NCBI GenBank assembly: GCA_016710765.1 | Contig: JADJUJ010000024.1 | Location: 2,919 to 66,918 of the forward strand | Direction of reading: 5' to 3' | From: Lewinellaceae bacterium | GTDB taxonomy: Bacteria > Bacteroidota > Bacteroidia > Chitinophagales > Saprospiraceae | Length of the DNA stretch: 64,000 bases | Shown here: positions 1 through 64,000 of the stretch, one piece after another | Layout: each line of letters starts with the position of its first letter | Numbering within the stretch: the first letter of the stretch is position 1 | Position numbers and translations under genes: made by a program | Notes under the pieces: model-generated | Seen by the model: the letters and a program-made list of their open reading frames with translations, nothing else | What the model was told of the DNA's origin: nothing | The model's database searches: none

Positions 1-347
1 CCCTCATTGTCGGCATGTTCTCCGTGGCAAATATCATGTTCGTTTCTGTGCGGGAACGAACCAACATCATAGGTATTAAAATGGCACTCGGTGCCAAACG
101 CTGGTTCATTTTGCTGGAAATACTGTTCGAAGCCGTTGTGCTGTGTGTGGTGGGTGGCGCTTTAGGGCTTTTGATTATCTGGGGCGCAACGAAGGCTATT
201 TCTTACGCTATCGACTTTGAAATCTTCCTCTCCTTCAGTAATATGATGGTAGGGGTAGTTACCTCAATCATAGTTGGAGTAGCATCTGGAATCATTCCTG
301 CGGTTCAGGCCAGCGGAATGGACCCTGTAGAGGCCATACGGAAGTAG
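1..347 (+). CDS. ABC transporter permease, FtsX/MacB-like, C-terminal part (5' end outside the window)
   Basis: The frame is open from the window edge. Hydrophobic helices and a ...SGMDPVEAIRK tail are typical of FtsX-family permeases. Confidence 0.7.
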   Translation, partial: LIVGMFSVANIMFVSVRERTNIIGIKMALGAKRWFILLEILFEAVVLCVVGGALGLLIIWGATKAISYAIDFEIFLSFSNMMVGVVTSIIVGVASGIIPAVQASGMDPVEAIRK

Positions 348-355
348 CCTCTGGT

Positions 356-1026
356 TTAGAGGCGTAAGTCTTCGACCTTCACGCCTGGGTATTTTGATTT
401 GTCGAAACTGAAATAACCAGCGGAAAGGCTTTTGTCGGGGCTGAAGCGTGTGATGGTAAAAGTAAAACGCGAACCGTCCTTTACAAAGGCTTTGATGCTC
501 TCAATGCGCTGGGTTTTTTCATCAATGCTGACCCTGATTTTGGCGTATTCTGAATTGCGGTCCTTGGGTTTAAATTCCACCTGGGTAAGCAAACGCCCAT
601 TTTCGTTGATCTTATCGGTAATCGCATACAAAAAGTCGCCTTTTTGATAACGCCGTAAAAGGTCTTTTGGCGTCAGAAAACCATTTTCCGTATCCTCTTC
701 CGTATCGTTGATTTGAAGTTCATTGTTCTTTTTGAGGTAAACCCAGGTTGCTTTACCATCGTTGATGATCACCTGCTGATCCATTTCAAGCCGGAACTTG
801 TTGTCCAACTGGCCAACGGTACCTTTTTCAGTAGTCACGGGCTGCCCAGGCACTTCCGAGTTCAGGGTAAAGGCAAATTCGAGGGTTTTATAGCCCTCGT
901 ATTTTTTTCGCACCTTATCGAGCAATTTTTGTGCTTCCGGGTCCGATTTTTCTGCAACTGGCTTTGTTTGTGCCTGTACGAAAATGACGGTGAGGGCAAA
1001 AGGCTTGTCAGGAGTAAGTACTTCAT
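356..1026 (-). CDS. LolA-like outer-membrane lipoprotein carrier family protein
   Basis: About 220 aa with a LolA-like pattern. The best start, ATG at 1026 (MKYLLLTSL..), joins ..ALTVIFVQAQ only if one base is added at the 4-nt A/T run 998-1001. Confidence 0.6.
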
Positions 1027-1270
1027 TTATATTGATTTGTTTCAGCAGAAAAACGCAAATTTGTGGGTTGAAGTTGTGCTGGAAATGGTTAAAGATATCC
1101 AAACGTTTCACCTGGCCATGCAACTTTTCAGTCCGGGATACTGTTTTAAGGTATGTTATTGCTTTGTTTAGGCAATTAAGTACCACATCTAAACTGGACT
1201 TTTATTGGCAAAAGACCAGCATGATAATCTTATATTAATCACGAATACCCCTAAAACCAACCTAAATTTT

Positions 1271-3728
1271 ATGGCCAAGAAAAAACATGGCGACACCGAA
1301 AGGTTGTCAGCCCAAATGCTGCAGATTGAAGTACTCAAATTTCTGCTGGCCCATCCGAAAGGACAATTCTCCGCGCGACAAATTGTACAAGTCCTGCGCG
1401 TTTCCAACAACAAAGATTCTGTTTTACATGCCTTGCAACAACTTGCCCTGGCAGGTTCAGCACAGGAAGTAGCCGCAGGCAAATTCTCCGTGGCACTGAA
1501 TCGACTTACCCTTGAGGAGGAGCCTGCGCCAAGCCCCCGTGCCGCAATAGCTGCGCCAGCAGTTGTGGGCGCACTGAAACGGGAAAAAGCACCAAAATCG
1601 TCCAAGACTGAAAAACCAGTAAAGCACGCCGATAGCCGAAAAATGATAGAAGGCGTTGTTGACATGACCCGCAGCGGCGCCGGTTACGTTGTATCGGAAT
1701 TGCTTGATTCTGATGTATATGTCGCCCCAAAATACATGAGCGGCGCCCTGAATGGCGATACGGTTCGGGTGTTGCTCTTTTCACGTGCTCCCCGCTACAA
1801 GGGTCGGGAGAAGCGCAAGCCGGAAGGTGAAGTACTTTCCGTGCTCAAGCGCGCCAATGAATTTTTTATCGGCACACTGCGCAAAAGCCGCAAATACGCG
1901 CTGGTGATGCCCGACAACCCCAATATGCCTGTCGACATTTACGTGGCGCTGGAGCATTGCGAGGATGCCCGAGATGGGGATAAAGTGGTGGTGCGGATCA
2001 CCGACTGGCAGGAAGGCAAAGGCCGCGTTCCGATGGGAAAAGTCACCCAGGTGCTCGGCGCTTTGGGCGGCAATGATTTTGAGATGAAGAAAATTCTGAT
2101 CAATGCCGGTTTTGAACTTTCCCACTCCGAGGAGGCCATGGCCGAAGCCGCCAGGATTTCCGAAACCATTTCTCCGCAGGAAATACAACGCCGCAGGGAT
2201 TTTCGCGATGTGCTCACCTTCACCATCGACCCGGAGGATGCCAAAGATTTTGACGACGCCCTGAGCGTACAAATCCTGGACAATGGCAATATGGAGGTTG
2301 GTGTGCACATTGCCGATGTTACCCATTACTTAAAGCCCGACTCCGAACTCGACCGGGAGGCATACAAGCGCAGCACAAGCGTTTATCTGGTGGACAGGGT
2401 CAATCCGATGCTACCGGAAAAACTATCGAACAACCTTTGTTCGCTGGTGCCGGAGCAGGAGCGGCTCACTTTTTCAGCGGTATTTGAGTTCGACAACAAG
2501 GATCAGGTGGTAAAGCGCTGGTTTGGAAAAACCATCATTTTTCTCCGACAAGCGCTTCAGTTATGAAGCAGCGCAAACCATTCTTGAAGGCAAACCGGAT
2601 GCAGATTTGAAACAGCACCCACGGTTTGTGGACCTCAAAGATGCCCTCGGGCATTTGAAGCGCATTGCTGGCAAACCGCGTAAAGCCAGGGAGAAAAACG
2701 GGGCCATTAATTTTGATTCGGAAGAAGTACGCTTCATCCTGGCGGAAGATGGAAGCCCCATTGAAGCCTACGTCAAAGAGCGGAAAGATACGCACTTGAT
2801 GATCGAAGACTTTATGTTGCTGGCCAACAAAGAAGTGGCTTTGTTCATTGATCAGAAAGCCGCGGCCACCAAAGAAATTCCCTTTATTTATCGCATACAC
2901 GACTTGCCCGACCTGGAGAAGGTAGCCGAACTGGCGCGATTTGCGGCGGAAATGGGCTTCCCCCTGCGGGTGGATACACCGAAGAATATTGCTGCATCGT
3001 ACAACAAACTGATGCTGGCCGCGCAAACAGAAGACCGTTTGAAATTGCTGGAGCCTCTGGCGATTCGCACCATGGCCAAGGCAGTCTATTCCACCCACAA
3101 CATCGGGCATTACGGACTGGCATTTTCACATTACAGCCATTTTACTTCCCCGATCCGACGCTACGCCGACGTATTGGCGCATCGCATATTGGAGCGTAAC
3201 CTCGATGGCAATGTTTACCGTGTGGATGCCAGCAAGTTGGAGGAGCAGTGTAAACACATCAGTACACAGGAAAAGAAAGCAGCCGATGCCGAACGCGAAA
3301 GCATTAAATACAAGCAGGCGGAATTAATGCGCAAACACATTGGCGAGGAGTTCGACGGTGTGATTAGCGGTATGATCGAACGCGGTATGTTTGTTTCCCT
3401 GCCAGGGTCAAAAGCAGAAGGCATGGTGGAGTTCAGAAACCTGGCCGACCTTTATATTCTGGAAGAAAGCAACCTCAGGGCCCGTGGCCGCCGCTATGGA
3501 AAGGATTTTCGAATGGGCGATCAAATTCGCGTTCGGGTTATTTCCGTGGATTTGCAAAAGCGCCAAATTGAGTTGGAATACGTGGGCGGCGATGATATGG
3601 CGGGTAATTCGGAGTGCAATCAATATCTGAACAGGCGATGCAATGCCATTTCCTTTCCAACGCAGCAGATAAAATTTCGTTCCATTTGGCTTAAAATAAA
3701 ACCAGGTCATCGCTCCCATTTGGAGTAA
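1271..3728 (+). CDS. rnr: Ribonuclease R (RNB catalytic domain plus C-terminal S1 domain); frame broken once
   Basis: ORFs 1205-2566 and 2523-3728 join as ..WFGKTIIFSDKRFSYEAAQ.. at T-run 2538-2542. RNB motifs FTIDPEDAKDFDDALS and HYGLAFSHYSHFTSPIRRYAD are present, and the S1 domain reads GVISGMIERGMFVSL. Confidence 0.9.
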
Positions 3729-3888
3729 TGTCCTGGTTATCGTTTGTTTACAATGTACTAAGGATTAATTCGGCCCTTCCAGTATGCTTGAAGCAATCAT
3801 TTGCTAAAGGTGCTGAGTGCCGAATTGGTACGCGGTGTATCTGATATGGCCTCAATTTATTTTTGTAAAACCATTTCAGTGGTAAGGT

Positions 3889-4341
3889 TTAATGCCCTCT
3901 TCGCGGTGCAGCCTGGCGCTTGTTGCGCGATTGCCTGTAATTTTGATCGTTGTGTTGTTGGTGTTTGCCATGCTGCTGGTATTCCCGGCGCTTTGCATTG
4001 TTGTTGCTCCTGTAATTATCCTGGCGGTAGCCGTTGCGGTCCATTACATGATGGTCATTGCCATGGTTGCGCGCATTGTTGTGTCCCCTTGCCTGGTAGG
4101 CTGCATGGCCTTTTCCACGGCGATTAGCCTTTTGCTTGTTGTATTTTTTCCAATGCTTTTTGTCGGCCTTCCGATCGGCCTTCCGATCGGCCTTCCGATC
4201 TGCTTTGCTGTACTTTCCTTTTTGAGCGTGATACTGCGCAGCGGCAGGCCGGGTAGAAGGGGCAGGTTGATGGCGTTGCGCGCTTGCACTGGCAAAAAGT
4301 GCAACAACAAACAATACGGTTAAAACGAGTGCTTTTTTCAT
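3889..4341 (-). CDS. Secreted, extremely basic low-complexity protein with (ADRK)n repeats
   Basis: Signal peptide MKKALVLTVLFVVALFASASAQ, followed by a K/R/H/N/Q-rich sequence. No family recognised. Confidence 0.5.
   Translation of the reverse strand: MKKALVLTVLFVVALFASASAQRHQPAPSTRPAAAQYHAQKGKYSKADRKADRKADRKADKKHWKKYNKQKANRRGKGHAAYQARGHNNARNHGNDHHVMDRNGYRQDNYRSNNNAKRREYQQHGKHQQHNDQNYRQSRNKRQAAPRRGH
4164..4199. repeat. Tandem 12-mer cggccttccgat x3, inside the basic-protein CDS
   Basis: Three exact direct copies that encode the ADRK repeats on the minus strand. Confidence 0.9.
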
Positions 4342-4635
4342 GTGCTGTGATGTTGCGTGAAATAGAGGGGTTTTTTAGTGTTGTACCAGTTTTTGTTGCG
4401 GGTGCTGAACTATAGACGATGAAAACGAGGCAAAGCTGCAGATCTAAGGTGGGTCTAAGAGAAGTTTGTGGTAAATGTTAAGGAGGCGTGAAGAATGGCA
4501 GTTGCTTTAGTGGCACTGGTATGTAAAAACCACATCAGGGATCATAATATGCTAACAAGATGGGTAAATTTACAACGGCTCTCTTGAACTCATTTGCAGC
4601 GCATCGGTTTGAACCCGATCTAATGTTGAAATGCT

Positions 4636-6222
4636 ATGTATACAAAAATCAACAAATTGCCCCTCTTACTGGTATTGTTCGTTTGTGCCTTTCAATCCTT
4701 GTGCGCGCAGATACCAGCGCAGGACCGGCATCGACCCGATTTTCATTTTACCCCTGACCAATGGTGGATGAACGACCCCAATGGCATGGTGTATTACGAA
4801 GGTGAATACCATTTGTTTTACCAATATTATCCGGAGGCAACGGTGTGGGGGCCTATGCACTGGGGGCATGCCGTCAGCACCGACCTCGTGCATTGGGAGC
4901 ACCTGCCCATCGCCCTGTATCCAGATTCTCTTGGGCTCATTTTCTCCGGCAGTGCTGTGGTAGACTGGAACAACAGCAGCGGTTTTGGAAAAAATGGACA
5001 ACCGCCGCTGGTGGCAATTTTTACCCAACACGATATGGCGGGCGAAAAGGCTGGCCGGCACGATTTTCAATACCAAAGCATTGCTTACTCGCATGATAAA
5101 GGCCGGAACTGGACCAAATACGCCGGTAATCCGGTAATCCCCAATACTGAAAAAATACACGATTTCAGAGACCCAAAGGTGATTTGGCACGATGCTTCCA
5201 GGCAATGGATTATGGTTTTTGCCGCCCAGGACCATGTAAAATTTTGGCGTTCTCCGGATTTGATTCATTGGACCTTTCTCAGTGATTTCGGGCAGGATTG
5301 GGGCTGTCATGGCGGGGTGTGGGAATGCCCTGATTTGTTCCCCATCAAAATCGAGGGCACTGATGAATGGAAATGGGTACTCCTTCAAAGCATCAATCCG
5401 GGTGGACCAAATGGTGGGAGTGCCACCCAGTATTTTGTAGGCGATTTTGATGGGAAACAGTTCGAACTGGATCCGGCATTTGAAAAGCTGGTGACGAAAA
5501 ATCAGGGGGTGTGGCTCGATTGGGGACGCGACAATTACGCCGGCGTTACCTGGTCGGATATTCCCGCCAGCGACGGGCGCAGAATTTTTATGGGCTGGAT
5601 GTCGAACTGGGATTACGCCACAAAGGTGCCTACCGAAAAATGGCGTAGCGCCATGACTTTGCCGAGGGCACTCAGTTTAAGAAAGACGCAGGATGGTTTG
5701 CGACTGGCTGCTGTTCCGGTACAAGAATTGAAACAACTGGAAACAGACAGTTTTATGCTGAAAAATCGCAGCATTGTGCAAGGAAAACCATTTACCCCGA
5801 AGATAGCATTCACGCCCGCCCGTCTGGCCGCGGATCTGTGGCTTGACCTGGGTGAAAACAAGACCACTACCTTCTGGGTGGTGTTGTCAAACGATAAAAA
5901 TGAGGAGTACAGGATTGGTTATGATGCAGCCAGTAACACTTATATCAGCGATCGCACCAGGTCGGGAAACTTGGGTTTTTCCGATAAATTTGCCATAAAA
6001 CCACACCAGGCACAAGGGGGCGAGCGCAAGCAAAAATTGCACCTGCAACTTTATTTTGACGTGGCATCCTGTGAACTCTTTGCAGATGAGGGTTTGGTAA
6101 ACCTGACGGATGTGTTTTTCCCAAGTGTTGATTTTACCACAATCCGCCTGGAAAACACCAAAGGAAAAGTGAAGTTGACCGCAGCAAAATTTTACCAACT
6201 GAGCGGAAAGGCCGGGAAATAA
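4636..6222 (+). CDS. Glycoside hydrolase family 32 (beta-fructofuranosidase/levanase-like), secreted
   Basis: GH32 signatures WMNDPNGMVYYEGEYHLFYQYYP, FRDPKV and WECPDLF. N-terminal signal peptide. Confidence 0.9.
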   Translation: MYTKINKLPLLLVLFVCAFQSLCAQIPAQDRHRPDFHFTPDQWWMNDPNGMVYYEGEYHLFYQYYPEATVWGPMHWGHAVSTDLVHWEHLPIALYPDSLGLIFSGSAVVDWNNSSGFGKNGQPPLVAIFTQHDMAGEKAGRHDFQYQSIAYSHDKGRNWTKYAGNPVIPNTEKIHDFRDPKVIWHDASRQWIMVFAAQDHVKFWRSPDLIHWTFLSDFGQDWGCHGGVWECPDLFPIKIEGTDEWKWVLLQSINPGGPNGGSATQYFVGDFDGKQFELDPAFEKLVTKNQGVWLDWGRDNYAGVTWSDIPASDGRRIFMGWMSNWDYATKVPTEKWRSAMTLPRALSLRKTQDGLRLAAVPVQELKQLETDSFMLKNRSIVQGKPFTPKIAFTPARLAADLWLDLGENKTTTFWVVLSNDKNEEYRIGYDAASNTYISDRTRSGNLGFSDKFAIKPHQAQGGERKQKLHLQLYFDVASCELFADEGLVNLTDVFFPSVDFTTIRLENTKGKVKLTAAKFYQLSGKAGK

Positions 6223-6308
6223 GGAGGCTGTAATTGGCCGTCGAAACGGGATGCATTTGCATAAGTGGAAACTAGTGTTCATTTTTACGAACACAAAGTT
6301 CTACAACA

Positions 6309-7567
6309 ATGCCTAACCGACGCAGTTTTATCCGCCAAACCGCTGCCATATTGGGTGGCCTTGCTTTGCACAACAATGCCAGGGCTGCTTTTCAGTTGCC
6401 AGCAAAACCAACCTTTGACCAAGGCCCGGATGATGATTTCTGGCGCCAGGTGCGTCAGGCTTATGCCTGTAGCCCAACCCTCATCAACCTGAACAATGGG
6501 GGCGTGTGCCCCGCGCCACGCGCTACGATGGACGCGCTGGACTATTACAACCGTATGTGCAACGAAGCGCCATCGTATTATATGTGGCGCATTTTAGACC
6601 AGGACCGCGAGCCCCTGCGCTATAACCTGGCTGCACTGGCTGGCGTTGATCCGGAAGAAATTGCCATCAACCGGAATGCCACGGAATCGCTCAATACCAT
6701 CATTTCGGACTAAACCTTAAGGCTGGCGACGAGGTGGTGCTCTCCAAACAGGATTACCCCAACATGATCAATGCCTGGAAACAACGTGCCAAGCGCGATG
6801 GCATTGAATTGGTTTGGGTGGACCTGGACCTTCCCTCCGAAGCAGAGGATGTGTTGGTGGAGGCCTTCGTTTCAAAATTTACCAAAAAGACCAGGGTGGT
6901 ACACATCACCCACATGATCAATTGGTGTGGACAAATTTTGCCCGCCAGGGCCATCGCCGATAAGGCCCACGAACGGGGGATTGATGTACTGGTGGATGGT
7001 GCGCACTCCTTTGCCTTGGTAGATTACAAAATCCCCGATCTGGGCGCCGATTATTGGGGCACCAGTTTGCACAAATGGCTCTGCGCCCCGTTTGGCAATG
7101 GCATGATGTGGATTCGAAAGGAAAAAATCTCCGATGTGTGGGCCCTGCTGTCGAACGACAAACCTGATGGCGACAACATCCGGAAATTCGAAAGTCTGGG
7201 GACCCGTAGTTTTCCCCAGGAAATGGCCACCGGATACTCGCTGGATTTGCACAACCTGATCGGGTCAAAAAGAAAGCAGGAGCGGCTCCATTTTCTGAAA
7301 AACTATTGGATGGAACAGGTGAAGGATTTGCCCGGCATCAAAATTTTTACCCCACTAAGCCCTCAATGGGGTTGTGCCATTGGAACATTTGGACTGGAGC
7401 AGAAGAAAACCAGCGAGATTTCGAATATCCTGCACCAGGATTGGAAAATACACACCACAGGCATTGAATGGGAAAAAGTGAATGGTGTGCGCGTAACACC
7501 CAATGTTTACACCACCACAGCAGACCTGGATAAGTTGGTGAAGGCCATCAAAAGCATGGTGGCGTAG
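6309..7567 (+). CDS. Class V aminotransferase-fold PLP enzyme with a twin-arginine signal; frame broken once
   Basis: Tat-like N-terminus MPNRRSFIRQTAAILGGLALHNNARA. The HKWL lysine region is present. ORFs 6309-6713 and 6734-7567 join as ..IISGLNLKAGDEVV.. if one G is added at 6707-6708. Confidence 0.8.
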
Positions 7568-7602
7568 GGTAGGGTAGCGCCCTATCCGTTGTTTCGCTTT
7601 TT

Positions 7603-7763
7603 TATACTCGAAATAAAGTGGTTTGCGAATGCTCACTTGTCCTCAGCCCTCCTGGCTGCGTTATAAATACTCGCCGATGCGCTGCATCGTCTGCGTTTTG
7701 TGCCTTGCCATTAGAACTGATGACTGCGCGATTATTTTCGCAAACCACTTTACTTCGAGAATA
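7603..7763. repeat. Inverted repeat (27-nt arms, about 25/27 matching) around a 107-nt spacer
   Basis: tatactcgaaataaagtggtttgcgaa (7603-7629) pairs with ttcgcaaaccactttacttcgagaata (7737-7763). Intergenic. Confidence 0.8.
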
Positions 7764-7829
7764 GCATAGGTTGGGAACGCTACGAGGCCTATCTTTGCGG
7801 TTTCCAGACACAAGAACACCAAAACATAC

Positions 7830-8606
7830 ATGGAATTTATTCAGTTTAATATCGAAGGCCACGTCGCTCGCATTGTCTTTAACCGTCCCGATGTGTTCAA
7901 TTCAATGAACCACCCCATGCGGCAGGAAGTCATTGCGGCCTTGAACGAGTGCGTTACCAACCCGAGTGTTAGAGCAATTTACCTGACGGGGAATGGCCGG
8001 GCTTTTTGCGCCGGGGAGGACCTGCAGGAGGTTGTGGATCCACAAGGGCCATCCCTAACGGAAATTATTTCCACTGGGTACAATCCGATCGTGACAGCGA
8101 TCCGGCAAATGGACAAGCCAGTGGTTTGTGCCGTCAACGGCGTGGCTGCCGGCGCCGGCGCCAACATTGCGCTGGCCTGCGACATTACCGTTGCAACTAC
8201 CTCAGCATCGTTTACCCAAGCCTTTTCCAAAATAGGCCTGATTCCCGACAGTGGCGGCACCTGGACGTTGCCGCGACTGGTAGGCATGCAGCGCGCCACT
8301 GCGCTCATGATGTTGTCGGATAAAATCAGTGCAGAAGAAGCCGCTAGTTTTGGCATGATTTGGAAGGTTTTTCCCGATGAAACTTTCGCCAGCGACAGCT
8401 GGGCCATCGCTGAAAAATTATCAAAAATGCCTACCAAGGGACTCGGATTAACCAAACGTGCCCTCAACCGCAGCTTCAGCCACGATTTCCAGGCGCAACT
8501 GGCGCTCGAAGATGTGCTCCAAAGCCAGGCGGGCGAAACCTATGATTACAAAGAAGGTGTTGCTGCCTTTTTGGAAAAACGTAAACCTGTGTTCAAAGGC
8601 GAATAA
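7830..8606 (+). CDS. paaG: Enoyl-CoA hydratase/isomerase (crotonase) family, PaaG-like
   Basis: Resembles E. coli PaaG along its length as I recall it (AFCAGEDL, VCAVNGVAAGAGANIALACD, GLIPDSGGTW, ..FLEKRKPVFKGE). Confidence 0.75.
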   Translation: MEFIQFNIEGHVARIVFNRPDVFNSMNHPMRQEVIAALNECVTNPSVRAIYLTGNGRAFCAGEDLQEVVDPQGPSLTEIISTGYNPIVTAIRQMDKPVVCAVNGVAAGAGANIALACDITVATTSASFTQAFSKIGLIPDSGGTWTLPRLVGMQRATALMMLSDKISAEEAASFGMIWKVFPDETFASDSWAIAEKLSKMPTKGLGLTKRALNRSFSHDFQAQLALEDVLQSQAGETYDYKEGVAAFLEKRKPVFKGE

Positions 8607-8630
8607 GCCCAGCCCACGCTACCGCCCACC

Positions 8631-8666
8631 CTATATCCAACGCTATATCCAACGCTATATCCAACG
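8631..8666. repeat. Tandem 12-mer ctatatccaacg x3 in a CCCACCCT-rich intergenic tract
   Basis: Three exact direct copies immediately 3' of the crotonase gene. Confidence 0.9.
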
Positions 8667-8711
8667 CTACAGCCCACCCTAAATCCCACCCTACATCCCT
8701 TCTACCCCCCC

Positions 8712-9545
8712 ATGCTCCCACCCTGGCGCAAATTGATCATTTTTCCCTCCGATTACGCCTCCAACAAGGGGACGCAACCGCGTGATATTTTTCAGGTGGC
8801 GATTTTGATTCTGGCGGGACTCCTGATCTTCAGCCCAGAAGTCCGTTACAAAGTGTTTGCGCTGATTACCTATCCTGTACACTACAAAGAGTATAAGGAA
8901 TTTGGTATTCGAATACCAGGAGGTTATCAGGTGCACGGCATTGATGTCAGTCGGTATCAGCGGCAGGTAGACTGGGATCGTGTCAGCAAGATGCAGGTGG
9001 GGGATATTCAGATCAAATTTGCCTTTATGAAAGCCACGGAAGGCTCCTGGCTGAAAGATCCACAGTTCAACAACAACTGGAAAAAGGCAAAACAAAACAA
9101 GATGATCCGGGGGGCTTATCATTATTTTTTGCCCAATGTTCGGGCTTCTGATCAGGCTAAAAACTTCATTAAGACGGTACAATTGCGCTCTGGCGACCTG
9201 CCGCCGGTGGTGGATATCGAGGAAACCCGGGGAATGTCGAAGGCAGAAGTCAAACGCTACACAAAAGTGTTTCTGGAGATACTGGAGCGCCAATACCGGG
9301 TGAAACCCATCCTGTACACCTATCGCGATTTTTGCAAAAATTACTTCGCCGACGACCCTGACTTCAAAGAATACTTTTTCTGGATTGCCCACTTTCATGT
9401 GTCGAAACTGAACATGCCCGACGACAACAACTGGCACTTCTGGCAGCACTCCGACCGTGGGTCTGTTGACGGCATCAACGAGCGGGTGGATTTCAATGTG
9501 TTCAATGGGGACAGTGCGGCATTGCGGAAAATTTGCCTGCCATAA
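8712..9545 (+). CDS. GH25 muramidase (lysozyme) with an N-terminal membrane anchor
   Basis: HGIDVSRYQRQVDWDRV, FAFMKATEG and IRGAYHYF are typical GH25 blocks. Confidence 0.85.
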   Translation: MLPPWRKLIIFPSDYASNKGTQPRDIFQVAILILAGLLIFSPEVRYKVFALITYPVHYKEYKEFGIRIPGGYQVHGIDVSRYQRQVDWDRVSKMQVGDIQIKFAFMKATEGSWLKDPQFNNNWKKAKQNKMIRGAYHYFLPNVRASDQAKNFIKTVQLRSGDLPPVVDIEETRGMSKAEVKRYTKVFLEILERQYRVKPILYTYRDFCKNYFADDPDFKEYFFWIAHFHVSKLNMPDDNNWHFWQHSDRGSVDGINERVDFNVFNGDSAALRKICLP

Positions 9546-9671
9546 TTGGTCTTTCAGCAGGCAAAGGGGTTAATGCTTGGTTAATTTCGGGTCTGAACCT
9601 TAATATTCTGCTACTTTTGTGCGTTCCTACCGTATAAACCAAAGTATTCATCCATTTAAGAAAATTATTAC

Positions 9672-10166
9672 ATGAAAAAACTGTTTATTCTGCTGCTTTG
9701 CGCTTCCAGCGCTCTTACCGTTATGGCCCAGGGCAAATCCCTGCCAAGTGTTGATGTTAAAGACCTTAAGGGCCAGACTGTTAATGTCCAGGAATTGGGA
9801 AAATCCGGAAAAATCACCGTGATTAGTTTTTGGGCCACCTGGTGTTCACCTTGCAAAAAAGAACTGGATGCTATCAAAGACTACTACGGAGAATGGCAAG
9901 AGAAATACGGTGTGGAATTGATCGCTGTCAGCGTTGACGATACCCGTACTGCAGCAAAAATTCCTGCCATGGTGGAAGAAAAAGGTTGGGAATACCGCAT
10001 CCTGCTCGATGCACAAAAGCAATTCCAAACATCCGTGAACATCACGGTTGTGCCACATACCCTCCTGCTCGACCAAAATGGTACCATTGTTTTTGAGCAC
10101 ACGGGCTATGCCCCTGGCGACGAACTGGAACTGGAGGAAAAAATTAAAATGCTGGCCGGTAAATAA
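9672..10166 (+). CDS. TlpA/ResA-like thioredoxin-fold thiol:disulfide oxidoreductase, secreted
   Basis: Signal peptide plus an FWATWCSPCKKE (CxxC) motif. Confidence 0.85.
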   Translation: MKKLFILLLCASSALTVMAQGKSLPSVDVKDLKGQTVNVQELGKSGKITVISFWATWCSPCKKELDAIKDYYGEWQEKYGVELIAVSVDDTRTAAKIPAMVEEKGWEYRILLDAQKQFQTSVNITVVPHTLLLDQNGTIVFEHTGYAPGDELELEEKIKMLAGK

Positions 10167-10285
10167 TGCCGCCTGTCCACTGTGCTGTTGCGTAGGGTAA
10201 TTTCTAACGCAACAGCACAGTGTTCTTAAAATCCCTGCCTGAAAACTTCCATATTCGATATTCTGCGATATCTTTGCGGCCCATC

Positions 10286-10369
10286 GCCCGGGTGGTGGAA
10301 TGGTAGACACGAGGGACTTAAAATCCCTTGGCCATAACGGCCGTGCAGGTTCGAGTCCTGTTCCGGGCA
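10286..10369 (+). tRNA. tRNA-Leu (anticodon TAA), class II long variable arm
   Basis: Acceptor stem gcccggg/tccgggc. Anticodon arm aggga-CT TAA AA-tccct. Long variable arm, and T-arm cagg-ttcgagt-cctg. Confidence 0.9.
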
Positions 10370-10377
10370 CTTTTTTT

Positions 10378-10416
10378 GGAGGAGAGGAGATGGAGGAGAG
10401 GAGAGATGGAGGAGAG
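10378..10416. repeat. GGAGAG/GGAGAT purine-rich low-complexity tract
   Basis: ggaggagaggagatggaggagaggagagatggaggagag directly after tRNA-Leu. It is the reverse complement in style of tract 10611-10695. Confidence 0.85.
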
Positions 10417-10419
10417 TAG

Positions 10420-10470
10420 ATAAAATAAGCGCGGCCCGGTACGATTCGTACCGGGCCGCGCTTATTTTAT
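10420..10470. terminator. Perfect 24-bp-stem hairpin
   Basis: ataaaataagcgcggcccggtacg-att-cgtaccgggccgcgcttattttat. Lies between tRNA-Leu (+) and yidC (-). Confidence 0.6.
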
Positions 10471-10610
10471 AGTGGTTAGCCATTTTAAAAACCTCAACTC
10501 AGCGCCTTGTAAATAAGGCCTTGGTATCCAAGATGTTGATGGTCAATAGGCTACAATGCAAGGATGCGATCTTTTTCCCAAGGAATGGGGCAGAGAAAGC
10601 CCACTCTGGA

Positions 10611-10695
10611 CCATCTCCATCTCCTCCATCTCCTCCTCTCCTCCATCTCCTCCATCTCCTCTCCTCTCCTCTCCTCTCCTCCATCTCCTCTCCCT
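10611..10695. repeat. CTCCTC/CCATCT pyrimidine-rich tract (GA-rich on the minus strand)
   Basis: About 85 nt of ccatctcc/tcctctcc units abutting the yidC stop codon. Inverted relative to 10378-10416. Confidence 0.85.
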
Positions 10696-12579
10696 CTACT
10701 TCTTCTTATTCTTCTCCGCCTGCACGCGCTGTTGCTCTTTCATCGCAGATTCAAAGCGTTCCCGCCAGCCACCGGATTTTTTCGGTTTGGCTTTGTTGGC
10801 TTCCAATTTGTCCCGGATTTTATCGTGGTTGATGAAGTATTGTTTGGTCACCACCGTTTGGCCAATGTTCAGGATGTTGCTGAAGCAGAGGTAGGTTGTA
10901 AGGCCCGAGGCAAAGCTGTTGAAGAAGAACATAAACATCACCGGCATGAAATACTGCATGTACTTCATGGCTGGGTTGTTCATGGCTGCGTTGGCGCCAG
11001 TGTCCATCTGTTTCATGTTGTACCAGGTATACCACAAGGTAGTGACCACCCAAATAAGGGTAAAGGCACTGATATGGTTGCCAAAGCCAGGCAACATGTA
11101 GGGGAGGCGGAAGGCAACGTCATAGCTCGAAAGGTCGGTTGCCCAGAGGAAACTCGCTTGTCGAAACTCGATGGCTGCCGGGAAGAATCGGTACAGCGCA
11201 AACCAGATGGGCATTTGCAGGAAAATGGGTAAACAGCCGCCAAGCGGATTGACGCCAAATTCACTGTACATTTTCATGGTTTCCACTGAAATCTGCTGCT
11301 GGTCGTCGCCATGCTTTTTCTTCAGTTCTTCCATTTTGGGCTTCAGCGCGGCCATTTTGGCCTGGCTGTGCACCATCTTGTAGGTCAGCGGGTACACCAG
11401 CAGTTTTACGATCAGTGTCAGTACCAAAATAACGATACCCGGGCTGCTAATAAAACGCGACAGGAATTCAAAAATGGGGTGAATTACCCAGCGGTTAATG
11501 GTGCCAAAGATGCTGGAGCCAAACGGGATGATGTCTTCCAGGGCTAAGTCGTAATGGCGCAAGCGGTCAAACTCGTTGGGGCCGCTGTACAACATCATTT
11601 CCAGTTTTCCACCGTTAGGATCCTTGATGGGGAGGGCTGCTGTGGTGGTGAGTAGCTTGAGGTCGGGGTCCTGGTCGGTCATCACCTTGGTTTCCCCAAC
11701 GAAGTCGGTAAAGGCGAAGTTTTTGGCTACCAGCGCTGTGTTGAAAAACTGGTTGGAGTGGGCAAACCACTGTACCGGCTGATCGCCGAGTTTCTCAATT
11801 GCATCATTGGTGCAGTTGCAGTAGTCCGAATTTTCGTTGGTCGGTTTGAAGTACACGCTCGACATGGTGCGTTCGTACTTCTGGTTGCGTTCCAGTTTGT
11901 CGAGGTGGTTCACCCAGTCAAGTTCCATGACCTGATCCTTGGGAATCACGTCTCCCAATTGGTTGAAGGCAATCTGGTAGTCGAGGTCGTAATTGTCTGG
12001 ATTAAGGGTATAGCGCTCTTCAAAGGAACCTCCATTGGTGGTATTGGCCTTGAAAACGACTGTATTGCCGGATTTCTGCGCTGTAAAGTAAAGGTCCCTG
12101 GTGTTGACAAACCCGGAAGCAGTGTTCATGACCGGGATTTGGAATTCAAAGCGATTTTTGGGATTGGCCAACAACCGGAGCGGGCTCTTGATATCGTTGG
12201 AGAGGGAATCGGTATTGACCTTTTCGAATTTTTTCAGGCGAACCTCCTTGATGCGGGCGCCCTTGGAGGTAAAGGTTAGCACCATGAATTGATTCTCCAG
12301 CGTAACGGTTTCTTCCTTTCCCTGCGCCGCAGGGGCAAAAGCACCGTACTTGGCCATCAGCATTCCTGTTTTGGCAGAATCAGGCATAGCAGCAATGGTG
12401 GCTGTCGGTGCAGTTTCCGCGGGGGCAGGGTTGTCCGTTTGCGCCGTATCCTGGGTCGTTGGCGTGGTGGCTGGCAGGTCTTTTTTCTCAGGCGCAGTAT
12501 ACTGCATCCAAAGGTATAACAGCAAAAAGATCAGGCCAAGGCCAATGACGGTGTTTAAATTATTTTGTTTTTCTTCCAT
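10696..12579 (-). CDS. yidC: Membrane protein insertase YidC (long Bacteroidota form)
   Basis: 627 aa with an N-terminal TM helix, a large periplasmic domain, and a conserved C-terminal core (LPIFLQMPIWFALYRF). Confidence 0.9.
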   Translation of the reverse strand: MEEKQNNLNTVIGLGLIFLLLYLWMQYTAPEKKDLPATTPTTQDTAQTDNPAPAETAPTATIAAMPDSAKTGMLMAKYGAFAPAAQGKEETVTLENQFMVLTFTSKGARIKEVRLKKFEKVNTDSLSNDIKSPLRLLANPKNRFEFQIPVMNTASGFVNTRDLYFTAQKSGNTVVFKANTTNGGSFEERYTLNPDNYDLDYQIAFNQLGDVIPKDQVMELDWVNHLDKLERNQKYERTMSSVYFKPTNENSDYCNCTNDAIEKLGDQPVQWFAHSNQFFNTALVAKNFAFTDFVGETKVMTDQDPDLKLLTTTAALPIKDPNGGKLEMMLYSGPNEFDRLRHYDLALEDIIPFGSSIFGTINRWVIHPIFEFLSRFISSPGIVILVLTLIVKLLVYPLTYKMVHSQAKMAALKPKMEELKKKHGDDQQQISVETMKMYSEFGVNPLGGCLPIFLQMPIWFALYRFFPAAIEFRQASFLWATDLSSYDVAFRLPYMLPGFGNHISAFTLIWVVTTLWYTWYNMKQMDTGANAAMNNPAMKYMQYFMPVMFMFFFNSFASGLTTYLCFSNILNIGQTVVTKQYFINHDKIRDKLEANKAKPKKSGGWRERFESAMKEQQRVQAEKNKKK

Positions 12580-12822
12580 TTCTATACAAGACGTTGAGTA
12601 ACGGTATTTACCCGTTTAAAATCGGCGCAAAAGTAGGTTAAAACCCTTGGCATTTAAAACTTCCTTGGAAGATTATACACAGCAAGTCGACCAGCGGCGC
12701 GTTTTAGCCTATTTGCAGACAGCACAGGCATTATCTTTACCGGGCTTTAATGCCAAAGTCAACCCTACAAAGTCAGAATCCCGCACGAGTGCGTAACTTT
12801 GTGGCTTCACCAAAAAAGATCC

Positions 12823-13965
12823 ATGGACCTAACAAAAATACCCTCGCCCTGTTTTGTACTCGACGAATCATTGTTGCGCAAAAACCTCGAACTGATCCAG
12901 CATGTGCAGCAAGAGGCCGGGGTAGATGTCATTCTGGCCTTCAAAGGTTTTGCCATGTGGAGTACCTTTCCAATGGTGCGGCAGTATTTGAAAGGCGCTA
13001 CGGCCTCCTCATTACATGAGGCCAGGCTTTGCTTTGAAGAAATGAAAACGAAGGCACATACCTATGCTGTAGCCTACGCACCCGGTGAATTCGGAAAAAT
13101 GATGCAGTATTCCAGTCATATCACCTTCAATTCGCTTGCACAGTACCGCCGCTTCCGGGGGCGTTTGCAAAAATATCCTGAACACATCAGCCCCGGCATT
13201 CGGGTCAACCCGGAATGGTCGCCAGTAGGGACTGACCTGTACAACCCTGCTTCGCCCGGCTCCCGCCTTGGTGCAACGGCAGAACATTTTAAAAATGGCC
13301 TTCCGGAAGGCATTGAAGGACTTCATTTTCATGTATTGTGTGAAAGCACCAGTTTTGATTTGGAGCAGGTGCTGGAAAAGTTTGAAGCGAAATTTGACCG
13401 TTTTTTACCGGGATTGAAATGGGTCAACTTTGGCGGTGGGCACCTGATGACCCGCAAAGGTTACGATGTTGCCCACCTTATTAAGGTATTGAAATCTTTC
13501 CGGAGCCGCTATCCCAACCTCGAGGTTATCCTTGAACCAGGCAGCGCAATTGCCTGGGAAACGGGTTTTTTGGTGGCCAGGGTGTTGGATATTGTAAAAA
13601 ACAATGGCGTAAAGACGGCCAATTTGGATGTTTCTTTTACTGCCCACATGCCGGATACCCTGGAAATGCCCTACCGACCCAAAGTAAGGGGCGCCAACAC
13701 CGACCCTGGTCCAAAAGACCCAAACCAATACCGCTTAGGTGGTGTGAGTTGCCTCAGCGGCGACTATATGGAGGTATATGGATTTGATAAACCACTGAAA
13801 GTGGGGCAAAAAATCATTTTGGAAGACATGATTCACTACACGATGGTTAAAACATCGACCTTTAACGGGGTAACCCATCCTTCCATTGCCATTTTACGCG
13901 AAGACGGACAATTGGAAATTGTCCGTAAGTTTAATTACCAGGACTATAAGCGCAGGTTGTCATAA
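12823..13965 (+). CDS. nspC: Carboxynorspermidine/carboxyspermidine decarboxylase
   Basis: MDLTKIPSPCFVLDE.. start, the FHVLCE block, and a C-terminal ..FNYQDYKRRLS that matches the NspC tail as I recall it. Confidence 0.85.
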   Translation: MDLTKIPSPCFVLDESLLRKNLELIQHVQQEAGVDVILAFKGFAMWSTFPMVRQYLKGATASSLHEARLCFEEMKTKAHTYAVAYAPGEFGKMMQYSSHITFNSLAQYRRFRGRLQKYPEHISPGIRVNPEWSPVGTDLYNPASPGSRLGATAEHFKNGLPEGIEGLHFHVLCESTSFDLEQVLEKFEAKFDRFLPGLKWVNFGGGHLMTRKGYDVAHLIKVLKSFRSRYPNLEVILEPGSAIAWETGFLVARVLDIVKNNGVKTANLDVSFTAHMPDTLEMPYRPKVRGANTDPGPKDPNQYRLGGVSCLSGDYMEVYGFDKPLKVGQKIILEDMIHYTMVKTSTFNGVTHPSIAILREDGQLEIVRKFNYQDYKRRLS

Positions 13966-14022
13966 TTGGGTATTGGTCTTTGGCGTTGTTTTCAAGCAGC
14001 GCCAAAGACCAATTTTCCTGTT

Positions 14023-15072
14023 TTATTTGGGCCTTTTCCCGGCGTTCAGAAATTCCTGATAGGCTTTCAGGTTTTCCCATTCGCCATTGGCGGCCAGCAG
14101 CGATTGTGCCGACCAAGTACCCGGGTCGTGCATTGCAAAACGCGGACCTGCCTCAAGGAGGATGTCTTTCAGATGGTTTACCGGGGTGCGCGCCAGTTCT
14201 GTATAGGTGTTTATGCCGTTTTGAAAGAGCAGTTCCTCGATTTTTGGCCCGATGCCTTCCACAATTTTTAGGTCGTCTCTTGCGCAGGGAACTACAATGT
14301 ATTCCGGTTGTTCGTCTTCGGGTGATGAATCGGGCGTTTCTGCTGCTTTGGTATCGGGCGCCTCAGGGGTATCTGTTGGAGCGGCTTGTTCCAGGGTTTC
14401 TTCGGCAAGACCCAGTCCGGCAACCACCACATCATCATCACCAAGTGAGGGTAGTACCGTGCCGCCATCGGTGCCCATTACTGCAGGTTCCCTCAATTGG
14501 GTGTCAATTACTGGCATGGGGATGTCCTCCAATTCGTCCATTTCCGAATCTTCGGGGGCATCAACAGGGACAGCGATAACAGGAGCCTCTTCTGGCGTTG
14601 GCGTTTCGGCAACGATGTGTTCAGGTGTTGATTCCGCCAGGTTATTGGTGATTTCCACAGGCGTTTCCGGAAGTGGTTCTGTGGCAGCCTGCAGCCCGAG
14701 TTCAATTTTAAGTTGTCGCAACTGTCCGCTAAAGTCGAGGTTTTCCGCCTCTAGAAACTGAAGTCTGGACCGCATGGTATTCCCCTCGTCGGTTGCCAGG
14801 GCGATTTGGCCATTGAGGTCATTTTTTTCTGCCTCCAGTTTGGCCATGTTGCTTTTCAGTTGGTCGTTCTCGGTGCGCAGGGCACTGGCAGTAGCATTCA
14901 GGCTAACTTGTTCGAGGCGCATTTTTTCTGCCATTTGGCGGTAGCGGCTCCAAAGCACCCAGCCCAGCCATAAGCCCATTAGAAAGGCTACGCCGAGCAT
15001 GATGAGGATTTCAAAGCTGTGACTGGTAAATGTTGCTGTTCCGGGGCCGGTCAGTACGTTCTGTTGGAACAT
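14023..15072 (-). CDS. Membrane-anchored coiled-coil/acidic protein with a C-terminal helix-hairpin-helix-like domain
   Basis: N-terminal TM helix, heptad-like region, and D/E/P/T-rich linker. The C-terminus reads DDLKIVEGIGPKIEELLFQNGINTYTELA. Confidence 0.55.
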   Translation of the reverse strand: MFQQNVLTGPGTATFTSHSFEILIMLGVAFLMGLWLGWVLWSRYRQMAEKMRLEQVSLNATASALRTENDQLKSNMAKLEAEKNDLNGQIALATDEGNTMRSRLQFLEAENLDFSGQLRQLKIELGLQAATEPLPETPVEITNNLAESTPEHIVAETPTPEEAPVIAVPVDAPEDSEMDELEDIPMPVIDTQLREPAVMGTDGGTVLPSLGDDDVVVAGLGLAEETLEQAAPTDTPEAPDTKAAETPDSSPEDEQPEYIVVPCARDDLKIVEGIGPKIEELLFQNGINTYTELARTPVNHLKDILLEAGPRFAMHDPGTWSAQSLLAANGEWENLKAYQEFLNAGKRPK

Positions 15073-15094
15073 AAAGGGTTAGGATTAATGTGTG

Positions 15095-15736
15095 TTAAGG
15101 GTTGAATCGAATTTCCACACGGCGGTTGAGGTACCGTCCGCGGGGGGTATCGTTGGTGGCGACAGGTTTGGATTCGCCTTTGGAATACGTTTTTATTTGT
15201 TGAGCAGGAACGCCTTTTGCTGTAAGGGTGGCTTTGATTTGATTGGCGCGTTGTTGCCCTATGCTTTGATTGGCCTTGGCATCACCGATCATATCGGTAT
15301 GGCCGGTAATGGTAATCGATTTTCCGTTTTGCTGCAGGTACAAGGCCAGCTGTTGTAAGTAATCGTCTATGGCATCATTATCCTCCCGGCGGGTGGAGTT
15401 GTAAGGGAAATGGATAATTACATGGTCTTTTAAGTCTTCAATTTGCACCCGATCGAGGTTTCCTGGCGTTTCTGAGAGGCTGGTGGATGGCCGGGGTGCA
15501 GCGTTGGTTGGGGCGGGGGATGCTGTGCTTGCTGGCGGGTTGGAAGGTGCAGCAGCAGTACTGTTGTCAGATTCCAAACCAAGCGTATCAGGAATTGCTG
15601 CAGGTGATATGCCAGTGTTCATGCCTGCGGTTTGTGTTTCGTTGTTGCAAACTTGTTTTATGCCACAAACGTACCATCGCCAGCAAATAAGGCTCCAAAT
15701 AAAAAAGAGGGCGAGGATGAGTATTCTGGATTGCAT
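15095..15736 (-). CDS. OmpA-family peptidoglycan-binding protein
   Basis: C-terminal OmpA_C block ITGHTDMIGDAKANQSIGQQRANQIK...NRRVEIRF. Confidence 0.85.
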   Translation of the reverse strand: MQSRILILALFFIWSLICWRWYVCGIKQVCNNETQTAGMNTGISPAAIPDTLGLESDNSTAAAPSNPPASTASPAPTNAAPRPSTSLSETPGNLDRVQIEDLKDHVIIHFPYNSTRREDNDAIDDYLQQLALYLQQNGKSITITGHTDMIGDAKANQSIGQQRANQIKATLTAKGVPAQQIKTYSKGESKPVATNDTPRGRYLNRRVEIRFNP

Positions 15737-15860
15737 AAATAAAGATTCAAGTGTGGGGGATTACAAAGCGGGGAAAAGGTATCTTCCTATCTTTGAGCCG
15801 TGAGTTTATCGCCTTCCGGCTGTTTTTCCAAATATTTTGTTTGAAAATATTATTGTGCAG

Positions 15861-16196
15861 ATGAACCAGATAACTTTTGAGGACTTTATGAAGGTGGATA
15901 TCCGGACCGGAACCATCCTTGAGGTGCGCATTTTTCCGCAAGCGCGCAAGCCGGCGTATCAACTGGAAATTGATTTTGGACAGGACATAGGTATTAAGTC
16001 CAGCAGCGCACAGTTGACGGCATTGTACACGCCGGAAACCCTGAAGGGACGGCAGGTACTCGCCGTCGTGAATTTTCCAAAACTTCAAATTGCCAACTTT
16101 TTTTCTGAAGTATTGGTGCTTGGCCTTGAAACGCCAGCAGGGGTAGTACTTTTGCAGCCAGAACAGGCAGTGGCCAATGGTATCCGCATGAGTTAG
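15861..16196 (+). CDS. CsaA-like tRNA-binding domain protein
   Basis: About 111 aa. FMKVDIRTGTILEV and QLEIDFG are typical of the tRNA_bind/CsaA fold. Confidence 0.75.
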   Translation: MNQITFEDFMKVDIRTGTILEVRIFPQARKPAYQLEIDFGQDIGIKSSSAQLTALYTPETLKGRQVLAVVNFPKLQIANFFSEVLVLGLETPAGVVLLQPEQAVANGIRMS

Positions 16197-16300
16197 TGCG
16201 ACCTTTGTCAGTAGTCTGTTAAATTACACCAGAAAAAAGGGTTTTCAAGGCCATTTACAACCAAATGGAGCCTAAAGGGTTTATAACACAATATTGAATT

Positions 16301-17959
16301 ATGATAGAAGATAAAAAAGGAGCGTCAAAATATATGGTCAGCAGAGAAAGTCTGCGGGAGGCCTTGAAAATATTTGAATTTGTACGCCCCTACCGTGGCT
16401 ATTTCATTGCCGGGCTGGTCTTGTTGTTCTTGTCCAGTGCTGTCTTCATGGTGTTTCCCTACGTGGTGGGCCTGATGCTTGATGTGGCGCAGGGCAACGC
16501 GCGTTTTGCTAATGTCAACCTCAAGCAAATTGCTGGTTTTTTGGTGCTGGTGCTGGCCTTCCAGGGCGTAGTATCTTATTACCGGGTTATGACTTTCGCG
16601 CAGGTAAGTGAAAAAGGTACGGCCGACATCCGAAGGGCCCTTTACCATAAGCTGATCTCACTGCCCATGGTGTTTTTTGAAAAAAACAGGGTAGGGGACT
16701 TGGTGAGCAGGCTCACCAACGATGTTGAAAAACTGTACAACACCTTTTACTTCGTACTGGCAGAGTTTTTACGACAAATCATTTTACTGGTCGGGGGTAT
16801 TGTTTTTCTCGCCTGGCAAACGCCCAAACTTGCCGGTATCATGCTGGCGGTTTTCCCGGTTATCGTTGTCGGCGCCATGTTTTTCGGGCGCTACATTCGG
16901 AAACTGTCGAAGCAACGGCAGGAGATTCTCGCTGAAACGAATACAATATTGGATGAAACACTCCAAACCATTCAGGCCGTCAAAGCCTTCACCAATGAAT
17001 TGTTTGAGGTGGGCCGTTACAGCAAAACCAACAGCAGGGTGGTGAATGTATCCCTTAAATATGCCTCTGGCAGAGCGATTTTCTCTGTGTTCATCATAAC
17101 TGTGTTGTTTGGCGCCCTGTTTTTTGTCATTTGGATGGGCATGCGGATGGTACAGTTGGGTGAGATAACAGCGGGCCAGCTCATTTCATTTGTCACCTTT
17201 ACCGCTGTAATTGGTGGCGCCATAGCTGGGTTGGGTAATTTCTATTCGGAGTTGGTGGGCGCTATTGGCGCAACAGAACGCATCCGGGAAATACTTAAGA
17301 CACCCTCAGAGTAGATCAGGAGCGACCACAATCGAACCGGCCTGCGGCCCGCCTGGATGGCGATATTGACTTTGAGAACGTTCGGTTTTCCTATCCCACT
17401 CGAGCGGATGTGGAGGTGCTGAAGGGCGTTAGCCTGCACATCCCTGCCGGCCATAAGGTGGCCATCGTTGGCCAAAGTGGCGCGGGCAAATCCACGCTCA
17501 TGCAGTTGTTGCTGCAATTCCATACTGCAGATGAGGGCAATATTCGGGTGTCGGGTGACAACATTTACGATTACCACTTACTGTCCCACCGCAACAACTT
17601 TGCCATCGTCCCGCAGGAAGTGATTCTTTTTGGCGGTTCCGTACGGGAAAACATTCTTGCGAAATCCCTCTATCCTTTTGCTGGATGAGGCGACATCTTC
17701 CCTGGATGCGGAAAGTGAAAAACAAGTGCAGGAAGCCCTGAACAATCTCATGGTAGGCCGTACCAGTATCATCATTGCGCACCGGTTGGCTACGATTCGG
17801 GAGGCTGACCGAATTTATGTATTGGAGGGTGGCCAGATTGTGGAAGAAGGAACCCATAATGAATTGTGGGCCCTGGAAAACGGTGTGTACCGCAGTTTGG
17901 CGAAACTTCAGTTTGAACCCATGCCACATACCGTATTGGTCCGGGAAATGCCATTGTAA
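16301..17959 (+). pseudogene. MsbA-like ABC exporter (TMD-NBD fusion), disrupted: one frameshift plus an internal deletion that removes the signature-motif region
   Basis: Six-helix TMD at 16301-17314. The frame changes near 17310. Walker A is GQSGAGKST. ..SVRENI runs directly, and out of frame, into LRNPSILLLDEATS (Walker B). No LSGGQ is encoded in any frame. Confidence 0.75.
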
Positions 17960-18030
17960 TACCTGTTGCTTCGTTTGCACGCATACACGCAAACAATTTG
18001 AATTGAATAACCTTCAACCGAGCGCCCGCA

Positions 18031-19040
18031 ATGACTGGAGTTTTGCTTGTTAATCTTGGCACGCCAGATGCCCCGACTCGGGCAGCGGTATACCGGTATT
18101 TGAAAGAGTTTTTGTTGGATCCCCGAGTGATTGATATCAATCCCATTGCCCGCAACTTGCTGGTGAGAGGGGATTATCGCCCCTTTCGTTCCGGAAAATC
18201 AGCAAAAGCCTACCAAGAAGTGTGGACAGAAAATGGCTCTCCGCTTAAATTCTATGGCGAACGCCTCAGCGCTCAGGTACAGCAAATCCTGGGCGAGGAA
18301 TATGTTGTAGCACTCGGAATGCGCTACCAGCGCCCTTCCATTGTGTCGGCTATCCGGCACTTGCAGGATAATAAAGTTAACCGGATCGTGGTTTTCCCTT
18401 GTTTCCGCAATATGCAAGCGCAACAACCGGATCCGTTCACGAGGAAGTAATGCGTATCCTCGCTAAAGCCCAATCTATCCCAGGGCTGCACCTTATCAAT
18501 GGCTATGCTACACTGCCGGAAATGGTGCGTTTGTATGCGGCCAATGCCCGCCAGTTCCCCATTGATACTTACGATCATATCCTGTTCAGTTACCATGGCC
18601 TGCCCCAGCGGCAGTTGCGCAAGGCCGACGAATTTAACCACTGCCTTCAACAGGAAAACTGCTGTCAGACCCTGACGCCCACCAATCAGTTCTGTTATTC
18701 GGCGCAATGCTATGCTACCACCCGTGCGATTGCTGACGAACTTAGCCTCACTGCAGACCGCTATTCGGTATGCTTTCAGTCGCGGCTTGGCCGCGACCCC
18801 TGGACACAACCCTATACCATCCGCCGGATCGAGGCGCTGGCTAAAGCGGGCGCCAAGCGATTGCTTGTTTTCTGTCCGGCCTTCACGGCTGATTGCCTGG
18901 AAACCACCGTTGAAATCGGTGAGGAATACCGGGAGGAATTTCTTGAAAAGTGGGGCGGAGAACAACTCGATCTGGTGCCCAGCCTGAACGACCAGCCTGC
19001 GTGGGCCCGGGTAATTGCCGATCAAATCCGACAGTCGTAG
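18031..19040 (+). CDS. hemH: Ferrochelatase; frame broken once
   Basis: LLVNLGTPDAP, ..VVFPLFPQYASATTGS.. (the join needs one extra C at CCC 18396-18398), and CFQSRLGRDPW. Confidence 0.85.
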
Positions 19041-19318
19041 GCCTCGACCCTTAAAGTTTGTGGTTCAGCGCACCGATATTATTTTGCCAAAAGAAACTTT
19101 TTTTTCGAATCGGGATTAGACGGTCAATCCTAGGTGCTGTTTCGCTTAAATGCGAAATGGGGAAATAATATTTTGTTTTGCGGCATTTGTAATCTTTTTG
19201 CGGCACTTCCGGCAGTTGGTTTCTTGAGTCTTTTTTTGGCCAAAAGAAATTTTTTTGCTGTCTCTTGTTGGAATTCAATATATAGTTTCATTCTTTTGCC
19301 AAGAAAGAACCTATCCCT

Positions 19319-20664
19319 ATGCCTTCAGGTCGCACGATTAAACTTCGCAAAGGATTCGATATTAAGCTCCCCGATGCTGCTGTTGCGCAGATGTCGGACG
19401 TGCACGTCTCCGAAATAGTTGCCGTTAAGCCGGATGACTTCAAAGCCCTTGTACCCAAATTACTGGTACATGAAGGGGATGAAGTAAAAGCCGGTGATCC
19501 ACTTTTTTTTGAAAGCTTCGTCCAGAGATCAAAATCACCGCACCAGTGAGCGGGGAAATAGCCGAAATTGTACGCGGCGCCAAACGTCATATTCTGGAAG
19601 TGCGGATACTGACGGATAAAGCCGGGGTACAATACCGTAGCTTTGGAAAATCCGCCGTTTCAAGTTTATCCCGGGAAGCAGTGATCAAGCAAATGCTTGA
19701 ATCCGGCGTCTGGGCTTATGTAAAACAACGTCCTTACGGGCTGATTGCCGATCCGGAGGCCAATCCCAAAGCCGTTTTTGTTTCCTGTTTCGATTCTGCC
19801 CCTTTGGCGCCGGATGTTGAATTCCTGATTGACCAGGAGGCTGAAAATTTCAAGACCGGGCTTCAAGTGCTGTCGATGCTTGGCAATGGTGTATTGCATT
19901 TGGGTATTCGGCCCGGACAACGGATTGATGCCCCTGAATCCGCTCATGTCCACACTTTCTCGGGTCCTCACCCGGCGGGTAATGTCGGCATTCAAATCCA
20001 CCACATCGATCCCATTCGCGCCGATGAGACAGTTTGGACGGTTGCCGCACAAGATGTGCTGATTATCGGGCGACTTTTCCATGAGGGCCGCTACCGTGCA
20101 GATCGTTTCGTGGCCTTGTGCGGCGAAGGCATGTCGAAACCCTGTTACATCAATGCAGTATCTGGCCAGCGAATGGATACCATCCTGGACAAACATCTAA
20201 AAGAAGGGCATTTTCGGGTTATTCAGGGCAATGTCCTGACTGGAAAACGCTCTGATACCAAGGATTCACTGTCCTTTTATACCAATCAGATTACCGCTAT
20301 TCCGGAGGGTGATCAGCCGGAGTTTCTCGGTTGGTTGTTGCCGGGCTTCGGCAAACTGAGCCTTTCCCGTACTTTTTTCTCCTGGTTGTCTCCCAAACGC
20401 AGTTACCACCTCGATACCAATATGCACGGGGAAGAGCGAAACTTTGTGATGACCGGAGAATATGAAAAGGTACTGCCAATGAATATACTTCCTGTTTTTC
20501 TGCTGAAAAGCATCATGGCGCGCGATGTTGAGCGCATGGAGCAATTGGGCATCTATGAAATTCTGGAAGAAGACCTGGCGCTATGCGAGTTCGTATGCAC
20601 CTCCAAAATTGACGTTCAAAAAATTGTCTCAGAAGGCCTCGATTATATGCGTACCGAGGCTTAA
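19319..20664 (+). CDS. nqrA: Na+-translocating NADH:quinone oxidoreductase subunit A; frame broken once
   Basis: First gene of the nqrABCDEF order. ORFs 19319-19549 and 19546-20664 join as ..FFEKLRPEIKITAPVSGEI.. if one A is added at 19512-19514. Confidence 0.85.
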
Positions 20665-20693
20665 TGTGCTAAAACTTATACTCCGCATTCATT

Positions 20694-21850
20694 ATGCAAT
20701 TTTACAAAAATTCCTGGCTTCCATTAAGCCGCCCTTCGCCAAAGGCGGTAAACTGGAGAAGTTTCACCCTGCTTTTGATGCATTTGAAACATTTCTCTTT
20801 GTTCCCGGCCATACCAGCGATCATGGCGTACATGTACGGGATGCCATCGACCTGAAACGGACCATGATGGCGGTAATCTTGTCGCTGTTTCCACCCCTCT
20901 TGTTTGGTATTTGGAACGTAGGTTACCAACACCACCATGCTTTTGGAATGGATGCCAGCATGATGGATAACTTTATGTTCGGCCTTTGGCGGGTACTGCC
21001 GATTATCGTGGTATCCTATGTCGCAGGATTGGGAGTGGAGTTCATCTTCGCCATCTGGAAAGGCCACAGCGTCAACGAGGGTTATCTGGTAACTGGAATG
21101 CTCATTCCGTTAATTATGCCGGTAACTGTGCCGCTTTGGATGGTAGCCCTTGGCGCGATCTTTTGCACACTGATTGGCAAAGAGATTTTTGGCGGTACCG
21201 GAATGAATTTTATGAATCCGGCCTTGCTGGCCAGGGTCTTCCTGTTCTTCGCTTTTCCGGCGTTTATGTCGGGCGATATTTGGACTGATTTGAGCCCCGA
21301 GGCTGGCAGAGCGCTGGTTGACGGCTGGTCAGGCGCAACCAATCTGGTTACGTTTGACGGCAATTATACCCACCTGCAATCGGCATCCGATATGTTTTTT
21401 GGCTTTGAGCAGGGCTCCATTGGGGAGACCAGCGTGCTGGCCTGCCTGATGGGCGCATTAATTCTGATCATTACAGGTGTGGGCAGTTGGCGCATCATGG
21501 TGTCGGTATTTGTCGGAGGTTACCTTATGGGACTTCTCTTCAATCTGGTAGCACCAGGCTCCAATCCGCTGCACTCCATGCATACACCTGCCTATTACCA
21601 TCTGTTGATGGGTGGCTTTGCCTTCGGCGCCGTGTATATGGCAACCGATCCGGTTTCCGGAGCGCATACCAGTGCGGGGAAATATATTTACGGTTTTCTT
21701 ATTGGTGCGTTTACGGTAGTGCTGCGTGTCTTCAATCCGGCTTATCCGGAGGGGATGATGCTCAGCATTTTGCTGATGAACGTATTCGCACCCCTGATAG
21801 ATCAACTTGTTTTAGAACAACACATTAAAACCCGGTTGAAACGTGCATAG
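20694..21850 (+). CDS. nqrB: Na+-NQR subunit B; frame broken near the start
   Basis: GGKLEKFHPAFDAFETFLF and a polytopic body. ATG 20694 (MQFYK) becomes in-frame (MQFYKKFLASIKPPF..) if the A5 run 20706-20710 is A6. Confidence 0.85.
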
Positions 21851-22556
21851 TAACTCTTATACCTTCATGTATGCAGCAGGGCTCTCTGTAATTACCGCCA
21901 TTATATTGGCGTTTACCTCAGAAGCGCTGAAGCCCGCGCAGGAGGCCAATGTGGCCCTGGAGAAAAAATCCAATATCCTGCGCTCCGTCCGTTTGGAACT
22001 CACTGATCGAAATGCCATTGAAAGTACCTACAACGGTCATATTCAGGCCCTTGTGGTCGACAACAAAGGCGAAGTCCTCAGTGATGTCAAACCCGACGAA
22101 ATTGAATTGCGCAAGGAAGTCGCCAAACCGGAAGCCGATCGGCGGTTGCCGCTGTACGTTTACACCGGCGACAACCAGGAAAAATATTACATTTTGCCCA
22201 TGTCTGGGACGGGCCTTTGGGGGCCAATCTGGGGCTATTTATCCATTGAGGGTGATTTCAATACGGTGCACGGCGCCTTTTTTGATCACAAAAGTGAAAC
22301 CCCGGGTTTGGGTGCAGAAATTGCTGAAAAGCCCTTTCAGGACCAGTTTCCCGGCAAAAAAATCATGTCCGACAACAACCAATTTGTTTCGGTACATGTG
22401 TTGAAAGTTACCGATAAATTCGATGGAGGTGCCGAACACCGCGTGGATGGCATTTCCGGGGGCACTATTACCTCCCGTGGTACCGATGACATGTTGAGAA
22501 ACTGCCTTTCGCCCTATATCCCATATTTCGAAAAAATTAAATCCTCCGGTCAATGA
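21843..22556 (+). CDS. nqrC: Na+-NQR subunit C
   Basis: One N-terminal TM helix, an FMN-attachment-type ISGGTITS motif, and its position in the operon. Confidence 0.85.
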
Positions 22557-23233
22557 GTACAACAGATAGTACTGTACAAACGGCGCCAAAACCGAAAAGT
22601 GAGCCGCTTTTTTCGAAGAAAAACTTGCGCACCCTGCGCGATCCGCTCGACGACAACAACCCCATTACCGTGCAGGTACTGGGCATCTGTTCCGCCCTCG
22701 CGGTAACGGTGCAGGTAAAGCCGGCCATCATCATGGCACTTGGTGTTACTTTCGTAACAGCTTTTTCCAACCTGATCGTTTCGATGGTTCGCAACTCCAT
22801 TCCTACGCGGGTGCGCATCATTGTGCAATTGATTATTGTCGCTTTGTTGGTGACGATCGTCGACCAGATGCTGAAAGCATTCATGTTTGACGTGAGCAAA
22901 AAACTCTCCGTTTTCGTGGGTCTCATCATCACCAACTGCATTGTGATGGGACGCCTGGAGGCCTTTGCCATGGCTCAAAAACCCTGGCGGTCTTTTCTCG
23001 ACGGTATTGGCAATGGCCTTGGATACGGTATCATTCTGGTGGTGGTAGCGGTTATTCGCGAGTTGTTTGGCGCTGGGAAAATTTTGGGTTTCCAAATCAT
23101 ACCCCAATGGTTTTACGACCACGGCTATGTCAACAATGGCTTGATGGTACTGCCTCCGGCTGCCCTGTTCATCATTGGCCTGTACATTTGGTGGCAGCGG
23201 GCACGAAACATTAAACTGATCAACGTCTCCTAA
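22553..23233 (+). CDS. nqrD: Na+-NQR subunit D
   Basis: Polytopic NqrD/RnfE-type sequence ([18 protein letters not shown]). Confidence 0.85.
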
Positions 23234-23243
23234 TAAAGATAGT

Positions 23244-23858
23244 ATGGAACATCTGTTGAATATTTTTATCAAATCCATTTTTGTGGAGAATGTGATTTTT
23301 GCATTCTTCCTCGGGATGTGTTCCTTTTTGGCAGTGTCTAAAAAGGTAAAAACCGCCTTCGGACTGGGTGTGGCTGTTATCTTTGTAATGGTCCTCACAA
23401 CGCCATTGAACTACTTGATTCTCAATTACTTGTTGAACAAAGGTTCTCTGGCCTGGATCAGTCCGGCACTGGCCGATGTGGATCTGACCTTCCTGGCATT
23501 TATACTCTTTATCTCTACCATTGCAGGGGCAGTTCAGCTCGTTGAAATGGTAGTAGAAAAATTCACGCCAGCCTTGTACAACGCGCTTGGTATTTTCCTT
23601 CCGCTGATTACAGTGAACTGCTCGATTCTTGGCGCTTCGCTGTTCATGCAGGAACGGGAGTATGGTTTTTCGGAAACCCTGGTGTTTTCCATCGGTTCTG
23701 GAATCGGTTTTGCGCTGGCCATCGTTTTGTTGGCTGCCATCCGCGAGCGACTTCGTTATTCCAACATCCCGGCACCCTTGCAAGGGCTTGGTATTGCAAT
23801 GATTATCACCGGATTGATGGGAATGGCATTCCTCAGTTTCTCCGGCATTCAACTTTAA
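23244..23858 (+). CDS. nqrE: Na+-NQR subunit E
   Basis: NqrE/RnfA-type sequence ([16 protein letters not shown], ..[19 protein letters not shown]). Confidence 0.85.
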
Positions 23859-23886
23859 TAACCCTCATTATCCATAAAATTCGGTT

Positions 23887-25137
23887 ATGGTTCCGGTAAT
23901 TACAAGCAGTATTGCAGTTTTCATATTGGTGGTTTTGCTGTTGGTTTTTCTCATCCTTCAAGCAAAAGAACGTTTGTTGCCCCAAACAAATGTATCGATC
24001 ATCATCAATGGCGATCAGGAACATCCCCTGACGGTGCAGCCCGGTGGTACACTCCTCAGTACCCTGGCCGCCAACAACCTTTTCCTGGCCTCCGCTTGCG
24101 GCGGTGGCGGCACCTGTGCTATGTGCACTTGTCAGGTGTTCAGTGGCGGCGGCGATGTGCTGCCCACGGAAACCAACCACCTGAACCGCAAAGAGGTGGC
24201 AGAACACCGTCGGCTGGCTTGCCAGGTGAAAGTGAAGGAAAACATGGAAATCCGCGTGCCCGATGAGGTGTTTGGGGTAAAGAAATGGGAGTGCGAAGTG
24301 GTATCCAACGACAACGTTTCTACCTTTATCAAGGAGTTTGTCGTAAAACTCCCGGAAGGAGAATCTTTGAAATTCCGCTCTGGTGATTACATCCAGGTGG
24401 ACGTGCCGGAACTGGAAGTGGACTTCAGCAAAGACCTTTACGAAATCCCTGACCGCTTCAAGGACGATTACGATAAGTTCAACATCTGGTCGCTGAAACT
24501 AAAAGTAGATGAACCGGTGTTCCGCGCCTATTCTATGGCCAACCACCCGGCTGAGGGCAACATCATCATGCTGAACATCCGTATCGCTACGCCACCTTGG
24601 GATCGGGCCAAAAATGCCTTCAAAGACGTACCGCCAGGACTTTGTTCTTCCTTTGTGTTTACCCGCAAACCAGGTGATAAAGTGACGATCAGCGGACCTT
24701 ACGGTGAATTCCACATCAAAGATACCGACAAGGAAATGTTGTACATCGGTGGTGGCGCAGGTATGGCCCCCTTGCGCGCACAGATTTTCCACCTTTTCCA
24801 TACCCTGAAAACAGGCCGGAAGGTGTCTTACTGGTACGGTGCCCGCTCAAAAAGGGAGATCTTTTATGAAGATCATTTCCGCGCCATCGAAAAAGAATTC
24901 CCCAACTTCCGGTTTGAAATTGCGCTTTCCGAGCCAATGCCTGAAGATAACTGGACCGGATATGTTGGCTTTATCCACAAGGTAGTGCACGATGAATACC
25001 TTTCCAAAACGGAGGAACCGGAAGAAATTGAATACTATCTCTGCGGCCCGCCATTGATGTTGTCCGCAGTTGAAACGATGTTGGATAACCTGGGCGTTCC
25101 TAAAGAGATGATTGCGTTCGACGACTTCGGCAGTTAA
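23887..25137 (+). CDS. nqrF: Na+-NQR subunit F
   Basis: N-terminal TM helix, 2Fe-2S motif [18 protein letters not shown](P) blocks RAYSMAN and GGGAGMAP. Confidence 0.9.
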
Positions 25138-25139
25138 TC

Positions 25140-27575
25140 ATGTTGCATCGTTGCATTCTTCTCAGCGGTTTTTGTGCCATCCTGTTTTCAGGTGTTGCAC
25201 AAAAACCGCTTTTTTTATGGTACGACCATCCAGCGCTAAATTGGAACGAAGCACTTCCGCTGGGCAATGGCCGCCTTGGCGCTATGGTTTTTGGTGGCGC
25301 CAGCGAGGAATTGGTCCAACTGAATGAATCCACGCTTTGGAGCGGCGGGCCTGCCGAACTGGAGTCCAATCACGAAGCCCAGTTTCACCTCCAACCTGCC
25401 CGGGAGGCACTGTTTAAAGGAGATTTGGTCAATGCAGAAAGAGAAACCAAATCTATGCAAGGGCTGTACAGTGAGTCCTACCTGCCGATGCTGGATCTTC
25501 ATTTGACGATGGAGCACGACAGCATCACGACCAATTACCGGCGGGACCTGGATCTCCAAACAGCAATGGCAACAACGCAATACAGCATTGGCGCAATCGA
25601 GTACACCCGGAAAATATTTGTTTCCGCACCCGATCAAGCGTTGGTGCTACAACTGGAGGCCAGTAAGCCGGGTAGTTTGAGTGGCACTTTTTCCGTCAAC
25701 AGCCTCTTGCCCATTTTTATTGCACATCGAGATGTCAATGGTTTTACGGTGAAAGGTAAAGCGCCTGCGCATGCTGATCCCAGTTATGTCCAATACAATG
25801 ATCCTGCTGTTGTATTTGAGGATACCAGCCATTGCAGGGGGATGCGTTTTGCCGTAACCGTTCGAGCGACCAGCGAGGACGGTATAATTTGGGTAGACAA
25901 TACTGGTTTGCGATTCAAAGGTTGCAGCAGTTTGTTGCTTACACTCTGCGCGGCTACCAGTTTTAACGGATTTGACCACTGCCCTGACCGGGAGGGTCTG
26001 GATGAACTTGCCCTGGTGCGGGAAATGGAGCTTGGTTTGGGCGGAAAGGGTTTTACGGACTTGCAGCAGGCGCATATCGTTGATTTTCAGCGTTACTTTA
26101 GCCGGGTTTCACTGTTGCTGGGTGGTCCTGATCACGCAGAACTTCCAACCGACCAGCGTTTGAAAGCCTATGATGCTGGTGCTACAGATCCCGGGCTGGA
26201 GGCTTTGTATTTTCAGTTTGGCAGGTACCTGCTCATCAGTGCTTCTCGACCCGGTGGTCCACCTGCCAACTTGCAGGGCATTTGGAACCCCATACTGCGT
26301 CCGCCCTGGAGCAGTAACTATACCATCAACATCAACACCGAGATGAATTACTGGCCGGCGGAAGTTTGCAACCTGCCGGAAATGCACCAGCCGCTGCTCA
26401 ATTTTATCGGAAACCTTGCCCAAACGGGCGCCATCACCGCCAACCATTTTTATGGCTGTCGGGGCTGGGTAGCGCACCATAATTCCGATCTCTGGGCAAT
26501 GTCCAATCCTGTAGGTGATTTGGGCCGGGGCGATCCGAAATGGGCCAACTGGCCGATGGGTGGCGTTTGGCTATGCCGGCATTTGTGGGAGCATTATGCG
26601 TTTAACAACGATACCACCTGGCTCCGCGCAACTGCTTACCCGCTTATGGAAGGCTCCGTGCGATTCTGCCTGGATTGGTTGGTGGAGGGCCCTGACGGAT
26701 ATTTGGTGACGGCCCCATCCACGTCTCCCGAGAATGCCTATCGAGCGCCTGATGGAAATAGTTATGATGTTTCTGTTTCAAGCACCATGGATGTATCGCT
26801 GATTCGTGACCTGTTTATCAATGCATTTTTGGCCAGAAAAACCCTGGGCTTGGAAGGAGGCTTGTCGGATACCCTGCTGTTTACCCTGGGTCGATTGATG
26901 CCTTTTCAAGTCGGTAGTCAGGGGCAGTTGCAGGAATGGTACCGCGATTTTCCGGATGTAGAACCCGAGCACCGGCATTTGTCGCATCTTGTTGGTTTGT
27001 ACCCGGCGAGTTTGCTGGATGCATTCGCTGCTCCTTCGCTGGCCAATGCCGCCAGGCAAACGCTTATCATCCGTGGTGATGCGGGCACTGGCTGGAGCAA
27101 GGCCTGGAAAATCAACTTGTGGGCGCGTTTGCGTGATGGCAACCATGCCTACCAATTGTTGCGGGAGCTCCTGCATTGGTGCGGCGAGGCAGACAGCCAT
27201 GGCGGCGGGACGTATTCAAACCTCTTTTGCGCCCATCCTCCCTTTCAGATCGACGGTAATTTTGGCGGAACTGCCGGAATTGCCGAAATGTTGTTGCAAA
27301 GTGATAAAGGGAGCATCAATCTGTTGCCAGCCTTGCCAGAGGCCTGGCAGTCTGGTTCGGTTACAGGACTTCGGGCCCGTGGAGGCTATACCGTTGATAT
27401 AACCTGGAAAAAAGGGCGGTTGCATTCGGCGCTGATCCATGCATCCAGTGACGGCACCTGCTTTGTCATGGCCAAGGCGAAATTGCACTTGAAGGGCAGT
27501 TATTTTAGAAAAAAGCATACAGTAATTTCGTTCCCGGTAAAAGCCGGAAGGACTTATCGTATTTTAGCGCACTGA
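25140..27575 (+). CDS. Glycoside hydrolase family 95 (alpha-L-fucosidase-like), secreted
   Basis: N-terminal [34 protein letters not shown], and about 800 aa, as in GH95. Confidence 0.8.
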
Positions 27576-27625
27576 TCCAAAAGATGCCCCGTCTCGGGCA
27601 TTTCACAATACCAACTTGACTGAAG

Positions 27626-28637
27626 ATGAAACAATTGATTGGGGTAATCTTGCTTTTAGTAACCCTTTTCGGAGTAGGCTGCCAGCAGGATAAACCTGCT
27701 TATACCCATTTGGAGGGGCAGGCGCAAGGCACTACCTTTTCGATTATCTACCAGGATTCTCTGCAACGAGATTACGCCGCACCAATAGACAGTTTGTTTC
27801 GACTGATTGATAAAAGTATGTCGCTTTGGGACAGCACTTCCATCATTACCAGGATGAACCAAAATGATACTTCGATTCGGGCAGACAAACATTTGCAGCG
27901 TGTTTTTGATGTATCTGAAGCGGTATCTGCCTCAACTGGCGGTGCGTTTGATATTACGGTTGGGCCGCTGGTGCGCACCTGGGGTTTTAGTTATAAAAAA
28001 AATCTGCCCTTTCCCGATTCGGCTGTGGTAGACAGTCTTAAATCGTTGATTGGTTACCAAAAAGTGCATCTGGATAAGGGGCGGTTGGTCAAAGCCGACC
28101 CGAGAATGGAGATTGATTTGAATGCCATTGCACAAGGCTATACAGTGGATGTGATGGCCGAGTTTTTTGGAGGCACGGGGCGTGCACAACTACATGATAG
28201 AGATTGGAGGGGAACTCCGCACTGCTGGTGTGAATGAACAGCATGAGCCCTGGCTTATTGGCATTGATAAACCCATTGAAGGGGAGGGGAGGGCCTTGCA
28301 AGCCATTCTGAAATTGAGTGGCAAATCGCTGGCAACATCCGGGAGTTACCGTAAATTTATTGAGCGGGACGGGCATAAATTCAGCCACGCCATCAATCCG
28401 CAAACAGGCTTTCCGGTGGAACATCCCGTTTTAAGTGTATCGGTTATTGCCGATAATTGCACACTGGCTGATGCTTATGCTACGGCCTGCCTGGTGCAAG
28501 GATTGGAATGGTCGTTTGAATTGGCCAGGGAAAAGAAACTTGAAGTGTTTTGTATTTATGCCGACGACAACAACAAGATGCAAACGCAGGCAACGCCAGG
28601 ATTCGAACAATTGATGCAGGATCCGGAAAAACAGTAA
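27626..28637 (+). CDS. apbE: FAD:protein FMN transferase ApbE (lipoprotein); frame broken once
   Basis: Lipobox LFGVGC, FDITVGPL, AIAQGYTVD. ORFs 27626-28237 and 28167-28637 join as ..MAEFLEARGVHNYMIEIGGE.. if the T6 run 28163-28168 is T5. Confidence 0.85.
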
Positions 28638-28777
28638 TGGCCGGCGAATTGGATTTATGCTGAATGCCCTCCGCTGGGTAGCAATGGACACAGATATACT
28701 CCTGATCAGCCTGGGCCGTTTTTACAAACTGGCTGATTAGTGTGCGCTGCACGAAAAGCAGAAGGGGTATGCCCAGT

Positions 28778-28977
28778 TTAGGTTGTTTCTGGATTGCCAC
28801 ATGCCTCTTCGGGTTTGCGGCCGCAAACGCCACAAACAGCGCCTTCCTTTTGTAACATAGGGTTGTTATTGGCACAAGTGCCCCTGAAAGTGCCCCTTTT
28901 ACAAACAATAGCCGGACACTGAACATCAAAAAAGCGATCAAAACAAGGGAAATCGAAAGCAGTAGAACGGTAAGCAT
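28778..28977 (-). CDS. nqrM: (Na+)-NQR maturation protein NqrM-like; frame broken once
   Basis: MLTVLLLSISLVLIAFLMFSVRLLFVKG, then (after adding one base at the C4 run 28893-28896) TFRGTCANNNPMLQKEGAVCGVCGRKPEEAC. The Cys pattern and size fit NqrM. Confidence 0.6.
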
Positions 28978-29106
28978 GTCTGGTGAAATTTGATTGGGGA
29001 AATATTTAAAATTAGAACACAAAAAACAACTGTATTGTTTGACGGCAAAATTAATTAAGATATCTTTGGCCAAGCATATACTCAAAGATAACAAAAAACT
29101 ACAACC

Positions 29107-29556
29107 ATGCATGTCCGCACGAAAATTCCCGTAAAACAGGTCATGACCGAGAAAGGTATCAATGTTGTTTGGACGGTTACACCCGAAACCATGGTGATAG
29201 AAGCACTAATGTTAATGGAAGAAAAAAACATTGGTGCAGTGGTTGTTATGAAAGGCAACAGCATTATTGGTATCTTTTCCGAGCGTGAATATTCCAGGCA
29301 AGGCATTATTAAAGGGCGGAAAGCCAAGAGCACACCTGTGACAGAAGTAATGAACAGCGACCTGGCAATTGTGCACCCTGAAGAGGATGTCAATGAGTGT
29401 ATGGGGCTGTTTCTAACAAAAAAAACACGCTACTTGCCAGTGGTTCAGGACGACGAAATAATTGGCCTTATTAGTATGGGCGACGTGGTGTCCTCCATGA
29501 TTAAAAACCAGCGTGATCACATCGAATTTCTTGAAAGTTATATTACCAGACACTAG
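29107..29556 (+). CDS. CBS-domain pair protein
   Basis: 149 aa with two CBS-like repeats (IGAVVVM.., YLPVVQDDEIIGLISMGDVV). Confidence 0.8.
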   Translation: MHVRTKIPVKQVMTEKGINVVWTVTPETMVIEALMLMEEKNIGAVVVMKGNSIIGIFSEREYSRQGIIKGRKAKSTPVTEVMNSDLAIVHPEEDVNECMGLFLTKKTRYLPVVQDDEIIGLISMGDVVSSMIKNQRDHIEFLESYITRH

Positions 29557-29582
29557 ACCTATTACGCACCTAACACCCTTTT

Positions 29583-30910
29583 ATGGCAACCTTGATTGTA
29601 GTAGCATTTATCATTGGCTACCTCTTAATTGCATTAGAACACCCCATCCACATCGACAAGGCCGCCTCGGCCGTTCTTACCGGAGTAGTTTGCTGGGTTT
29701 TACTCGTTTACGGATATGACGCGATGCCGGTCATGGCACACGGAACAGCAGAAGGCGCCTCCACCGACACGCACGATATTATTTCTCACGCTTTAGCAGA
29801 GCATTTGGGTGACATTTCCTCCATCCTGTTTTTCTTGCTTGGGGCTATGACCATTGTGGAACTTGTAGATGCCCACGATGGATTTAAGGTTATTACCGAC
29901 CGAATCAGAACAACCAATCGGGTCAGGCTGCTATGGATATTGTCCATTGTAGCTTTCTTCCTTTCCGCTGCCCTTGACAACATGACCACTGCCATTGTGA
30001 TGAGCGCTCTGGTTCGGCGGTTGGCTAAAGATAAAAGTGACCGTTGGATTTTGGCTGGTTTTGTCATCATTGCAGCCAACGCTGGTGGTGCCTGGTCGCC
30101 AATTGGTGACGTGACCACCATTATGCTTTGGATTGGTGGGCAGATCACAGCATTGAATATTGTGAAGATGTTGTTCATTCCTTCCATGGTCAGCCTGCTG
30201 GTACCGCTTGCTGTTGCTTCTTTTTTCATGAAAGGAGAAATAGACAAACCTGAAATTAAAAAGAAGCCGAGGGGCATTACCATACCACTCCCAGACAGCA
30301 ACAAACCATATTTTTACTCGGCGTGGGCAGCCTTCTTTTTGTGCCCATATTTAAAACCATTACCCACCTTCCTCCCTTCATGGGTATCATGCTGGGGGTT
30401 GGTACGCTGTGGTATGTTACTGAAATGATGCACAAAGGTCGGGAGCCTGAGGTACGCGGACGACTGACCGTAGCAGCTGTATTGCGCCGGATTGATACAC
30501 CCAGTATTTTGTTCTTTCTCGGCATCCTGTTGGCTGTTGCAGCACTGGAAACCTCCGGTCACCTGCACCTGCTGGCGTCTGGACTGAATGATGCTATTGG
30601 GAATATTTACATCATCAATACCCTCATCGGTATGCTTTCTTCCATTGTGGACAACGTTCCACTCGTGGCTGCCGCTATGGGTATGTATCCCATTTCCCAA
30701 ATTCCAGTGGACGATAAATTTTGGGAATTACTCGCTTACTGCGCCGGTACTGGTGGTAGTATCCTGATTATTGGCTCCGCCGCTGGCGTTGCCACCATGG
30801 GGATTTTGAAAATCGACTTCATTTGGTACCTCCGTAAAATCAGTTTCTATGCATTGATCGGATATTTTTCCGGTATACTGGTATACTATTTGCTTGAGAA
30901 CGTAATGTAA
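29583..30910 (+). CDS. nhaD: NhaD/ArsB-superfamily Na+/H+ antiporter; frame broken once
   Basis: Polytopic (LDNMTTAIVM, ANAGGAWSPIGDVTT, VDNVPLVAA). ORFs 29583-30428 and 30323-30910 join near the T5 run 30311-30315. Confidence 0.75.
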
Positions 30911-31033
30911 CTGGACTATCGCCTAAAGTTAAAGTCTGGGTCAGCACAGCTCGGTTGTATTGCCGTACTGTGAAACATTTTGAACCTTCTTGCGTTAGGA
31001 AGGAAGTCTTAAAGCATTGTGTACTACCAGAAT

Positions 31034-31689
31034 ATGACCAAACCAAATTACCTGCCCGTCCTAATCGCCTTTTCTGCATTCCTGTTGGGCGTATTACCAG
31101 CGTCTGCTCAATCCAAAGATTGGGCGCTGAAAAGCGAAAAAGAAGGCGTTAAAGTCTATTATCGCCAAACCTCTGGTGTTCATGAGGTAAAGCTACCACT
31201 TCCCTCAAAACCTCATTGAGTGGTATTCTTCACCTTTTTGCTGAAGTGGAACAATACCCGGATTGGGGCTATAAAGTTGTGGAGTCCAGGCTTATTCAAA
31301 AGAAATCGGATACCGACCTGATTTATTACACCCGTTTTGATTTTCCCTGGCCGCTCAGTGACCGGGATATTGTCATGCACTCAACCCTTATACAGGACCC
31401 TGTTACTAAAAAAGTAGTGTCAAAAAGTGTAGCAGAGCCCTGGCATATTGCAGAAGTGGCTGATGTGGTGCGGATTAAAGAGGCCCGTACCCAGTGGTCT
31501 TTGTACCCCAATGAAACGGGGTGGCTTTACCTGGAATACTACATTTATTCCAATCCAGGAGGGATGCTGCCCAGTTGGTTGGTAAACATGGCCATCGATG
31601 TAGGACCTTTGGAAACCATCAAGGCAATACGTGGAAAATTGGCTGACCCCACTTACCAGGCCGTAAAATTGGCGCATATCCTAGAATAA
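31034..31689 (+). CDS. START/lipid-binding domain protein, secreted; frame broken once
   Basis: Signal peptide, then DWALKSEKEGVKVYYR.. and ..EVEQYPDWGY... ORFs 31019-31219 and 31216-31689 join near the A-run 31189-31191. Confidence 0.65.
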
Positions 31690-31752
31690 GATAGGCTTTC
31701 AGGCAAACAATGCAGCAAAAGTGCTGTTCTTTTGTGGTTCAAACTCATACCA

Positions 31753-33573
31753 ATGGCCTACAAAAGTTTACGCGACGCCGTGCGCGATCTGGAAAACAAT
31801 TGCATGCTGCTGCGCATACGGGAAGAAGTTGACCCCAACCTTGAAATGGCAGCCATCCACAGGCTGGTTTATGAACGGCAAGGTCCGGCAATACTATACG
31901 AAAAAGTAAAGGGCAGTCCTTTTCAGGCAGTCAGCAACCTGTATGGAACCTTTCGTCAGACGGAATATTTGTTTCGGCACACACTTCCCCGCGTTAAAAA
32001 AGTAATCGAACTCAAGCAGGATCCTACGCGCCTGCTTCGGCAGCCCTTGCGTTATCTCAGTGCGCCTTTCACCGCCCTGTCAGCGCTTCCCATGCGCAGT
32101 ATTTTTAAAGCCCCGGTGCGGTACGGCACTACAACCATCGATCAATTGCCCCAGGTGAAAAGTTGGCCAATGGATGGTGGCGCCTTTATTACCCTGCCAC
32201 AGGTGTATACAGAGGACCCCGACACGCCTGGTGTGATGCATTCCAACCTAGGTATGTACCGCATTCAATTGTCGGGCAACGATTACATTCCCAACGAAGA
32301 AATCGGCTTGCACTACCAGATCCACCGCGGCATTGGTGTGCACCATGAAAAATACAACCGCCTGGATCAGCCTTTCCGTTGCAGCATTTTTGTGGGCGGA
32401 CTGCCGAGCCATGCCTTTTCTGCCATCATGCCGCTCCCGGAAGGCCTGAGTGAACTTACATTTGCGGGCATGATGGCCGGTCGCCGCTTTCGCCATCAAA
32501 TGCACGAAGGCTACCGCCTCTCTTCCGATGCTGATTTTGTGATTACGGGCGAAATTTTAAAAAATGTAAAAAAATCGGAGGGCCCATTTGGTGATCACCT
32601 GGGGTATTACTCCCTGGCCCACGATTTCCCTGTGATGCGGGTGCAAAAGGTGTACCACCGCAAAGATCCGTTGTGGCATTTTACCGCCGTGGGGCGGCCA
32701 CCAGCAGAAGACAGCAGTTTTGGCTGGCTGATCCACGAACTGGTGGCGCCGCTCACACCCGGCGAATTTCCGGGCTTGAAAGAACTGCACGCCGTGGATG
32801 CCGCCGGGGTACACCCCTTGCTGGTAGCCATTGGGCACGAGCGGTACATGCCTTTCCGCGAGCGCGTACCGGAAGAAATCCTCACCATCGCCAATCGTAT
32901 CCTGGGCAGTGGCCAAACCTCTTTGGCGAAGTTTCTCTGGATTGCCGCCAGTGACGATGACCCCAGCCTGGATACACACGATCTGCCCCGGTTTTTTCAG
33001 CATATGCTGGAGCGGGTAGATTGGACCCGCGACCTGCATTTTCAGACCCGCACTACCATTGACACCCTCGACTATTCCGGTTCCGGTTGGAACGAGGGCT
33101 CCAAAGTGGTGGTCGCTTGTCGGGGCGAAAAACGCCGTCAACTCAGCAAGATCTTACCAGAAGCCTTCAAACTGCCAGAAGGGTTCAGCGAGCCGCATTT
33201 TTGTATGCCGGGAATCCTGGCCATTAAGGCGCCTAGGTTTGAGGCTGAGTTGCCGGCGCGGGAGCAAGTGGAGGAATTCTGCCGCTTTATGGCCAATTAC
33301 AGCCTTGAGGGCATTCCTATGATCGTGTTGTGCGACGACAGCACCTTTACTGCAGCCACCCTTAACAACTTTGTATGGGTGACGTTCACGCGGGCCAACC
33401 CGAGTCACGATACCTATGGCATTCACTCCTTTGTTGCCAACAAGCACTGGGGATGCCGCGGTCCGCTGGTGATTGATGCGCGCAAAAAGCCGCACCATGC
33501 GCCGGAGTTGATCCCCGACCCGGAGGTAGACAAGCGGGCGGAGGCGATATTGGCACGAAACTGGAGAAGGTAA
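31753..33573 (+). CDS. UbiD-family (prenylated-FMN dependent) decarboxylase
   Basis: About 606 aa. The N-terminus YKSLRDAVRDLE...LLRIREEVDP..EMAAI and the overall pattern are typical of the UbiD family. Confidence 0.8.
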   Translation: MAYKSLRDAVRDLENNCMLLRIREEVDPNLEMAAIHRLVYERQGPAILYEKVKGSPFQAVSNLYGTFRQTEYLFRHTLPRVKKVIELKQDPTRLLRQPLRYLSAPFTALSALPMRSIFKAPVRYGTTTIDQLPQVKSWPMDGGAFITLPQVYTEDPDTPGVMHSNLGMYRIQLSGNDYIPNEEIGLHYQIHRGIGVHHEKYNRLDQPFRCSIFVGGLPSHAFSAIMPLPEGLSELTFAGMMAGRRFRHQMHEGYRLSSDADFVITGEILKNVKKSEGPFGDHLGYYSLAHDFPVMRVQKVYHRKDPLWHFTAVGRPPAEDSSFGWLIHELVAPLTPGEFPGLKELHAVDAAGVHPLLVAIGHERYMPFRERVPEEILTIANRILGSGQTSLAKFLWIAASDDDPSLDTHDLPRFFQHMLERVDWTRDLHFQTRTTIDTLDYSGSGWNEGSKVVVACRGEKRRQLSKILPEAFKLPEGFSEPHFCMPGILAIKAPRFEAELPAREQVEEFCRFMANYSLEGIPMIVLCDDSTFTAATLNNFVWVTFTRANPSHDTYGIHSFVANKHWGCRGPLVIDARKKPHHAPELIPDPEVDKRAEAILARNWRR

Positions 33574-33596
33574 AAATACCTAGCAAAGACATAGTA

Positions 33597-35093
33597 ATGA
33601 AGGCAAAAATCTTTATTAGTTATCGGAGGAATGATAGCCGTTGGCAGTCAAAAGCTATTTACGACGACCTTACCAAACATTTTGGTGAAAATGCAGTATT
33701 CAAAGATTTAGAGATAACTCCGGGACAAGATTTTGAAGAACGTCTAAGGCAGGAAATTGATGAATCAAATGTAATACTTTTATTAATCAGTAAAAATTGG
33801 ATGAAGGAGTTGAAAAAACGCCTTCATGGTGGTGAAAAAGATTATGTTCAATATGAATTGACAACTGCTATTTCACTAGGGAAATATGTAATTCCGATAT
33901 TATTTGATGATGTGAAAATGCCGAGTGATGGAGAGTTGCCAGATTTGCTAAAGCCAATTTCCAAATTAAATGCAATCTCACTACTGGACACCACTTTCAA
34001 AAATGGGATTGGAAAACTAATAGAGACAATTGAAGATTTTCTCAAAAAAACCTCCAGCCCTAAACGCATACTTGTATTGGATTCTGGGGGCATTAGGATT
34101 GGCGCTTTGCTTGGACAATTGCAACATATTGAGAACCGATTGCGATTGCGGTATGGCCGTGATGACTTTCGGTTGCAGCAATATTTTAATTTAATAATAG
34201 GATCTGGTGATAGTGCATTATTAGCCACACTATTGGCACAAGGAAAATCAGTTTCTGAAGTTTATAAAATACATGCCCATTTTTACGATGAAATCTACAA
34301 ACCAAATAGAAATAACACAGTAAAAATGTTTCGAATTTTTACTTCTATGCATGATAGTAAATTATTGGAATCGTTTTTAAACAGGATATTTTATGATTCA
34401 TCGATATTAGATGGCTCATTGGAAACGGGGTTATTGGTTTTTGTTTATGACTTGTACAATAAGTCATTGGTACCTGTTTCTAACATATCTTCTCTGAACA
34501 AAAATGTCGATTTAGAATTAAATTTCATGAAGAATTTTATTAGATCTTCATTTGCTACTCCATCTTATTTTAATCCATATAATTCAGAATCAGGGGTTTA
34601 TATTGATGCTTCAATTTATTGTGGCAGGAATCCTTCTTTAGCCGTTTTTCAAAATATTCAGAACAACCTTCAACAAGACGAATGGAAGATTGGTACAGAA
34701 AATCTTTTTATACTTTCTCTCGGGTTTGATTCAGTTGATCTGGGTTTAACGGTCAAAAAGGGAGACTCAAATTATAACGTTTTACAGTGGGCAAGTCTGC
34801 TCCCAAGTGTTTTGATGGGAACCATTGATCGCAATACCGCTTTACTTTTGCAGGGAATCAGTCAAGGAATGGTATTAGGAGTGCCAATTGATGATATTCT
34901 TTTTAACTCTGGAAGTAATAGTGCTAATAGCTTATTTACCTATCATCGGTTTAACTGCTCAACCAAGGGAATTAAGGCGAATGACATGTCTGAATATCAT
35001 TCACGGACTTTTGAAAAGTGGTTTGCTCATGGGAAATTGCAAATAGAAGGTCAATTAGTTCCATCATTCTTCCCTGCGTGGTTTGATGTATAA
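33597..35093 (+). CDS. TIR domain fused to a patatin-like phospholipase-fold domain (candidate defence protein)
   Basis: TIR features: KIFISYRRND (aa 4-13) and SKNWMKE (Glu71). Patatin-like features: LVLDSGGIRIG (aa 159-169), IIGSGDSA (aa 200-207), IDASIYCGRNPS. The gene is visibly AT-rich relative to both flanks. Confidence 0.75.
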   Translation: MKAKIFISYRRNDSRWQSKAIYDDLTKHFGENAVFKDLEITPGQDFEERLRQEIDESNVILLLISKNWMKELKKRLHGGEKDYVQYELTTAISLGKYVIPILFDDVKMPSDGELPDLLKPISKLNAISLLDTTFKNGIGKLIETIEDFLKKTSSPKRILVLDSGGIRIGALLGQLQHIENRLRLRYGRDDFRLQQYFNLIIGSGDSALLATLLAQGKSVSEVYKIHAHFYDEIYKPNRNNTVKMFRIFTSMHDSKLLESFLNRIFYDSSILDGSLETGLLVFVYDLYNKSLVPVSNISSLNKNVDLELNFMKNFIRSSFATPSYFNPYNSESGVYIDASIYCGRNPSLAVFQNIQNNLQQDEWKIGTENLFILSLGFDSVDLGLTVKKGDSNYNVLQWASLLPSVLMGTIDRNTALLLQGISQGMVLGVPIDDILFNSGSNSANSLFTYHRFNCSTKGIKANDMSEYHSRTFEKWFAHGKLQIEGQLVPSFFPAWFDV

Positions 35094-35320
35094 CCTACTT
35101 TATTACTCGATATTTTAAAATGGCACCTCTCATGTGGCTTTCCTAATTTGGGTTAATTCATAGAATGAAAAGTAGTGTGTAACCTACTCATATTTAGGTG
35201 TTCTAGTTTTTTGATGGCCAAACAATACAGCCAATTCCATTTTGAGGGAATCAGTTTTTGGTTGATTACCCAACCATTGTAAGCGCCCATGCCGTCTTTA
35301 TAAAAAAAACGACCTACACT

Positions 35321-35725
35321 ATGAAAGCAGCCCTGATTTTTCCCATACTTGGCCTCCTACTGTTCCTCTCCAATTGTAAAAAGGAGGAAAGTCCAGTATT
35401 AAGCGGCATCCAGATCCGTTTCCACAGTTATCTGGATCACGACATCGAGGACGCCTATTACATCTCCAATGCCGATACCATCCAGATTGGCACCATTCCG
35501 GCAAATGGCTATACCTCCTATTTGGAATTCCCTTCGTTTACAACGGGTGACGGAATCCCCATGGGTATGGCTTATGGCCGCATCGATACCTGTGCGGTAC
35601 GTGCCTGGGCGGGGCTATGGTGCGGCACCGGAGTAGATTTTACAGATTTGGAACCGGGCTCGTACACTTTGAGTATTGGAAATGGCGTGCAAAATCCGTC
35701 CTGGTACTGGCTAGGGTTTGAATAG
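35321..35725 (+). CDS. Small lipoprotein, function unknown
   Basis: Lipobox MKAALIFPILGLLLFLSNC. No family recognised. Confidence 0.55.
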   Translation: MKAALIFPILGLLLFLSNCKKEESPVLSGIQIRFHSYLDHDIEDAYYISNADTIQIGTIPANGYTSYLEFPSFTTGDGIPMGMAYGRIDTCAVRAWAGLWCGTGVDFTDLEPGSYTLSIGNGVQNPSWYWLGFE

Positions 35726-35751
35726 TTCCAAATTTTGCTGAAATTCGCAGC

Positions 35752-37026
35752 ATGGAATTGTACGGTAAAATATTGCTCTTTGCCATGCCCGCTTTTTTGG
35801 CGTTGGTGCTGTTGGAAAAATGGTATGGCTGGTACAAAGGCAAGGACACCTTGCGGTCGATGGACATGTTGTCGAGCCTCAGCTCCGGTGTGACCAACGT
35901 GGTGAAGGATGTGCTTGGGCTTAGCATCGGCATCCTGAGTTACCGTTGGATGCTGGAGCACTGGTCGGTGTACCAGATCGAGGCGGGTTGGCTGACCTTC
36001 GCGGTGGCCTTTGTTGTGCTCGATTTTCAGGGCTACTGGGTGCACCGCTGGGCGCATCAGATCAATTTTTTCTGGAACAAACACGCCATTCACCACAGCA
36101 GCGAGGATTATAACCTGGCTTGTGCGTTGCGGCAGAGTGTATCCAGTTTTGTCAACCTGTTTACCTTTTTTCTGCTTCCCTGCGCCCTGTTGGGCATACC
36201 AACGGCAGTAATTGCCATTGTGGCGCCCATTCATTTGTTTGCGCAGTTCTGGTACCATACCCAGCACATAGGCCGCATGGGCTGGCTGGAAAACATTATT
36301 GTTACCCCCAGTCATCACCGGGTACACCATGCCATCAATCCGATGTACATGGACCGCAATTACGGTCAGATATTCATCTTTTGGGACAAATGGTTTGGGA
36401 CCTTTCAGGAAGAGTTGCCCTCGGAAACGGCAGTGTATGGCATTACCCGTCCGGCCCGCACCTGGAACCCCATTAAGATCAATTTTCAGCACATCTGGCT
36501 ATTGGCCAGGGATGCCTGGCGGGCCCGCAGTTGGTGGGACAAGTTGCGCCTTTGGTGGATGCCCACGGGCTGGCGCCCGGCAGATGTTGCGGAGCGATAT
36601 CCGGTGCACAAAATTGAGGATGTGTATCATTTTGAAAAATACGAGCCGAGAACCAGCCCGGCCATGAAAACCTGGGCCTGGATACAGTTTAGCGCCACCA
36701 TTTTGCTGGTATTTTATTTCTTTGGCAACCTGGCGCGCATCGGCAGTCCGGGTATATTCTGGTACGGCGGCTTTATTTTTCTTTCGGTGTATGCCTTCAG
36801 CGAGTTCATGGACCGCAATCCGATGGCGTTGGGCTGGGATCTTCTGAAGAGCGGGTTAGCCCTATATTGGCTTTGGCATTCGGGTGATTGGTTTGGTATC
36901 AGTAGCCTGGCGCCCTGGCTGGTGTACCTTGTAGGGGCCTGGATGCTGCTTTCGGTGATGGGCACAGGATGGTTGGTGTGGACAGAGATTCGGCAGGATG
37001 CGCGCTCCCAAGATGGCATGCGTTGA
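35752..37026 (+). CDS. Fatty acid hydroxylase/sterol desaturase family membrane protein with an extra C-terminal membrane domain
   Basis: Histidine boxes HRWAHQ, HAIHHSSE and HHRVHH. Polytopic. Confidence 0.8.
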   Translation: MELYGKILLFAMPAFLALVLLEKWYGWYKGKDTLRSMDMLSSLSSGVTNVVKDVLGLSIGILSYRWMLEHWSVYQIEAGWLTFAVAFVVLDFQGYWVHRWAHQINFFWNKHAIHHSSEDYNLACALRQSVSSFVNLFTFFLLPCALLGIPTAVIAIVAPIHLFAQFWYHTQHIGRMGWLENIIVTPSHHRVHHAINPMYMDRNYGQIFIFWDKWFGTFQEELPSETAVYGITRPARTWNPIKINFQHIWLLARDAWRARSWWDKLRLWWMPTGWRPADVAERYPVHKIEDVYHFEKYEPRTSPAMKTWAWIQFSATILLVFYFFGNLARIGSPGIFWYGGFIFLSVYAFSEFMDRNPMALGWDLLKSGLALYWLWHSGDWFGISSLAPWLVYLVGAWMLLSVMGTGWLVWTEIRQDARSQDGMR

Positions 37027-37113
37027 GTTTGTGAAAATTTTTGTAAAATATTTTGTGGGGTATTTGGATAAACGATTTGACTGTTCTTATCTTTGCCCCC
37101 GCTTCGGCAGAGA

Positions 37114-37188
37114 GGCCCGTTCGTCTAGGGGTTAGGACGCAGGATTTTCATTCCTGTAACACGGGTTCGATTCCCGTACGGGCTACCA
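37114..37188 (+). tRNA. tRNA-Glu (anticodon TTC), CCA encoded
   Basis: Acceptor ggcccgt/acgggct. Anticodon arm cagga-TT TTC AT-tcctg. T-arm acggg-ttcgatt-cccgt. Discriminator a, then cca. Confidence 0.9.
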
Positions 37189-37190
37189 AA

Positions 37191-37216
37191 GGCTACCAGA
37201 AATGGTGGCCTTTTTT
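37191..37216 (+). terminator. Hairpin plus T6 after tRNA-Glu (repeated after tRNA fragments 1-3)
   Basis: ggctacca-gaaa-tggtggcc followed by tttttt. The 5' arm duplicates the tRNA 3' end ggctacca. Confidence 0.7.
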
Positions 37217-37234
37217 CATGATACGCAACCTGTT

Positions 37235-37482
37235 ATGTCCTGGAAAGTATATGTATTAGAAAGTTTGCGATCTGGAGTTAGGTATGTCGGGATTAGTGAA
37301 GACTTGAACCGTCGCCTGAAAGAGCACAATTCAGGTAAAACAAAGTTTACTTCGGGCATATGCCTTGGGAGTTGTTGTATCAGGAGGAAACAGAAGATGC
37401 CGCTTCTGCAAGGGCCAGAGAAAAATATTTGAAATCGGCAGCGGGGCGAAGGTTTTTGGATAAAAAACTAAATCGAGAATGA
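37235..37482 (+). pseudogene. GIY-YIG (YhbQ/UPF0213-like) nuclease ORF, copy 1, frameshifted
   Basis: MSWKVYVLESLRSGVRYVGISEDLNRRLKEHNSG... The frame is lost at cttcgggcat (G3, versus G4 in copy 2). Confidence 0.7.
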
Positions 37483-37552
37483 TTTTCATTCCTGTAGCAC
37501 GGGTTCCCCGCCCGGATGACCGGTCGGACGGGGATTCCCGTACGGGCTACCA
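37481..37552 (+). other. tRNA-Glu 3'-half copy 1 (anticodon loop to CCA) with a 26-27-nt GC-rich insert in the T-loop
   Basis: gattttcattcctgtagcacgggttc[cccgcccggatgaccggtcggacgggg]attcccgtacgggctacca. No 5' half is present. Confidence 0.85.
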
Positions 37553-37598
37553 AAGGCTACCAGAAATGGTGGCCTTTTTTCATGATACGCAACCTGTT

Positions 37599-37943
37599 AT
37601 GTCCTGGAAAGTATATGTATTAGAAAGTTTGCGATCTGGAGTTAGGTATGTCGGGATTAGTGAAGACTTGAACCGTCGCCTGAAAGAGCACAATTCAGGT
37701 AAAACAAAGTTTACTTCGGGGCATATGCCTTGGGAGTTGTTGTATCAGGAGGAAACAGAAGATGCCGCTTCTGCAAGGGCCAGAGAAAAATATTTGAAAT
37801 CGGCAGCGGGGCGAAGGTTTTTGGATAAAACTAAATCGAGAATGATTTTCATTCCTGTAGCACGGGTTCCCCGCCCGGATGACCGGTCGGACGGGGATTC
37901 CCGGGCACCAAAGGCTACCAGAAATGGTGGCCTTTTTTCATGA
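37599..37943 (+). CDS. GIY-YIG nuclease ORF, copy 2 (C-terminus altered by a short A4 run and reads through the next tRNA fragment)
   Basis: Same core sequence. ..LDK then the frame differs because the run is ggataaaacta (A4) rather than A6. Confidence 0.7.
   Translation: MSWKVYVLESLRSGVRYVGISEDLNRRLKEHNSGKTKFTSGHMPWELLYQEETEDAASARAREKYLKSAAGRRFLDKTKSRMIFIPVARVPRPDDRSDGDSRAPKATRNGGLFS
37844..37910 (+). other. tRNA-Glu 3'-half copy 2, same T-loop insert, degenerate acceptor end
   Basis: ..ggggattcccgggcacca instead of ..attcccgtacgggctacca. Confidence 0.8.
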
Positions 37944-37956
37944 TACGCAACCTGTT

Positions 37957-38196
37957 ATGTCCTGGAAAGTATATGTTTTAGAAAGTTTGCGATCTGGAGT
38001 TAGGTATGTCGGGATTAGTGAAGACTTGAACCGTCGCCTGAAAGAGCACAATTCAGGTAAAACAAAGTTTACTTCGGGACATATGCCTTGGGAGTTGTTG
38101 TATCAGGAGGAAACAGAAGATGCCGCTTCTGCAAGGGCCAGAGAAAAATATTTGAAATCGGCAGCGGGGCGAAGGTTTTTGGATAAAAAAAACTAA
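37957..38196 (+). CDS. GIY-YIG nuclease ORF, copy 3
   Basis: 79 codons ending ..RRFLDKKN* (A8 run). Confidence 0.75.
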   Translation: MSWKVYVLESLRSGVRYVGISEDLNRRLKEHNSGKTKFTSGHMPWELLYQEETEDAASARAREKYLKSAAGRRFLDKKN

Positions 38197-38205
38197 ATCG
38201 AGAAT

Positions 38206-38277
38206 GATTTTCATTCCTGTAGCACGGGTTCCCCGCCCGGATGACCGGTCGGACGGGGATTCCCGTACGGGCTACCA
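38206..38277 (+). other. tRNA-Glu 3'-half copy 3 with the T-loop insert
   Basis: Identical to copy 1 over the fragment. Confidence 0.85.
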
Positions 38278-38323
38278 AAGGCTACCAGAAATGGTGGCCT
38301 TTTTTCATGATACGCAACCTGTT

Positions 38324-38572
38324 ATGTCCTGGAAAGTATATGTTTTAGAAAGTTTGCGATCTGGAGTTAGGTATGTCGGGATTAGTGAAGACTTGAACCG
38401 TCGCCTGAAAGAGCACAATTCAGGTAAAACAAAGTTTACTTCGGGACATATGCCTTGGGAGTTGTTGTATCAGGAGGAAACAGAAGATGCCGCTTCTGCA
38501 AGGGCCAGAGAAAAATATTTGAAATCGGCAGCGGGGCGAAGGTTTTTGGATAAAAAACTAAATCGAGAATGA
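38324..38572 (+). CDS. GIY-YIG nuclease ORF, copy 4
   Basis: 82 codons ending ..RRFLDKKLNRE* (A6 run). GIY-YIG hallmarks: KVYVLES...YVGIS.., R..EHN.G, and Glu in ..YQEE... Confidence 0.8.
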   Translation: MSWKVYVLESLRSGVRYVGISEDLNRRLKEHNSGKTKFTSGHMPWELLYQEETEDAASARAREKYLKSAAGRRFLDKKLNRE

Positions 38573-38642
38573 TTTTCATTCCTGTAGCACGGGTTCCCCG
38601 CCCGGATGACCGGTCGGACGGGGATTCCCGTACGGGCTACCA
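38571..38642 (+). other. tRNA-Glu 3'-half copy 4 with the T-loop insert
   Basis: Identical to copy 1. Followed by a different (probably ancestral) terminator. Confidence 0.85.
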
Positions 38643-38647
38643 AACAT

Positions 38648-38679
38648 CCCTCGTAACTATCTGGTTATGAGGGTTTTTT
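38648..38679 (+). terminator. Rho-independent terminator closing the tRNA-Glu/GIY-YIG array
   Basis: ccctcgtaac-tatctg-gttatgaggg followed by tttttt. Confidence 0.8.
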
Positions 38680-38983
38680 GTTTTTGGGGGACAAATAAGG
38701 GACAAATAACCCTCAATTTGAGCCATTTTATCCCTGCTTAGCCAATTCGTAACGCCCCTTTCTTTCCAGGTTAATTATGAGTTTTCAGTAGTTTCAAAGT
38801 TACAGGGGAAACAGACAGGTCTCCAATTTTACCCTCCTTAACTGAACTTGTGCTGCAGGGAGCGTTTTTATCCCAACTACTTTCTTTAATGGTTACGGTC
38901 CATTCAAATTTACCCAACATTATTATGTCCCTCGCACTTACCCGCTGAAAGAGGATTCAGTGGCTATTTATTTTTACCACTTA

Positions 38984-39290
38984 GGGCTACGGTTTACACA
39001 CATCTTTGCAGCGTCCTATTTTTAGGCCCGAAGGGCCGGCATTATTGTAGTATACCGTAGATCTTGGCCTGGAATGCCGTAGGCATGGCATTAAACCCCC
39101 GAGATTTGGGCAAGTTTTACCTTAACATCAGCAAATTGGGGCTGTTTCGAATGGACACAACCATGAATCGCCGACATTGAAATGCCTTGCCTACGGCATT
39201 CCGTAAATTGGGCCTGCGGAATGCTACAATAATGCCAGCCCTTCGGGCCTAAAAATCTAATACCGTAAAGTTGTGTGTAAACCGTAGCCC
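38984..39290. mobile_element. About 307-bp foldback (MITE-like) element with ~110-nt homologous inverted arms
   Basis: gggctacggtttacacaca...tttttaggcccgaagggccggcattattgtag pairs with ctacaataatgccagcccttcgggcctaaaaa...tgtgtgtaaaccgtagccc. There is an inner inverted repeat ggaatgccgtaggca / tgcctacggcattcc. Confidence 0.7.
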
Positions 39291-39362
39291 TTAGGGGACC
39301 TACTCATGTCGCCATGGATTGAAATTGGTTGCTTCAGGCACATTATTCAGTGCCTCGCCCCC

Positions 39363-40488
39363 TCAATTCTTGACCACCCTCGCCCTTCCCACCAGCACTC
39401 CGTTGCGTTGCAACACCAGTTCATACACGCCTGGCGGCAAAGCGGCAACCGGAAGGGAAACATCATGCTCACTGGCAGCCGCCGTCACAGTCTTTTCCAG
39501 CACCATACGGCCCTGCACATTGATCAGCTGTAATTGATAGGCAGCGGTTGCGTCGTCGGTGAAATGTACAAATAAGGTATGCTGGACAGGATTTGGGTAG
39601 GTAGATACTTCATAGACTGCCGGTGTATAGGTGGCAGCAGGGGGAGGCATGACTTTGTATTGAACGTCGAGTACTTGGTTTTGGCTTGTATTGAGCGTAC
39701 ATATAGCGATGGCTTCCTTAGACACATCGTTCAAAAAATGAAAGGTCGTGATGGTATCCGTGCCCAGCGGCAGGATTTGCTGGCCGCCTATCGTGGAAAT
39801 ATCTATCCAGCCCAGCGGCGCGACTTTTACATCCACGGCAGTTGATCGGTATTCGGTTTGTTTTTTTCGCAGCACGTCAAAAGTACCGCCGGGGATGTCT
39901 AGTGTGCCATAGGCATCTATGGTACTTACACGTTGATACGTAACCCTGATACGGAAAGAATCGGCTGTCGGCACCAGGTTCAGCAGCACAGGGGGCGCAA
40001 TGGGTGCATCGAAGGCAGATAATATATTACTAGTAGATTGTTTGATATCAAAAAAGTTGGCAGGCGCCCATGATACTTCGAGGGGTGGTTTTTTTCAAAC
40101 AACAAATTCAAGCCCAATCCCAATTGATCCAGGCCAAAATAACCCATATCAAGCACCTGAGTACCGGTGATTTGCCCATAAACTTCCGAATTGGAGTTCA
40201 GTGGATGGTACAGGATCGACGCGCCTGGGAAGGACCCGGAAGCCGTACCCGATTGTGGATTTTGTATGATCTGGTCCCAGTATTGGGTGGGTTGCAGGTC
40301 GCTCAGGTTCCAATGCTGGTCGCCGCCGGGCGGGTGAAAATCTGGTTGATGGCTCCTGGCTGGTTGCCAAAAGCAAAGTGCAGCGTGTCGCCAACCACCG
40401 GAAAAACCGAATTGGTGATGGTGATTTGCGCGGTTGTAGGACCCATAAGTGCCCAAAAAAGGAGGTGGAAAAATGCCAGTCGTTTCAT
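39363..40488 (-). CDS. Secreted protein with a T9SS C-terminal sorting domain; body split over three frames
   Basis: Signal peptide MKRLAFFHLLFWALMGPTTAQ. The C-terminal domain reads YPNPVQHTLFVHF...LINVQGRMV...LPPGVYELVL. Confidence 0.65.
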
Positions 40489-40870
40489 GGGCGTACAGTT
40501 ACAAGTGAAAGGTTTGTTAGAACGCAATGGGGCTGGCTGCAGGGTAGTTGTACAAAGTTATTCCAAAATTTACAATCGGGCGGGCTATTTTTTCAGCTGG
40601 GCAATGGTAGCCAAGACAGGAACTACCGTCAATCATTGCATTTTATACTGGTCGCACGAGATCCACCAGTAACCACAACTTGGTTGACTGCAGGGATAGG
40701 CAATCGAAAGTTGACCTTCACAGTTGCAGGTAGTTGCTCCTGTTCGGAAGTATCCATATGAAAATGTAAATAGAGCCACTTTTCTCGATTTTCCAAATTA
40801 ATGCTGTTAAAACCAATTGAAAGCACGTTAAGTATTTGACCTGTAATCTGTAGCAGGTAAATCAAATAGC

Positions 40871-40904
40871 AGTAGTCAGGACTTCGGTGCTGGCTACTTT
40901 TTTT
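40871..40904 (+). terminator. Orphan hairpin plus T7 on the + strand
   Basis: agtagtcag-gacttcggtg-ctggctact followed by a T-run. No annotated + strand gene lies upstream. Confidence 0.4.
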
Positions 40905-41059
40905 GTTGGCGCACAATACCTGGAGCGCAGTGTACTTTTTGGAGTGTATTCCATTAACTGTGTTAATGCGCTGCTTTTTGCTTTCAGGTTTTTTCTCCCC
41001 ATTCTTTTCAAAAACCTACTTTTGTCCATTACGCCACTTCCGAAGCATCTACCTTTCTC

Positions 41060-42866
41060 ATGCCCAAAATCCTCGGTATCTCCGCTTTCTACCACGATGC
41101 AGCCGCAGCCTTGGTGGTAGACGGCGTGGTGGTGGCTGCGGCCCAGGAGGAGCGTTTTACCCGGGTAAAGCACACACCCGATTTTCCTGTGCTGGCCATC
41201 CGGTATTGCCTGGAGGAAGCTGGTTTGACCGTGGATGAATTGGATGCGGTGGTGTTTTACGACAAGCCGTTGCTCAAATTCGAGCGATTGCTGGAAACGT
41301 ACTACGCCTTTGCGCCACGTGGATTGGTTTCCTTCCTGCAGGCCATTCCGGTGTGGCTGCACGACAAGTTGTTTCTGAAAAGTAGGATCCGGGAGGGTTT
41401 GCGGGAACTGGGTCCTTACGATGAAAAGCGCCTGAAACTGTTGTTTTCCGAACACCATTTGTCGCACGCAGCCTCGGCGTTTTATCCTTCTCCTTTTGAA
41501 TCGGCCGCGGTGCTGACCATCGATGGGGTGGGAGAGTGGGCCACCGCGACGATCGCCCGGGGGCAGGGCCGGAACCTGGAGATTTTGAAAGAACTGCATT
41601 TTCCCCATTCTGTGGGCTTGTTGTACAGTGCTTTTACCGGATACCTGGGGTTCAGGGTCAATTCCGGGGAGTACAAGTTGATGGGGCTGGCGCCGTATGG
41701 TAACGCTGCCGATCCGCAAGTGGGCGAATTTGTGCAGCTGATAAAAGAAGAGATGCTGCAAATCTATCCGGATGGCTCGATTTGGCTCAACCAGGCCTAT
41801 TTTCGCTATGCCACCGGCCTGCGCATGTACCAGAAGGGCAAGTGGCAGGCGCTGTTTGGCTTTCCGCCCCGGACCCGGAATCGGCGCTTGAACAACAACA
41901 CTGCAACCTGGCGCTGGCCATTCAGCAAGTAACAGAAGAGATCGTGCTGAAAATGGCAGTTGAGGCCAAGAGATTGACAGGTGCGTCGCGGATTTGTCTG
42001 GCTGGCGGTGTAGCGCTCAATTGCGTGGCCAATGGCCGTTTGCGCGATGCGGAGTTGTTTGATGACATCTACGTGCAGCCAGCTGCTGGCGATGCCGGTG
42101 GCGCATTGGGGGCTGCTTTGGCTATAGAGCATTTGTTTTTTGAAAAAGAAAGCAACAATCGGAACGCACTGTCATGCAGGGCGCCTACCTCGGTCCCGCG
42201 TTTTCCGATGCGGAGATTGAGCAAATGGCCAGGAGAAACAGGGCTGTTTTTCGCAAGATTCATGCTGATGCTGAATTGCTGGAAGCGGTGACTTCAAATC
42301 TGGCCAATGGCCAGGTAGTCGGCTGGTTTCAGGGGCGCATGGAGTTTGGCCCACGGGCCCTCGGCAACCGCAGCATCCTGGCTGATGCCGGCAGCGCGGA
42401 CATGCAGCAAAGGCTTAACCTTAGCATCAAGTATCGGGAGAGTTTTCGGCCTTTTGCGCCAGCGGTTCCAGTGGAATCTGCGCATTTGTATTTTGAAATG
42501 GAACAGCCCTCGCCGTACATGTTGTTCACTGCGCAGGTAAAGGCTGGGCTTCGCCAAAATTATCCCGCTGGCTCCGATAACTGGACCATGCAACAAAAAT
42601 TGGCGTTTCCGAAAAGTACCTTGCCGGCGGTTACACACCTGGATTATTCTGCACGGGTACAGACGGTTTCGGAATCCGAAAACCCGCGATTTTACGCTTT
42701 ATTACAGGCTTTTGGGCAAAAAACGGGTTATCCAGTGCTGGTCAATACCAGTTTTAATGTTCGGGGGGAGCCCATCGTTGGCACCCCAGAAGATGCCTGG
42801 CATTGCTTTCTGGCCACAGAAATGGATTGTCTCGTGATTGAAAATTATATATTTGCTAAAGAATAA
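41060..42866 (+). CDS. NodU/CmcH-family carbamoyltransferase; frame broken twice
   Basis: MPKILGISAFYHDAAAALVVDG..AAQEERFTR.KH. LAGGVALNCVANG. The C-terminal block reads VLVNTSFNVRGEPIV. Three overlapping ORFs: 41060-41932, 41782-42291 and 42174-42866. Confidence 0.85.
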
Positions 42867-42890
42867 TACAAATAAGTTGGCTTGCACGTT

Positions 42891-43101
42891 CGAGAGATGT
42901 CTCTTTACAGTCGACTGGATGGGTGAGAATGTTTTTAAAAAGATGTCTCCTTTCAGTCGACATGATTGGTGATACAACAATGAAAATAAAGATGTCTCCT
43001 TGCAGTCGACATGACACGTGATACTTTTAATGTTGTGCGATGCATCGCATCGAACAACCACAATAGGACGACCCGTCATGTCGACTGAAAGGAGACATCT
43101 C
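42891..43101. repeat. Foldback element built from a 25-mer: three direct copies and one inverted copy
   Basis: agatgtctcctttcagtcgacatga at 42894 (variant), 42940 and 42989 (1 mismatch). The exact reverse complement is at 43075-43099. A central palindrome tgcgatgcatcgca is present. Confidence 0.85.
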
Positions 43102-43139
43102 TCAATTATTTACGCAACTAAAAAATCTTGAACAACCCA

Positions 43140-43290
43140 CATGGAAATACTGCGCGACTTATGGCTCTTCCTTCGGGAGCGGAAAAAATTCTGGCTGGCG
43201 CCGCTGGTCATGGTACTGTTGATTCTCGGGGTAGTTATTGCGCTCGGGGCAGGGAGTGCATTCGCGCCGTTTATTTATTCGATTTTTTGA
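43140..43290 (+). CDS. DUF5989-like small membrane protein; frame broken once
   Basis: MEILRDLWLFLRERKKFWLAP then LVMVLLILGVVIALGAGSAFAPFIYSIF* if CCC 43200-43202 is CC. This matches the small partner of carbamoyltransferases as I recall it. Confidence 0.6.
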
Positions 43291-43291
43291 G

Positions 43292-43645
43292 GTGAAAAAA
43301 ACATACGAACATATTCTGGCCATCGTCACCAGCTTTGTAGCGCTGTCCTGGTACACCGGTCAGCACTGGCTGTTGGGCGCTGCGGTACTCATCGGACTGG
43401 CTGCTTTGTTTTCCAGGCAATTGGCCGATTTAATGGCGAGCGTTTGGATGGGACTGGCCGAGATGCTGGGCCGCATCGTTCCAAGGTTGCTGCTAACACT
43501 CATCTATTTTCTGCTGCTGCTTCCTCTGGCCTTGCTGTCGCGTGTAGGCGGAAAGGACCAATTGCTGTTGAAAAAACCGACTAAAACCGCATTTAAAGAC
43601 CGCAACAAAACCTTTGATCCGTCAGATTTTTATAAAACATGGTAA
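43292..43645 (+). CDS. SxtJ-family-like small membrane protein
   Basis: GTG start directly after the previous stop. About 117 aa with two or three TM helices. Its position matches the carbamoyltransferase/DUF5989/SxtJ arrangement. Confidence 0.55.
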   Translation: MKKTYEHILAIVTSFVALSWYTGQHWLLGAAVLIGLAALFSRQLADLMASVWMGLAEMLGRIVPRLLLTLIYFLLLLPLALLSRVGGKDQLLLKKPTKTAFKDRNKTFDPSDFYKTW

Positions 43646-44628
43646 AGCGCTGGTTGAAAAAAGGGGCTTATCTCTTGTGGTTGATCATAATGGTGATCGG
43701 ACTGCTGGAAATTGCATACCGCTACCAGTGGGTCGATTTTTACCACACAGAACGGGTACTGCTCAACCCCAAACCACATGGTAAGGGAATGAAAATCCTG
43801 GTACTTGGCGATTCCTTTACGGCCAATACCGACAGTTACGTGGATGTCCTGCGCGACAGCATGCCCGAAGCCGATGTGCGCAATGCTGCACTACCGGGTG
43901 TAGGTATTCGGGAAATGAGCGCGGTGGCAGCCAGGCGCCTGCAGGAATTTCAACCGGATGTGTTGATTTACCAGTTTTACACCGGCAATGATCTGTGGGA
44001 TATCCGCAAAACCACCAGTTCTGTGCAGATCCCGCTTTGGCGAAACCTGGATTGGAAAGCAACGGATTACAGCCTTTTTTTGCGCTACCTGAACTATAAA
44101 TCGGGCCAGTTAAAGGCTGTAGCAGGCGTAGGTCTGGATACGCTGCAATGGCGCCAGGAGCCGGTTTTTGCCGTTGATCGCTACAATGCCCGGGAGAAAA
44201 TTATTTTTCGGGCAGAGCCTGATTTGATTCAAAATACGATCGGATTAATGGGCAAACGCGCATCGGACTTTGCCTGCTGGACCCAAAAAATGGACGAGAT
44301 ATTGAGCAACCTTCCTTCCACCACCAATAAGGTCATTCTTTTGGTGATTCCGCATTGTGCACAAGTCGCTCCAAAATACCAGGAGCGTATGGCCATGCTC
44401 GGCGCTAAGCCTTTCGGAAGCAGTGAATTGGATCTTGATTTTCCTTTGTTAAACGCCATGAAACAACACTATCGGAACGACAACCGCGTGCAAGTGATTT
44501 CTGTTTTGCCGGCATTACAACAGGCCGAGGCGGCCGGCTCAGCGGTCTATTATGAAAACGATCCGCATTTAAACAAAGCCGGGCAGGAAATATGTGGGAA
44601 AGCGCTGTGGAAGGCCTGGGAGGATTGA
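43639..44628 (+). CDS. SGNH/GDSL-type hydrolase-fold protein with an N-terminal TM helix
   Basis: ILVLGDSFTAN (block I) and ENDPHLNKAG (block V, DxxH). Confidence 0.7.
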   Translation: MVKRWLKKGAYLLWLIIMVIGLLEIAYRYQWVDFYHTERVLLNPKPHGKGMKILVLGDSFTANTDSYVDVLRDSMPEADVRNAALPGVGIREMSAVAARRLQEFQPDVLIYQFYTGNDLWDIRKTTSSVQIPLWRNLDWKATDYSLFLRYLNYKSGQLKAVAGVGLDTLQWRQEPVFAVDRYNAREKIIFRAEPDLIQNTIGLMGKRASDFACWTQKMDEILSNLPSTTNKVILLVIPHCAQVAPKYQERMAMLGAKPFGSSELDLDFPLLNAMKQHYRNDNRVQVISVLPALQQAEAAGSAVYYENDPHLNKAGQEICGKALWKAWED

Positions 44629-44718
44629 TTATCGAAGGCAGCCCTGCAGGGGTAGTTTATGGTCGGCGCAGAAGTAGGGATTTTCTCCTTACATTTATCC
44701 GAATCAACTTTTCCAGCA

Positions 44719-47700
44719 ATGAAAATTCAATCCACCCGCCTGCACGTTCTTTGTCTCTTTTTGTTGCTCAATATCTGGTTGCCCGAAGCCCAGAGCCAGT
44801 GTACCTTCACCGAAGTTACCGTCAATTCCACTACGGTAAACTACGGCGATGAAATGAGTTGGGAACTGCACGACAGCACCGGTACCCTGGTAGCCAACTG
44901 GCAGGGCCAGAACAACAACCAAAGTGAAACGCAGGTACTTTGCCTGCCCGATGGCTGTTATACCCTCACAGCGCTCGACAGCTATGGTGACGGCTGGAAT
45001 GGTGGGACCGTCTCGATGACATGGAATACTGGCGCACAGAATTTTAGCCTGCCCGACGGCGCGCTGCAATACTATTATTTTGGTGTAAATGCGGGTAATT
45101 GCACGCCACAAATCCCTGGTTGTACCGACCCATCTGCCTTCAATTACAATCCGCAGGCGACCATTGACGACGGTTCCTGTCAGATGCTTAGCGATGTAGC
45201 CGCTGCCCAGATTTTTGACACCATCATTTATTCCGGACCAAAGGACAACCGCATCAACTGGGTGATTCAAAACCGCAGCACGGGTAACCCGAACAACGAT
45301 TTTCAGGGCGCCGCCGATTTGCGCAGCGACCTGGAACAAAGCCTGATTCCCGCCTTTACCCTCAACGATCCAGGCGCTAAGGTTCCCTATGCACAGTACC
45401 GGAATTTTTTCAACCTCTACGCCGCCTGGTGGCCCGATGCACCCAGTGAAGAAACCTGGTGGAGTTTTAGCCTGATTCAACAATTGCGCAATGAAATTTT
45501 TCTCCCCTGGGGCAACAACGAAACAGGCTGGGTTACCTGGTTTTCTACCATAAAATACGGAGGCGGCGGCGGCGCAGGGCTCAACCGCGATGCCAGGGTA
45601 GGGGACGGAAAAATGTATGGTACCGATTTTGAAACCCTGCTCCATGAATTTGGCCATACCATGCCCGGACTCCTCGACGAGTACACTTCCAGCGGCGAAT
45701 GGTCGGGCAACAAATGCTTTGAAACGCCCAATACCACCGGATTTACCATAAAAGACAGCATCCCCTGGCGCAAATGGATCCCCGATAACGTTCCCCTGCC
45801 TACGCCTTATGATGGCAACTACGACGATGTGGTGGCAGCATTCGAGGGCGGGCTCACCAACTACTTCGGCTGCCACAGGCCCACGGCAAAAGGCTGCTAC
45901 ATGGGGGCTGGCGGCTTTGGCGAAGGTTACGGACAGGACCTGTGCGCACCTTGTGCACAGCGGGTTATTTGCATGTTGTACAAATACGTGAATGTGATTG
46001 AAAACCCCATTCCTGCCAATACGAACCTTGCGGTTAATGGCCCCGAAACCATTACGTTTTCCGCAGATGTGGTGGCGCCAGAGCCAAATACGCAGGTATA
46101 CGCCTGGTATTTGAATGGCAAAAAGATTGCAGAGAACACCACCTCGGTGGAAGTCGCCTTTGGCAGCTGTGATGCCTATCAGTTGAAATTCACGGTGACC
46201 GATACCACACCGCTGGTGCGTTATGATGAAAAATTTGACGCGATTTACCCCAAGCCGTACCGGGAACACATTTGGACTATTGACCAAACGACTGTCAGCA
46301 GTTACAACCTGCAAACTACCGCGCAGGTGACCAGTGCCGATTGCACTGGCGCCGACAATGCCATCGTGACGCTGAGCCCCACGGGCGGACAAGCGCCCTA
46401 CGAATTTTGGCTGGATGGCCAACAAGTACCGAATCCGGTGAATAACCTGGCGCCAGGTATGTACGGTATTGTGGTGGTGGATGCGCAAAATTGCGCGGTG
46501 GAAAAAACCGTTCAGGCCACACGCGATGCCCTGCTCGATCTGTCCATTTGTTCGGTAGACAATGGCAATTGGGATGTTGCAGTGCAATCAAAAAATTACG
46601 ATGTGGGTACGCTCGATTTACTTTGGTCGACGGGTGGTACAGGCCCATCGCTTTTGGGTGTTCCTGATGGGAATTATACCCTGACGGCAAATGCCAATGG
46701 CTGTGTGGTTACACAGGATTTTAGTTTGGAGAGTACCCCGCAACCGCTTATGGCAACGGAGCGTTTCTTCCCTTCGGAAATGGGTAAATCTACCGGCACG
46801 TTCTACGTAGAAGCCAGCGGTGGTGTACAGCCCTATCAAATTGAATGGTACGATCGGTTGATGGCGGATCAAACCAATGCAGATCCCGCACAGATCCTGT
46901 TCAGTGGCACCACCTGGGGGCATTTGCCAGAAATGGCTTTTGATAACAACCTGAACACCAAGTGGTTGCACGCCGTGAACAGCAATGCCTGGATAGGGTA
47001 TCAAATTTTCACAGCCCACTACTATTGCCTACTACACCATCACCTCTGCGGATGATGTGCCCGAGCGCGACCCGCAAAGCTGGATCATGCAGGGCTCCAA
47101 CGATGGGAACAACTGGGTTCCACTGGATACCCGCAGCAACGAGGACTTTCCGAATCGCTTCCAACAGCGTGCTTTTCCCATTTCCAGTCCGGCGCCATAC
47201 ACACACTACCGGCTTTTTGTCACGGAGAGTGCTGGCGCCAATGAAATTCAATTGGAGGAAGTGGAGCTGGTAGGCACCGACCCCAACGGCGCTTTTTTCC
47301 ACAATGTGGCGTTTGACGGCCATTTTAGTCGCACCAAACTGGCGCCTGGCGATTACCGCTACGAAATCAGCGATGCCTCGGCCACCTGTGCTTCAGCGGA
47401 GCACAACGTGGCAGCTTTTGTACCCATTACCGCCAGCGGATTAAAAGTAGTGCAGGATGGAAACTGTGGTGTAGCCGTTGAAACACCCATTGCCGGTTAC
47501 GATTATTACTGGCTTTCTGATGAAATAGGGACAGCCCTTTTGGGCGAAGGCGCCAGTTTCCAGCCACCACACGCGGGTAATTTTTATGTTACGGCGGCAC
47601 CTTCGGGCACCGGGCAATGGAGCAGTAACCGCAGAGGGTTTGCTGTTACCATGCCCGCCACGCCGGAAGTGACGGATCTGGGGAATGGACAACTGGCGGT

Positions 47701-48767
47701 GGTTAACCCTGCGCCGGAAACCGCCTATTTGTGGTACGACAGCGACAATTGTGGTGTGCCCTTGCAGGTGGGCAATACTTACAATCCGGGCCCACAGGCG
47801 GCAGATTTTTATATTGCCGCCATCAGTACCATCGATTTTCCCGATCCGATTGACCCGGCCACCATTCCAGGGCTTTTGTTGCGCATGGATGCCGCCGACC
47901 TCAATGGCGATGGCATGATTGACGATCCTGCCCCGCCCACCAGTTCGGTGCTCGACTGGTATTTTCCCACCGGAAATAAATGGGCCGAGAACAACTGGTT
48001 TGCCTACCGCAGCAATTACCAGAATGGATTGGGCATTGCAGATTGGGCCACCCTATGGCTGCAGCGCATCCAAAATGCCCAAAACAATTTTCAAACCGTG
48101 ATCATGGCTTATCAGGAAAACGAATTGTCCTGGGATAAAACGGCACCCTTTGATGCCCTTTCTACCACCATGCCCCGGCATTCGGATGCTTCGGCTGTTT
48201 TCAAACGATGCGCCCGCTTCCACATTAAATGGTGTTACCTACCTGAACGGGCAAGAAGTTGACCCGCTTACAACCAGCAATCCCATGGCATTTTGTGTGC
48301 TGGGCTCGGTGTTTACCGCGCCGTCCACGGCCTCTATTTTTTATACCGATACCCATTGGGAAGGAAAGGTGGGCGAATTACTCTTTTTCGACCACGATTT
48401 ATCAGATGCGCAAATGAAGGGCGTATCGGAATTCCTACGGCAGAAATGGATCAGTACAGCCGACCTGATGAGCCCGAAGCTTAAATACCATTGGCCTGGG
48501 ACCACCCGGCTGGAAGAAGATGTTCCCGAAAATACCTTTGTGACAATGTATCCAAATCCCGTGAGCGGCACTTTGTTTTTAGAGCGGTCAGACTCAGAGG
48601 CGTTGCAAGTTGAGATATACAATGCCGAAGGAAAGCTGTTTAGGTCCAAAATTTGGAATGGAACGAAACAATTAGAAGATGTGTCCGATTTACCTTCGGG
48701 CTTTTACTGGATCAGGTTTCGCGGCGTTGGTGGGATGGAGCAAGTGGCGCGATTTGTTAAAATGTAG
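44719..48767 (+). CDS. Very large secreted M64-like zinc metalloprotease with a discoidin (F5/8 type C) domain and a T9SS C-terminal sorting domain; frame broken twice
   Basis: Signal peptide MKIQSTRLHVLCLFLLLNIWLPEAQS. LLHEFGHTMPGLLDEY. ..ERDPQSWIMQGSNDGNNW... The C-terminal domain reads MYPNPVSGTLFLE...LPSGFYWIRF. ORFs 44659-47055, 47057-48262 and 48150-48767. Confidence 0.75.
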
Positions 48768-48916
48768 GGTGGAGGTTTATGGTGCCCGTGGTCCTTGTTA
48801 TTTTTCCAATCGGCCACTCTGGCTTTAACCGGCCAGATGCTGAAAATATAGTTTAAATCCGAACATGTTCTAAACTGGACTTTAGCCATATCGAAACTAG
48901 AATCAATCTTATTTTT

Positions 48917-49594
48917 TTACAACGGCAAAGCTCCATTCCACAATGCCATACCAAAATGAAAACCGATGGTAAAGTCTGGAAATCGGCTCCTGCCTGGGGC
49001 GATTTCAAAATTGATGAATTCCCAATCTAAAAACTCTGTTGCATCTGCTGGAAGATCCCTGCTCACCTGGTAGTACAAAGCACCGAGATACAGATAGGGT
49101 TCGAAAAACACTTGCTTCTTTTTCCCGGCAAAAAATTGCCATCCACATCGGCCACCTATGCCAAGGGCGCGTACGTGCCGTTCGATGGGGAGTATTTCGA
49201 GATACTGACCGCCTTGCCGCAACACCTGCTCCAGACTGACGTGCCGAATGTTGTTGTATTTTCCTTCTGCGCCAAAATGAAACACATAACGCTTGGAAGT
49301 TATGCCATAATACTTGAAGCCGGTTCGAAGGCGGAGCCCCTGGTAACTTTCTCCTTGGGTTCGCGCCAATACGCTGGAACCCAAAAATGCGCCTACACCA
49401 AGATCAATGCTCGCTTTAGGCCCCAATCGTACATCGCTGGCAAAGGCAACCGCTTCCTTGAGGGGGTTGATCAGGGAAATAATGTTGGTCTTAAAAGTCA
49501 GTTTCGGCACCAAGGGCCCCGGATGCGCCAACGTATCGGATTGTGCACACAGGCCGCGCGCACTTAACAGGAGCAGGACAAATAGTACGCGCAT
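48917..49594 (-). CDS. Putative outer-membrane beta-barrel protein
   Basis: Signal peptide MRVLFVLLLLSARGLCAQ, alternating beta-strand-like pattern, and an aromatic C-terminal region. Confidence 0.5.
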   Translation of the reverse strand: MRVLFVLLLLSARGLCAQSDTLAHPGPLVPKLTFKTNIISLINPLKEAVAFASDVRLGPKASIDLGVGAFLGSSVLARTQGESYQGLRLRTGFKYYGITSKRYVFHFGAEGKYNNIRHVSLEQVLRQGGQYLEILPIERHVRALGIGGRCGWQFFAGKKKQVFFEPYLYLGALYYQVSRDLPADATEFLDWEFINFEIAPGRSRFPDFTIGFHFGMALWNGALPL

Positions 49595-50356
49595 TTATTT
49601 CGTGATTTGTCCGACGCGTTTTACCACCGGGAAGTTGCTGAGATCAAAAATTTGAAAATCCGAACCAGTAGAAACAATCATCTTGTTTCCTGCCACAATC
49701 AGGTCGATTGGATCGGAAATCTCGATGGATTGGTTGGGCAAATAGTCCAACGCCAGTGGGTCAGCAATATCAAAAACTTCCAGGCGGTTGGCGCCCTGGT
49801 CGCAAACAAACAGGTAATGGTCTTTGTACCCCAGTCCGTTGGGAAGGTTAAGGGGTAGTCGCCAACCAGGAGAGGGGCATTTTTGTCCAGATACATCGTA
49901 CACCAGCAAGGCACTTTCTGTTCCAATATTTCCGCAGATGTTCCGGATGATTTTTACCGTTGAATAGGCATACTGCTCCTTCACCACTACCGGGTCGCAG
50001 CCGCCCTGAAAGCTGCCTTCCCGGATGGTTTCTGATTGAATTTCGGGTGCTGCCGGGTTGGAAATATCCAAAATATAAAGGGCCGTTGTAGAACCCAGGT
50101 AAATGGCATTGTCGTAAATAAATATGGTCTCCAGGCCGTAATCGGTGGTAAGCCGGTTTACCAATACGGGCTTGTCCGGATCTGCAAGGTCGTAGGTCAG
50201 TACCTCATTGGGATTGAGCAGGTACATGAAATTGTTGTACACGGCAAATCGGGTAATCGAACCGGATTGCCCTCCAGAAACGGCTTCTGTAAAACTTCCC
50301 TCTTTTGAACAGGCGGCCAAAAGTAAAATGGCAATAAAGGATACTTGTTTGAGCAT
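49595..50356 (-). CDS. LVIVD-repeat lipoprotein
   Basis: Lipobox LLLAAC. Repeated LxxxD(I/V/L)(S/A)(D/N)P motifs (LTYDLADP, LYILDISNP, LLVYDVS, LEVFDIADP, FQIFDLSN). Confidence 0.7.
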   Translation of the reverse strand: MLKQVSFIAILLLAACSKEGSFTEAVSGGQSGSITRFAVYNNFMYLLNPNEVLTYDLADPDKPVLVNRLTTDYGLETIFIYDNAIYLGSTTALYILDISNPAAPEIQSETIREGSFQGGCDPVVVKEQYAYSTVKIIRNICGNIGTESALLVYDVSGQKCPSPGWRLPLNLPNGLGYKDHYLFVCDQGANRLEVFDIADPLALDYLPNQSIEISDPIDLIVAGNKMIVSTGSDFQIFDLSNFPVVKRVGQITK

Positions 50357-50366
50357 GGCTATGGTG

Positions 50367-50909
50367 TTAGTTAAGGGTCCTGCAACTGACGGTTTCGAGT
50401 TCCGCCGTTTCCCAACCGACGACTGCGCCCCGGGATTCATCCACACACTCAAAAATGCCGTTGTACAAGGGCGGGGAGAGCAGGGGCGAAAACACATCGG
50501 TTTGCCGGTTGAGCAGCTTGACCTGGAGTATGTTGCTGATGTCGATGGTCAGAAGATCCTTCCAACTGTCGGCATACAGCCGTGTTCCCGAAACGGTAAA
50601 ATCACTGATGGCGGGAATTTTGATAAAGGTGAGGTAGTCGAAATTCAAGCTGTCTTTTACAAAGTAAACGTGGATGCCTTTTTTCTGCTCCAGGATAAAA
50701 AACAGTGAATCTTGTAAAAAGATGGTGCCGGTTTGTTCCAGGGCTTGTTCGGGCAGGTTGCCAACGTTTGACAATTCGGATACGGGCAGGTAAACCGGGC
50801 GCAATCCGGTGCCGCTAAAACCCTCAGCGGGTTCTTTGGTGCAGGCCGCCAGGGAAAGACCCGTGTAAAAAGCCAAGGCAATGTATATCAGGTAGTACGC
50901 CAGTTTCAT
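50367..50909 (-). CDS. Lipoprotein, LVIVD-like N-terminal partner
   Basis: Lipobox LSLAAC. LLTIDISN motif. Co-oriented and nearly abutting the previous gene. Confidence 0.55.
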   Translation of the reverse strand: MKLAYYLIYIALAFYTGLSLAACTKEPAEGFSGTGLRPVYLPVSELSNVGNLPEQALEQTGTIFLQDSLFFILEQKKGIHVYFVKDSLNFDYLTFIKIPAISDFTVSGTRLYADSWKDLLTIDISNILQVKLLNRQTDVFSPLLSPPLYNGIFECVDESRGAVVGWETAELETVSCRTLN

Positions 50910-51076
50910 GGGTAGGGTTGGTCAGGAATGGAATCAGGCAACTAAGGTAAGGCGTGGAACCGAGTGCACGCAGTATTTTAACATTATCGAAACAAAATCA
51001 ATTGCCAGCCATGGGGCAATCGCTGAAAGACAGCAAATGTTTGACAAATAACAGGATTATCAAAAAACAGGCCTAT

Positions 51077-51195
51077 ATTAGCCATCACACTACAGGACAT
51101 TTTATAAAATAGCAGCCCTAATGTGCCTAATGTGGCTTGTCTCATGTGCCCTAATGTGGTTAATTCAAAAAATGTCCAGTAGTGTGATTAGCCAT
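51077..51195. promoter_or_regulatory. Inverted repeat bracketing three CCTAATGTG repeats, 32 nt upstream of the CIS operon start
   Basis: attagccat-cacactacaggacatttt (51077-51103) pairs with aaaatgtccagtagtgtg-attagccat (51169-51195). The spacer contains cctaatgtg three times. Confidence 0.5.
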
Positions 51196-51226
51196 AAAGA
51201 CTTTTACAAACAGGCCTTCCCTTTTT

Positions 51227-51784
51227 ATGATACATACTGTGCTTCAGGCGATTACGAAAGATTTAAATGCTTTTTTGCAAAACAGGTTTAAGCTGAACGA
51301 AGACATGGTTTCATTGTCCTCATTGGTAGCACTTGATGGTTCGGTTTCTATTCCTTCTGAAAATAAAATTGTGTGCACCTTATTAAACATAGAGCAGGAA
51401 AGAATGAATCTCAATGCGCCCCATAATAAGCAGGCGCTGGTGAATCAACCCATTAATTTGAACTTGTATGTCCTTTTTTCTGCTTATTTCAGCGCAAACA
51501 ACTACATTGAAGCATTAAAAGCCATCTCTTATACCATTGGCTTTTTCCAGGGCAAACAAGTGTTTACCAATGCCAATACTGCTAATTTTCCAGCAACGAT
51601 TGATAAGATAGTTGTTGAAATGGTAAACATGGACATGAAAGATATCAGTAATTTTTGGACAGCTCTCGGAGCAAATCACCTGCCTTGTGTGCTTTTCCGG
51701 TTGCGGATGATATCTATAACAGCGGATGTAATTATTGAAGAGTACACACTTATACGGGGAATACAATCGGACTCCGGCAGTTGA
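51227..51784 (+). CDS. DUF4255 (Pvc16/Afp16 N-terminal-like) protein of contractile injection systems
   Basis: The N-terminus MIHTVLQAITKDLNAFLQNRFKLNEDMVSLSSLV..DGS...ENKIV.TLLNIEQE matches DUF4255 as I recall it. First gene of the cluster. Confidence 0.7.
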   Translation: MIHTVLQAITKDLNAFLQNRFKLNEDMVSLSSLVALDGSVSIPSENKIVCTLLNIEQERMNLNAPHNKQALVNQPINLNLYVLFSAYFSANNYIEALKAISYTIGFFQGKQVFTNANTANFPATIDKIVVEMVNMDMKDISNFWTALGANHLPCVLFRLRMISITADVIIEEYTLIRGIQSDSGS

Positions 51785-51800
51785 CTAACTTAATAAATCA

Positions 51801-52685
51801 ATGCAAAAACGCTATTATCAACTGCTTACATTATCGCTCGAACATGCTTTTTATAAGGATGGGGTAGCAATCGATTTGTTGGTAGAACCAACCCCCGACA
51901 CCAAAGTGTTGATGCAAAAAAACGACCTGTTCTGGCACTCTCAAGTCAACAGTTACACGCTCCTGTTTGGTTGTGAAGAAGGCCTTTCTCCAGCTGTCGC
52001 TTTGGGTGATGAGCCCCTGCAACTCCAGTTTATCTTGAAAAGCAATTCCCCATTCTTTTTCAATTTTACAGATCTTCCATTCCAACTTATCGGGCAGGAG
52101 GATGCCTGGTTCTTTTTTGAAAACAAAACGCCATTGGAACCCGGGCTGGAAACGCCTGTACGGCTAACCGAAGAAAGCACCGTAGGCTCGGCTGATATTG
52201 TACCGGCGGCGGGCCCCAGGTCTGCTTACAGATTGCAGCCAGGAGATCTGGGCATTATTCAATTCGAAATAGGAGAACAGACGGAGGTCATGTTGCCGTT
52301 TCCAGATCCAGAATCGCCAGCTTCCTATGCTGCAACGTCTTTTACGATATTATTCCAATCCAGAGACGCGTATTGGCGGTATTATTTAATAAATAGCAGT
52401 CAACTACGTTTCGATAATTTGACGGTGACTGATGGCAGAAATGATCTCAATTTTTTGAAAGGAGATCCTGTTCTAGTAGGAGGGGCTGCGGAAATGGCTA
52501 TTCCTATGTGGTCAGAAACGCCATTGCCAATGTTGGAAGTACCCTTTCTTCGGCCAAAACTCAAACTAAATGGTGGAGCAGGGGAAATCACCCTGGACCT
52601 GCCTACCCCCGATTTCCGCCGGCTCGTACCAGAAGGGTCCGATGAAAACACAGTATTTTATGCAGACATGTATATATATTTATAA
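51801..52685 (+). CDS. Hypothetical protein (294 aa) between the DUF4255 and sheath genes
   Basis: Tightly spaced and co-oriented with its neighbours. No motif recognised. Confidence 0.5.
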   Translation: MQKRYYQLLTLSLEHAFYKDGVAIDLLVEPTPDTKVLMQKNDLFWHSQVNSYTLLFGCEEGLSPAVALGDEPLQLQFILKSNSPFFFNFTDLPFQLIGQEDAWFFFENKTPLEPGLETPVRLTEESTVGSADIVPAAGPRSAYRLQPGDLGIIQFEIGEQTEVMLPFPDPESPASYAATSFTILFQSRDAYWRYYLINSSQLRFDNLTVTDGRNDLNFLKGDPVLVGGAAEMAIPMWSETPLPMLEVPFLRPKLKLNGGAGEITLDLPTPDFRRLVPEGSDENTVFYADMYIYL

Positions 52686-52702
52686 ATCAACTATTTTATA
52701 GT

Positions 52703-54247
52703 ATGGCAAAAGTACTTGCAACACCAGGGGTTTACATCGAGGAGAAGAGCGCTTTCCTGAATTCCGCCGTACCGGTGGCCACCGCAGTACCCGCTTTTCT
52801 GGGGTATACGGAAAAAGCCATTTGGAACAATAAGGACATTACGAACACGCCAACCCGGATATCCTCTTTTGGCGAGTACTTGTTGTATTTCGGCGGCGCC
52901 CCAAAAACAACGTATTCCTTTGAGAATGTCAGGACCACCGATCCCAAGCAGATTTACAAGTTAGAACCCAAGGATAAGCGTTTCCTTTTGTTCCATTGTA
53001 TGAAGCATTTTTTTGCCAATGGCGGCTCGGATTGCTACATCGTTTCCATTGGGAATTACGATGCCAAAATGACCATCGATGACTTCGATTCCGAAGCAGT
53101 AGATGCCAATGGCGAAAGTAAACAAAAAGGCCTCAAAACACTCCTGAAGGAAACGGAGCCAACGATGGTGGTCGCTCCGGATGCCGTTTTATTAGAAGCA
53201 TCTACTTTTGCCGATCTGCAAACCCGGATCTTGAACCATTGTGGTGCAATAATGCGCAGCCGCATTGCCATTCTTGACGTGTACGATGGCTATAAAGCAC
53301 GAAGTCTAGATCCTCAAAGTGATGTAATCACGAAATTCCGGGAGGGTTTGCAAGGAAATGCCAATTTGCAATGGGGCGCTGCTTATTATCCCTGGGTTCA
53401 TACCAATATTACGAGCGCGGATGCTGTAAACTTTACAAACATCGATGCTGTGCAGCGTGCAGTCTTGGGCAAAACATTGCTCGAGGATGTAGATGCCGCG
53501 GTGGCTGAGCAAACGATGGACCCAAAAAGGGCCGATCAGATTAAAGTGGAAGTGGCCAAACTAACACCGGATCTAACAGACCCGGATGGAATCAGCAACC
53601 TGCACCAAACCTTGTGGGCCATCAGCCCGCTGTATAAATCCATTATGGATACCCTTCGGGAACAAATGAACCTGCTTCCCCCATCGGCCGGTATGGCTGG
53701 CCTTTATACGATGGTGGATAATTCCGTTGGGGTGTTTCAGTCCCCGGCCAACATCAGTTTTGGCGCTGTGGTGCGCCCGGCAGTTAACCTAACCAACGAC
53801 GAACAGGAAGATCTTAACCTCCCCCTCAACGGCATGGCCGTCAATGCCATCCGCACCTTTCTTGGAAAGGGCGTATTGGTTTGGGGCGCGCGAACACTTG
53901 ATGGCAACAGCCAGGACTGGCGCTACATCAGTGTGCGGCGGACAGTTATTTACATTGAACAATCCGTAAAACAGGCCATTGAGCCATTTGTGTTTGCACC
54001 GAATACGGCCAGTACCTGGACCAATGTTAAAGCGTTGATTACCAATTTTTTAACCAATGTTTGGGCATCAGGCGCCCTGGCTGGAGCCTCTGCCGATGAT
54101 GCTTTTAGTGTCGACGTTGGTTTGGGTACCACCATGACACCGATCGATATCCTCGATGGAATAATGAGAGTATCTGTGAAAATCGCCATAACCCGGCCAG
54201 CCGAATTTATTGTGATTACGTTCCAGCAAAAAATGCAACAGGCTTAG
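52703..54247 (+). CDS. Phage-type contractile tail sheath protein
   Basis: N-terminus ..TPGVYIEEKS..VATAVPAFLGYT, AAYYPW, NAIRTF.GKGVLVWGARTL. 514 aa. Confidence 0.85.
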   Translation: MAKVLATPGVYIEEKSAFLNSAVPVATAVPAFLGYTEKAIWNNKDITNTPTRISSFGEYLLYFGGAPKTTYSFENVRTTDPKQIYKLEPKDKRFLLFHCMKHFFANGGSDCYIVSIGNYDAKMTIDDFDSEAVDANGESKQKGLKTLLKETEPTMVVAPDAVLLEASTFADLQTRILNHCGAIMRSRIAILDVYDGYKARSLDPQSDVITKFREGLQGNANLQWGAAYYPWVHTNITSADAVNFTNIDAVQRAVLGKTLLEDVDAAVAEQTMDPKRADQIKVEVAKLTPDLTDPDGISNLHQTLWAISPLYKSIMDTLREQMNLLPPSAGMAGLYTMVDNSVGVFQSPANISFGAVVRPAVNLTNDEQEDLNLPLNGMAVNAIRTFLGKGVLVWGARTLDGNSQDWRYISVRRTVIYIEQSVKQAIEPFVFAPNTASTWTNVKALITNFLTNVWASGALAGASADDAFSVDVGLGTTMTPIDILDGIMRVSVKIAITRPAEFIVITFQQKMQQA

Positions 54248-54275
54248 TACCTTTTTGGGCCCAGCAGAAAATCCC

Positions 54276-54738
54276 GAACACGTTCTCTAAACTGGATTTT
54301 AGCCAAATGAAACCATTTATGTGGCTTGATTATCAATGGTTTAATATGGCATTGATGAAATTATGAACATACCTCAAAATTAAGGGTGTGCAATATTTAT
54401 TTTAAGTACGATCGCGGCGCTACGGGCTTGGCCTTTTACAAATCCCGATTTTGCGTTGATGGAGGTGGATGAAGCAAAAAACTGTGTGAGCCAACCAGAT
54501 AGAAGGGGGCGCAGACCCGACTAGTTCGATGGGCGAGTTTTTTTTTGCGCCGCCGCAATCAACAAGCAAAATCGTAGGATTTGTAAAGAGCCATGGGCTT
54601 TTTTGGTTACTTTTTTGGCCACAAAAAAGTGACAAATCGATCTTTTTATTCCAAAAGTTAACGAACCTGATGCATTTTTGCCGTTGTAGAAAAATAAGAT
54701 TGTTTCTTGTTTCGAAATGGTTAAAGTCCAGCTAAAAC
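54276..54738. repeat. Repeat-rich insert in the sheath-tube intergenic region (nested inverted repeats)
   Basis: Outer pair: ctaaactggattttagcc (54287-54304) with ggttaaagtccagctaaaac (54719-54738), about 15/20. Inner pair: tacaaatcccgattttgcgttgat (54437-54460) with atcaacaagcaaaatcgtaggatttgta (54558-54585). Confidence 0.6.
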
Positions 54739-54786
54739 GGAATGCGATCCAATCATTTCCATCACCAATAAAACAACAATAAAATC

Positions 54787-55236
54787 ATGGCAGAAGAAAA
54801 ACAGGAATCAACTTGGCCCGTTCCATTATTTCATTTTAATATAAAAATTGGCGACAAAAGTGAGATTGCATTCCAGGAGGTATCAGGCCTGGATACAGAA
54901 TACGATGTCATTGAATATCGCGCAGGCAACAGCGCTGAATTTTCTGTAGTTAAAATGCCGGGCTTGAAAAAGGTATCCGATATTACGTTGAAAAAAGGCT
55001 TGTTTAAAGACGACACTGCGTTGTTTGATTATTTTGCCAGTGTAAAAATGAACACCGTTAAGCGCGAAACTGTGGTAATTACACTGTTGGATGAAGAACA
55101 CAAGCCGTTGTTTGTCTGGACCTTAAACAACGCCTTTCCCATAAAAATGACCGGCACAGAGTTGAATGCTACATCGGGAGAAGTGGCAATAGAGGAATTG
55201 GTACTGGCGCACGAAGGATTGACGATGGCTACATAA
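54787..55236 (+). CDS. Tail tube protein (T4 gp19 / Afp1-like)
   Basis: 149 aa. ..FHFNIKIGDKSEIAFQEVSGLDTEYDVIEYR.GN.. is typical of the conserved phage tail tube family. Confidence 0.85.
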   Translation: MAEEKQESTWPVPLFHFNIKIGDKSEIAFQEVSGLDTEYDVIEYRAGNSAEFSVVKMPGLKKVSDITLKKGLFKDDTALFDYFASVKMNTVKRETVVITLLDEEHKPLFVWTLNNAFPIKMTGTELNATSGEVAIEELVLAHEGLTMAT

Positions 55237-55294
55237 GTACTGTTTTAAAAACAAGCCAGATTGAAACCATATAATTTTATCACAAATCATACTC

Positions 55295-56901
55295 ATGGCC
55301 AAGCTCCCGCACAAGCAACAGATATCATCCATGCCAAAATCTCCTGCTCAGGAATATCCAGATATAATAGCCGTAAAAGTATTTGTAAATGGCAAAGTAA
55401 TTAATGATACAGATCAAATTACCCAAATAAGTGTGACCAAGGCGGTCAATCAAATCGGTAAGGCAGAAATTCGTGTTGCGCTGGACCTCGGAGCTGAAAC
55501 TGATCAGGTATTTGAACCACTTGATGCCGATCATTTTTTACCCGGTTACTCAATCGACATTCAGGTCGGATCTGTTTTAAGAACCAACAGTATTTTTAAA
55601 GGCATCATTACCAGTCTTGGCGCAAGTGCTACCAGCCAAGGAAAGGTAGAAATGTTGGTGGGATGTTCTGAGCAGACTGTTGTCATGACCAACGACTGTG
55701 GGAATGCCATTTTCGACAACAAAAAAGACAGTGAAATTTTTGCCGCTATAATTGCCGATTGTGCGCTTTCCAGCGAACTGGATCCTACTGATTTTGTGCA
55801 CAGCCAATTGGTCCGGTATCAATCCAGCAGCTGGGATTTTTTGCTTGCCAGGGCAGCCGCCAACGGCATGTGGGTATATGCTGATGGGGATAAGGTTTTT
55901 GTGAAACGGCCCATGCCTTCAGCCGGGGCCCCTCCAAGTGTTAAGATTGAATTTGGTAGGGATACCACCGAATTTAATTTTTCCCTGGACACCGCGGTGC
56001 AGGGAACGCTTACAACCTTGGGGAGTTCCACCATAAAATTGAATACGCCTGTTGAGCTGTCGGGATTTGGCGCCCGATTTAATGGCCTTGCCCTTGTTAC
56101 AGCAGTCCATCATAGTATCGACGCGGGACAATGGAAAACAACACTGCAATTCGGGAATGCAACCGATGGGGTGGTGGTGAGACAGCCAACATCTTCGCTG
56201 CCGAACAGCGAAATGGTACCACCAATCAATGGTTTGCAAAACGGAAAAGTATTGAAAATTGACGGCGACCCGGATCACAGTTTCCGCATTCAGGTTTTGG
56301 TGCCTGCGATCGATCCTGTAGTTCCGATTTGGGCACGAATGGCGCAGTTTTATGCAACAAGTCAACAAGGCCTGTTTTTTATGCCTGAAATTAATGACGA
56401 AGTGGTAATGGGTTTTCTCAATGAAGATCCAAGGTATCCGATTGTTTTGGGATCGATGTATAGTTCCAAAATAAAAGCGGCTTATGCAGCAGACCCAAAG
56501 AATGCCATTAAAGCCATAACGACAAAAATGGCCTTAAAATTGAGTTTGACGATCAACAGAAGATCATTACTGTGGAAACTCCCGCTGGCAATTCATTTGT
56601 ACTGTCGGATAAAGACAAGTCGGTTGTTGCACGAGATCAAAATGGGAACCAACTTGAAATGATCAATGCAGGAATTGTACTGAATAGTGCCAAAGACATT
56701 GAGATAAAGGCAACGGGTAAAATTTCCATTCAAGCAAACCAGTCTGTCAACATGAAATCGTCTGGCGGTGATGTCACATTGGAGGGTATGAACCTAACGG
56801 CAAAGGCGCAAATGAATTTTAGTGCCCAAGGCGCTGTGGAAGCCGAGATAAAATCATCAGCCCAGACTTCCGTGAAGGGGGCAATTGTGATGATCAATTG
56901 A
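55295..56901 (+). CDS. VgrG-like spike (gpD/gp5-type) protein; frame broken once
   Basis: FFMPEINDEVVMGFLNEDPRYPIVLGSMYS and a C-terminal beta-helix-like repeat. ORFs 55295-56662 and 56572-56901 join as ..TTKNGLKIEFDDQQKIITVETPAGN.. if the A5 run 56524-56528 is A6. Confidence 0.8.
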
Positions 56902-56941
56902 GTAAACTATGCCCTTATTTATTAACAAAAACAAGATAACC

Positions 56942-57241
56942 ATGCCTCCAGCAGCCAGATTAACCGATATGCATACCTGTCCAATGGTTACACCAGGCCT
57001 ACCCCCCATTCCGCATGTAGGAGGGCCTATTGTTGGCCCTGGCGTTCCAACGGTGCTAATTGGCGGTATGCCGGCCGCAGTAGTAGGTGATATGTGTGTA
57101 TGTGTCGGCCCTCCGGATGCCATTGTAACGGGTTCCGCTACGGTGCTCATTGGTGGAAAGCCAGCCGCCAGAATGGGTGATGTAACTGCCCACGGTGGCA
57201 GTATCGTACTCGGGATTCCAAACGTGCTTATTGGTGGCTGA
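56942..57241 (+). CDS. PAAR-domain spike-tip protein
   Basis: MPPAARLTDMHTCP..., GGMPAAVVGDMCVC, GGKPAARMGD..HGG: three PAAR-like repeats. Confidence 0.9.
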   Translation: MPPAARLTDMHTCPMVTPGLPPIPHVGGPIVGPGVPTVLIGGMPAAVVGDMCVCVGPPDAIVTGSATVLIGGKPAARMGDVTAHGGSIVLGIPNVLIGG

Positions 57242-57299
57242 AGGCAGGAACCTGATCCTTAAAAAAGCATTTTCCAAGCAATTATTAATAGAAGCCAAC

Positions 57300-58106
57300 A
57301 TGAAGGAACCCAAATTCAGCATTCAATTCCCGGCCCAAAAAATAGCAACACCATTGCAATGGGACGACCTTGTTGTCGACACCCACTGCATGAATGCAAT
57401 CATAGAAATCAAAACCTGGATTGAAAACGAGCAAACGATACTTACCGATTGGAAACTCAACAAAAGGTTGAAACCTGGTTTCCGTGCGCTTTTCTACGGT
57501 CCGGAAGGCACAGGAAAAACATTGGCAGCATCATTGCTGGGTCAAGCAACTGCCCGAAAAGTATACCGGGTGGATTTATCGGTAGGAATTTCGAAGTACA
57601 TCGGAGAGACCGAGAAAAACCTGGCTACCGTATTTGATCGAGCCCAAAAAAACAATTGGATCTTATTTTTTGACGAAGCCGATGCTCTTTTTGGAAAACG
57701 CACTGTTGTCAAGGACGCTCACGATCGGTACGCAAACCAAGAGGTAGCTTATTTGCTGCAAAGGGTTGAAGATTATCCGGGTGTGGTAATATTTGCTTCT
57801 AATCTGAAGGCCAATATTGACGAAGCTTTTTCCAGGCGTTTTCAATCCATGATTCACTTCTCCATGCCCAATGCGGAACAACGTTTAATGCTTTGGAAAA
57901 AAACTTTTTCCGGTGCTATGCAGGTTGCGCCGGATCTCGATTGGGAGAAAATTGCCGTCTCCTATGAAATTTCTGGAGGTGATATGCTTGATGTCTTGCA
58001 ATACTGTGCACTGACAGCGGTTCAACGTAAGCCACCCGTTGTACAATCTCGCGATATACTTGCCGGGATCCGGCGGGTAATGCAGAAGCACGGCAAGATA
58101 CGCTAG
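57300..58106 (+). CDS. Short single-domain AAA+ ATPase (Afp15-like role)
   Basis: Walker A is FYGPEGTGKT and Walker B is ILFFDEADALF. ..VIFASN..IDEAFSRRF. About 268 aa. Confidence 0.8.
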   Translation: MKEPKFSIQFPAQKIATPLQWDDLVVDTHCMNAIIEIKTWIENEQTILTDWKLNKRLKPGFRALFYGPEGTGKTLAASLLGQATARKVYRVDLSVGISKYIGETEKNLATVFDRAQKNNWILFFDEADALFGKRTVVKDAHDRYANQEVAYLLQRVEDYPGVVIFASNLKANIDEAFSRRFQSMIHFSMPNAEQRLMLWKKTFSGAMQVAPDLDWEKIAVSYEISGGDMLDVLQYCALTAVQRKPPVVQSRDILAGIRRVMQKHGKIR

Positions 58107-58115
58107 TAGATGACC

Positions 58116-58224
58116 AATTTAGTTTTTGTAATGGTTCACTTTGTGGCGCGGAAATTTTGCGCAGCAAAATATCCGCGCGTTTCTGCTGCGGGAAACTATT
58201 TTTTTGCGCAGCAAAAACTAAATT
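58116..58224. repeat. 13-bp inverted repeat enclosing two TTTTGCGCAGCAAAA copies
   Basis: aatttagtttttg (58116-58128) pairs with caaaaactaaatt (58212-58224). Lies in the convergent gap between the ATPase and the MFS gene. Confidence 0.7.
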
Positions 58225-58251
58225 ACTTTACCACTAGTGCCGGACGCGGCA

Positions 58252-59580
58252 CTAGTCAGCCTTTGTCATCTGCATCTCCAAATCCTCCAGTGAAACACCT
58301 TTCGTTTCCGGCATCATTTTCCACACGAAAATCAGCTGCAACACCATCATAAAGGCAAAGAAGACGAAAACGGGTGCAGCGCCAACTTTGGCGAACAGCC
58401 ACGGTACCGCAGAAGGAATGGCCGCCGCCAGCACCCAATGAACAGAACTGCCGAAGGATTGTCCGCTGGCCCGCAGGTGGTTGGGGAAAATTTCAGAAAT
58501 GAATACCCAGATAACCGTTCCCTGCCCAATAGCATGCGCAGCAATAAACATAAACAGGAAAATCGGCACAGCCATGCCCTGCCAGTTCATCCAGAATGCC
58601 ATGGCCACCAGCGAAAGCGAAATGATGTAGCCCACGGAGCCAATGTACAGGAGTTGCTTGCGGCCCAACTTGTCAATCAGCGACAAGCCAATCAAGGTGA
58701 AAATCATATTGGTGATGCCCACCCCGATGCTGCTCAGCAAAGCAGCACTGTCTTCCAGTCCTGCAATTTTAAAAATTCGCGGAGCATAGTATAAAAAAGC
58801 GTTTATGCCCGAAAATTGGTTGAAAAAAGCCACCAAAAAGGCCAACATCAAAGGGAACTGAAATGCTTTGTTGAAGATGGATTCTTTTTTTCCCAACAAC
58901 GCCTGATCGGATAATATTCTGTCTATTTCAACCTCCGGGTCAACTGTCGGATCAATCAGTCGCATGGTCGCTGCGGCTGCAACGCGATCCTTTTTCTTTA
59001 CCAATAGCCACCGCGGACTCTCCGGCACCGTAAATACCATCAGGGTGTACATAAAAGCGGGAATTGCTTCCACCCCAATCATCCAACGCCAGCCGTTTTC
59101 CCCCAATCCACTCAGCAGGTAATTCGACACAAATGCGATCAGGATACCGAAAACGATGTTGAACTGGTACAGGGCTACCAGCCGGCCGCGATTGTGGGCA
59201 GGTGCTATTTCCGATACATAAGCCGGCGCGGCAATGGTAGAGGCGCCTACTGCAAGCCCGCCGACAAACCGGAAAAAGGCAAATACCCAGGGATCGTTTG
59301 CCAGGGCAGAACCGACAGCAGATATAAAATAAAACACGCCAATCCACAGCAGTGTTTTCTTCCGGCCAAGCTTGTCGGTGGGGATGCCGCCCAGGATCGC
59401 GCCTAAGACGGTGCCCCAGAGGGCAGAAGCGATGATCACAACGCCATGAAAGACTTCACCGCGCGGCCACAACTGCTGCAGCGACAAATCGGCGCCCGAT
59501 ATCACCACTGTGTCAAATCCAAAAAGAAATCCGGCCAGTGCTACGGTGATCGACCAAAAGAAAATTTTGCGGTGGTTCAT
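58252..59580 (-). CDS. MFS sugar porter family transporter
   Basis: 12-TM pattern with GFDTVVISGA, DKLGRKKT, PESPRWL and ..PETKG..LE... Confidence 0.85.
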   Translation of the reverse strand: MNHRKIFFWSITVALAGFLFGFDTVVISGADLSLQQLWPRGEVFHGVVIIASALWGTVLGAILGGIPTDKLGRKKTLLWIGVFYFISAVGSALANDPWVFAFFRFVGGLAVGASTIAAPAYVSEIAPAHNRGRLVALYQFNIVFGILIAFVSNYLLSGLGENGWRWMIGVEAIPAFMYTLMVFTVPESPRWLLVKKKDRVAAAATMRLIDPTVDPEVEIDRILSDQALLGKKESIFNKAFQFPLMLAFLVAFFNQFSGINAFLYYAPRIFKIAGLEDSAALLSSIGVGITNMIFTLIGLSLIDKLGRKQLLYIGSVGYIISLSLVAMAFWMNWQGMAVPIFLFMFIAAHAIGQGTVIWVFISEIFPNHLRASGQSFGSSVHWVLAAAIPSAVPWLFAKVGAAPVFVFFAFMMVLQLIFVWKMMPETKGVSLEDLEMQMTKAD

Positions 59581-59795
59581 AGGTGGTTCAGGTATGGACA
59601 GGATGGAACAGTTCAGGCAGATGGCACTTTGATGCGCGGCACAAATAAAGGAAAAAATTACCTGGCTTGGCCTAAAAGAAAAAGCAAAGTGCTGTAGTGC
59701 CTTACTGAAATTACTGCATTTACCCCCTGAGGGTCAGTATCCACCTGCCAATAGATCCTGGTAGTAATGAACAACAAGCGCTGGGGCGGCGATGA

Positions 59796-59987
59796 TTATG
59801 CTGGTCTTTCCACCACCTCATCCCGTTCACAAACGCCACCACCACAGTTACAGCCGCCGCATCCTGGCTTTCGGTCAAGGTGATTCTTGGTGCCCATTTT
59901 TTTGGCCAACAATTGTACCATTACCCAGCCTATACAAAGTGCGGTCAAAGCGAAAACTGGAACAATTATTTCTTTCAAATTTATCAT
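59796..59987 (-). CDS. Small membrane protein with a C-terminal Cys-rich tail (resembles FeoB-associated Cys-rich proteins)
   Basis: One TM helix (IIVPVFALTALCIGWVMVQLL), then PGCGGCNCGGGVC. 63 codons. Confidence 0.45.
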   Translation of the reverse strand: MINLKEIIVPVFALTALCIGWVMVQLLAKKMGTKNHLDRKPGCGGCNCGGGVCERDEVVERPA

Positions 59988-60021
59988 GTGTGCCTCCTGT
60001 TAATCCTAAAAATTGTTTTGC

Positions 60022-60462
60022 TTATAGTGCCAGCGTAATGCCGCCACCAGCACCAAGCGCATACACCAAACCTTCCACCAGTCCGTATCCTTTGTTGGTT
60101 GCAAACAAAGCCAGCGCCAGAATACCACAGTTGGTGGTAATCAATGGCAGGAAAATTCCCAGGGCCCGGAACAGCTCCGGACTCAGTTTTTTTATGGCCA
60201 TTTCCACAAACTGTACGGTGCTTGCTATGACAATAATGAAACTGATCAGACGCAGATAGGGGGCGTAAATCAACACATAGGTGTTCAATACCCAGGCGCA
60301 AAGTGCCGTGATGAGCAGCACAAAGATATTGGCCAAGCCAAGCCGGAAGGCAGTAATCAGTTTGTTGGTTACGCCCAGGAAAGGGCAAATGCCCAGAAAG
60401 TAGGTCAGGATAAAATTGTTGACCAATAGGGCTGATATAAAAATCCAAAGCAGGTTGTCCAT
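60022..60462 (-). CDS. rnfA: Rnf complex subunit A, apparently 3'-truncated (146 aa)
   Basis: LGICPFLGV and [16 protein letters not shown] are present. It stops at ..GAGGGITLAL*, where the NqrE paralogue in this window continues for about 40 more residues (..AAIRERL...FSGIQL). Confidence 0.75.
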   Translation of the reverse strand: MDNLLWIFISALLVNNFILTYFLGICPFLGVTNKLITAFRLGLANIFVLLITALCAWVLNTYVLIYAPYLRLISFIIVIASTVQFVEMAIKKLSPELFRALGIFLPLITTNCGILALALFATNKGYGLVEGLVYALGAGGGITLAL

Positions 60463-60464
60463 GA

Positions 60465-61106
60465 TCAGGCGGGGTTGGTTACAGTAGATGTTTTTTTGCG
60501 CTGTTGCCGCCAGTTAAAAAAGAGCAACATCAAACCCAGCGTGAAAAAACCGCCGGGAGGAAGTACCATGATCACCCAGGGTTCGAAACCCTCGCCGAAC
60601 AAGGGTATGTTGAAAAGCGATCCGCTGCCCAGCACTTCCCGAATGATGCCTACACCCAACAAGGCCCCTGTAAAACCCAATCCCATGCCGAGGGCGTCGG
60701 CAGTAGCCAGCCCAACAGGGTTGTGGGAAGCAAAAGCCTCAGCCCTGCACAGAATAATGCAGTTGACAACGATCAGTGCTATGAAGGCTCCCAACTCTTT
60801 GTGAATGTCTGGAAGCCAGGCTGCGAGCAGGAAGTCTACCAGTGATACAAACGTGGCAATAATGACCACATAGGTGGTGATTCTGACCTGTTTGGGAATG
60901 GCTTTGCGCAAAAGGGAAACCAGTATACTTGAAAAAAGCAGTACAAACAGCGTTGCCAATCCCATCGCCAGGCTGTTGATGGCTGTATTGGATACCGCCA
61001 GGGAAGGGCACATGCCCAGCACCATAACGAATATGGGATTTTCTTTCCACAGTCCTTTTATGAATTCAACGGCAAACCGATTGCCTTGGTCCTCGCTTTC
61101 TTTCAT
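60465..61106 (-). CDS. rnfE: Rnf complex subunit E
   Basis: NPIFVMVLGMCPSLAVS and polytopic NqrD/RnfE-type sequence. Position in the operon. Confidence 0.85.
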   Translation of the reverse strand: MKESEDQGNRFAVEFIKGLWKENPIFVMVLGMCPSLAVSNTAINSLAMGLATLFVLLFSSILVSLLRKAIPKQVRITTYVVIIATFVSLVDFLLAAWLPDIHKELGAFIALIVVNCIILCRAEAFASHNPVGLATADALGMGLGFTGALLGVGIIREVLGSGSLFNIPLFGEGFEPWVIMVLPPGGFFTLGLMLLFFNWRQQRKKTSTVTNPA

Positions 61107-61108
61107 GC

Positions 61109-61736
61109 CTATTTATTTTCATGTTGAGTGGCCAAATACGCGGCTATGGGTTGTTCCCATTGTTTGATACCCTTGTTCAATAGTTTCACCACGGCCTTGG
61201 AAGAGATGGTGGCTCCAGTGATGGCTTCCACCTGATTGGGTTTTGCTTTTTCCCCCATTTTTACGACAATAATGCCGGGCTGGGTTTCCAGTTCCTTGAA
61301 ATTGTTCCTAAAGGCCGGGTCTTTTGCAATTTTATCGCCAAGACCAGGTGTTTCCTTGCTTTCCAGCACTTCGAACCCAATGATGGCTTTTTTTTTCGGG
61401 ATCGTAACCGATTATACCCACAATAACATCCTGAAAACCTGTTTCCTGCGTTGGTATGGCAAATCCTTTCAATTGTTGCTGAGCATCGTAACCGGCATAA
61501 ATGGCCTCTCCCTTCGAATTTGGGTCGGGTTCCAGTTTTCCTTCCTTGAGTACCATTTTTTTATTGGAAACAGCACCGGGCAATACCTGATAAATGGCCT
61601 TTTCCAATGCCCTGGCTTTATTGGCTTCTATCAGCGGCAGGGTATACAAATAAGCACCCACCAGGATGAGGCCGGAGAAGAAACCAGCTACACCAAGGGT
61701 GAGTACAAGCCTGACTGAATTTGTTTCCTGGTTCAT
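61109..61736 (-). CDS. rnfG: Rnf complex subunit G; frame broken once
   Basis: N-terminal TM helix, ETPGLGDKI, and FMN-attachment motif AITGATISS. ORFs 61332-61736 and 61109-61369. Confidence 0.8.
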
Positions 61737-61781
61737 AAGTTGTATTCAAAACGTGTTTGGAAATGGGCTCGAGCGTTTCGC

Positions 61782-62782
61782 TCAATGATGACCATAAACA
61801 CGCGTTTTAGTAAATTTATTGATCAGCGGCGCAACGGCATTCATCAGCAAAATGGCATACATCACGCCTTCCGGGAGCCCGCCCCAAACCCTGATGACGA
61901 CAACAAGGGCCCCAATACCTGCACCATAAATCAAAATTCCTTTGGGTGTTAGCGGCGACGTGACCAAATCAGTTGCCATGAACACCCCACCCAGCAGCAA
62001 GCCTCCTGCCATCAACATAAACTGTGGGGGAGGGTAGTGGCCAGGGTTGATGAAGAACAAAAGTGTAGAGAGCAGTGCTACGGTACCGAAAAGGGACAGC
62101 GGTATCCGCCAATTGATCAGCTGCCGATAAACCAAATAAAGGCCAATAACAAAAATAAGCAAGGCACTCGTTTCGCCGATGCAACCACTGGTGTTGCCCA
62201 GGAGGAGGTCTTGCCATGGGGTCATGATATGACTGAACTTCATGCTGGCAAGTGGTGTGGCCCCGCTGATGGCATCAATGGATTGGGTTTTCATAAAGGG
62301 AAGCGCAAGATTCCCGCCCCTGGCCGAAAAATAGAGCCCGTCGGGGTTCGACCAGGTGGTGATCGCACCCGGAAAAGCCGCTTGTAAAAGGCTCTGCCGA
62401 GTAAGGCAGGATTAAAGATATTCTGTCCCAGCCCTCCCCAAAGGGCCTTCCCCAGGCCAATGGCCACCATTCCTCCGATAAAAGTCATCCACAAAGGGAA
62501 GCCCGGCGGCAAGGTGAATGCCAGCAGGATTCCGGTAATTAGTGCAGAACCATCTTTCAAACCGGTTCCCCGAACAGGGCTCTTGTCGAACAGCCACTCC
62601 GCAAACAGGCATGCCACGATGCTTGTTGCCGTCACCAGCAAAGCGCTCAGACCAAAATAGTAGAAACCTGCCATTAGAATTGGCGCCATGCTGAATACCA
62701 CTTCCCACATGATACGAGGCGTACTCGCATCATCATGTAAAAAAGGTGCCGTGGATATGATGGTTTTGTTCGCGTCGGACAT
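61782..62782 (-). CDS. rnfD: Rnf complex subunit D; frame broken once
   Basis: Polytopic, with FMN site DAISGATPLA. ORFs 62291-62809 and 61782-62294. The start MSDANK at 62782 avoids overlap with rnfC. Confidence 0.8.
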
Positions 62783-62786
62783 GCTT

Positions 62787-64000
62787 TTACTTCTTTTGAC
62801 TTTTTTCACGGCTTTTCTTTTCCCGTATCATCGATTTTCCTACCCGAAAGGATTGCACCAGAGGGATTCCTGAAGGACAAACAAAAGAACAGGAAGCACA
62901 TTCGAAGCAGTCCATGACGTTGTTTTCTTCCATTTCATCCCACAAGCCGTGTTTGGCCATCAGGCCCAGCCGGGCAGGATTTAAAAACAACGGACAGGCC
63001 TCCAGGCATCTTCCGCAACGTATACAGCTGTAGGTATCGAACGACTGAACTTCGTTGTCGGTCAGTATCAGTATTCCAGAAGTGCCTTTGACAACGGGAA
63101 CGTCCAGGTTTTTTTGAACCATGCCCATCATTGGCCCCCCCAATAAGATTCTTGGTGTATCAGTGGTGATCCCACCACAATAATCGACCACCTGGTGCAT
63201 TGGCGTACCGATGGGGACAAGGATGTTGGCCGCGCGTTTTACGGCCGTCCCGGTAACGGTGAGCACTCTTTCAATGAGTGGTTTGCCCATTCTGAAATAA
63301 TCGGACAAGGCCGCAACTGTTCCTACATTCGACACCATGGTGCCCACATCCAGCGGGAGTTTGCCAGTAGGTACTTCTTCTCCTAAAATGGCAGTGATCA
63401 TCATTTTTTCAGCGCCCTGGGGATACTTAACCACCAATGGAGCCACTACAATTGGCAATGGGCTTTTGGCCGCGGCTGCTTTCAGGATGGCAATAGCGTC
63501 GGGTTTATTGGCTTCAATCGCTATATAAATGCGTTCCGCTTTTATAAAATGCTGCACGATGTGGATCCCATCCATGAGCGCTTCTGAATATTCAACCATG
63601 ACGCGGTGGTCGCAGGTTAGGAAGGGCTCGCACTCGCAGCCATTGAGCATCAGGTATTTGCAGGATTTTCCTTCGGGAATGGAGAATTTGACGTGGGCAG
63701 GGAAAGCCGCGCCACCCATTCCAACGATACCGGCCTGCTGCACACCATCGATGAACTGCTGGTAGCTCATTTGCTCTACCGGTAAAACAGGGTTTACCTG
63801 CATGCGCTGGGAGGAAAAAGGATCGGTTTTGATTTTGATTGCGGGTTGCATTTGCCCGTTGGGGTGATCAAACAAATCGATGGCAACGACGGTGCCATCA
63901 ACCGGAGCGTGTAGCGCTACAGATACCAGTCCGGCAGCCTCGGCGATCATTTCTCCACGTAAAACCTTTTGGCCCACCTTGACAATAGGCCTGGAGGGTG
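62787..64000 (-). CDS. rnfC: Rnf complex subunit C (N-terminus outside the window)
   Basis: GMGGAAFPAHVK. Two 4Fe-4S motifs, CIRCGRCLEACP and CFECASCSFVCP. The frame is open to the window end. Confidence 0.85.
   Translation of the reverse strand, partial: PSRPIVKVGQKVLRGEMIAEAAGLVSVALHAPVDGTVVAIDLFDHPNGQMQPAIKIKTDPFSSQRMQVNPVLPVEQMSYQQFIDGVQQAGIVGMGGAAFPAHVKFSIPEGKSCKYLMLNGCECEPFLTCDHRVMVEYSEALMDGIHIVQHFIKAERIYIAIEANKPDAIAILKAAAAKSPLPIVVAPLVVKYPQGAEKMMITAILGEEVPTGKLPLDVGTMVSNVGTVAALSDYFRMGKPLIERVLTVTGTAVKRAANILVPIGTPMHQVVDYCGGITTDTPRILLGGPMMGMVQKNLDVPVVKGTSGILILTDNEVQSFDTYSCIRCGRCLEACPLFLNPARLGLMAKHGLWDEMEENNVMDCFECASCSFVCPSGIPLVQSFRVGKSMIREKKSREKSQKK

Follow-up and report, generated by a model that had tools for sequence, protein, structure and literature searches.

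The window analysed here, a 64,000-nt stretch of Lewinellaceae contig JADJUJ010000024.1, holds at positions 33597..35093 (+ strand, stop codon included) a gene whose 498-aa product joins a TIR domain to a patatin-like domain, raising the question of whether such a protein wields two enzymatic activities, one or neither, and what it is for. The reading frame opens with an ATG and is intact; a run of 498 stop-free codons at the gene's own base composition has a chance probability of about 8e-18. The ORF is as the original prediction described it, with all the quoted motifs at the residues given: KIFISYRRND (4-13), SKNWMKE (65-71), LVLDSGGIRIG (159-169), IIGSGDSA (200-207) and IDASIYCGRNPS (336-347). 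Both domains do reside in one polypeptide, since each exceeds its Pfam gathering score and Foldseek agrees. An AF2 model of the protein, built from a 43-sequence alignment, reached a pLDDT of 90.7 and a pTM of 0.86, and its best Foldseek matches are AbCapV, CapE and patatin on the one hand and the SARM1 TIR on the other; canonical patatins dominate the alignment, so the model is skewed toward the canonical fold.

The SARM1-like TIR domain (residues 1-145; 33597..34031, +) matches Pfam TIR_2 over residues 5-141 with 57.7 bits against a cut-off of 28 (E 2e-15) and the Pfam TIR profile with 25.1 bits against 21.3. The top match for residues 4-145, in both sequence and fold, is the TIR of SARM1, at about 27% identity (phmmer against PDB sequences, E 6e-8; Foldseek TM 0.84–0.88, rmsd 2.1–2.7 Å). 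The model shows the flavodoxin-like TIR fold, with a pLDDT of about 90–97 for residues 11-150 and 82 for residues 1-10. The FISYRR motif (33612-33629, +), shared with SARM1, is invariant in four TIR_2/pseudo-patatin fusions, namely the window protein, P0002, P0011 and P0012 (hereafter Group A). Alignment of YVQYEL with SARM1 WVHKEI sets Glu87 (codon 33855..33857, +) opposite E642, the catalytic Glu of SARM1, in the same xVxxE context, and this residue is invariant both in Group A and in a second set of TIR-patatin fusions (P0028, P0058, P0111 and P0036; hereafter Group B), the matching Glu being nearly invariant across 104 TIR relatives. The choice of Glu71 as the catalytic Glu in the original prediction was thus mistaken, as E71 is replaced by Ile in P0012 and the SARM1 alignment points to Glu87. 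Conservation is also highest in the TIR, which is 64% identical to that of P0002; the figure falls to 47% in the patatin core and to 31% in the C-terminal region. Taken together, the alignments and the modelled fold suggest that the TIR half acts as an NAD+ glycohydrolase using Glu87.

A TIR enzyme of this kind might instead generate a signal, as in Thoeris, converting NAD+ to a cADPR isomer or another NAD-derived messenger that would act on a trans effector or, in a self-amplifying manner, on the protein's own pseudo-patatin. Thoeris also relies on a bacterial TIR protein, and the models for ThsB and for ThcB4 of type III Thoeris do match the window protein, but weakly and partially, over about 60–70 residues and far under their cut-offs (37.8 against 220), the best match being the NAD-consuming SARM1 type and not ThsB. 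Standalone patatins that are sisters of the C-terminal half are often encoded near separate TIR genes, so that signalling from a TIR product to a patatin is conceivable in the ancestral multi-gene islands, a relationship for which the fusion could serve as a Rosetta stone. Thoeris further differs in its ThsA-type (SIR2/Macro-SLOG) effector, for which the neighbours tested hold no gene, and no ThsA, SLOG, Macro or other receiver gene occurs in the window or is conserved beside the relatives. We regard a signal-generating role as unlikely.

The remainder of the protein (residues 153-498; 34053..35090, +) is a CapV-like patatin-fold domain predicted to be catalytically dead. It matches Pfam Patatin (PF01734) over residues 159-341 with 34.1 bits against a cut-off of 27.7 (E 4e-8); the corresponding scores are 32 bits for P0011, 26 for P0012 (under threshold) and about 107–110 for standalone relatives. 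The best defence-model match of the fusion protein is the PADLOC CBASS phospholipase model PDLC00758 (E 5.6e-20), while NCBIfam CBASS_lipase yields 57.5 bits against a cut-off of 200. A phmmer search of PDB sequences matches CapV to the C-terminal half, and Foldseek recovers the AbCapV filament 8zr9 (E 3e-15, TM 0.77) and patatin 1oxw (E 5e-14), indicating that the patatin alpha/beta fold is present. CapV and CapE structures (8zr9, 9jeh, 9ion), CapE-cUA filaments among them, are the best structural matches to residues of about 153-498, with TM of about 0.7–0.77.

Within this fold, the lipase motifs have decayed. The oxyanion loop reads DSGGIRI (34080..34100, +) where DGGGxRG is canonical, and the other Group A proteins carry DNSGMRT, DSSAARG and, in P0012, DECSVNG, so that D-G-G-G-x-R/K-G is missing from all four. 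The nucleophile elbow (34200..34214, +) is G-S-G-D-S instead of G-x-S-x-G, as the original prediction had noticed; CapV GTSIG aligns to it without an indel, placing Gly204 at the catalytic Ser position, and no G-x-S-x-G elbow with a catalytic Ser is present in the fusion protein. This position is Gly in all of Group A and in P0125, a DUF4062 fusion, but Ser in 17 of the 18 standalone relatives with aligned motifs, the exception being P0084 (Asn). In the former Asp block, IDASIYCGRNPS (34602..34637, +; canonical DGG..NNP), the dyad Asp position is D337 in the window protein (D-A-S), D in P0012, E in P0002, N in P0011 and S in P0125. The catalytic Ser had been proposed to be either shifted or lost; with Gly fixed clade-wide, the oxyanion loop degenerate and the Asp variable, loss is upheld and a shift is not. 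On sequence grounds, the patatin half has almost certainly ceased to be a lipase, and the clade-wide loss of lipase motifs makes the protein a TIR enzyme with a pseudo-patatin instead of a combined NADase and lipase effector. The domain is nonetheless full-length and conserved, its FFPxWF[DM]V C-terminal ending being kept in the window protein and P0002, which argues that it has been retained for a role other than catalysis.

A dual effector, in which Ser206 or Ser203 would pair with D337 in a non-canonical lipase and NAD+ depletion would be accompanied by phospholipid degradation, could explain why the window protein has D337 and why Ser206 and Gly204 are invariant among the four Group A proteins, and Group B, with canonical motifs, attests that such an architecture exists in the wider family. 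Yet the dyad Asp is lost to Glu or Asn in P0002 and P0011, the oxyanion loop is eroded as far as the P0012 sequence, and the patatin score of the window protein barely clears its threshold, at about a third of the standalone values. A +2 register shift recruiting Ser206 as the nucleophile was also considered and appears unlikely, as there is no indel between the YFD-LI strand and the next helix, leaving Gly204 exactly at the elbow, while Ser206 places a bulkier residue where the small +2 Gly belongs and is Ala in P0125. Retained lipase activity is accordingly quite improbable for Group A. Group B presents the opposite case: it shares with the window protein the order of an N-terminal TIR_2 with the catalytic Glu followed by a patatin of the same family, and its genes are likewise lone and without conserved partners, but its linker is 50–60 residues longer and it keeps both GxSxG and the Asp (DG[GAS]), which suggests that its members are plausibly true dual effectors. 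The patatin domains of the two groups fall in separate clades in a rough NJ tree.

The nearest relatives of the C-terminal half (120–160 bits) form a standalone patatin sister family of about 370–390 aa, ending in HFPxxFD, with the same domain length and C-terminal ending as the window protein. These sisters show the reverse combination of features, keeping DGGGxRG, GGTSTG and DGG..NNP and having no fused TIR. They are encoded in multi-gene SLATT / DUF4071-TPR-S / TIR islands, repeatedly near TIR, SLATT, TIR-STING and DUF4071/TPR-S genes, whereas the fusion gene stands alone.

The base composition of the fusion gene (GC 34.8%, GC3 29.7%) departs sharply from that of its neighbours, a UbiD-family decarboxylase gene upstream (31732..33573, +; Pfam UbiD_N / UbiD / UbiD_C; GC 54.6, GC3 62.5) and an FA hydroxylase gene (GC 53.3, GC3 68.5). 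A 23-nt spacer (33574..33596) from the ubiD stop to the start codon forms the left edge of the insertion, and an AT-rich non-coding spacer of 227 nt (35094..35320; 36% GC) completes the inserted segment on the right, followed by a native gene for a small lipoprotein-like protein (35321..35725, +; GC 50%), which has no Pfam or PADLOC match but has homologs after ubiD in relatives. A comparison with 80 orthologous ubiD loci from Saprospiraceae relatives revealed that the fusion gene is absent from all of them, with empty sites in L014, L019, L017 and L022; in relatives, the next gene, a different one, lies within about 75–165 nt downstream of ubiD, and in L017 and L022 the lipoprotein homolog (48% and 39% identity) comes directly after ubiD, identifying a true single-gene insertion. 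The suspicion that this AT-rich gene had been inserted on its own is thus confirmed by the GC contrast and the empty sites. The P0002 gene is similarly anomalous, at 36% GC within a 55–60% GC contig. No integrase or transposase adjoins the fusion gene, and a search for direct or inverted repeats and att-like sites flanking the insertion found only short chance-level matches. The 227-nt spacer contains no significant terminator or repeat, and a promoter and terminator scan gave counts no better than shuffled sequence, the sigma-70 consensus used being unsuited to Bacteroidota. Judged by composition and by locus comparison, the fusion gene is horizontally acquired from a foreign source. The ubiD and lipoprotein-like genes mark the site of the insertion, and neither belongs to the system.

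The family is very rare. Among 1.84 billion representatives, an exhaustive search, which also supplied the relatives compared here, identified no more than three fusion clusters of this type that are not identical; querying a word index with either the C-terminal half or a 6-protein fusion alignment added nothing to P0001, P0002 and TIR-only proteins; a metagenome contig scan with a 4-protein alignment, using TIR patterns only, returned 80 TIR-only loci and no new fusion; and the six matches from a viral contig scan were all partial and confined to one domain, with no fusion among them. P0012 and P0111 are each carried by a complete genome, GCA_044224315.1 and GCA_017792465.1 respectively. Fusion homologs were not found on sequenced plasmids or phages, and a literature search found neither 'TIR-patatin' nor 'patatin-TIR' in use.

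Eukaryotic or competitor cells are the targets of bacterial TIR proteins and of ExoU, VipD and other patatin-like toxins, and the protein might accordingly be a secreted or injected toxin or virulence factor instead of an intracellular immune protein. VipD and PlpD are among the lower Foldseek matches, and neighbouring patatin and TIR genes on a plasmid have been annotated as virulence factors (PMC6690266). We nevertheless consider such a role very unlikely, as the TIR domain is itself the N-terminus and leaves no signal peptide, the Por_Secre_tail (T9SS sorting) domain carried by other proteins of the window is missing, no immunity gene is conserved beside the gene, and the lipase is catalytically degenerate. 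The lost motifs and the rarity of the family might suggest a decaying, now functionless relic of a former TIR-patatin dual effector, as might the apparent frameshifts in several other genes of the window and the 5:3 ratio of non-synonymous to synonymous changes between two strains carrying the gene; the 8 nt differences between them are not enough to establish purifying selection within the species. A relic is just as hard to credit, given that the 498-codon frame is uninterrupted at 35% GC and that the same inactivating pattern is common to four full-length lineages that are 28–48% identical and have intact TIR catalytic residues, which implies long-term maintenance after lipase loss.

The window neighbours encode UbiD, lipoprotein-like, FA hydroxylase, START and CBS proteins, a housekeeping neighbourhood and not a defence island, which counts against a defence reading; the P0012 and P0125 genes, in turn, are located in defence or conflict islands. 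PADLOC found no match in 10 window neighbours or in the Pfam-blank neighbours at the relatives' loci. No partner-type gene occurs in the window, the window and six fusion or sister loci set beside it have no neighbour in common, and cyclase-type Pfam families are absent from the called genes at the fusion loci with flanks (L001, L090, L092, L093 and L178-L180). The original prediction had noted that no cyclase, SAVED, SLOG or other sensor gene lies nearby, which is supported, and no locus compared yielded a cyclase or a conserved partner gene. The reluctance of that prediction to name a system proved sound, as the gene fits none of CBASS, Thoeris and TIR-SAVED / TIR-STING.

On balance, we favour a stand-alone, horizontally acquired TIR NADase of abortive-infection type, controlled by a non-catalytic, CapV-derived pseudo-patatin. 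A defence role is suggested by the types of domain present, by the acquisition of the gene through horizontal transfer and by the defence islands in which some relatives are found. The protein is probably a rare one-protein immune or suicide switch, with the dead lipase serving as a trigger or assembly module and not as a second weapon. The pseudo-patatin would descend from the CapV-like phospholipase family, retaining a control role after both its Ser-Asp dyad and its oxyanion loop were lost. At rest, the protein would form a low-order oligomer that keeps its TIR domains apart. A trigger, possibly a small molecule, a phage protein or a membrane or lipid cue, would act on the pseudo-patatin and, by analogy with cGAMP-bound CapV and cUA-bound CapE, drive it into higher-order oligomers or filaments. 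This assembly would align the TIR domains in head-to-tail arrays with composite NADase active sites, and the ensuing NAD+ depletion would arrest or kill the infected cell.

The closest functional analogy for such a switch lies in the TIR-SAVED (Cap12) and TIR-STING effectors of CBASS, which combine an N-terminal TIR NADase with a C-terminal sensing and polymerising module that turns the TIR on, as the pseudo-patatin might do. In these effectors the C-terminal module is SAVED or STING and here it is a patatin-fold pseudoenzyme, the PADLOC SAVED_TIR match being confined to TIR residues 3-71; moreover, unlike TIR-SAVED and TIR-STING CBASS, neither the window gene nor its relatives adjoin a CD-NTase or other signal-generating gene. 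SARM1, whose activity requires TIR oligomerisation, is regulated by ARM and SAM domains, which the bacterial protein does not have and for which the pseudo-patatin would substitute. CapV itself has a Ser nucleophile, a cyclase partner and no TIR, whereas the fusion protein has a TIR, Gly204 and no cyclase. CapV has no separate sensor domain, a ligand bound between protomers driving filamentation, and its S58A/D192A catalytic mutants still make filaments (PMC12480259). Trigger-induced assembly of the pseudo-patatin may, on this parallel, likewise proceed in a dead enzyme. The cGAMP-contact residues of AbCapV, F147, K149, D159 and E207 (PMC12480259), correspond to P293, S295, D305 and N353 in an approximate mapping from a low-identity HMMER alignment, and only D305 is conserved, which counts against the favoured reading and leaves a CapV-like ligand site hypothetical.

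We more tentatively entertain, as a possibility with the balance against it, that the pseudo-patatin represents a new class of TIR-activating sensor and scaffold beside SAVED and STING, exapted from a ligand-sensing, filament-forming CapV-like lipase. It would then be an integrated decoy or a direct sensor of a phage-derived molecule, such as an inhibitor of patatin effectors, a lipid or a nucleotide-like signal, and would polymerise and start NAD+ depletion without a cyclase, constituting an autonomous one-protein immune system. Such a system would have arisen when two effectors found together in SLATT / DUF4071-TPR-S / TIR islands became fused.

TIR NADases need ordered assembly, and their known switches are SAVED, STING, NLR/STAND and SAM-ARM. 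Were the favoured reading correct, a new type of sensor or scaffold would join this small set, an effector enzyme, the patatin lipase, would have been recycled as a non-catalytic regulator of another effector, and ligand-induced CapV/CapE filamentation would be linked to the TIR assembly requirement in one testable prediction. The candidate autonomous defence gene is small (1.5 kb) and easily tested heterologously, and the intact-lipase fusions of Group B, the dead-lipase fusions of Group A and the standalone lipases provide a natural comparison set that could reveal how multi-gene immune islands compact into single-gene systems. The same TIR subtype is also found joined to many unrelated C-terminal modules, including FGE-sulfatase, TPR and nSTAND, a portability that fits a division of labour in which the TIR is the effector and the rest of the protein the sensor.

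The TIR-patatin fusion gene (33597-35093, + strand) is an ATG-initiated open reading frame of 498 codons, a stop-free run with a probability of ~8e-18 at the gene's own composition (35% GC, with a 0.076 chance of a stop at each codon). The original prediction had recognized TIR and patatin-like domains in a single polypeptide, and both exceed the Pfam curated thresholds, TIR_2 at 57.7 bits (residues 5-141; threshold 28 bits) and Patatin at 34.1 bits (residues 159-341; threshold 27.7 bits), with every motif it quoted recovered at the residues it named. The PADLOC model for CBASS phospholipase effectors (PDLC00758) matches residues 154-407 (E 5.6e-20), and PDB searches identified the SARM1 TIR domain for the N-terminal half (E 6e-8) and CapV, a cGAMP-activated phospholipase, for the C-terminal half (E 2e-6). 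Structure prediction, proposed earlier as a check, points the same way: with the AF2 model (pLDDT 90.7, pTM 0.86; 43-sequence alignment), Foldseek matched the N-terminal half to SARM1 TIR structures (TM 0.84-0.88, rmsd 2.1-2.7 Å) and the C-terminal half to the AbCapV-cGAMP filament (8zr9; E 3e-15, TM 0.77); CapE-cUA filaments likewise ranked near the top for this half, as did plant patatin.

Word-indexed searches of 5.8 billion proteins returned only two full-length matches, a same-species copy (P0001) and a 48% identical protein (P0002), and an exhaustive HMM search of 1.84 billion cluster representatives yielded three full-length clusters: P0002, along with P0011 (502 aa) and P0012 (492 aa), both of which are ~28-30% identical to the window protein. 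These three and the window protein constitute Group A. No fusion homolog was found among 72,556 plasmids and 50,697 phage records, and a literature search found no use of the terms "TIR-patatin" or "patatin-TIR". The C-terminal half is most closely related to standalone patatins of ~370-390 aa (120-160 bits), which end in HFPxxFD versus FFPAWFDV in the window protein. Their scores against the NCBIfam CBASS_lipase model (126-146 bits) lie below its cut-off of 200, and they therefore represent a CapV-like sister family rather than CapV proper. Members of the same patatin family are also joined to a TIR_2 N-terminus in P0036, P0028, P0058 and P0111 (568-597 aa; Group B), to a DUF4062/TIR-like N-terminus in P0125, and to a large unknown N-terminal region in P0055 and P0101. 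Three active-looking sister patatins (P0039, P0050 and P0079; ~560 aa) carry a ~170-residue C-terminal extension with weak, below-threshold matches to the PGDYG domain (PF14083), which adds one more uncharacterised partner to the family's fusions.

Alignment of the TIR domain with SARM1 places YVQYE87L opposite WVHKE642I. Glu71, originally nominated as the catalytic glutamate, is Ile in P0012 and gives way to Glu87, which is invariant in Group A, kept in all four Group B proteins and nearly invariant at the matching position among 104 TIR relatives; the FISYRR motif, common to the window protein and SARM1, is invariant save for S/N. Partial, weak matches to ThsB/ThcB4 would accommodate a signal-generating, Thoeris-like TIR, which we regard as unlikely given that no receiver gene occurs in the window or is conserved beside relatives.

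In the patatin domain, no indel separates the YFDLI strand from the next helix, and the canonical G-T-S-T-G aligns column for column with G-S-G-D-S, which therefore puts Gly204 at the nucleophile position. Of the two fates first envisaged for the catalytic serine, shifted or lost, the alignments point to loss, Gly occupying this position throughout Group A, as it does in P0125. The oxyanion loop (canonical DGGGxRG) reads DSGGIRI in the window protein, DNSGMRT in P0002, DSSAARG in P0011, DECSVNG in P0012 and DGAGVRT in P0125, and the dyad Asp is retained in the window protein and P0012 but replaced by Glu, Asn and Ser in P0002, P0011 and P0125, respectively. The serine is kept in 17 of 18 standalone relatives with aligned motifs, and Group B retains GxSxG and D-G-[GAS], so it is specifically the clade of the window protein that appears to have lost lipase chemistry. 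The domain is nonetheless full-length across Group A, with many invariant positions although the proteins are only 28-48% identical, and its core is 47% identical between the window protein and P0002. On these alignments, the patatin half is almost certainly no longer a lipase and is probably a pseudoenzyme domain maintained for a non-catalytic role. A still-active lipase with an unconventional nucleophile could draw on Ser206, invariant in Group A, but this position is Ala in P0125 and neither the Asp nor the oxyanion loop is conserved, making this reading improbable. Decay of the gene into a relic is contradicted by the intact reading frame and by the same pattern in four divergent lineages, and is very unlikely. 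The one exception among the standalone relatives, P0084 (376 aa), is a dead variant with GGTNTAA where GGTSTG is expected, and P0125 (565 aa; locus L092, 3532-5229) has GGTGPAA behind its DUF4062 N-terminus; catalytic death is thus not confined to TIR_2 fusions, and pseudo-patatin domains may have arisen repeatedly. The family offers a natural series for comparing active and dead lipase motifs.

The proposed lack of a nearby cyclase or partner gene was borne out: none of 10 neighbouring ORFs in the window matched PADLOC, and tblastn searches of the window for partner types such as TPR-S, SLATT and STING gave no match. Pfam calls at the fusion loci with flanks, Group B loci L178-L180 included, contain no cyclase-type family, nor did the Pfam-blank neighbours at relatives' loci give a PADLOC cyclase match. 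In an all-against-all comparison of flanking ORFs (the window, four fusions, one standalone sister and the flankless P0011 contig), only the gene itself was shared. The P0002 gene (36% GC within a 55-60% GC contig, L001) adjoins an Sbno/SNF2-type helicase and a truncated TIR ORF. The helicase carries AAA_34 and Helicase_C_4, the 101-aa TIR_2 ORF (2672-2977) lies ~380 nt upstream of the fusion gene, and the entire 2.4-5.0 kb segment, low in GC on a contig of 58-60% GC, may represent a short mobile island rich in TIR genes. The surroundings of P0012 (GCA_044224315.1) include AAA_15/21 and DUF4365-dynamin genes together with several ORFs lacking annotation. P0125 sits among CHAT-TPR-S, TIR-NB-ARC-WD40 and nSTAND genes, and P0028 beside trypsin, WD40 and AAA_12 genes; unrelated housekeeping genes surround P0036, P0058 and P0111.

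Standalone sister patatins recur in islands with SLATT/DUF4231, DUF4071 (MAP3K_TRAF_bd)/TPR-S, trypsin/CHAT proteases and TIR proteins, as surveyed in L094, L176 (which includes a TIR-STING gene), L177 and the Rhizobium plasmid L181. At these four loci (patatins P0018, P0046 and P0041 in the first three) the order is SLATT/DUF4231, CapV-like patatin with active motifs, then DUF4071 plus TPR-S, with TIR proteins, TPR-S-trypsin and a deaminase also present and no cyclase by Pfam or PADLOC; this neighbourhood is apparently undescribed. On an Arcobacter plasmid, a DUF4062 fragment, a patatin gene and a TIR gene are listed next to one another, and a DUF4071 gene is listed too (PMC6690266). Since TIR and the CapV-like patatin family co-occur as separate genes, the fusions resemble Rosetta-stone events. 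In a rough NJ tree with long branches, Group A, Group B and P0036 fall into different clades, tentatively suggesting that fusion happened more than once.

TIR NADases such as SARM1, TIR-SAVED and TIR-STING become active once an ordered assembly forms composite active sites. CapV, which has no separate sensor domain, forms filaments driven by 3'3'-cGAMP bound between three protomers, and its S58A and D192A variants still form filaments with hydrolysis abolished (PMC12480259). Because TIR NADases need ordered assembly and CapV self-assembles on its ligand even when catalytically dead, the best-supported model by analogy is that the pseudo-patatin domain would retain the family's trigger-dependent self-assembly and thereby switch on the fused TIR, leading to NAD+ depletion and abortive infection. 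Elsewhere, the same TIR subtype is joined to FGE-sulfatase, TPR, nSTAND and further domains that resemble sensors, and this portability across unrelated C-terminal modules fits a putative division into TIR effector and C-terminal sensor. AbCapV residues contacting cGAMP (F147, K149, D159, E207) correspond in a low-identity alignment to P293, S295, D305 and N353, suggesting that the cGAMP site is not conserved; in the absence of a cyclase, activation may come from a different kind of signal, for example a protein of the phage, a cue from lipids or the membrane, or a product of the TIR. A secreted toxin is very improbable, the protein having neither a signal peptide, a T9SS sorting domain nor an immunity gene.

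The earlier reluctance to assign the protein to a named system was justified. TIR-SAVED and TIR-STING offer the closest working analogy, but the window protein has no SAVED or STING domain and is thus no member of either; it is not CBASS, because there is no cyclase and it scores below the equivalog cut-off, and it is not Thoeris. Its C-terminal half shares the patatin/CapV fold but falls outside that family on its catalytic residues. Single-protein TIR fusions are already well known as a class; what appears new is a TIR effector with a putative pseudoenzyme-derived control domain. This architecture, uncharacterised to date and with a predicted function, is genuine, rare and suggestive of a mechanism.

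The anticipated AT-rich single-gene insertion is evident in composition: GC and GC3 are 34.8% and 29.7% in the fusion gene versus 54.6% and 62.5% in ubiD and 53.3% and 68.5% in the fatty-acid hydroxylase gene. The gene starts 23 nt after the ubiD stop and is followed by a 227-nt spacer (36% GC) and a small lipoprotein ORF (35321-35725). Scanning the UbiD protein against one genome per species gave 80 loci, nearly all of them in MAGs of Saprospiraceae/Lewinellaceae (UbiD 64-83% identical), none encoding a TIR-patatin relative. Synteny in relatives agrees: ubiD is followed by the hydroxylase after 82 nt in L014 and 165 nt in L019, and by a lipoprotein ORF homolog (48% and 39% identity) after ~75-85 nt in L017 and L022. 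As the lipoprotein ORF directly follows ubiD in the latter two, the insertion amounts to ~1.7 kb, made up of the fusion gene plus the spacer on either side. The gene occupies the corresponding site in another strain of this species (L002, contig labelled Bacteroidia_JADKCL01), where 8 nucleotides differ (3 synonymous changes, 5 non-synonymous). Around the insertion, searches revealed neither flanking repeats nor an integrase or terminator, and the only nearby tRNA, a tRNA-Glu, lies 2 kb downstream.

Elsewhere in the window are three cases in which two neighbouring ORFs overlap in different frames and resemble halves of a single gene (27626-28237/28167-28637, 29583-30428/30323-30910 and 31019-31219/31216-31689, the last a START-like ORF), suggesting frameshifts through sequencing or assembly errors, or pseudogenes. 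An ORF at 39363-39989 (- strand) ends in a sorting domain of the T9SS type (Por_Secre_tail), as would be expected in a Bacteroidota host, and provides a contrast to the fusion protein, which lacks one. The tRNA-Glu (37114-37188) is followed by 4.1 tandem copies of a 367-nt unit at 98% identity (37169-38644), beginning within the tRNA 3' end and each holding a small GIY-YIG-domain ORF, which looks like a GIY-YIG cassette tandemly amplified at a tRNA gene.

What the first reader, a model, noticed from the sequence alone, without database searches (positions are those of the whole stretch)
37114..38679. tRNA-Glu followed by four tandem cassettes of [terminator, GIY-YIG ORF, tRNA 3' half]
Seen in the sequence: an intact tRNA-Glu(TTC) with encoded CCA is followed by four near-identical ~363-bp units. 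Each unit starts with a hairpin+T6 terminator whose 5' arm repeats the tRNA 3' end (ggctacca). It then carries an ~80-codon YhbQ/UPF0213-like GIY-YIG ORF. It ends with a copy of the tRNA from the anticodon stem to CCA. After the fourth copy the sequence switches to a different terminator (38648-38679), which is probably the ancestral tRNA terminator. The insertion point is therefore right after ..gggctaccaaa. The only two base substitutions among the four ORFs are gta/gtt (Val) and ggg/gga (Gly). Both are synonymous and split the copies into pairs 1-2 and 3-4. This hints at selection on the protein and at duplication in blocks. Established knowledge: GIY-YIG domains are nucleases used by homing endonucleases and other selfish elements, and tRNA 3' halves are classic integration targets. 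No integrase or transposase is present here. Inference: this may be a small nuclease-borne cassette that homes to, or amplifies at, the tRNA-Glu 3' end.
Basis: partly seen in the sequence, partly recalled or inferred. Interest (0 to 1): 0.8.

Follow-up and report, generated by a model that had tools for sequence, protein, structure and literature searches.

The report
tRNA-gene-parasitising mini GIY-YIG nuclease cassettes
Four tandem copies of a tiny nuclease gene sit behind a tRNA-Glu gene, each followed by a broken copy of the tRNA's 3' half, and the same design recurs at many tRNA genes in many bacteria, which points to an apparently undescribed family of selfish DNA that lives in tRNA genes.

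Summary
An intact tRNA-Glu(TTC) at 37114-37188 is followed by four units of 358-367 bp. Each unit holds a hairpin with a T6 tail, an 82-codon GIY-YIG ORF, and a tRNA copy from the anticodon loop to CCA. That copy is split in the T-loop by a 26-nt GC-rich palindrome. Only unit 4 has the full ORF; unit 1 is frameshifted, possibly through a homopolymer error.

Relatives with the same neighbouring genes carry the tRNA without any cassette. In 82 related loci from Bacteroidota, Ignavibacteria, CPR and other phyla, 74 same-strand tRNAs lie within 200 nt of the ORF or array, against 0.6 expected. Two mirror-image layouts exist, and the displaced tRNA copy is cut by palindromes at fixed positions: T-loop 56|57 or D-loop 21|22. 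Arrays recur elsewhere, with paralogues under purifying selection.

The protein is a minimal Slx1/UPF0213-type nuclease. The closest functional analogues are phage SegB, which recognises the tRNA T-arm and drives tandem amplification, and fungal mitochondrial mobile ORFs that carry a replacement gene end. My best reading is a selfish, homing-like cassette that targets tRNA genes and is amplified by recombination. The role of the palindrome is unresolved. I found no published description.

The parts
37114..37188 (+). Intact tRNA-Glu(TTC) with encoded CCA. This is the functional gene at the head of the array.
   Evidence: ARAGORN. Rfam RF00005, 62.8 bits. It is 75/75 identical to the tRNA-Glu at the cassette-free locus L088 in a related species.
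37189..37216 (+). Unit 1 hairpin with T6 tail (T1, terminator-like). Its 5' arm repeats ggctacca of the tRNA 3' end.
   Evidence: Sequence. DNA fold -8.3 kcal/mol, z = -3.9. Exact copies at 37553-37580, 37911-37938 and 38278-38305.
37235..37482 (+). Unit 1 GIY-YIG ORF, frameshifted by a 1-nt G-run deletion near 37354. The N-terminal 40 codons and the C-terminal 40 codons are in different frames.
   Evidence: The independent contig L001 has GGGG here and an intact ORF.
37481..37552 (+). Unit 1 displaced tRNA copy (tRNA positions 30-75), split in the T-loop by the 26-nt palindrome at 37507-37532.
   Evidence: Alignment. Segment mapping. Coordinates.
37553..37580 (+). Unit 2 hairpin with T6 tail (T1 copy).
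37599..37943 (+). Unit 2 GIY-YIG ORF. Residues 1-76 are intact. The A-run is 2 nt short, so the stop codon is lost and the frame reads through the tRNA fragment and the next hairpin.
37844..37910 (+). Unit 2 displaced tRNA copy with the palindrome at 37870-37895 and a 5-bp deletion in the acceptor 3' strand.
37911..37938 (+). Unit 3 hairpin with T6 tail (T1 copy).
37957..38196 (+). Unit 3 GIY-YIG ORF. The core is intact. The A-run is 2 nt long, so the protein ends ...DKKN* (79 aa).
38206..38277 (+). Unit 3 displaced tRNA copy with the palindrome at 38232-38257.
38278..38305 (+). Unit 4 hairpin with T6 tail (T1 copy).
38324..38572 (+). Unit 4 GIY-YIG ORF, the only full-length copy (82 aa, MSWKVYVLES...KKLNRE).
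   Evidence: Pfam PF01541, 56.2 bits against a cut-off of 22.6. AlphaFold2 mean pLDDT 91.7. Best structural matches are UPF0213 BH0048 and Slx1.
38571..38642 (+). Unit 4 displaced tRNA copy with the palindrome at 38597-38622. It abuts the resident downstream sequence.
38648..38679 (+). Different intrinsic-terminator-like hairpin with T-run (T2). It is probably the resident terminator of the tRNA gene.
   Evidence: Terminator scan. Fold z = -6.2. That it is the resident terminator is an inference. Related cassette-free loci have a terminator directly after the tRNA.

Best explanation
**What it is.** The array is a locally amplified member of a large family of selfish cassettes that live in tRNA genes.

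**What a cassette contains.** It has a roughly 80-aa, catalytic-domain-only GIY-YIG nuclease of the Slx1/UPF0213 type. It also has a duplicated piece of the host tRNA gene, so that one intact tRNA is always kept. A GC-rich palindrome interrupts the spare tRNA piece exactly in the T-loop (56|57) or the D-loop (21|22).

**Likely mechanism (inferred).**
- The nuclease is transcribed from the tRNA promoter. In this window that means read-through of the hairpin placed after the tRNA.
- It breaks or nicks tRNA-gene DNA at or near the conserved T-arm, as phage SegB does.
- Recombinational repair from a cassette-bearing copy then places [tRNA 3' end, hairpin, ORF, partial tRNA with palindrome] into the tRNA gene. 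This is the same topology as fungal mitochondrial mobile ORFs that bring a replacement gene end and push the native end downstream.
- Repeated breaks in the regenerated intact tRNA, repaired out of register between the duplicated 20-50-nt tRNA and hairpin segments, expand the cassette into tandem arrays.
- The palindrome probably makes the displaced copy uncuttable. It also splits the homology, so that deleting the cassette through the longer repeat would leave a dead tRNA.

**Shown.** The anatomy, the family-wide tRNA linkage, the fixed palindrome positions, cassette-free sites in relatives, in-situ amplification, and purifying selection on paralogues.

**Inferred.** Nuclease activity, the cut site, homing, and the role of the palindrome.
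For: - **Anatomy of the window:**
- **Protein:** Pfam GIY-YIG. In an alignment of 34 homologues, Y6, Y17, R27, H31 and E63 are invariant. The fold is predicted with confidence and is closest to UPF0213 and Slx1.
- **Lineage-specific insertion:** relatives whose FA_hydroxylase is 72-73% identical keep the gene order UbiD, FA_hydroxylase, tRNA-Glu. In them the tRNA is followed directly by a terminator (L088, L091) or by a different, serine-recombinase element (L090), with no cassette. The L088 tRNA is 75/75 identical to the window tRNA.
- **tRNA linkage:** in 82 non-redundant related loci, 74 tRNAs lie within 200 nt of the ORF or array, all on the same strand. About 0.6 would be expected from the background density in the same loci. 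At least 15 tRNA isotypes are involved.
- **Two layouts:** tRNA, ORF, 3' pseudo-copy in 33 loci; promoter, 5' pseudo-copy, ORF, tRNA in 37 loci.
- **Palindromes:** 57 cleanly delimited palindromic insertions were found in 44 loci. Sixteen are at T-loop 56|57 and 27 at D-loop 21|22. Of 120 palindrome-motif hits in 377 kb, 117 lie within 300 nt of the ORF.
- **Target switching:** clades of the ORF tree mix tRNA identities, so targets have changed over time, while array copies cluster by locus.
- **Arrays elsewhere:** L011 has 5 copies at tRNA-Glu. L014, L015, L040, L058 and L064 have 2 each. Where the paralogues have diverged, pN is far below pS: L011 0.012-0.025 against 0.08-0.21, L014 0.03 against 0.22, L058 0.21 against 0.73. 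The L015, L040 and L064 pairs are identical.
- **Import with the cassette:** where the sequence after the intact tRNA differs from the sequence after the pseudo-copy (window, L008, L045, L077), similarity stops at the tRNA 3' end within 2 nt; in L017 about 9 further bases are shared before the two diverge. This is as expected if the tRNA itself supplies the homology.
- **Precedents:** T4 SegB recognises GGTTCRANTCC and CCAR in tRNA genes and homes together with flanking tRNA genes (PMC2330249). T6 SegB nuclease activity plus UvsX/UvsY drive tandem amplification of a 718-bp tRNA-plus-segB unit (PMC13096335). Fungal mitochondrial mobile ORFs carry a replacement C-terminal gene end and displace the native one (PMC3630166).
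Against: - No activity, cut site or movement has been observed.
- No same-species empty site was found. Two exact-match scans of metagenome contigs returned nothing.
- The protein has no DNA-binding domain, unlike SegB or I-TevI. It belongs to the Slx1/UPF0213 branch, which a superfamily survey regarded as vertically inherited repair enzymes rather than selfish nucleases (PMC1564403). How it would achieve site specificity is therefore unclear.
- The regenerated tRNA keeps an intact T-arm, so the cassette-bearing chromosome would still be cuttable.
- A simple homing model does not explain how both pseudo-copy segments come to match each new host tRNA.
- It also does not explain why palindromes of a conserved sequence type, sometimes several in tandem, are used rather than any disruption.
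- One locus (L032) has a pseudo-copy with no palindrome.
- A small clade (L079, L081) has no tRNA nearby.
- In this window, one to three of the four ORFs carry indels.
Confidence: 0.58

Rival explanations
1. The palindrome and the nuclease together form a new kind of transposon-like unit. The Slx1-type, structure-specific nuclease acts on the GC-rich palindrome, or on cloverleaf-folded tRNA-gene DNA. The palindrome, alone or with the ORF, is inserted at loop positions of tRNA genes. The tRNA duplication comes from staggered breaks and fill-in rather than from allele-to-allele homing.
For: - Palindromes are tightly confined to the cassettes.
- They sit at exact loop positions, always before a G.
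- They can occur several times, or in tandem, in one pseudo-tRNA (L020, L026, L042, L011).
- Their sequence type is shared across genera at different tRNAs. For example, CCTGCCTGCCGGCAGGCAGG is found in L020, L039, L060, L062 and L063.
- The duplication boundary is exact on the palindrome side but variable on the other side, reaching up to 55 nt past the terminator in L018.
- In L079 and L081 the ORF lies inside a 13-14-nt inverted repeat.
- The nearest structural relatives are Slx1 enzymes that cut branched DNA.
Against: - To my knowledge, GIY-YIG nucleases are not known to carry out strand transfer.
- No palindrome was seen away from an ORF, which a freely mobile mini-element would predict.
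- Palindrome sequences differ between lineages, with double hairpins in CPR bacteria. This fits co-inheritance as well as it fits mobility.
- No target-site duplication flanks the palindrome itself.
Confidence: 0.22
2. The array is a passive tandem duplication of a host gene. On this view the small GIY-YIG protein is an ordinary cellular UPF0213/YhbQ-like repair or RNA-metabolism factor. It happens to be co-transcribed with tRNAs, and the repeats arose by replication slippage or unequal crossing-over without any action of the nuclease.
For: - The Slx1/UPF0213 branch is usually seen as a vertically inherited cellular family (PMC1564403).
- Array copies cluster by locus, so they arose by local duplication.
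- Purifying selection is also compatible with a function useful to the host.
- In the upstream layout the ORF is part of the tRNA transcription unit.
Against: - This view does not explain why nearly every homologue is flanked by a partial duplicate of the adjacent tRNA broken by a palindrome at fixed positions.
- It does not explain why related ORFs sit at more than 15 different tRNA isotypes in several phyla.
- It does not explain why close relatives of this organism lack the gene at the same locus.
- It does not explain why the sequences after the intact tRNA and after the pseudo-copy differ in ways that suggest import.
Confidence: 0.12
3. The four-fold copy number, the indels, or both are assembly artefacts from a long-read metagenome assembly. 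The true locus would then have one or two units.
For: - Both indels between the window and the independent contig L001 are G-homopolymer length differences. One of them shifts the stop codon of the upstream gene, giving 424 aa against 427 aa.
- The A-run lengths of 4, 6 and 8 are typical of homopolymer error.
- Copy number could not be checked with reads.
Against: - The independent short-read contig L001 reads from unit 1 into a second unit, so at least two units exist.
- The units carry two phased substitutions (units 1-2 versus 3-4) and a 5-bp deletion that is not in a homopolymer.
- Comparable arrays occur in other assemblies, including 5 diverged copies on a 1.34-Mb contig (L011).
Confidence: 0.1
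4. The repeated tRNA 3' halves are att-site scars of an integrase-borne genomic island that used tRNA-Glu, and the GIY-YIG ORF is cargo.
For: - Direct repeats of a tRNA 3' segment are the classic signature of island integration (established knowledge).
- In a related species the same tRNA-Glu is followed by a large serine recombinase gene (L090).
Against: - There is no integrase or recombinase in or next to the array. The ORFs there are only the GIY-YIG copies.
- Units are only about 365 bp long.
- The same design recurs in about 70 loci without integrases.
- The mirror-image form duplicates the tRNA 5' end and places the ORF inside the transcription unit.
- Palindromes interrupt the repeats.
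Confidence: 0.03

Closest known systems
Phage T4/T6 SegB, a free-standing GIY-YIG homing endonuclease in the tRNA gene cluster (PMC2330249, PMC13096335)
   Same: - It is a GIY-YIG nuclease gene embedded among tRNA genes.
- It recognises the conserved T-arm DNA (GGTTCRANTCC) plus CCAR at the tRNA 3' end.
- It promotes inheritance of itself together with flanking tRNA sequence.
- Its nuclease activity, with homologous recombination, produces tandem repeats of a unit of tRNA plus nuclease gene (718 bp in T6; about 365 bp here).
- It associates with many tRNA isotypes.
   Different: - SegB is a phage protein and, from my own knowledge, is much larger, with a DNA-binding part. The protein here is an 82-aa catalytic domain only.
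- The protein here is of the Slx1/UPF0213 branch. TIGR01453 scores 18 bits against a cut-off of 56, and Foldseek places I-TevI and UvrC well below Slx1.
- It is chromosomal in Bacteroidota, CPR and other phyla, and rare in phage or plasmid records.
- SegB loci are not reported to have palindrome-split pseudo-tRNA fragments or the two mirror-image layouts.
Fungal mitochondrial mobile ORFs (mORFs) that carry a replacement gene end, such as Allomyces atp6 and Glomus atp6, atp9, cox2 and nad3 (PMC3630166)
   Same: - The topology is the same: gene 5' part, imported 3' end, endonuclease ORF, displaced native 3' end.
- The host gene stays functional.
- The displaced end remains downstream as a relic.
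- The endonuclease is LAGLIDADG or, in atp9, GIY-YIG.
- Spread occurs by horizontal transfer.
   Different: - The hosts there are protein-coding mitochondrial genes, and the imported end differs from the native one by synonymous changes.
- Here the host is a tRNA gene, and the two copies are identical apart from the inserted palindrome.
- A 5'-end version exists here.
- Tandem arrays occur here.
Slx1 (with Slx4) and the bacterial UPF0213 proteins BH0048 and EF2693 (PDB 1zg2, 1ywl, 6seh, 7cq2)
   Same: - These are the best sequence-profile and structural matches.
- The bacterial proteins are likewise minimal GIY-YIG domains without accessory domains.
- Slx1 cuts branched and structured DNA and maintains tandem rDNA copy number (as summarised in PMC1564403).
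   Different: - Slx1 needs Slx4 and a RING domain.
- No tRNA-gene linkage, pseudo-tRNA or palindrome has been described for UPF0213 proteins.
- Their function in bacteria is unknown.
REP sequences with RAYT, and IS200/IS605 elements (hairpin-guided mobile DNA)
   Same: Short GC-rich palindromes are tightly associated with one small nuclease gene, they multiply locally, and they insert at defined short targets.
   Different: - Those systems use HUH (Y1) transposases that form covalent intermediates. No such gene is present here.
- REPs spread genome-wide, whereas these palindromes stay within 300 nt of the ORF.
- This comparison rests on my own knowledge and was not tested here.
Integrase-borne genomic islands at tRNA genes
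   Same: The tRNA gene is the target, part of the tRNA is directly repeated, and the tRNA is regenerated at one junction.
   Different: - No integrase is present.
- Units are about 365 bp long.
- A variant that duplicates the tRNA 5' end exists.
- The repeat is interrupted by a palindrome.

Membership tests
GIY-YIG nuclease superfamily (Pfam PF01541) | The sequence matches the family profile above the curated threshold. | tested here: met
   PF01541 scores 56.2 bits against a cut-off of 22.6, E = 4.2e-15, covering residues 3-72.
GIY-YIG nuclease superfamily (Pfam PF01541) | The catalytic residues are conserved: the two Tyr of the GIY and YIG motifs, Arg, His and Glu. | tested here: met
   Y6, Y17, R27, H31 and E63 are invariant in 34 homologues. 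Assigning them to catalytic roles relies on I-TevI numbering, which I took from my own knowledge.
GIY-YIG nuclease superfamily (Pfam PF01541) | The protein has the GIY-YIG alpha/beta fold. | tested here: met
   The AlphaFold2 model has mean pLDDT 91.7 with the element order strand, strand, helix, helix, strand, helix, helix. Foldseek matches 1zg2, Slx1, UvrC and I-TevI.
GIY-YIG nuclease superfamily (Pfam PF01541) | The protein has divalent-metal-dependent nuclease activity. | not testable with these tools
   This needs purified protein.
Slx1 / UPF0213 (YhbQ-like) branch | The closest relatives by sequence and structure are UPF0213 and Slx1 rather than UvrC or homing endonucleases. | tested here: met
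   Profile search against PDB sequences: 1zg2 at 7e-12, 1ywl at 4e-10, Slx1 at 1e-5. Foldseek TM-scores normalised to the query are 0.65-0.72 for Slx1 and about 0.5 for UvrC and I-TevI.
Slx1 / UPF0213 (YhbQ-like) branch | The protein is a minimal stand-alone domain with no accessory domain. | tested here: met
   It is 82 aa long. Homologues are mostly 78-95 aa.
Free-standing homing endonuclease (SegB or I-TevI type) | Sequence membership in the homing-endonuclease clade, with a C-terminal DNA-binding module. | tested here: not met
   TIGR01453 scores 18 bits against a cut-off of 56. No residues lie beyond the catalytic domain.
Free-standing homing endonuclease (SegB or I-TevI type) | Presence/absence polymorphism at a conserved target site. 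| tested here: inconclusive
   Cassette-free tRNA-Glu sites with conserved gene order exist in related species, with flanking-protein identity of 72-73%. No empty allele of the same species was found.
Free-standing homing endonuclease (SegB or I-TevI type) | Site-specific cleavage of the empty allele, followed by gene conversion. | not testable with these tools
   This needs biochemistry and genetic crosses.
Integrase-mediated tRNA-targeting island | A tyrosine or serine recombinase is encoded within the element. | tested here: not met
   Only GIY-YIG ORFs lie within 37189-38642. About 70 related loci show the same design without a recombinase.
Hairpin-guided HUH elements (IS200/IS605, REP/RAYT) | A Y1 HUH transposase gene is associated with the palindromes. 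| tested here: not met
   The only ORF that stays with the palindromes is the GIY-YIG ORF.

The most novel reading that the evidence does not exclude
These cassettes may be a previously unrecognised class of minimal mobile element. In this reading, an approximately 80-aa Slx1-type GIY-YIG nuclease and a GC-rich palindrome together form a self-mobilising unit. The unit recognises tRNA-gene DNA by its loop positions: T-loop 56|57, D-loop 21|22 and position 9|10. It inserts there, and it regenerates an intact tRNA by duplicating the adjoining tRNA segment. This would be a nuclease-only, integrase-free and transposase-free way of colonising essential genes. It has spread across Bacteroidota, Ignavibacteria, CPR/Patescibacteria and other phyla. 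The profile matches about 24,000 clusters of proteins at 50% identity with E <= 1e-3, although how many of those weaker matches are tRNA-linked is unknown.
Probability: 0.3. Interest if true: 0.85.

Novelty: new variant of a known kind. Interest (0 to 1): 0.72.

Why it matters
If the reading is right, several things follow.

- **A function for an orphan family.** Bacterial stand-alone Slx1/UPF0213 nucleases have solved structures but no known role. A large part of this family would turn out to be selfish elements of tRNA genes rather than housekeeping repair enzymes.
- **A new solution to an old problem.** The cassettes show how a homing-type element can occupy an essential, very short, non-coding RNA gene without an intron. 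It duplicates part of the gene and disables the spare copy with a palindrome.
- **A cellular counterpart to SegB.** Phage SegB was recently shown to amplify tRNA genes. These cassettes would be the chromosomal equivalent.
- **Genome assembly and annotation.** The cassettes explain many short contigs that break at tRNA genes in Bacteroidota and CPR assemblies, and many pseudo-tRNA fragments.
- **A possible tool.** An 80-aa nuclease with apparent specificity for tRNA-gene positions would be of interest for engineering.
- **Testability.** The predictions can be tested directly with one purified protein and a few DNA substrates.

Tried and rejected
- **Empty site in the same species.** Two exact-match scans of metagenome contigs looked for the empty-site junction (intact T-loop, tRNA 3' end, then T2) and for any junction of tRNA 3' end with T2. 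Both returned nothing, so no same-species empty or alternative allele was found.
- **Known RNA families.** Rfam at gathering thresholds finds only the two ordinary tRNAs in the window. It finds nothing in L050, L079 or L081. No known RNA family explains the palindrome or the pseudo-tRNA.
- **Defence, phage and naming libraries.** PADLOC, PHROGs and NCBIfam give only sub-threshold matches. The protein is not a recognised defence or phage family.
- **Phage and plasmid carriage.** The phage and plasmid collections give only weak hits of 42% identity or less. IMG/VR gives 17 distant relatives; of the 13 checked for tRNAs, one has an abutting tRNA. A phage or plasmid vector is therefore not supported.
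- **Recent jumps.** I looked for an identical protein next to different tRNAs. P0011 and P0111 each occur in a single genomic context across many samples, so no recent transposition was caught.
- **Inverted repeats around the ORF.** A check for inverted repeats flanking the ORF as a general feature found them only in L079 and L081.
- **Literature.** Eight full-text searches combined GIY-YIG, tRNA gene, hairpin, T-loop, Bacteroidetes, YhbQ/UPF0213/COG2827 and related terms. None found a description of tRNA-linked small GIY-YIG cassettes. They did yield the SegB and mORF analogues.
- **Ideas considered and rejected.**
  - A split or intron-containing functional tRNA. To my knowledge bacteria lack the archaeal-type tRNA splicing machinery, the window copies lack the 5' half, and the palindromes have no known intron features.
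  - Integron attC-like or CRISPR-like repeats. No integrase or cas genes are present.
- **Promoter and terminator scan.** The sigma-70 promoter scan gives only chance-level hits on the opposite strand. The terminator scan did not flag T1, although T1 folds as a 10-bp hairpin followed by T6.

Full report

ARAGORN and Rfam both call an intact tRNA-Glu(TTC), with CCA encoded, at 37114-37188. Tandem Repeats Finder reports a period-367 array of 4.1 copies at 98% match, with score 2857. Exact-string mapping puts the unit starts at 37189, 37553, 37911 and 38278, the ORF start codons at 37235, 37599, 37957 and 38324, and the T-loop inserts at 37507-37532, 37870-37895, 38232-38257 and 38597-38622.

Each unit begins with AAGGCTACCAGAAATGGTGGCC followed by T6. 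This folds as a 10-bp hairpin with z = -3.9, and its 5' arm repeats the tRNA end ggctacca. After the fourth unit a different terminator-like hairpin follows at 38648-38679.

However, the alignment also shows four indels:
- a 1-nt G-run deletion that frameshifts the unit-1 ORF;
- A-runs of 6, 4, 8 and 6 bases that alter the C-terminal ends of the unit-2 and unit-3 ORFs;
- a 5-bp deletion in the unit-2 tRNA fragment.

Only unit 4 encodes the full 82 aa.

An independent short-read contig of the same species (L001, 99% identical) reads from the upstream gene through the tRNA and unit 1 into a second unit. Its unit-1 ORF is intact. The only two indels between it and the window are G-homopolymer differences. 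The repeat is therefore real. A copy number of four is plausible but unverified, and some of the indels may be residual long-read errors.

**2. The protein**

The ORF matches Pfam GIY-YIG at 56 bits against a cut-off of 22.6. In an alignment of 34 homologues, Y6, Y17, R27, H31 and E63 are invariant. An AlphaFold2 model is confident, with mean pLDDT 91.7.

The best matches by sequence profile and by structure are the bacterial UPF0213 proteins BH0048 and EF2693, followed by the nuclease domain of Slx1. UvrC and I-TevI score well below these. The group-I-intron endonuclease model TIGR01453 is far below its threshold.

The protein is therefore a catalytic-domain-only nuclease of the Slx1/UPF0213 branch. 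A superfamily survey regarded this branch as the minimal, vertically inherited form and derived the selfish GIY-YIG enzymes from the other (UvrC-like) lineage (PMC1564403).

**3. The cassettes are an insertion**

The window comes from a MAG labelled Lewinellaceae or Saprospiraceae. Relatives whose upstream FA_hydroxylase is 72-73% identical keep the gene order UbiD, FA_hydroxylase, tRNA-Glu(TTC). In them the tRNA is followed directly by its own terminator (L088, L091). In one case it is followed by a serine-recombinase element (L090). None has a GIY-YIG cassette. The L088 tRNA is 75/75 identical to the window tRNA. Two exact-match scans for an empty allele of the same species found nothing.

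**4. The pattern is family-wide**

A scan of one genome per species found more than 572 relatives, and I analysed the best 80 loci. In 82 non-redundant loci, 74 tRNA genes lie within 200 nt of the ORF or array. All 74 are on the same strand. About 0.6 would be expected from the tRNA density in the outer flanks of the same loci. At least 15 isotypes are involved.

Two mirror-image layouts occur.
- **Layout A (33 loci, as in the window):** intact tRNA, ORF, then a copy of the tRNA 3' part. In Bacteroidota a terminator usually lies between the tRNA and the ORF; CPR loci have only a spacer of 11-28 nt.
- **Layout B (37 loci):** the native promoter, a copy of the tRNA 5' part, the ORF, then the intact tRNA with no spacer. 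The ORF often ends on the tRNA's own T8-A9-G10 or on the TAG in its D-loop.

Most of the 12 loci that fit neither layout are cut by contig ends or by runs of N, and still show the pseudo-tRNA and palindrome.

Distant GIY-YIG relatives on viral contigs lack the linkage. Only 1 of the 13 viral loci checked has an abutting tRNA. The linkage is therefore specific to this family.

A profile search finds 24,116 clusters at 50% identity with E <= 1e-3, and 6,380 with E <= 1e-10.

**5. The palindrome**

In the displaced tRNA copy, homology to the intact tRNA is interrupted by GC-rich palindromes of 16-76 nt. In Bacteroidota they have the form 5'-CCYGCCYG...CRGGCRGG-3'. In CPR bacteria they are a double hairpin.

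Of 57 cleanly delimited insertions in 44 loci, 16 lie at T-loop TTC|GA (56|57), 27 at D-loop GGATA|GAGC (about 21|22), and 3 at position 9|10. In almost every delimited case the insertion sits just before a G.

They fold significantly better than shuffled sequence, with a median z of -3. Of 120 motif hits in 377 kb, 117 lie within 300 nt of a GIY-YIG ORF, so this is not a genome-wide REP-like repeat.

Several homologous proteins end in GSLPD*. This is the translation of GGTTC plus the start of the palindrome, so the junction is old. Some pseudo-tRNAs carry two or three palindromes, or tandem palindromes (L020, L026, L042, L011). One has none (L032). In a small clade without tRNAs (L079, L081) the ORF lies inside a 13-14-nt inverted repeat.

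**6. Arrays and selection**

Arrays occur elsewhere. L011 has five copies at the same tRNA-Glu in a Lewinellaceae MAG. L014, L015, L040, L058 and L064 have two each. Array copies cluster by locus in the ORF tree, so arrays arise in place. The clades mix tRNA identities, so targets have changed over time.

Where the paralogues have diverged, they differ mainly at synonymous sites: L011 pS 0.08-0.21 against pN 0.012-0.025, L014 0.22 against 0.03, and L058 0.73 against 0.21. The L015, L040 and L064 pairs are identical. Several copies therefore stay under purifying selection. In the window, the two synonymous changes are too few to say anything.

The flanks fall into two groups.
- In some loci the sequence after the intact tRNA equals the sequence after the pseudo-copy. 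The duplication then includes the terminator, reaching up to 55 nt past the tRNA in L018.
- In others (window, L008, L045, L077) the two sequences differ, and similarity stops at the tRNA 3' end within 2 nt; in L017 about 9 further bases are shared before the two diverge. This is as expected if the cassette was imported with only the tRNA as homology.

**7. What is known**

Eight full-text searches found no description of these cassettes. Two analogues are close in how they work.

- **Phage T4 SegB.** This GIY-YIG homing endonuclease lies in the tRNA gene cluster. Its 27-bp site contains the T-arm motif GGTTCRANTCC, and it cuts preferentially just after CCAR at the tRNA 3' end. It drives inheritance of itself together with flanking tRNA genes (PMC2330249). 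In T6, SegB nuclease activity together with UvsX/UvsY recombination produces tandem repeats of a 718-bp unit of tRNA-Tyr plus segB. SegB homologues co-localise with tRNAs of many isotypes in phage genomes (PMC13096335).
- **Fungal mitochondrial mobile ORFs.** These insert into atp6, atp9, cox2 and nad3. They bring a replacement C-terminal gene end and push the native end downstream (PMC3630166). This is the same topology as layout A.

**8. Most likely mechanism**

I think these are selfish cassettes of tRNA genes. The nuclease is transcribed from the tRNA promoter. It breaks tRNA-gene DNA at or near the conserved T-arm in layout A, or the D-arm in layout B. Repair from a cassette-bearing copy installs the cassette while keeping one intact tRNA. 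Repeated breaks in that intact tRNA, repaired out of register between the duplicated tRNA and hairpin segments, generate the tandem arrays.

The palindrome would protect the displaced copy from cutting. It would also split the homology into pieces of 16, 9 and 20 nt in the window. Recombination through the longer left-hand repeat would then leave a tRNA with a palindrome in its T-loop, which would be non-functional.

- **Shown:** the anatomy, the linkage, the fixed positions, cassette-free sites in relatives, in-situ amplification, and selection.
- **Inferred:** every biochemical step.

Weak points of this model:
- the protein has no DNA-binding domain;
- the regenerated tRNA still carries the presumed target;
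- simple homing does not explain how both pseudo-copy segments come to match each new tRNA;
- it does not explain why conserved, sometimes multiple, palindromes are used.

**9. Rivals**

- **A palindrome-plus-nuclease unit that behaves like a transposon.** This would explain the exact boundary on the palindrome side, the multiple palindromes, and the clade with the ORF inside a hairpin. It has no mechanistic precedent for GIY-YIG enzymes.
- **Passive duplication of a host gene.** This cannot explain the pseudo-tRNAs, the many isotypes, or the cassette-free sites.
- **An assembly artefact.** This could change the copy number and the indels, but not the existence of the repeat.
- **An integrase island scar.** This is excluded by the lack of any recombinase and by layout B.

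**10. Verdict**

I class it as a new variant of a known kind: free-standing nuclease elements that target tRNA genes or carry replacement gene ends. There is a real chance that the pairing of palindrome and nuclease is a new mobility mechanism.

Noticed in passing
window 38977-39297: About 300 nt downstream of the array lies a large imperfect inverted repeat. Its arms are 84 nt long, 83% complementary and 153 nt apart. A nested pair of 22-nt arms, 95% complementary, lies at 39071-39092 and 39181-39202. The repeat sits in a stretch of about 700 nt (38680-39360) with no long ORF. It could be a MITE-like element or a structured RNA.
   Followed up: partly
window 37025 and 37354, compared with L001 1416 and 1746: The only two indels between the window and an independent contig of the same species are single-G homopolymer differences. 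One moves the stop codon of the FA_hydroxylase gene (424 aa against 427 aa). The other frameshifts the unit-1 ORF. This suggests residual homopolymer errors in the window assembly.
   Followed up: partly
window 37479-37943 and 38204-38572: The stop codon of each GIY-YIG ORF overlaps an ATG (gagaATGAtttt). That ATG opens a frame with no stop codon through the tRNA fragment, the palindrome and the hairpin, running into the next ORF (154-aa and 122-aa ORFs). Successive units are therefore linked in one reading frame. In the profile search, several large-database proteins match the family in two stretches, which may be similar fusions.
   Followed up: no
L090 3403-4999: In a related species the orthologous tRNA-Glu is followed immediately by a 520-aa large serine recombinase gene on the opposite strand, with Resolvase, Recombinase and Zn_ribbon_recom domains. 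The same tRNA gene is therefore also used by a different, recombinase-borne element.
   Followed up: no
L079 about 2470-2740 and L081 about 2480-2760: A small clade of homologues has no tRNA nearby. Instead the ORF is bracketed by a 13-14-nt inverted repeat (CCCCGTTAGAAAT / ATTTCTAACGGGG and CCCCGTTAGAGAAA / TTTCTCTAACGGGG), so the gene sits inside a hairpin.
   Followed up: partly
L011 2260-2370 and 2770-2945: In the Lewinellaceae five-copy array, the pseudo-tRNA after each ORF is nearly full length. It carries tandem repeats of a unit of about 27 nt (ccgggtaaaccacgtctccttcggagc) inserted at the anticodon stem; the number of copies differs between the array's units. It carries further hairpins after T-loop position 59.
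   Followed up: no
Layout-B loci, for example L039 2725-2760 and L063 2727-2760: The GIY-YIG ORF runs straight into the intact tRNA and often uses the tRNA's conserved T8-A9-G10, or the TAG in its D-loop, as its stop codon. The ORF end lies 10 or 23 nt inside the tRNA. The native Bacteroidetes-type promoter (TAnnTTTG) sits upstream of the displaced 5' fragment, so the ORF and the tRNA share one transcript.
   Followed up: partly
L050 about 2720-2940: The tRNA-like sequence downstream of this cassette matches a tRNA 5' part up to the anticodon stem. It then continues with about 200 nt of unrelated, structured-looking sequence. ARAGORN calls no tRNA and Rfam finds nothing. It may be an intron-containing or disrupted tRNA.
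   Followed up: partly
CPR/Patescibacteria loci L027, L031, L033, L051, L070, L076, L083: In CPR genomes the T-loop insert is a different, double-hairpin sequence (TGCGCCAAAGGCGCA followed by CTCGCCTCTGGCGAG), but it sits at the same TTC|GAA position. There is no terminator between the tRNA and the ORF; the spacer is 11-28 nt.
   Followed up: partly

What the first reader, a model, noticed from the sequence alone, without database searches (positions are those of the whole stretch)
51227..58106. Stripped-down contractile injection system cluster without a recognisable baseplate wedge, tape measure or cargo
Seen in the sequence: seven co-directional genes. They are DUF4255/Afp16-like, a 294-aa unknown, a phage-type sheath, a gp19-like tube, a VgrG-like spike, PAAR and a short AAA+ ATPase. 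Established knowledge: extracellular CIS (Afp, PVC, MAC, AlgoCIS) and T6SS subtype iv loci also encode gp25-like, gp6/gpJ-like and gp7/gpI-like baseplate wedge proteins, a tape measure or length determinant, tube-initiator/LysM proteins, and usually tail fibres and payloads. I can recognise none of these here. Upstream are opposite-strand lipoprotein genes. Downstream are a convergent sugar transporter and the rnf operon. Inference: the locus may be a decayed remnant, one half of a split locus, or a minimal sheath-tube-spike module that uses unrecognised parts. The 294-aa ORF is the only candidate for such a part. Repeat-rich DNA lies on both sides (51077-51195 and 58116-58224) and inside the locus (54276-54738).
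Basis: partly seen in the sequence, partly recalled or inferred. Interest (0 to 1): 0.75.

Follow-up and report, generated by a model that had tools for sequence, protein, structure and literature searches.

The report
Baseplate-less partial contractile injection system locus
This is a cut-down copy of a phage-tail-like injection system in a wastewater Saprospiraceae/Lewinellaceae bacterium: it keeps the cap, sheath, tube and spike genes, has lost the baseplate genes by deletion, and belongs to a recurring, selectively maintained class of such partial gene sets.

Summary
Window 51227-58106 carries co-directional genes for a DUF4255 cap, a 294-aa protein, a sheath, a gp19 tube, a VgrG, a PAAR and a short AAA+ ATPase. 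No other CIS gene lies anywhere in the 64 kb.

There are three corrections.
- The 294-aa "unknown" is the Cis16B/Alg16B cap adaptor, so it is not a hidden baseplate part.
- VgrG is split by a one-base loss in an A5 run. At least six unrelated genes in the window are split the same way, so this is probably an assembly error.
- The ATPase lacks the ~180 N-terminal residues found in every complete homologue. Its homology starts right after the PAAR stop, which marks a deletion scar.

The closest full loci (sheath 69% identical) show which genes are missing. One block is Cis6/Cis7/GH18-like/Cis5, between tube and spike. The other is gp25/Cis11/Cis12/TMP, after PAAR.

Similar baseplate-less sets and orphan sheath genes recur in Saprospiria and are under purifying selection (dN/dS 0.07-0.34). 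Two isolates that carry them also have a complete eCIS locus on record.

Best reading: a deletion-derived satellite module that depends on a complete locus elsewhere. The main rival is an inert remnant. Whether this MAG holds a complete locus could not be tested.

The parts
51084..51188 (.). Palindromic element in the upstream intergenic region: 28-nt inverted arms flank two GCCCTAATGTG-type direct repeats. It may be a regulatory or terminator element. Its function is unknown.
   Evidence: (I1, D14) and the sequence. It is nearly identical in the conspecific contig L086.
51227..51784 (+). Cis16A-type cap (tail terminator) protein, 185 aa, DUF4255/Pvc16_N.
   Evidence: Pfam Pvc16_N, E 2.8e-26. 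PDB hits to 9r9n_B (1.5e-19), 7b5i_AA and the AlgoCIS cap 7adz_0A (1e-13). It is 59% identical to the L004 and L087 orthologues. pN/pS is 0.14 against conspecific L086, from only 3 differences.
51801..52685 (+). Cis16B/Alg16B-type cap adaptor, 294 aa.
   Evidence: phmmer to the AlgoCIS cap adaptor 7adz_1A gives E 9e-7. An 8-sequence profile gives 7adz_1A 1.1e-19, SalCis16b 9r9n_C 1.7e-17 and Anabaena All3326 7b5i_AB 1.1e-11. Its position between the cap and sheath genes is the same in dozens of related loci. The role of the adaptor is described in PMC8894135.
52703..54247 (+). Contractile sheath (Cis2), 514 aa, intact.
   Evidence: Pfam sheath domains. It is 69% identical over its full length to the L004 sheath. 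pN/pS is 0.22 against conspecific L086.
54286..54731 (.). Element of about 450 bp with terminal inverted repeats, MITE-like and highly self-complementary, inserted between sheath and tube.
   Evidence: The terminal motif TCTAAACTGGAyTTTAgCCA... is also found at 48869-48929. The fold z-score is -3.35. The sheath-tube gap is 543 bp here, against a median of about 60 bp and a next-largest gap of 273 bp in 66 loci. The short-read conspecific contig L086 ends inside the element at 54441.
54787..55236 (+). Inner tube protein (Cis1, gp19 family), 149 aa, intact.
   Evidence: Pfam Phage_T4_gp19, E 5e-44. It is 78% identical to the first tube gene of L004 and only 32% to the second, Cis5-like one.
55295..56901 (+). 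VgrG-type spike (Cis8). It is read as two ORFs because one base is missing in the A5 run 56524-56528. The repaired product is 535 aa. This is a short form lacking about 72 residues of the gp27-like part.
   Evidence: adding one A gives a continuous ORF, 41% identical end to end to the 513-aa VgrG of L088. Solved spikes align as query 27-236 to chain 16-222 and query 233-535 to chain 295-597 (9rce_F).
56909..57241 (+). PAAR spike tip (Cis10). The likely true start is at 56942, giving 99 aa.
   Evidence: Pfam PAAR_motif, E 1.2e-25. It is 86-90% identical to the L004 and L087 PAAR over 99 aa.
57252..58106 (+). 5'-truncated Cis15-type AAA+ ATPase. The ORF runs from GTG 57195, with the first ATG at 57297. 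The Walker A, Walker B and arginine motifs are present. The N-terminal ~180 residues are absent.
   Evidence: Pfam AAA. The fragment aligns only to residues 157-451 and 175-452 of the 454-460-aa homologues, starting just after the PAAR stop. Among 80 metagenomic homologue loci, every ORF not cut by a contig end extends about 170-275 codons upstream in frame, with a first ATG 119-260 (mostly 170-210) codons upstream. Full-length examples are 451-456 aa with the AAA domain at 247-377.
58103..58237 (.). Palindromic element in the convergent intergenic region, with 26-nt inverted arms and 2x TTTTGCGCAGCAAAA. It is probably a bidirectional terminator region.
   Evidence: (I5, D18) and the sequence.

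Best explanation
The locus is a deletion-derived, baseplate-less satellite copy of a clade Ib contractile injection system. That clade is the AlgoCIS / MAC / T6SS-iv group, which Saprospiraceae use for contact-dependent killing.

The locus still encodes the parts that polymerise or are ejected: the cap (Cis16A), the cap adaptor (Cis16B), the sheath, the tube, a short-form VgrG spike and the PAAR tip.

Two blocks present in its closest complete relatives are missing. One is Cis6/DUF5908, Cis7/CIS_tube, a ~400-540-aa protein, a GH18-like protein, an 81-aa protein and the Cis5 tube adaptor, between tube and spike. The other is gp25, the 1280-aa Cis11, a 266-aa protein, the 954-aa Cis12-like protein, the tape measure and the first ~180 codons of the ATPase, after PAAR.

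It cannot nucleate a tube or sheath on its own. Its products would have to use a baseplate and assembly factors encoded by a complete locus elsewhere in the genome. The truncated ATPase is a scar and probably has no role.

Shown: gene identities, orthology, the missing blocks, the ATPase truncation, and recurrence with purifying selection of such modules in relatives.

Inferred: that this particular copy is still used, and that a complete locus exists in this genome.
For: Orthology and missing blocks:
- The locus matches complete loci L004 and L087/L170 gene by gene: cap 59%, adaptor 32-35%, sheath 69%, tube 78%, VgrG 35-56%, PAAR 86-90%.
- No other CIS gene lies in the 64 kb.

ATPase truncation:
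- None of the 80 homologue loci has a short form.

Integrity of the retained genes:
- The other six genes are full length.
- The VgrG frameshift sits in a homopolymer. The same window has at least six other split genes: carbamoyltransferase (twice), ApbE, CitMHS, an Ig_7/Por-tail protein and RnfD. Each overlap contains a homopolymer.
- Against a conspecific contig with 96.4% nucleotide identity, pN/pS is 0.14 for the cap, 0.39 for the adaptor and 0.22 for the sheath.

Recurrence in relatives:
- Of 80 genome loci, 53 are complete-type, 4 are reduced, 2 have sheath plus tube only and 5 (probably 7) are sheath singletons.
- The reduced loci are L014 (Lewinella sp.), L016 (Phaeodactylibacter), L020 (Neolewinella persica) and L031.
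- L088 and L171 are orthologous reduced loci in two species with identical flanks. Their dN/dS values are 0.14 for the sheath, 0.12 for the tube, 0.20 for VgrG and 0.07 for PAAR, at dS 0.65-0.92.
- Orphan and reduced-locus sheath pairs have dN/dS of 0.11-0.34.

Short VgrG:
- Four of five complete reduced-locus VgrGs, including this one, are short (518-544 aa).
- All 48 full-locus VgrGs are 556-641 aa.
- The short forms lack the same region. This argues that the reduced state is old.

Co-occurrence with a complete locus:
- Geller et al. 2021 (PMC8213781, supplementary file 4) list an eCIS locus with at least 10 core genes in H. hydrossis DSM 1100 at 703586-735867. The orphan sheath lies at about 5.50 Mb.
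- They also list one in Lewinella persica DSM 23188, scaffold_4.5, at 89418-130329. Reduced module L020 lies at about 136-144 kb of the same scaffold.

Precedents:
- Dispersed but functional genes of this CIS clade are known from Cardinium, with 16 genes in five regions (PMC3486910).
- The complete system is used as T6SS-iv for ixotrophy in Aureispira.
Against: - I could not show that this MAG has a complete locus. The genome is not in the genome collection. No second sheath from its accession block turned up. No gp25 labelled Lewinellaceae bacterium was among the 120 best hits.
- The exact arrangement PAAR then truncated ATPase was seen nowhere else.
- A truncated gene and a ~450-bp insertion between sheath and tube are typical of decay.
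- The selection evidence for this locus covers only three genes, and it is unknown whether the compared strain shares the deletions.
- The short VgrG lacks part of the gp27-like region. Established structures place that region against the tube initiator, so docking onto a foreign baseplate is not assured.
Confidence: 0.5

Rival explanations
1. The locus is an inert remnant. A once-complete CIS locus was inactivated by two deletions and a mobile-element insertion. The remaining ORFs are simply not yet degraded.
For: - The ATPase is truncated and abuts PAAR.
- A ~450-bp inverted-repeat element lies between sheath and tube, giving the largest gap of 66 loci.
- VgrG is frameshifted as assembled.
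- All tube-initiator, wedge and tape-measure genes are absent.
- This exact architecture is unique among about 170 loci examined.
- Aureispira switches its T6SS-iv off by IS insertion.
Against: - Six genes are full length and highly conserved. PAAR is 86-90% and the tube 78% identical to functional-type orthologues.
- pN/pS is below 0.4 for the three genes that could be tested.
- The frameshift is probably one of many assembly indels.
- The short-VgrG state is shared with stably maintained reduced loci, which implies long persistence without ORF decay.
Confidence: 0.33
2. The locus is an autonomous minimal contractile or filament-forming device. Cap, adaptor, sheath, tube, short spike and PAAR would assemble without a gp25/gp6/gp7 wedge.
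For: - The four-gene core of sheath, tube, short VgrG and PAAR is kept under purifying selection in L088 and L171, with only unrelated housekeeping genes around it.
- Short VgrG is correlated with loss of Cis5 and Cis7.
- The Saprospira sheath protein SCFP forms cytoplasmic fibrils (cited in PMC3486910).
Against: - In every solved CIS, sheath and tube polymerisation starts on the wedge and the tube initiators (AFP, PVC, AlgoCIS, tCIS; PMC8894135).
- The one unassigned ORF is the cap adaptor, so no candidate substitute gene remains in the locus.
- Isolates with partial sets have complete loci on record.
Confidence: 0.06
3. The missing genes are an assembly artefact. They would have been lost through mis-joins in a long-read metagenome assembly.
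For: - The assembly clearly carries many homopolymer indels.
- The locus contains repeat elements.
- Paralogous CIS loci in one genome could mislead an assembler.
Against: - An independent short-read contig (L086) confirms the left flank, cap, adaptor, sheath and the start of the inserted element.
- Both junctions fall in unique sequence: a 58-bp tube-VgrG spacer, and about 10 nt after the PAAR stop leading into the middle of the ATPase gene.
- tube-VgrG adjacency and a breakpoint just after PAAR are seen in independently assembled genomes, including an isolate.
Confidence: 0.04

Closest known systems
Clade Ib contractile injection systems: AlgoCIS (Algoriphagus), MAC, T6SS-iv of Amoebophilus and Aureispira, Anabaena tCIS and the Salmonella salamae CIS
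   Same: The cap (Cis16A), the clade-typical cap adaptor (Cis16B), the sheath, the gp19 tube, the VgrG and the PAAR all match solved or characterised members. The sheath groups with Saprospiraceae loci, including those of Aureispira and Saprospira grandis at 52-54% identity.
   Different: There is no Cis5, Cis6 or Cis7 tube initiator, no gp25/Cis11/Cis12 wedge, no tape measure, no fibres and no cargo. The ATPase is truncated. The VgrG lacks about 72 residues that are present in all solved spikes of the clade.
Reduced CIS modules in related Saprospiria found here: L088/L171, L014, L016, L020 (Neolewinella persica DSM 23188) and L031
   Same: They share the core order (cap/adaptor)-sheath-(tube)-VgrG-PAAR with no wedge genes. 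Most have a short VgrG, and their genes are under purifying selection.
   Different: Three of them (L014, L020, L088) end with a 172-186-aa ORF matching only the C-terminal third of CIS_TMP. The window has a truncated ATPase there instead. The sheath tree places these modules in at least three lineages, so they are not one clade.
Dispersed AFP-like/T6SS-iv genes of Cardinium hertigii
   Same: This is the same CIS clade, with genes spread over separate genome regions while structures are still made (PMC3486910).
   Different: In Cardinium the full gene set is split into five regions without duplication. Here the set is partial, and in relatives it occurs in addition to a complete locus.
Auxiliary (orphan) hcp-vgrG-PAAR clusters of canonical T6SS
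   Same: Both are a satellite set of ejected parts (tube, spike, tip) encoded away from the baseplate and membrane-complex genes. This comparison rests on established knowledge and was not tested here.
   Different: The satellite here also carries its own sheath, cap and cap adaptor. No effector or immunity genes were found.

Membership tests
Clade Ib CIS (eCIS / T6SS-iv) complete locus | Contractile sheath (Cis2) and gp19-type tube (Cis1) | tested here: met
   Pfam hits. The proteins are 69% and 78% identical to the L004 orthologues.
Clade Ib CIS (eCIS / T6SS-iv) complete locus | Cap Cis16A plus a separate cap adaptor Cis16B, the hallmark of clade Ib described for AlgoCIS | tested here: met
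   with matches to 7adz_0A and 7adz_1A. The description is in PMC8894135.
Clade Ib CIS (eCIS / T6SS-iv) complete locus | VgrG spike and PAAR tip | tested here: met
   The VgrG needs a one-base repair and is a short form.
Clade Ib CIS (eCIS / T6SS-iv) complete locus | Baseplate wedge: gp25 (Cis9), gp6-like Cis11 and gp7-like Cis12 | tested here: not met
   tblastn with these proteins from L004, L017, L040, L007 and L084 found no hit in the 64-kb window. Whether they exist elsewhere in the genome could not be tested.
Clade Ib CIS (eCIS / T6SS-iv) complete locus | Tube initiators and adaptors Cis5, Cis6 (DUF5908) and Cis7 (CIS_tube) | tested here: not met
   No hits in the window. The single tube gene is of the Cis1 type.
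Clade Ib CIS (eCIS / T6SS-iv) complete locus | Tape measure protein (CIS_TMP) | tested here: not met
   There is no Pfam or tblastn hit. There is also no room for it: the PAAR stop is at 57241 and ATPase homology starts at 57252.
Clade Ib CIS (eCIS / T6SS-iv) complete locus | Full-length Cis15 AAA+ ATPase of about 450 aa | tested here: not met
   Only the C-terminal ~270-285 residues are present.
Satellite or auxiliary module dependent on a main locus | A complete locus is present elsewhere in the same genome | not testable with these tools
   The MAG is absent from genome contigs. The indirect searches were inconclusive. The feature is met in two related isolates according to PMC8213781, supplementary file 4.
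Satellite or auxiliary module dependent on a main locus | Genes are maintained by purifying selection | tested here: inconclusive
   For this locus only three genes could be tested (pN/pS 0.14-0.39). The result is clear for the analogous modules L088/L171 (dN/dS 0.07-0.20) and for orphan sheaths.
Pseudogenised remnant | Disrupted reading frames beyond what assembly error explains | tested here: inconclusive
   One gene, the ATPase, is truly truncated. The VgrG frameshift cannot be told apart from the at least six homopolymer-associated splits in unrelated genes. Reads are needed.

The most novel reading that the evidence does not exclude
Saprospiria may carry a class of selectively maintained modules of sheath, tube, short spike and PAAR, with or without a cap and cap adaptor. 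These would form a working contractile or filamentous structure without a conventional gp25/gp6/gp7 wedge or tube initiators. In this reading, the in-frame loss of about 72 residues from the gp27-like part of VgrG is the adaptation that lets the spike nucleate the tube directly. The window's locus would be one such module.
Probability: 0.06. Interest if true: 0.85.

Novelty: new variant of a known kind. Interest (0 to 1): 0.45.

Why it matters
Surveys of contractile injection systems keep only loci with many core genes. Geller et al., for example, require at least 10, so partial sets like this one are discarded as junk.

The comparison here shows that baseplate-less sheath-tube-spike-tip sets and orphan sheath genes recur in Saprospiria. 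They are under purifying selection, and in two isolates they sit alongside a complete locus.

If they are used, then a predatory T6SS-iv/eCIS can swap its contractile and ejected parts, not only its spike and effectors as in canonical T6SS. That bears on how these machines diversify and on how they might be re-engineered.

If they are not used, they give a dated series of decay states for a large molecular machine.

For this window specifically, the result removes the suggestion of a hidden new baseplate protein.

Tried and rejected
- **Exact look-up of the window's sheath.** Finding the source contig by exact look-up of the sheath failed.
- **Genome collection.** The MAG is not in the genome collection. 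The best hit was 63% identical.
- **Baseplate search with the L004 gp6-like fragment.** It returned only 4 hits because of the word prefilter, so it was useless.
- **gp25 profile search.** None of the 120 best hits was named for this MAG. This does not prove absence.
- **Accession check of ten other sheaths.** None came from the MAG's block MBK855xxxx.
- **Last contig look-up.** That gene belongs to a different organism, about 65% nucleotide identity to the window.
- **Cluster look-ups for PAAR and the ATPase.** Look-ups with guessed starts for PAAR and the ATPase were not in the collection. The VgrG N-terminal ORF was found, but only as a single NCBI entry, MBK8558155.1. So there is no second assembly to check the frameshift or the junctions.
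- **Rfam scan of 50500-58600.** Only a chance-level snoRNA match was found.
- **Promoter and terminator scan.** Counts were at shuffle level and the consensus does not suit Bacteroidota.
- **Flanking genes.** They are not shared with any related locus.
- **Neighbours of the Haliscomenobacter orphan sheath.** The conserved 352-aa and 704-aa neighbours have no PDB or Pfam match.
- **Structure prediction of the 294-aa ORF.** It was not run.
- **Idea that the three repeat regions are copies of one element.** Rejected, because they share no significant similarity.

Full report
**Source and observation**

The window comes from a metagenome-assembled genome labelled Lewinellaceae bacterium. Its NCBI proteins are MBK8558151-55, its locus tags are IPL65_215xx, and the contig is 84,614 bp. 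A conspecific ENA contig names the GTDB species Saprospiraceae M3007 sp016710765.

- DUF4255/Pvc16_N at 51227-51784.
- A 294-aa ORF without Pfam hits at 51801-52685.
- A sheath at 52703-54247.
- A gp19 tube at 54787-55236.
- A VgrG from 55295.
- A PAAR at 56909-57241.
- An AAA+ ORF ending at 58106.

tblastn with every ORF of 13 related loci found no further CIS gene anywhere in the 64 kb. The flanks are as described: small opposite-strand proteins upstream, then a convergent sugar/MFS transporter and rnf genes downstream.

**The 294-aa ORF is not unknown**

The ORF matches the AlgoCIS cap adaptor (PDB 7adz chain 1A) at E 9e-7 as a single sequence. A profile built from eight homologues taken from related loci gives three hits:
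- 7adz_1A at 1.1e-19.
- The Salmonella SalCis16b cap protein, 9r9n_C, at 1.7e-17 over almost its full length.
- Anabaena All3326, 7b5i_AB, at 1.1e-11.

The DUF4255 protein matches the corresponding caps. The pair of a short Cis16A cap and a separate Cis16B adaptor is the arrangement described for clade Ib systems. In those systems the adaptor stabilises the last sheath layer (PMC8894135). So the ORF is a distal-end part and not a baseplate candidate.

**The VgrG frameshift**

VgrG is read as two overlapping ORFs. Adding one A to the A5 run at 56524-56528 gives a 535-aa protein. That protein aligns end to end with the 513-aa VgrG of locus L088, including the segment AIKAITTKNGLKIEFDD.

The same window has at least six other genes split in the same way:
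- a carbamoyltransferase, in three pieces;
- ApbE;
- a CitMHS transporter;
- an Ig_7/Por-tail protein;
- RnfD.

Each overlap contains a homopolymer. The frameshift is therefore most simply one more assembly indel. Only reads can settle this.

**The ATPase is truncated**

Its homology to the 454-460-aa homologues covers only their residues 157-451 and 175-452. It begins within about 10 nt of the PAAR stop codon.

I checked 80 metagenomic loci holding its closest relatives (51-61% identity). In every ORF not cut by a contig end, the reading frame extends about 170-275 codons upstream. The first ATG lies 119-260 codons upstream, mostly 170-210. The ATPase gene is usually preceded by the tape-measure gene and often followed by the cap gene. 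Full-length examples are 451-456 aa, with the AAA domain at 247-377.

The catalytic motifs of the fragment are intact, but the N-terminal ~180 residues are gone. This is a deletion scar.

**What is missing, judged from the closest complete loci**

Locus L004 has a sheath 69% identical to the window's. Locus L087, extended by L170, has this order:

cap, adaptor, sheath, tube, DUF5908, CIS_tube, a 408-537-aa protein, a GH18-like protein, an 81-aa protein, a second gp19 protein, a VgrG of ~597 aa, PAAR, gp25, a 1280-aa protein, a 266-aa protein, a 954-aa protein, and a 1769-aa CIS_TMP protein.

The window is orthologous gene by gene: cap 59%, adaptor 32-35%, sheath 69%, tube 78%, VgrG 35-56% and PAAR 86-90%. 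It lacks two blocks. The first is everything between the first tube gene and VgrG. The second is everything from gp25 to the middle of the ATPase gene.

In addition, a ~450-bp element with terminal inverted repeats sits between sheath and tube. The gap is 543 bp, against a median of about 60 bp and a next-largest gap of 273 bp in 66 loci. Its terminal motif recurs at 48869-48929. A short-read contig of the same species breaks inside the element.

**The reduction is not unique**

Among 80 loci from species-representative genomes holding the closest sheaths:
- 53 are of the complete type.
- 4 are reduced: sheath-(tube)-VgrG-PAAR without wedge genes. These are Lewinella sp. L014, Phaeodactylibacter L016, Neolewinella persica DSM 23188 L020 and Lewinella sp. 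L031.
- 2 have only sheath plus tube.
- 5, probably 7, are sheath singletons. One is in the complete genome of Haliscomenobacter hydrossis.
- 16 are cut by contig ends.

A neighbour-joining sheath tree puts the window in a clade that mixes complete, reduced and singleton loci. The tree also shows a separate clade made only of orphan sheaths, so reduction happened several times.

Locus L088 is 410-aa adaptor-like protein, sheath, tube, 513-aa VgrG, PAAR and a 174-aa TMP C-terminal ORF. Locus L171 is sheath, tube, 516-aa VgrG and PAAR. The two are orthologous reduced loci in two species, with the same housekeeping flanks.

Their dN/dS values are 0.14 for the sheath, 0.12 for the tube, 0.20 for VgrG and 0.07 for PAAR, at dS 0.65-0.92. 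The neighbouring housekeeping genes give 0.02-0.04. Orphan and reduced-locus sheath pairs give 0.11-0.34. These partial sets are therefore maintained by selection.

Short VgrG goes with reduction. Four of five complete reduced-locus VgrGs are 518-544 aa, including the window's. All 48 full-locus VgrGs are 556-641 aa. The short forms lack the same region, which corresponds to residues ~223-294 of solved clade Ib spikes.

**Selection on this locus**

The conspecific contig L086 is 96.4% identical in nucleotides to the window. Against it, pN/pS is 0.14 for the cap (three differences only), 0.39 for the adaptor and 0.22 for the sheath. A neighbouring gene gives 0.12. The contig does not reach the tube, VgrG, PAAR or ATPase genes, and it is not known whether that strain shares the deletions. 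The differences are clustered in patches, which suggests recombination.

**Do carriers have a complete locus elsewhere?**

This could not be tested for this MAG. For two isolates it can be read from Geller et al. 2021, whose loci require at least 10 core genes (PMC8213781).
- H. hydrossis DSM 1100 has an eCIS locus at 703586-735867, while its orphan sheath lies near 5.50 Mb.
- Lewinella persica DSM 23188 has a locus at 89418-130329 of scaffold_4.5. The reduced module L020 lies at about 136-144 kb of the same scaffold.

In Cardinium, the genes of this CIS clade are spread over five regions and structures are still seen (PMC3486910). In Aureispira, a Saprospiraceae, the complete system is a T6SS-iv that kills prey, corresponds to the classical rhapidosomes, and is switched off by IS insertion (bioRxiv 10.1101/2024.01.29.577165).

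**Conclusion**

The locus is a partial member of a known system, and the one unassigned protein is now assigned.

The best-supported reading (about 0.5) is a deletion-derived satellite set of the polymerising and ejected parts. It would depend on a complete locus elsewhere, and the ATPase fragment would be a scar.

The main rival (about 0.33) is an inert remnant. The truncated gene, the inserted element and the uniqueness of this exact arrangement favour it. An autonomous baseplate-less device (about 0.06) and an assembly artefact (about 0.04) are not excluded but have little support.

The wider pattern was found by following the relatives: recurrent, selected, baseplate-less modules and orphan sheaths in Saprospiria. 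It is the part that deserves follow-up.

Noticed in passing
window 27626-28637, 29583-30910, 41060-42866, 47057-48767, 61782-62809: Several unrelated genes are split into consecutive overlapping ORFs that match consecutive parts of one Pfam family: ApbE, CitMHS, a carbamoyltransferase (in 3 pieces), an Ig_7/Por_Secre_tail protein and RnfD. Each overlap holds a homopolymer. This is the signature of indel errors in a long-read assembly, at about one per 10 kb.
   Followed up: yes
window 51932-52131 and 52932-53531, compared with L086: Differences between the window and a conspecific contig are concentrated in short patches inside the cap adaptor gene and the variable middle of the sheath gene, at up to 18-24 per 100 nt. 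The flanks and intergenic DNA are nearly identical. This mosaic suggests recombination with a diverged homologue, or diversifying selection on exposed domains.
   Followed up: partly
window 54286-54731 and 48869-48929: A MITE-like element of about 450 bp, with terminal inverted repeats and strong self-complementarity, lies between sheath and tube. A 61-bp solo copy of its terminal motif lies 5.4 kb upstream. A short-read assembly of the same species breaks inside the element, so it is probably multi-copy in the genome.
   Followed up: partly
L001 (H. hydrossis), L005/L011, L008, L010, L023, L050, L056, L074, L075: A whole clade of sheath genes occurs as orphans, or in one case with only a tube gene. 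No other CIS gene lies within 10 kb where the contig allows a view. They are intact and under purifying selection (dN/dS 0.11-0.23). What a lone sheath does is unexplained.
   Followed up: partly
L014 6286-6846, L020 15292-15810, L088 14392-14916: Three reduced loci from different sheath lineages carry, after PAAR, a 172-186-aa ORF matching only positions ~296-463 of the 463-position CIS_TMP profile. The shared boundary suggests a functional short tape-measure C-terminal domain and not random deletion products.
   Followed up: partly
L020 7509-8006 (Neolewinella persica): An IS200-like (Y1_Tnp) transposase gene sits directly upstream of the reduced CIS module. That module in turn lies only about 6 kb from the eCIS locus listed by Geller et al. 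on the same scaffold.
   Followed up: no
L001 6604-9915 and L008 7731-9845, 12049-13101: Proteins of about 704 and 352 aa, with no Pfam or PDB match, are conserved next to the orphan sheath in two Haliscomenobacter genomes.
   Followed up: partly
window 44659-48767: Upstream of the locus lie large genes with SprB repeats, a Peptidase_M64 domain, Ig_7 and a T9SS C-terminal sorting domain. These are probable T9SS-secreted surface proteins. In Aureispira, T9SS substrates cooperate with the T6SS-iv in predation.
   Followed up: no
P0132/P0134: In another Saprospiraceae MAG, a related sheath is annotated as two adjacent fragments of 254 and 280 aa. This is probably another assembly frameshift, and a reminder that split CIS genes in such MAGs should not be read as decay.
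   Followed up: no
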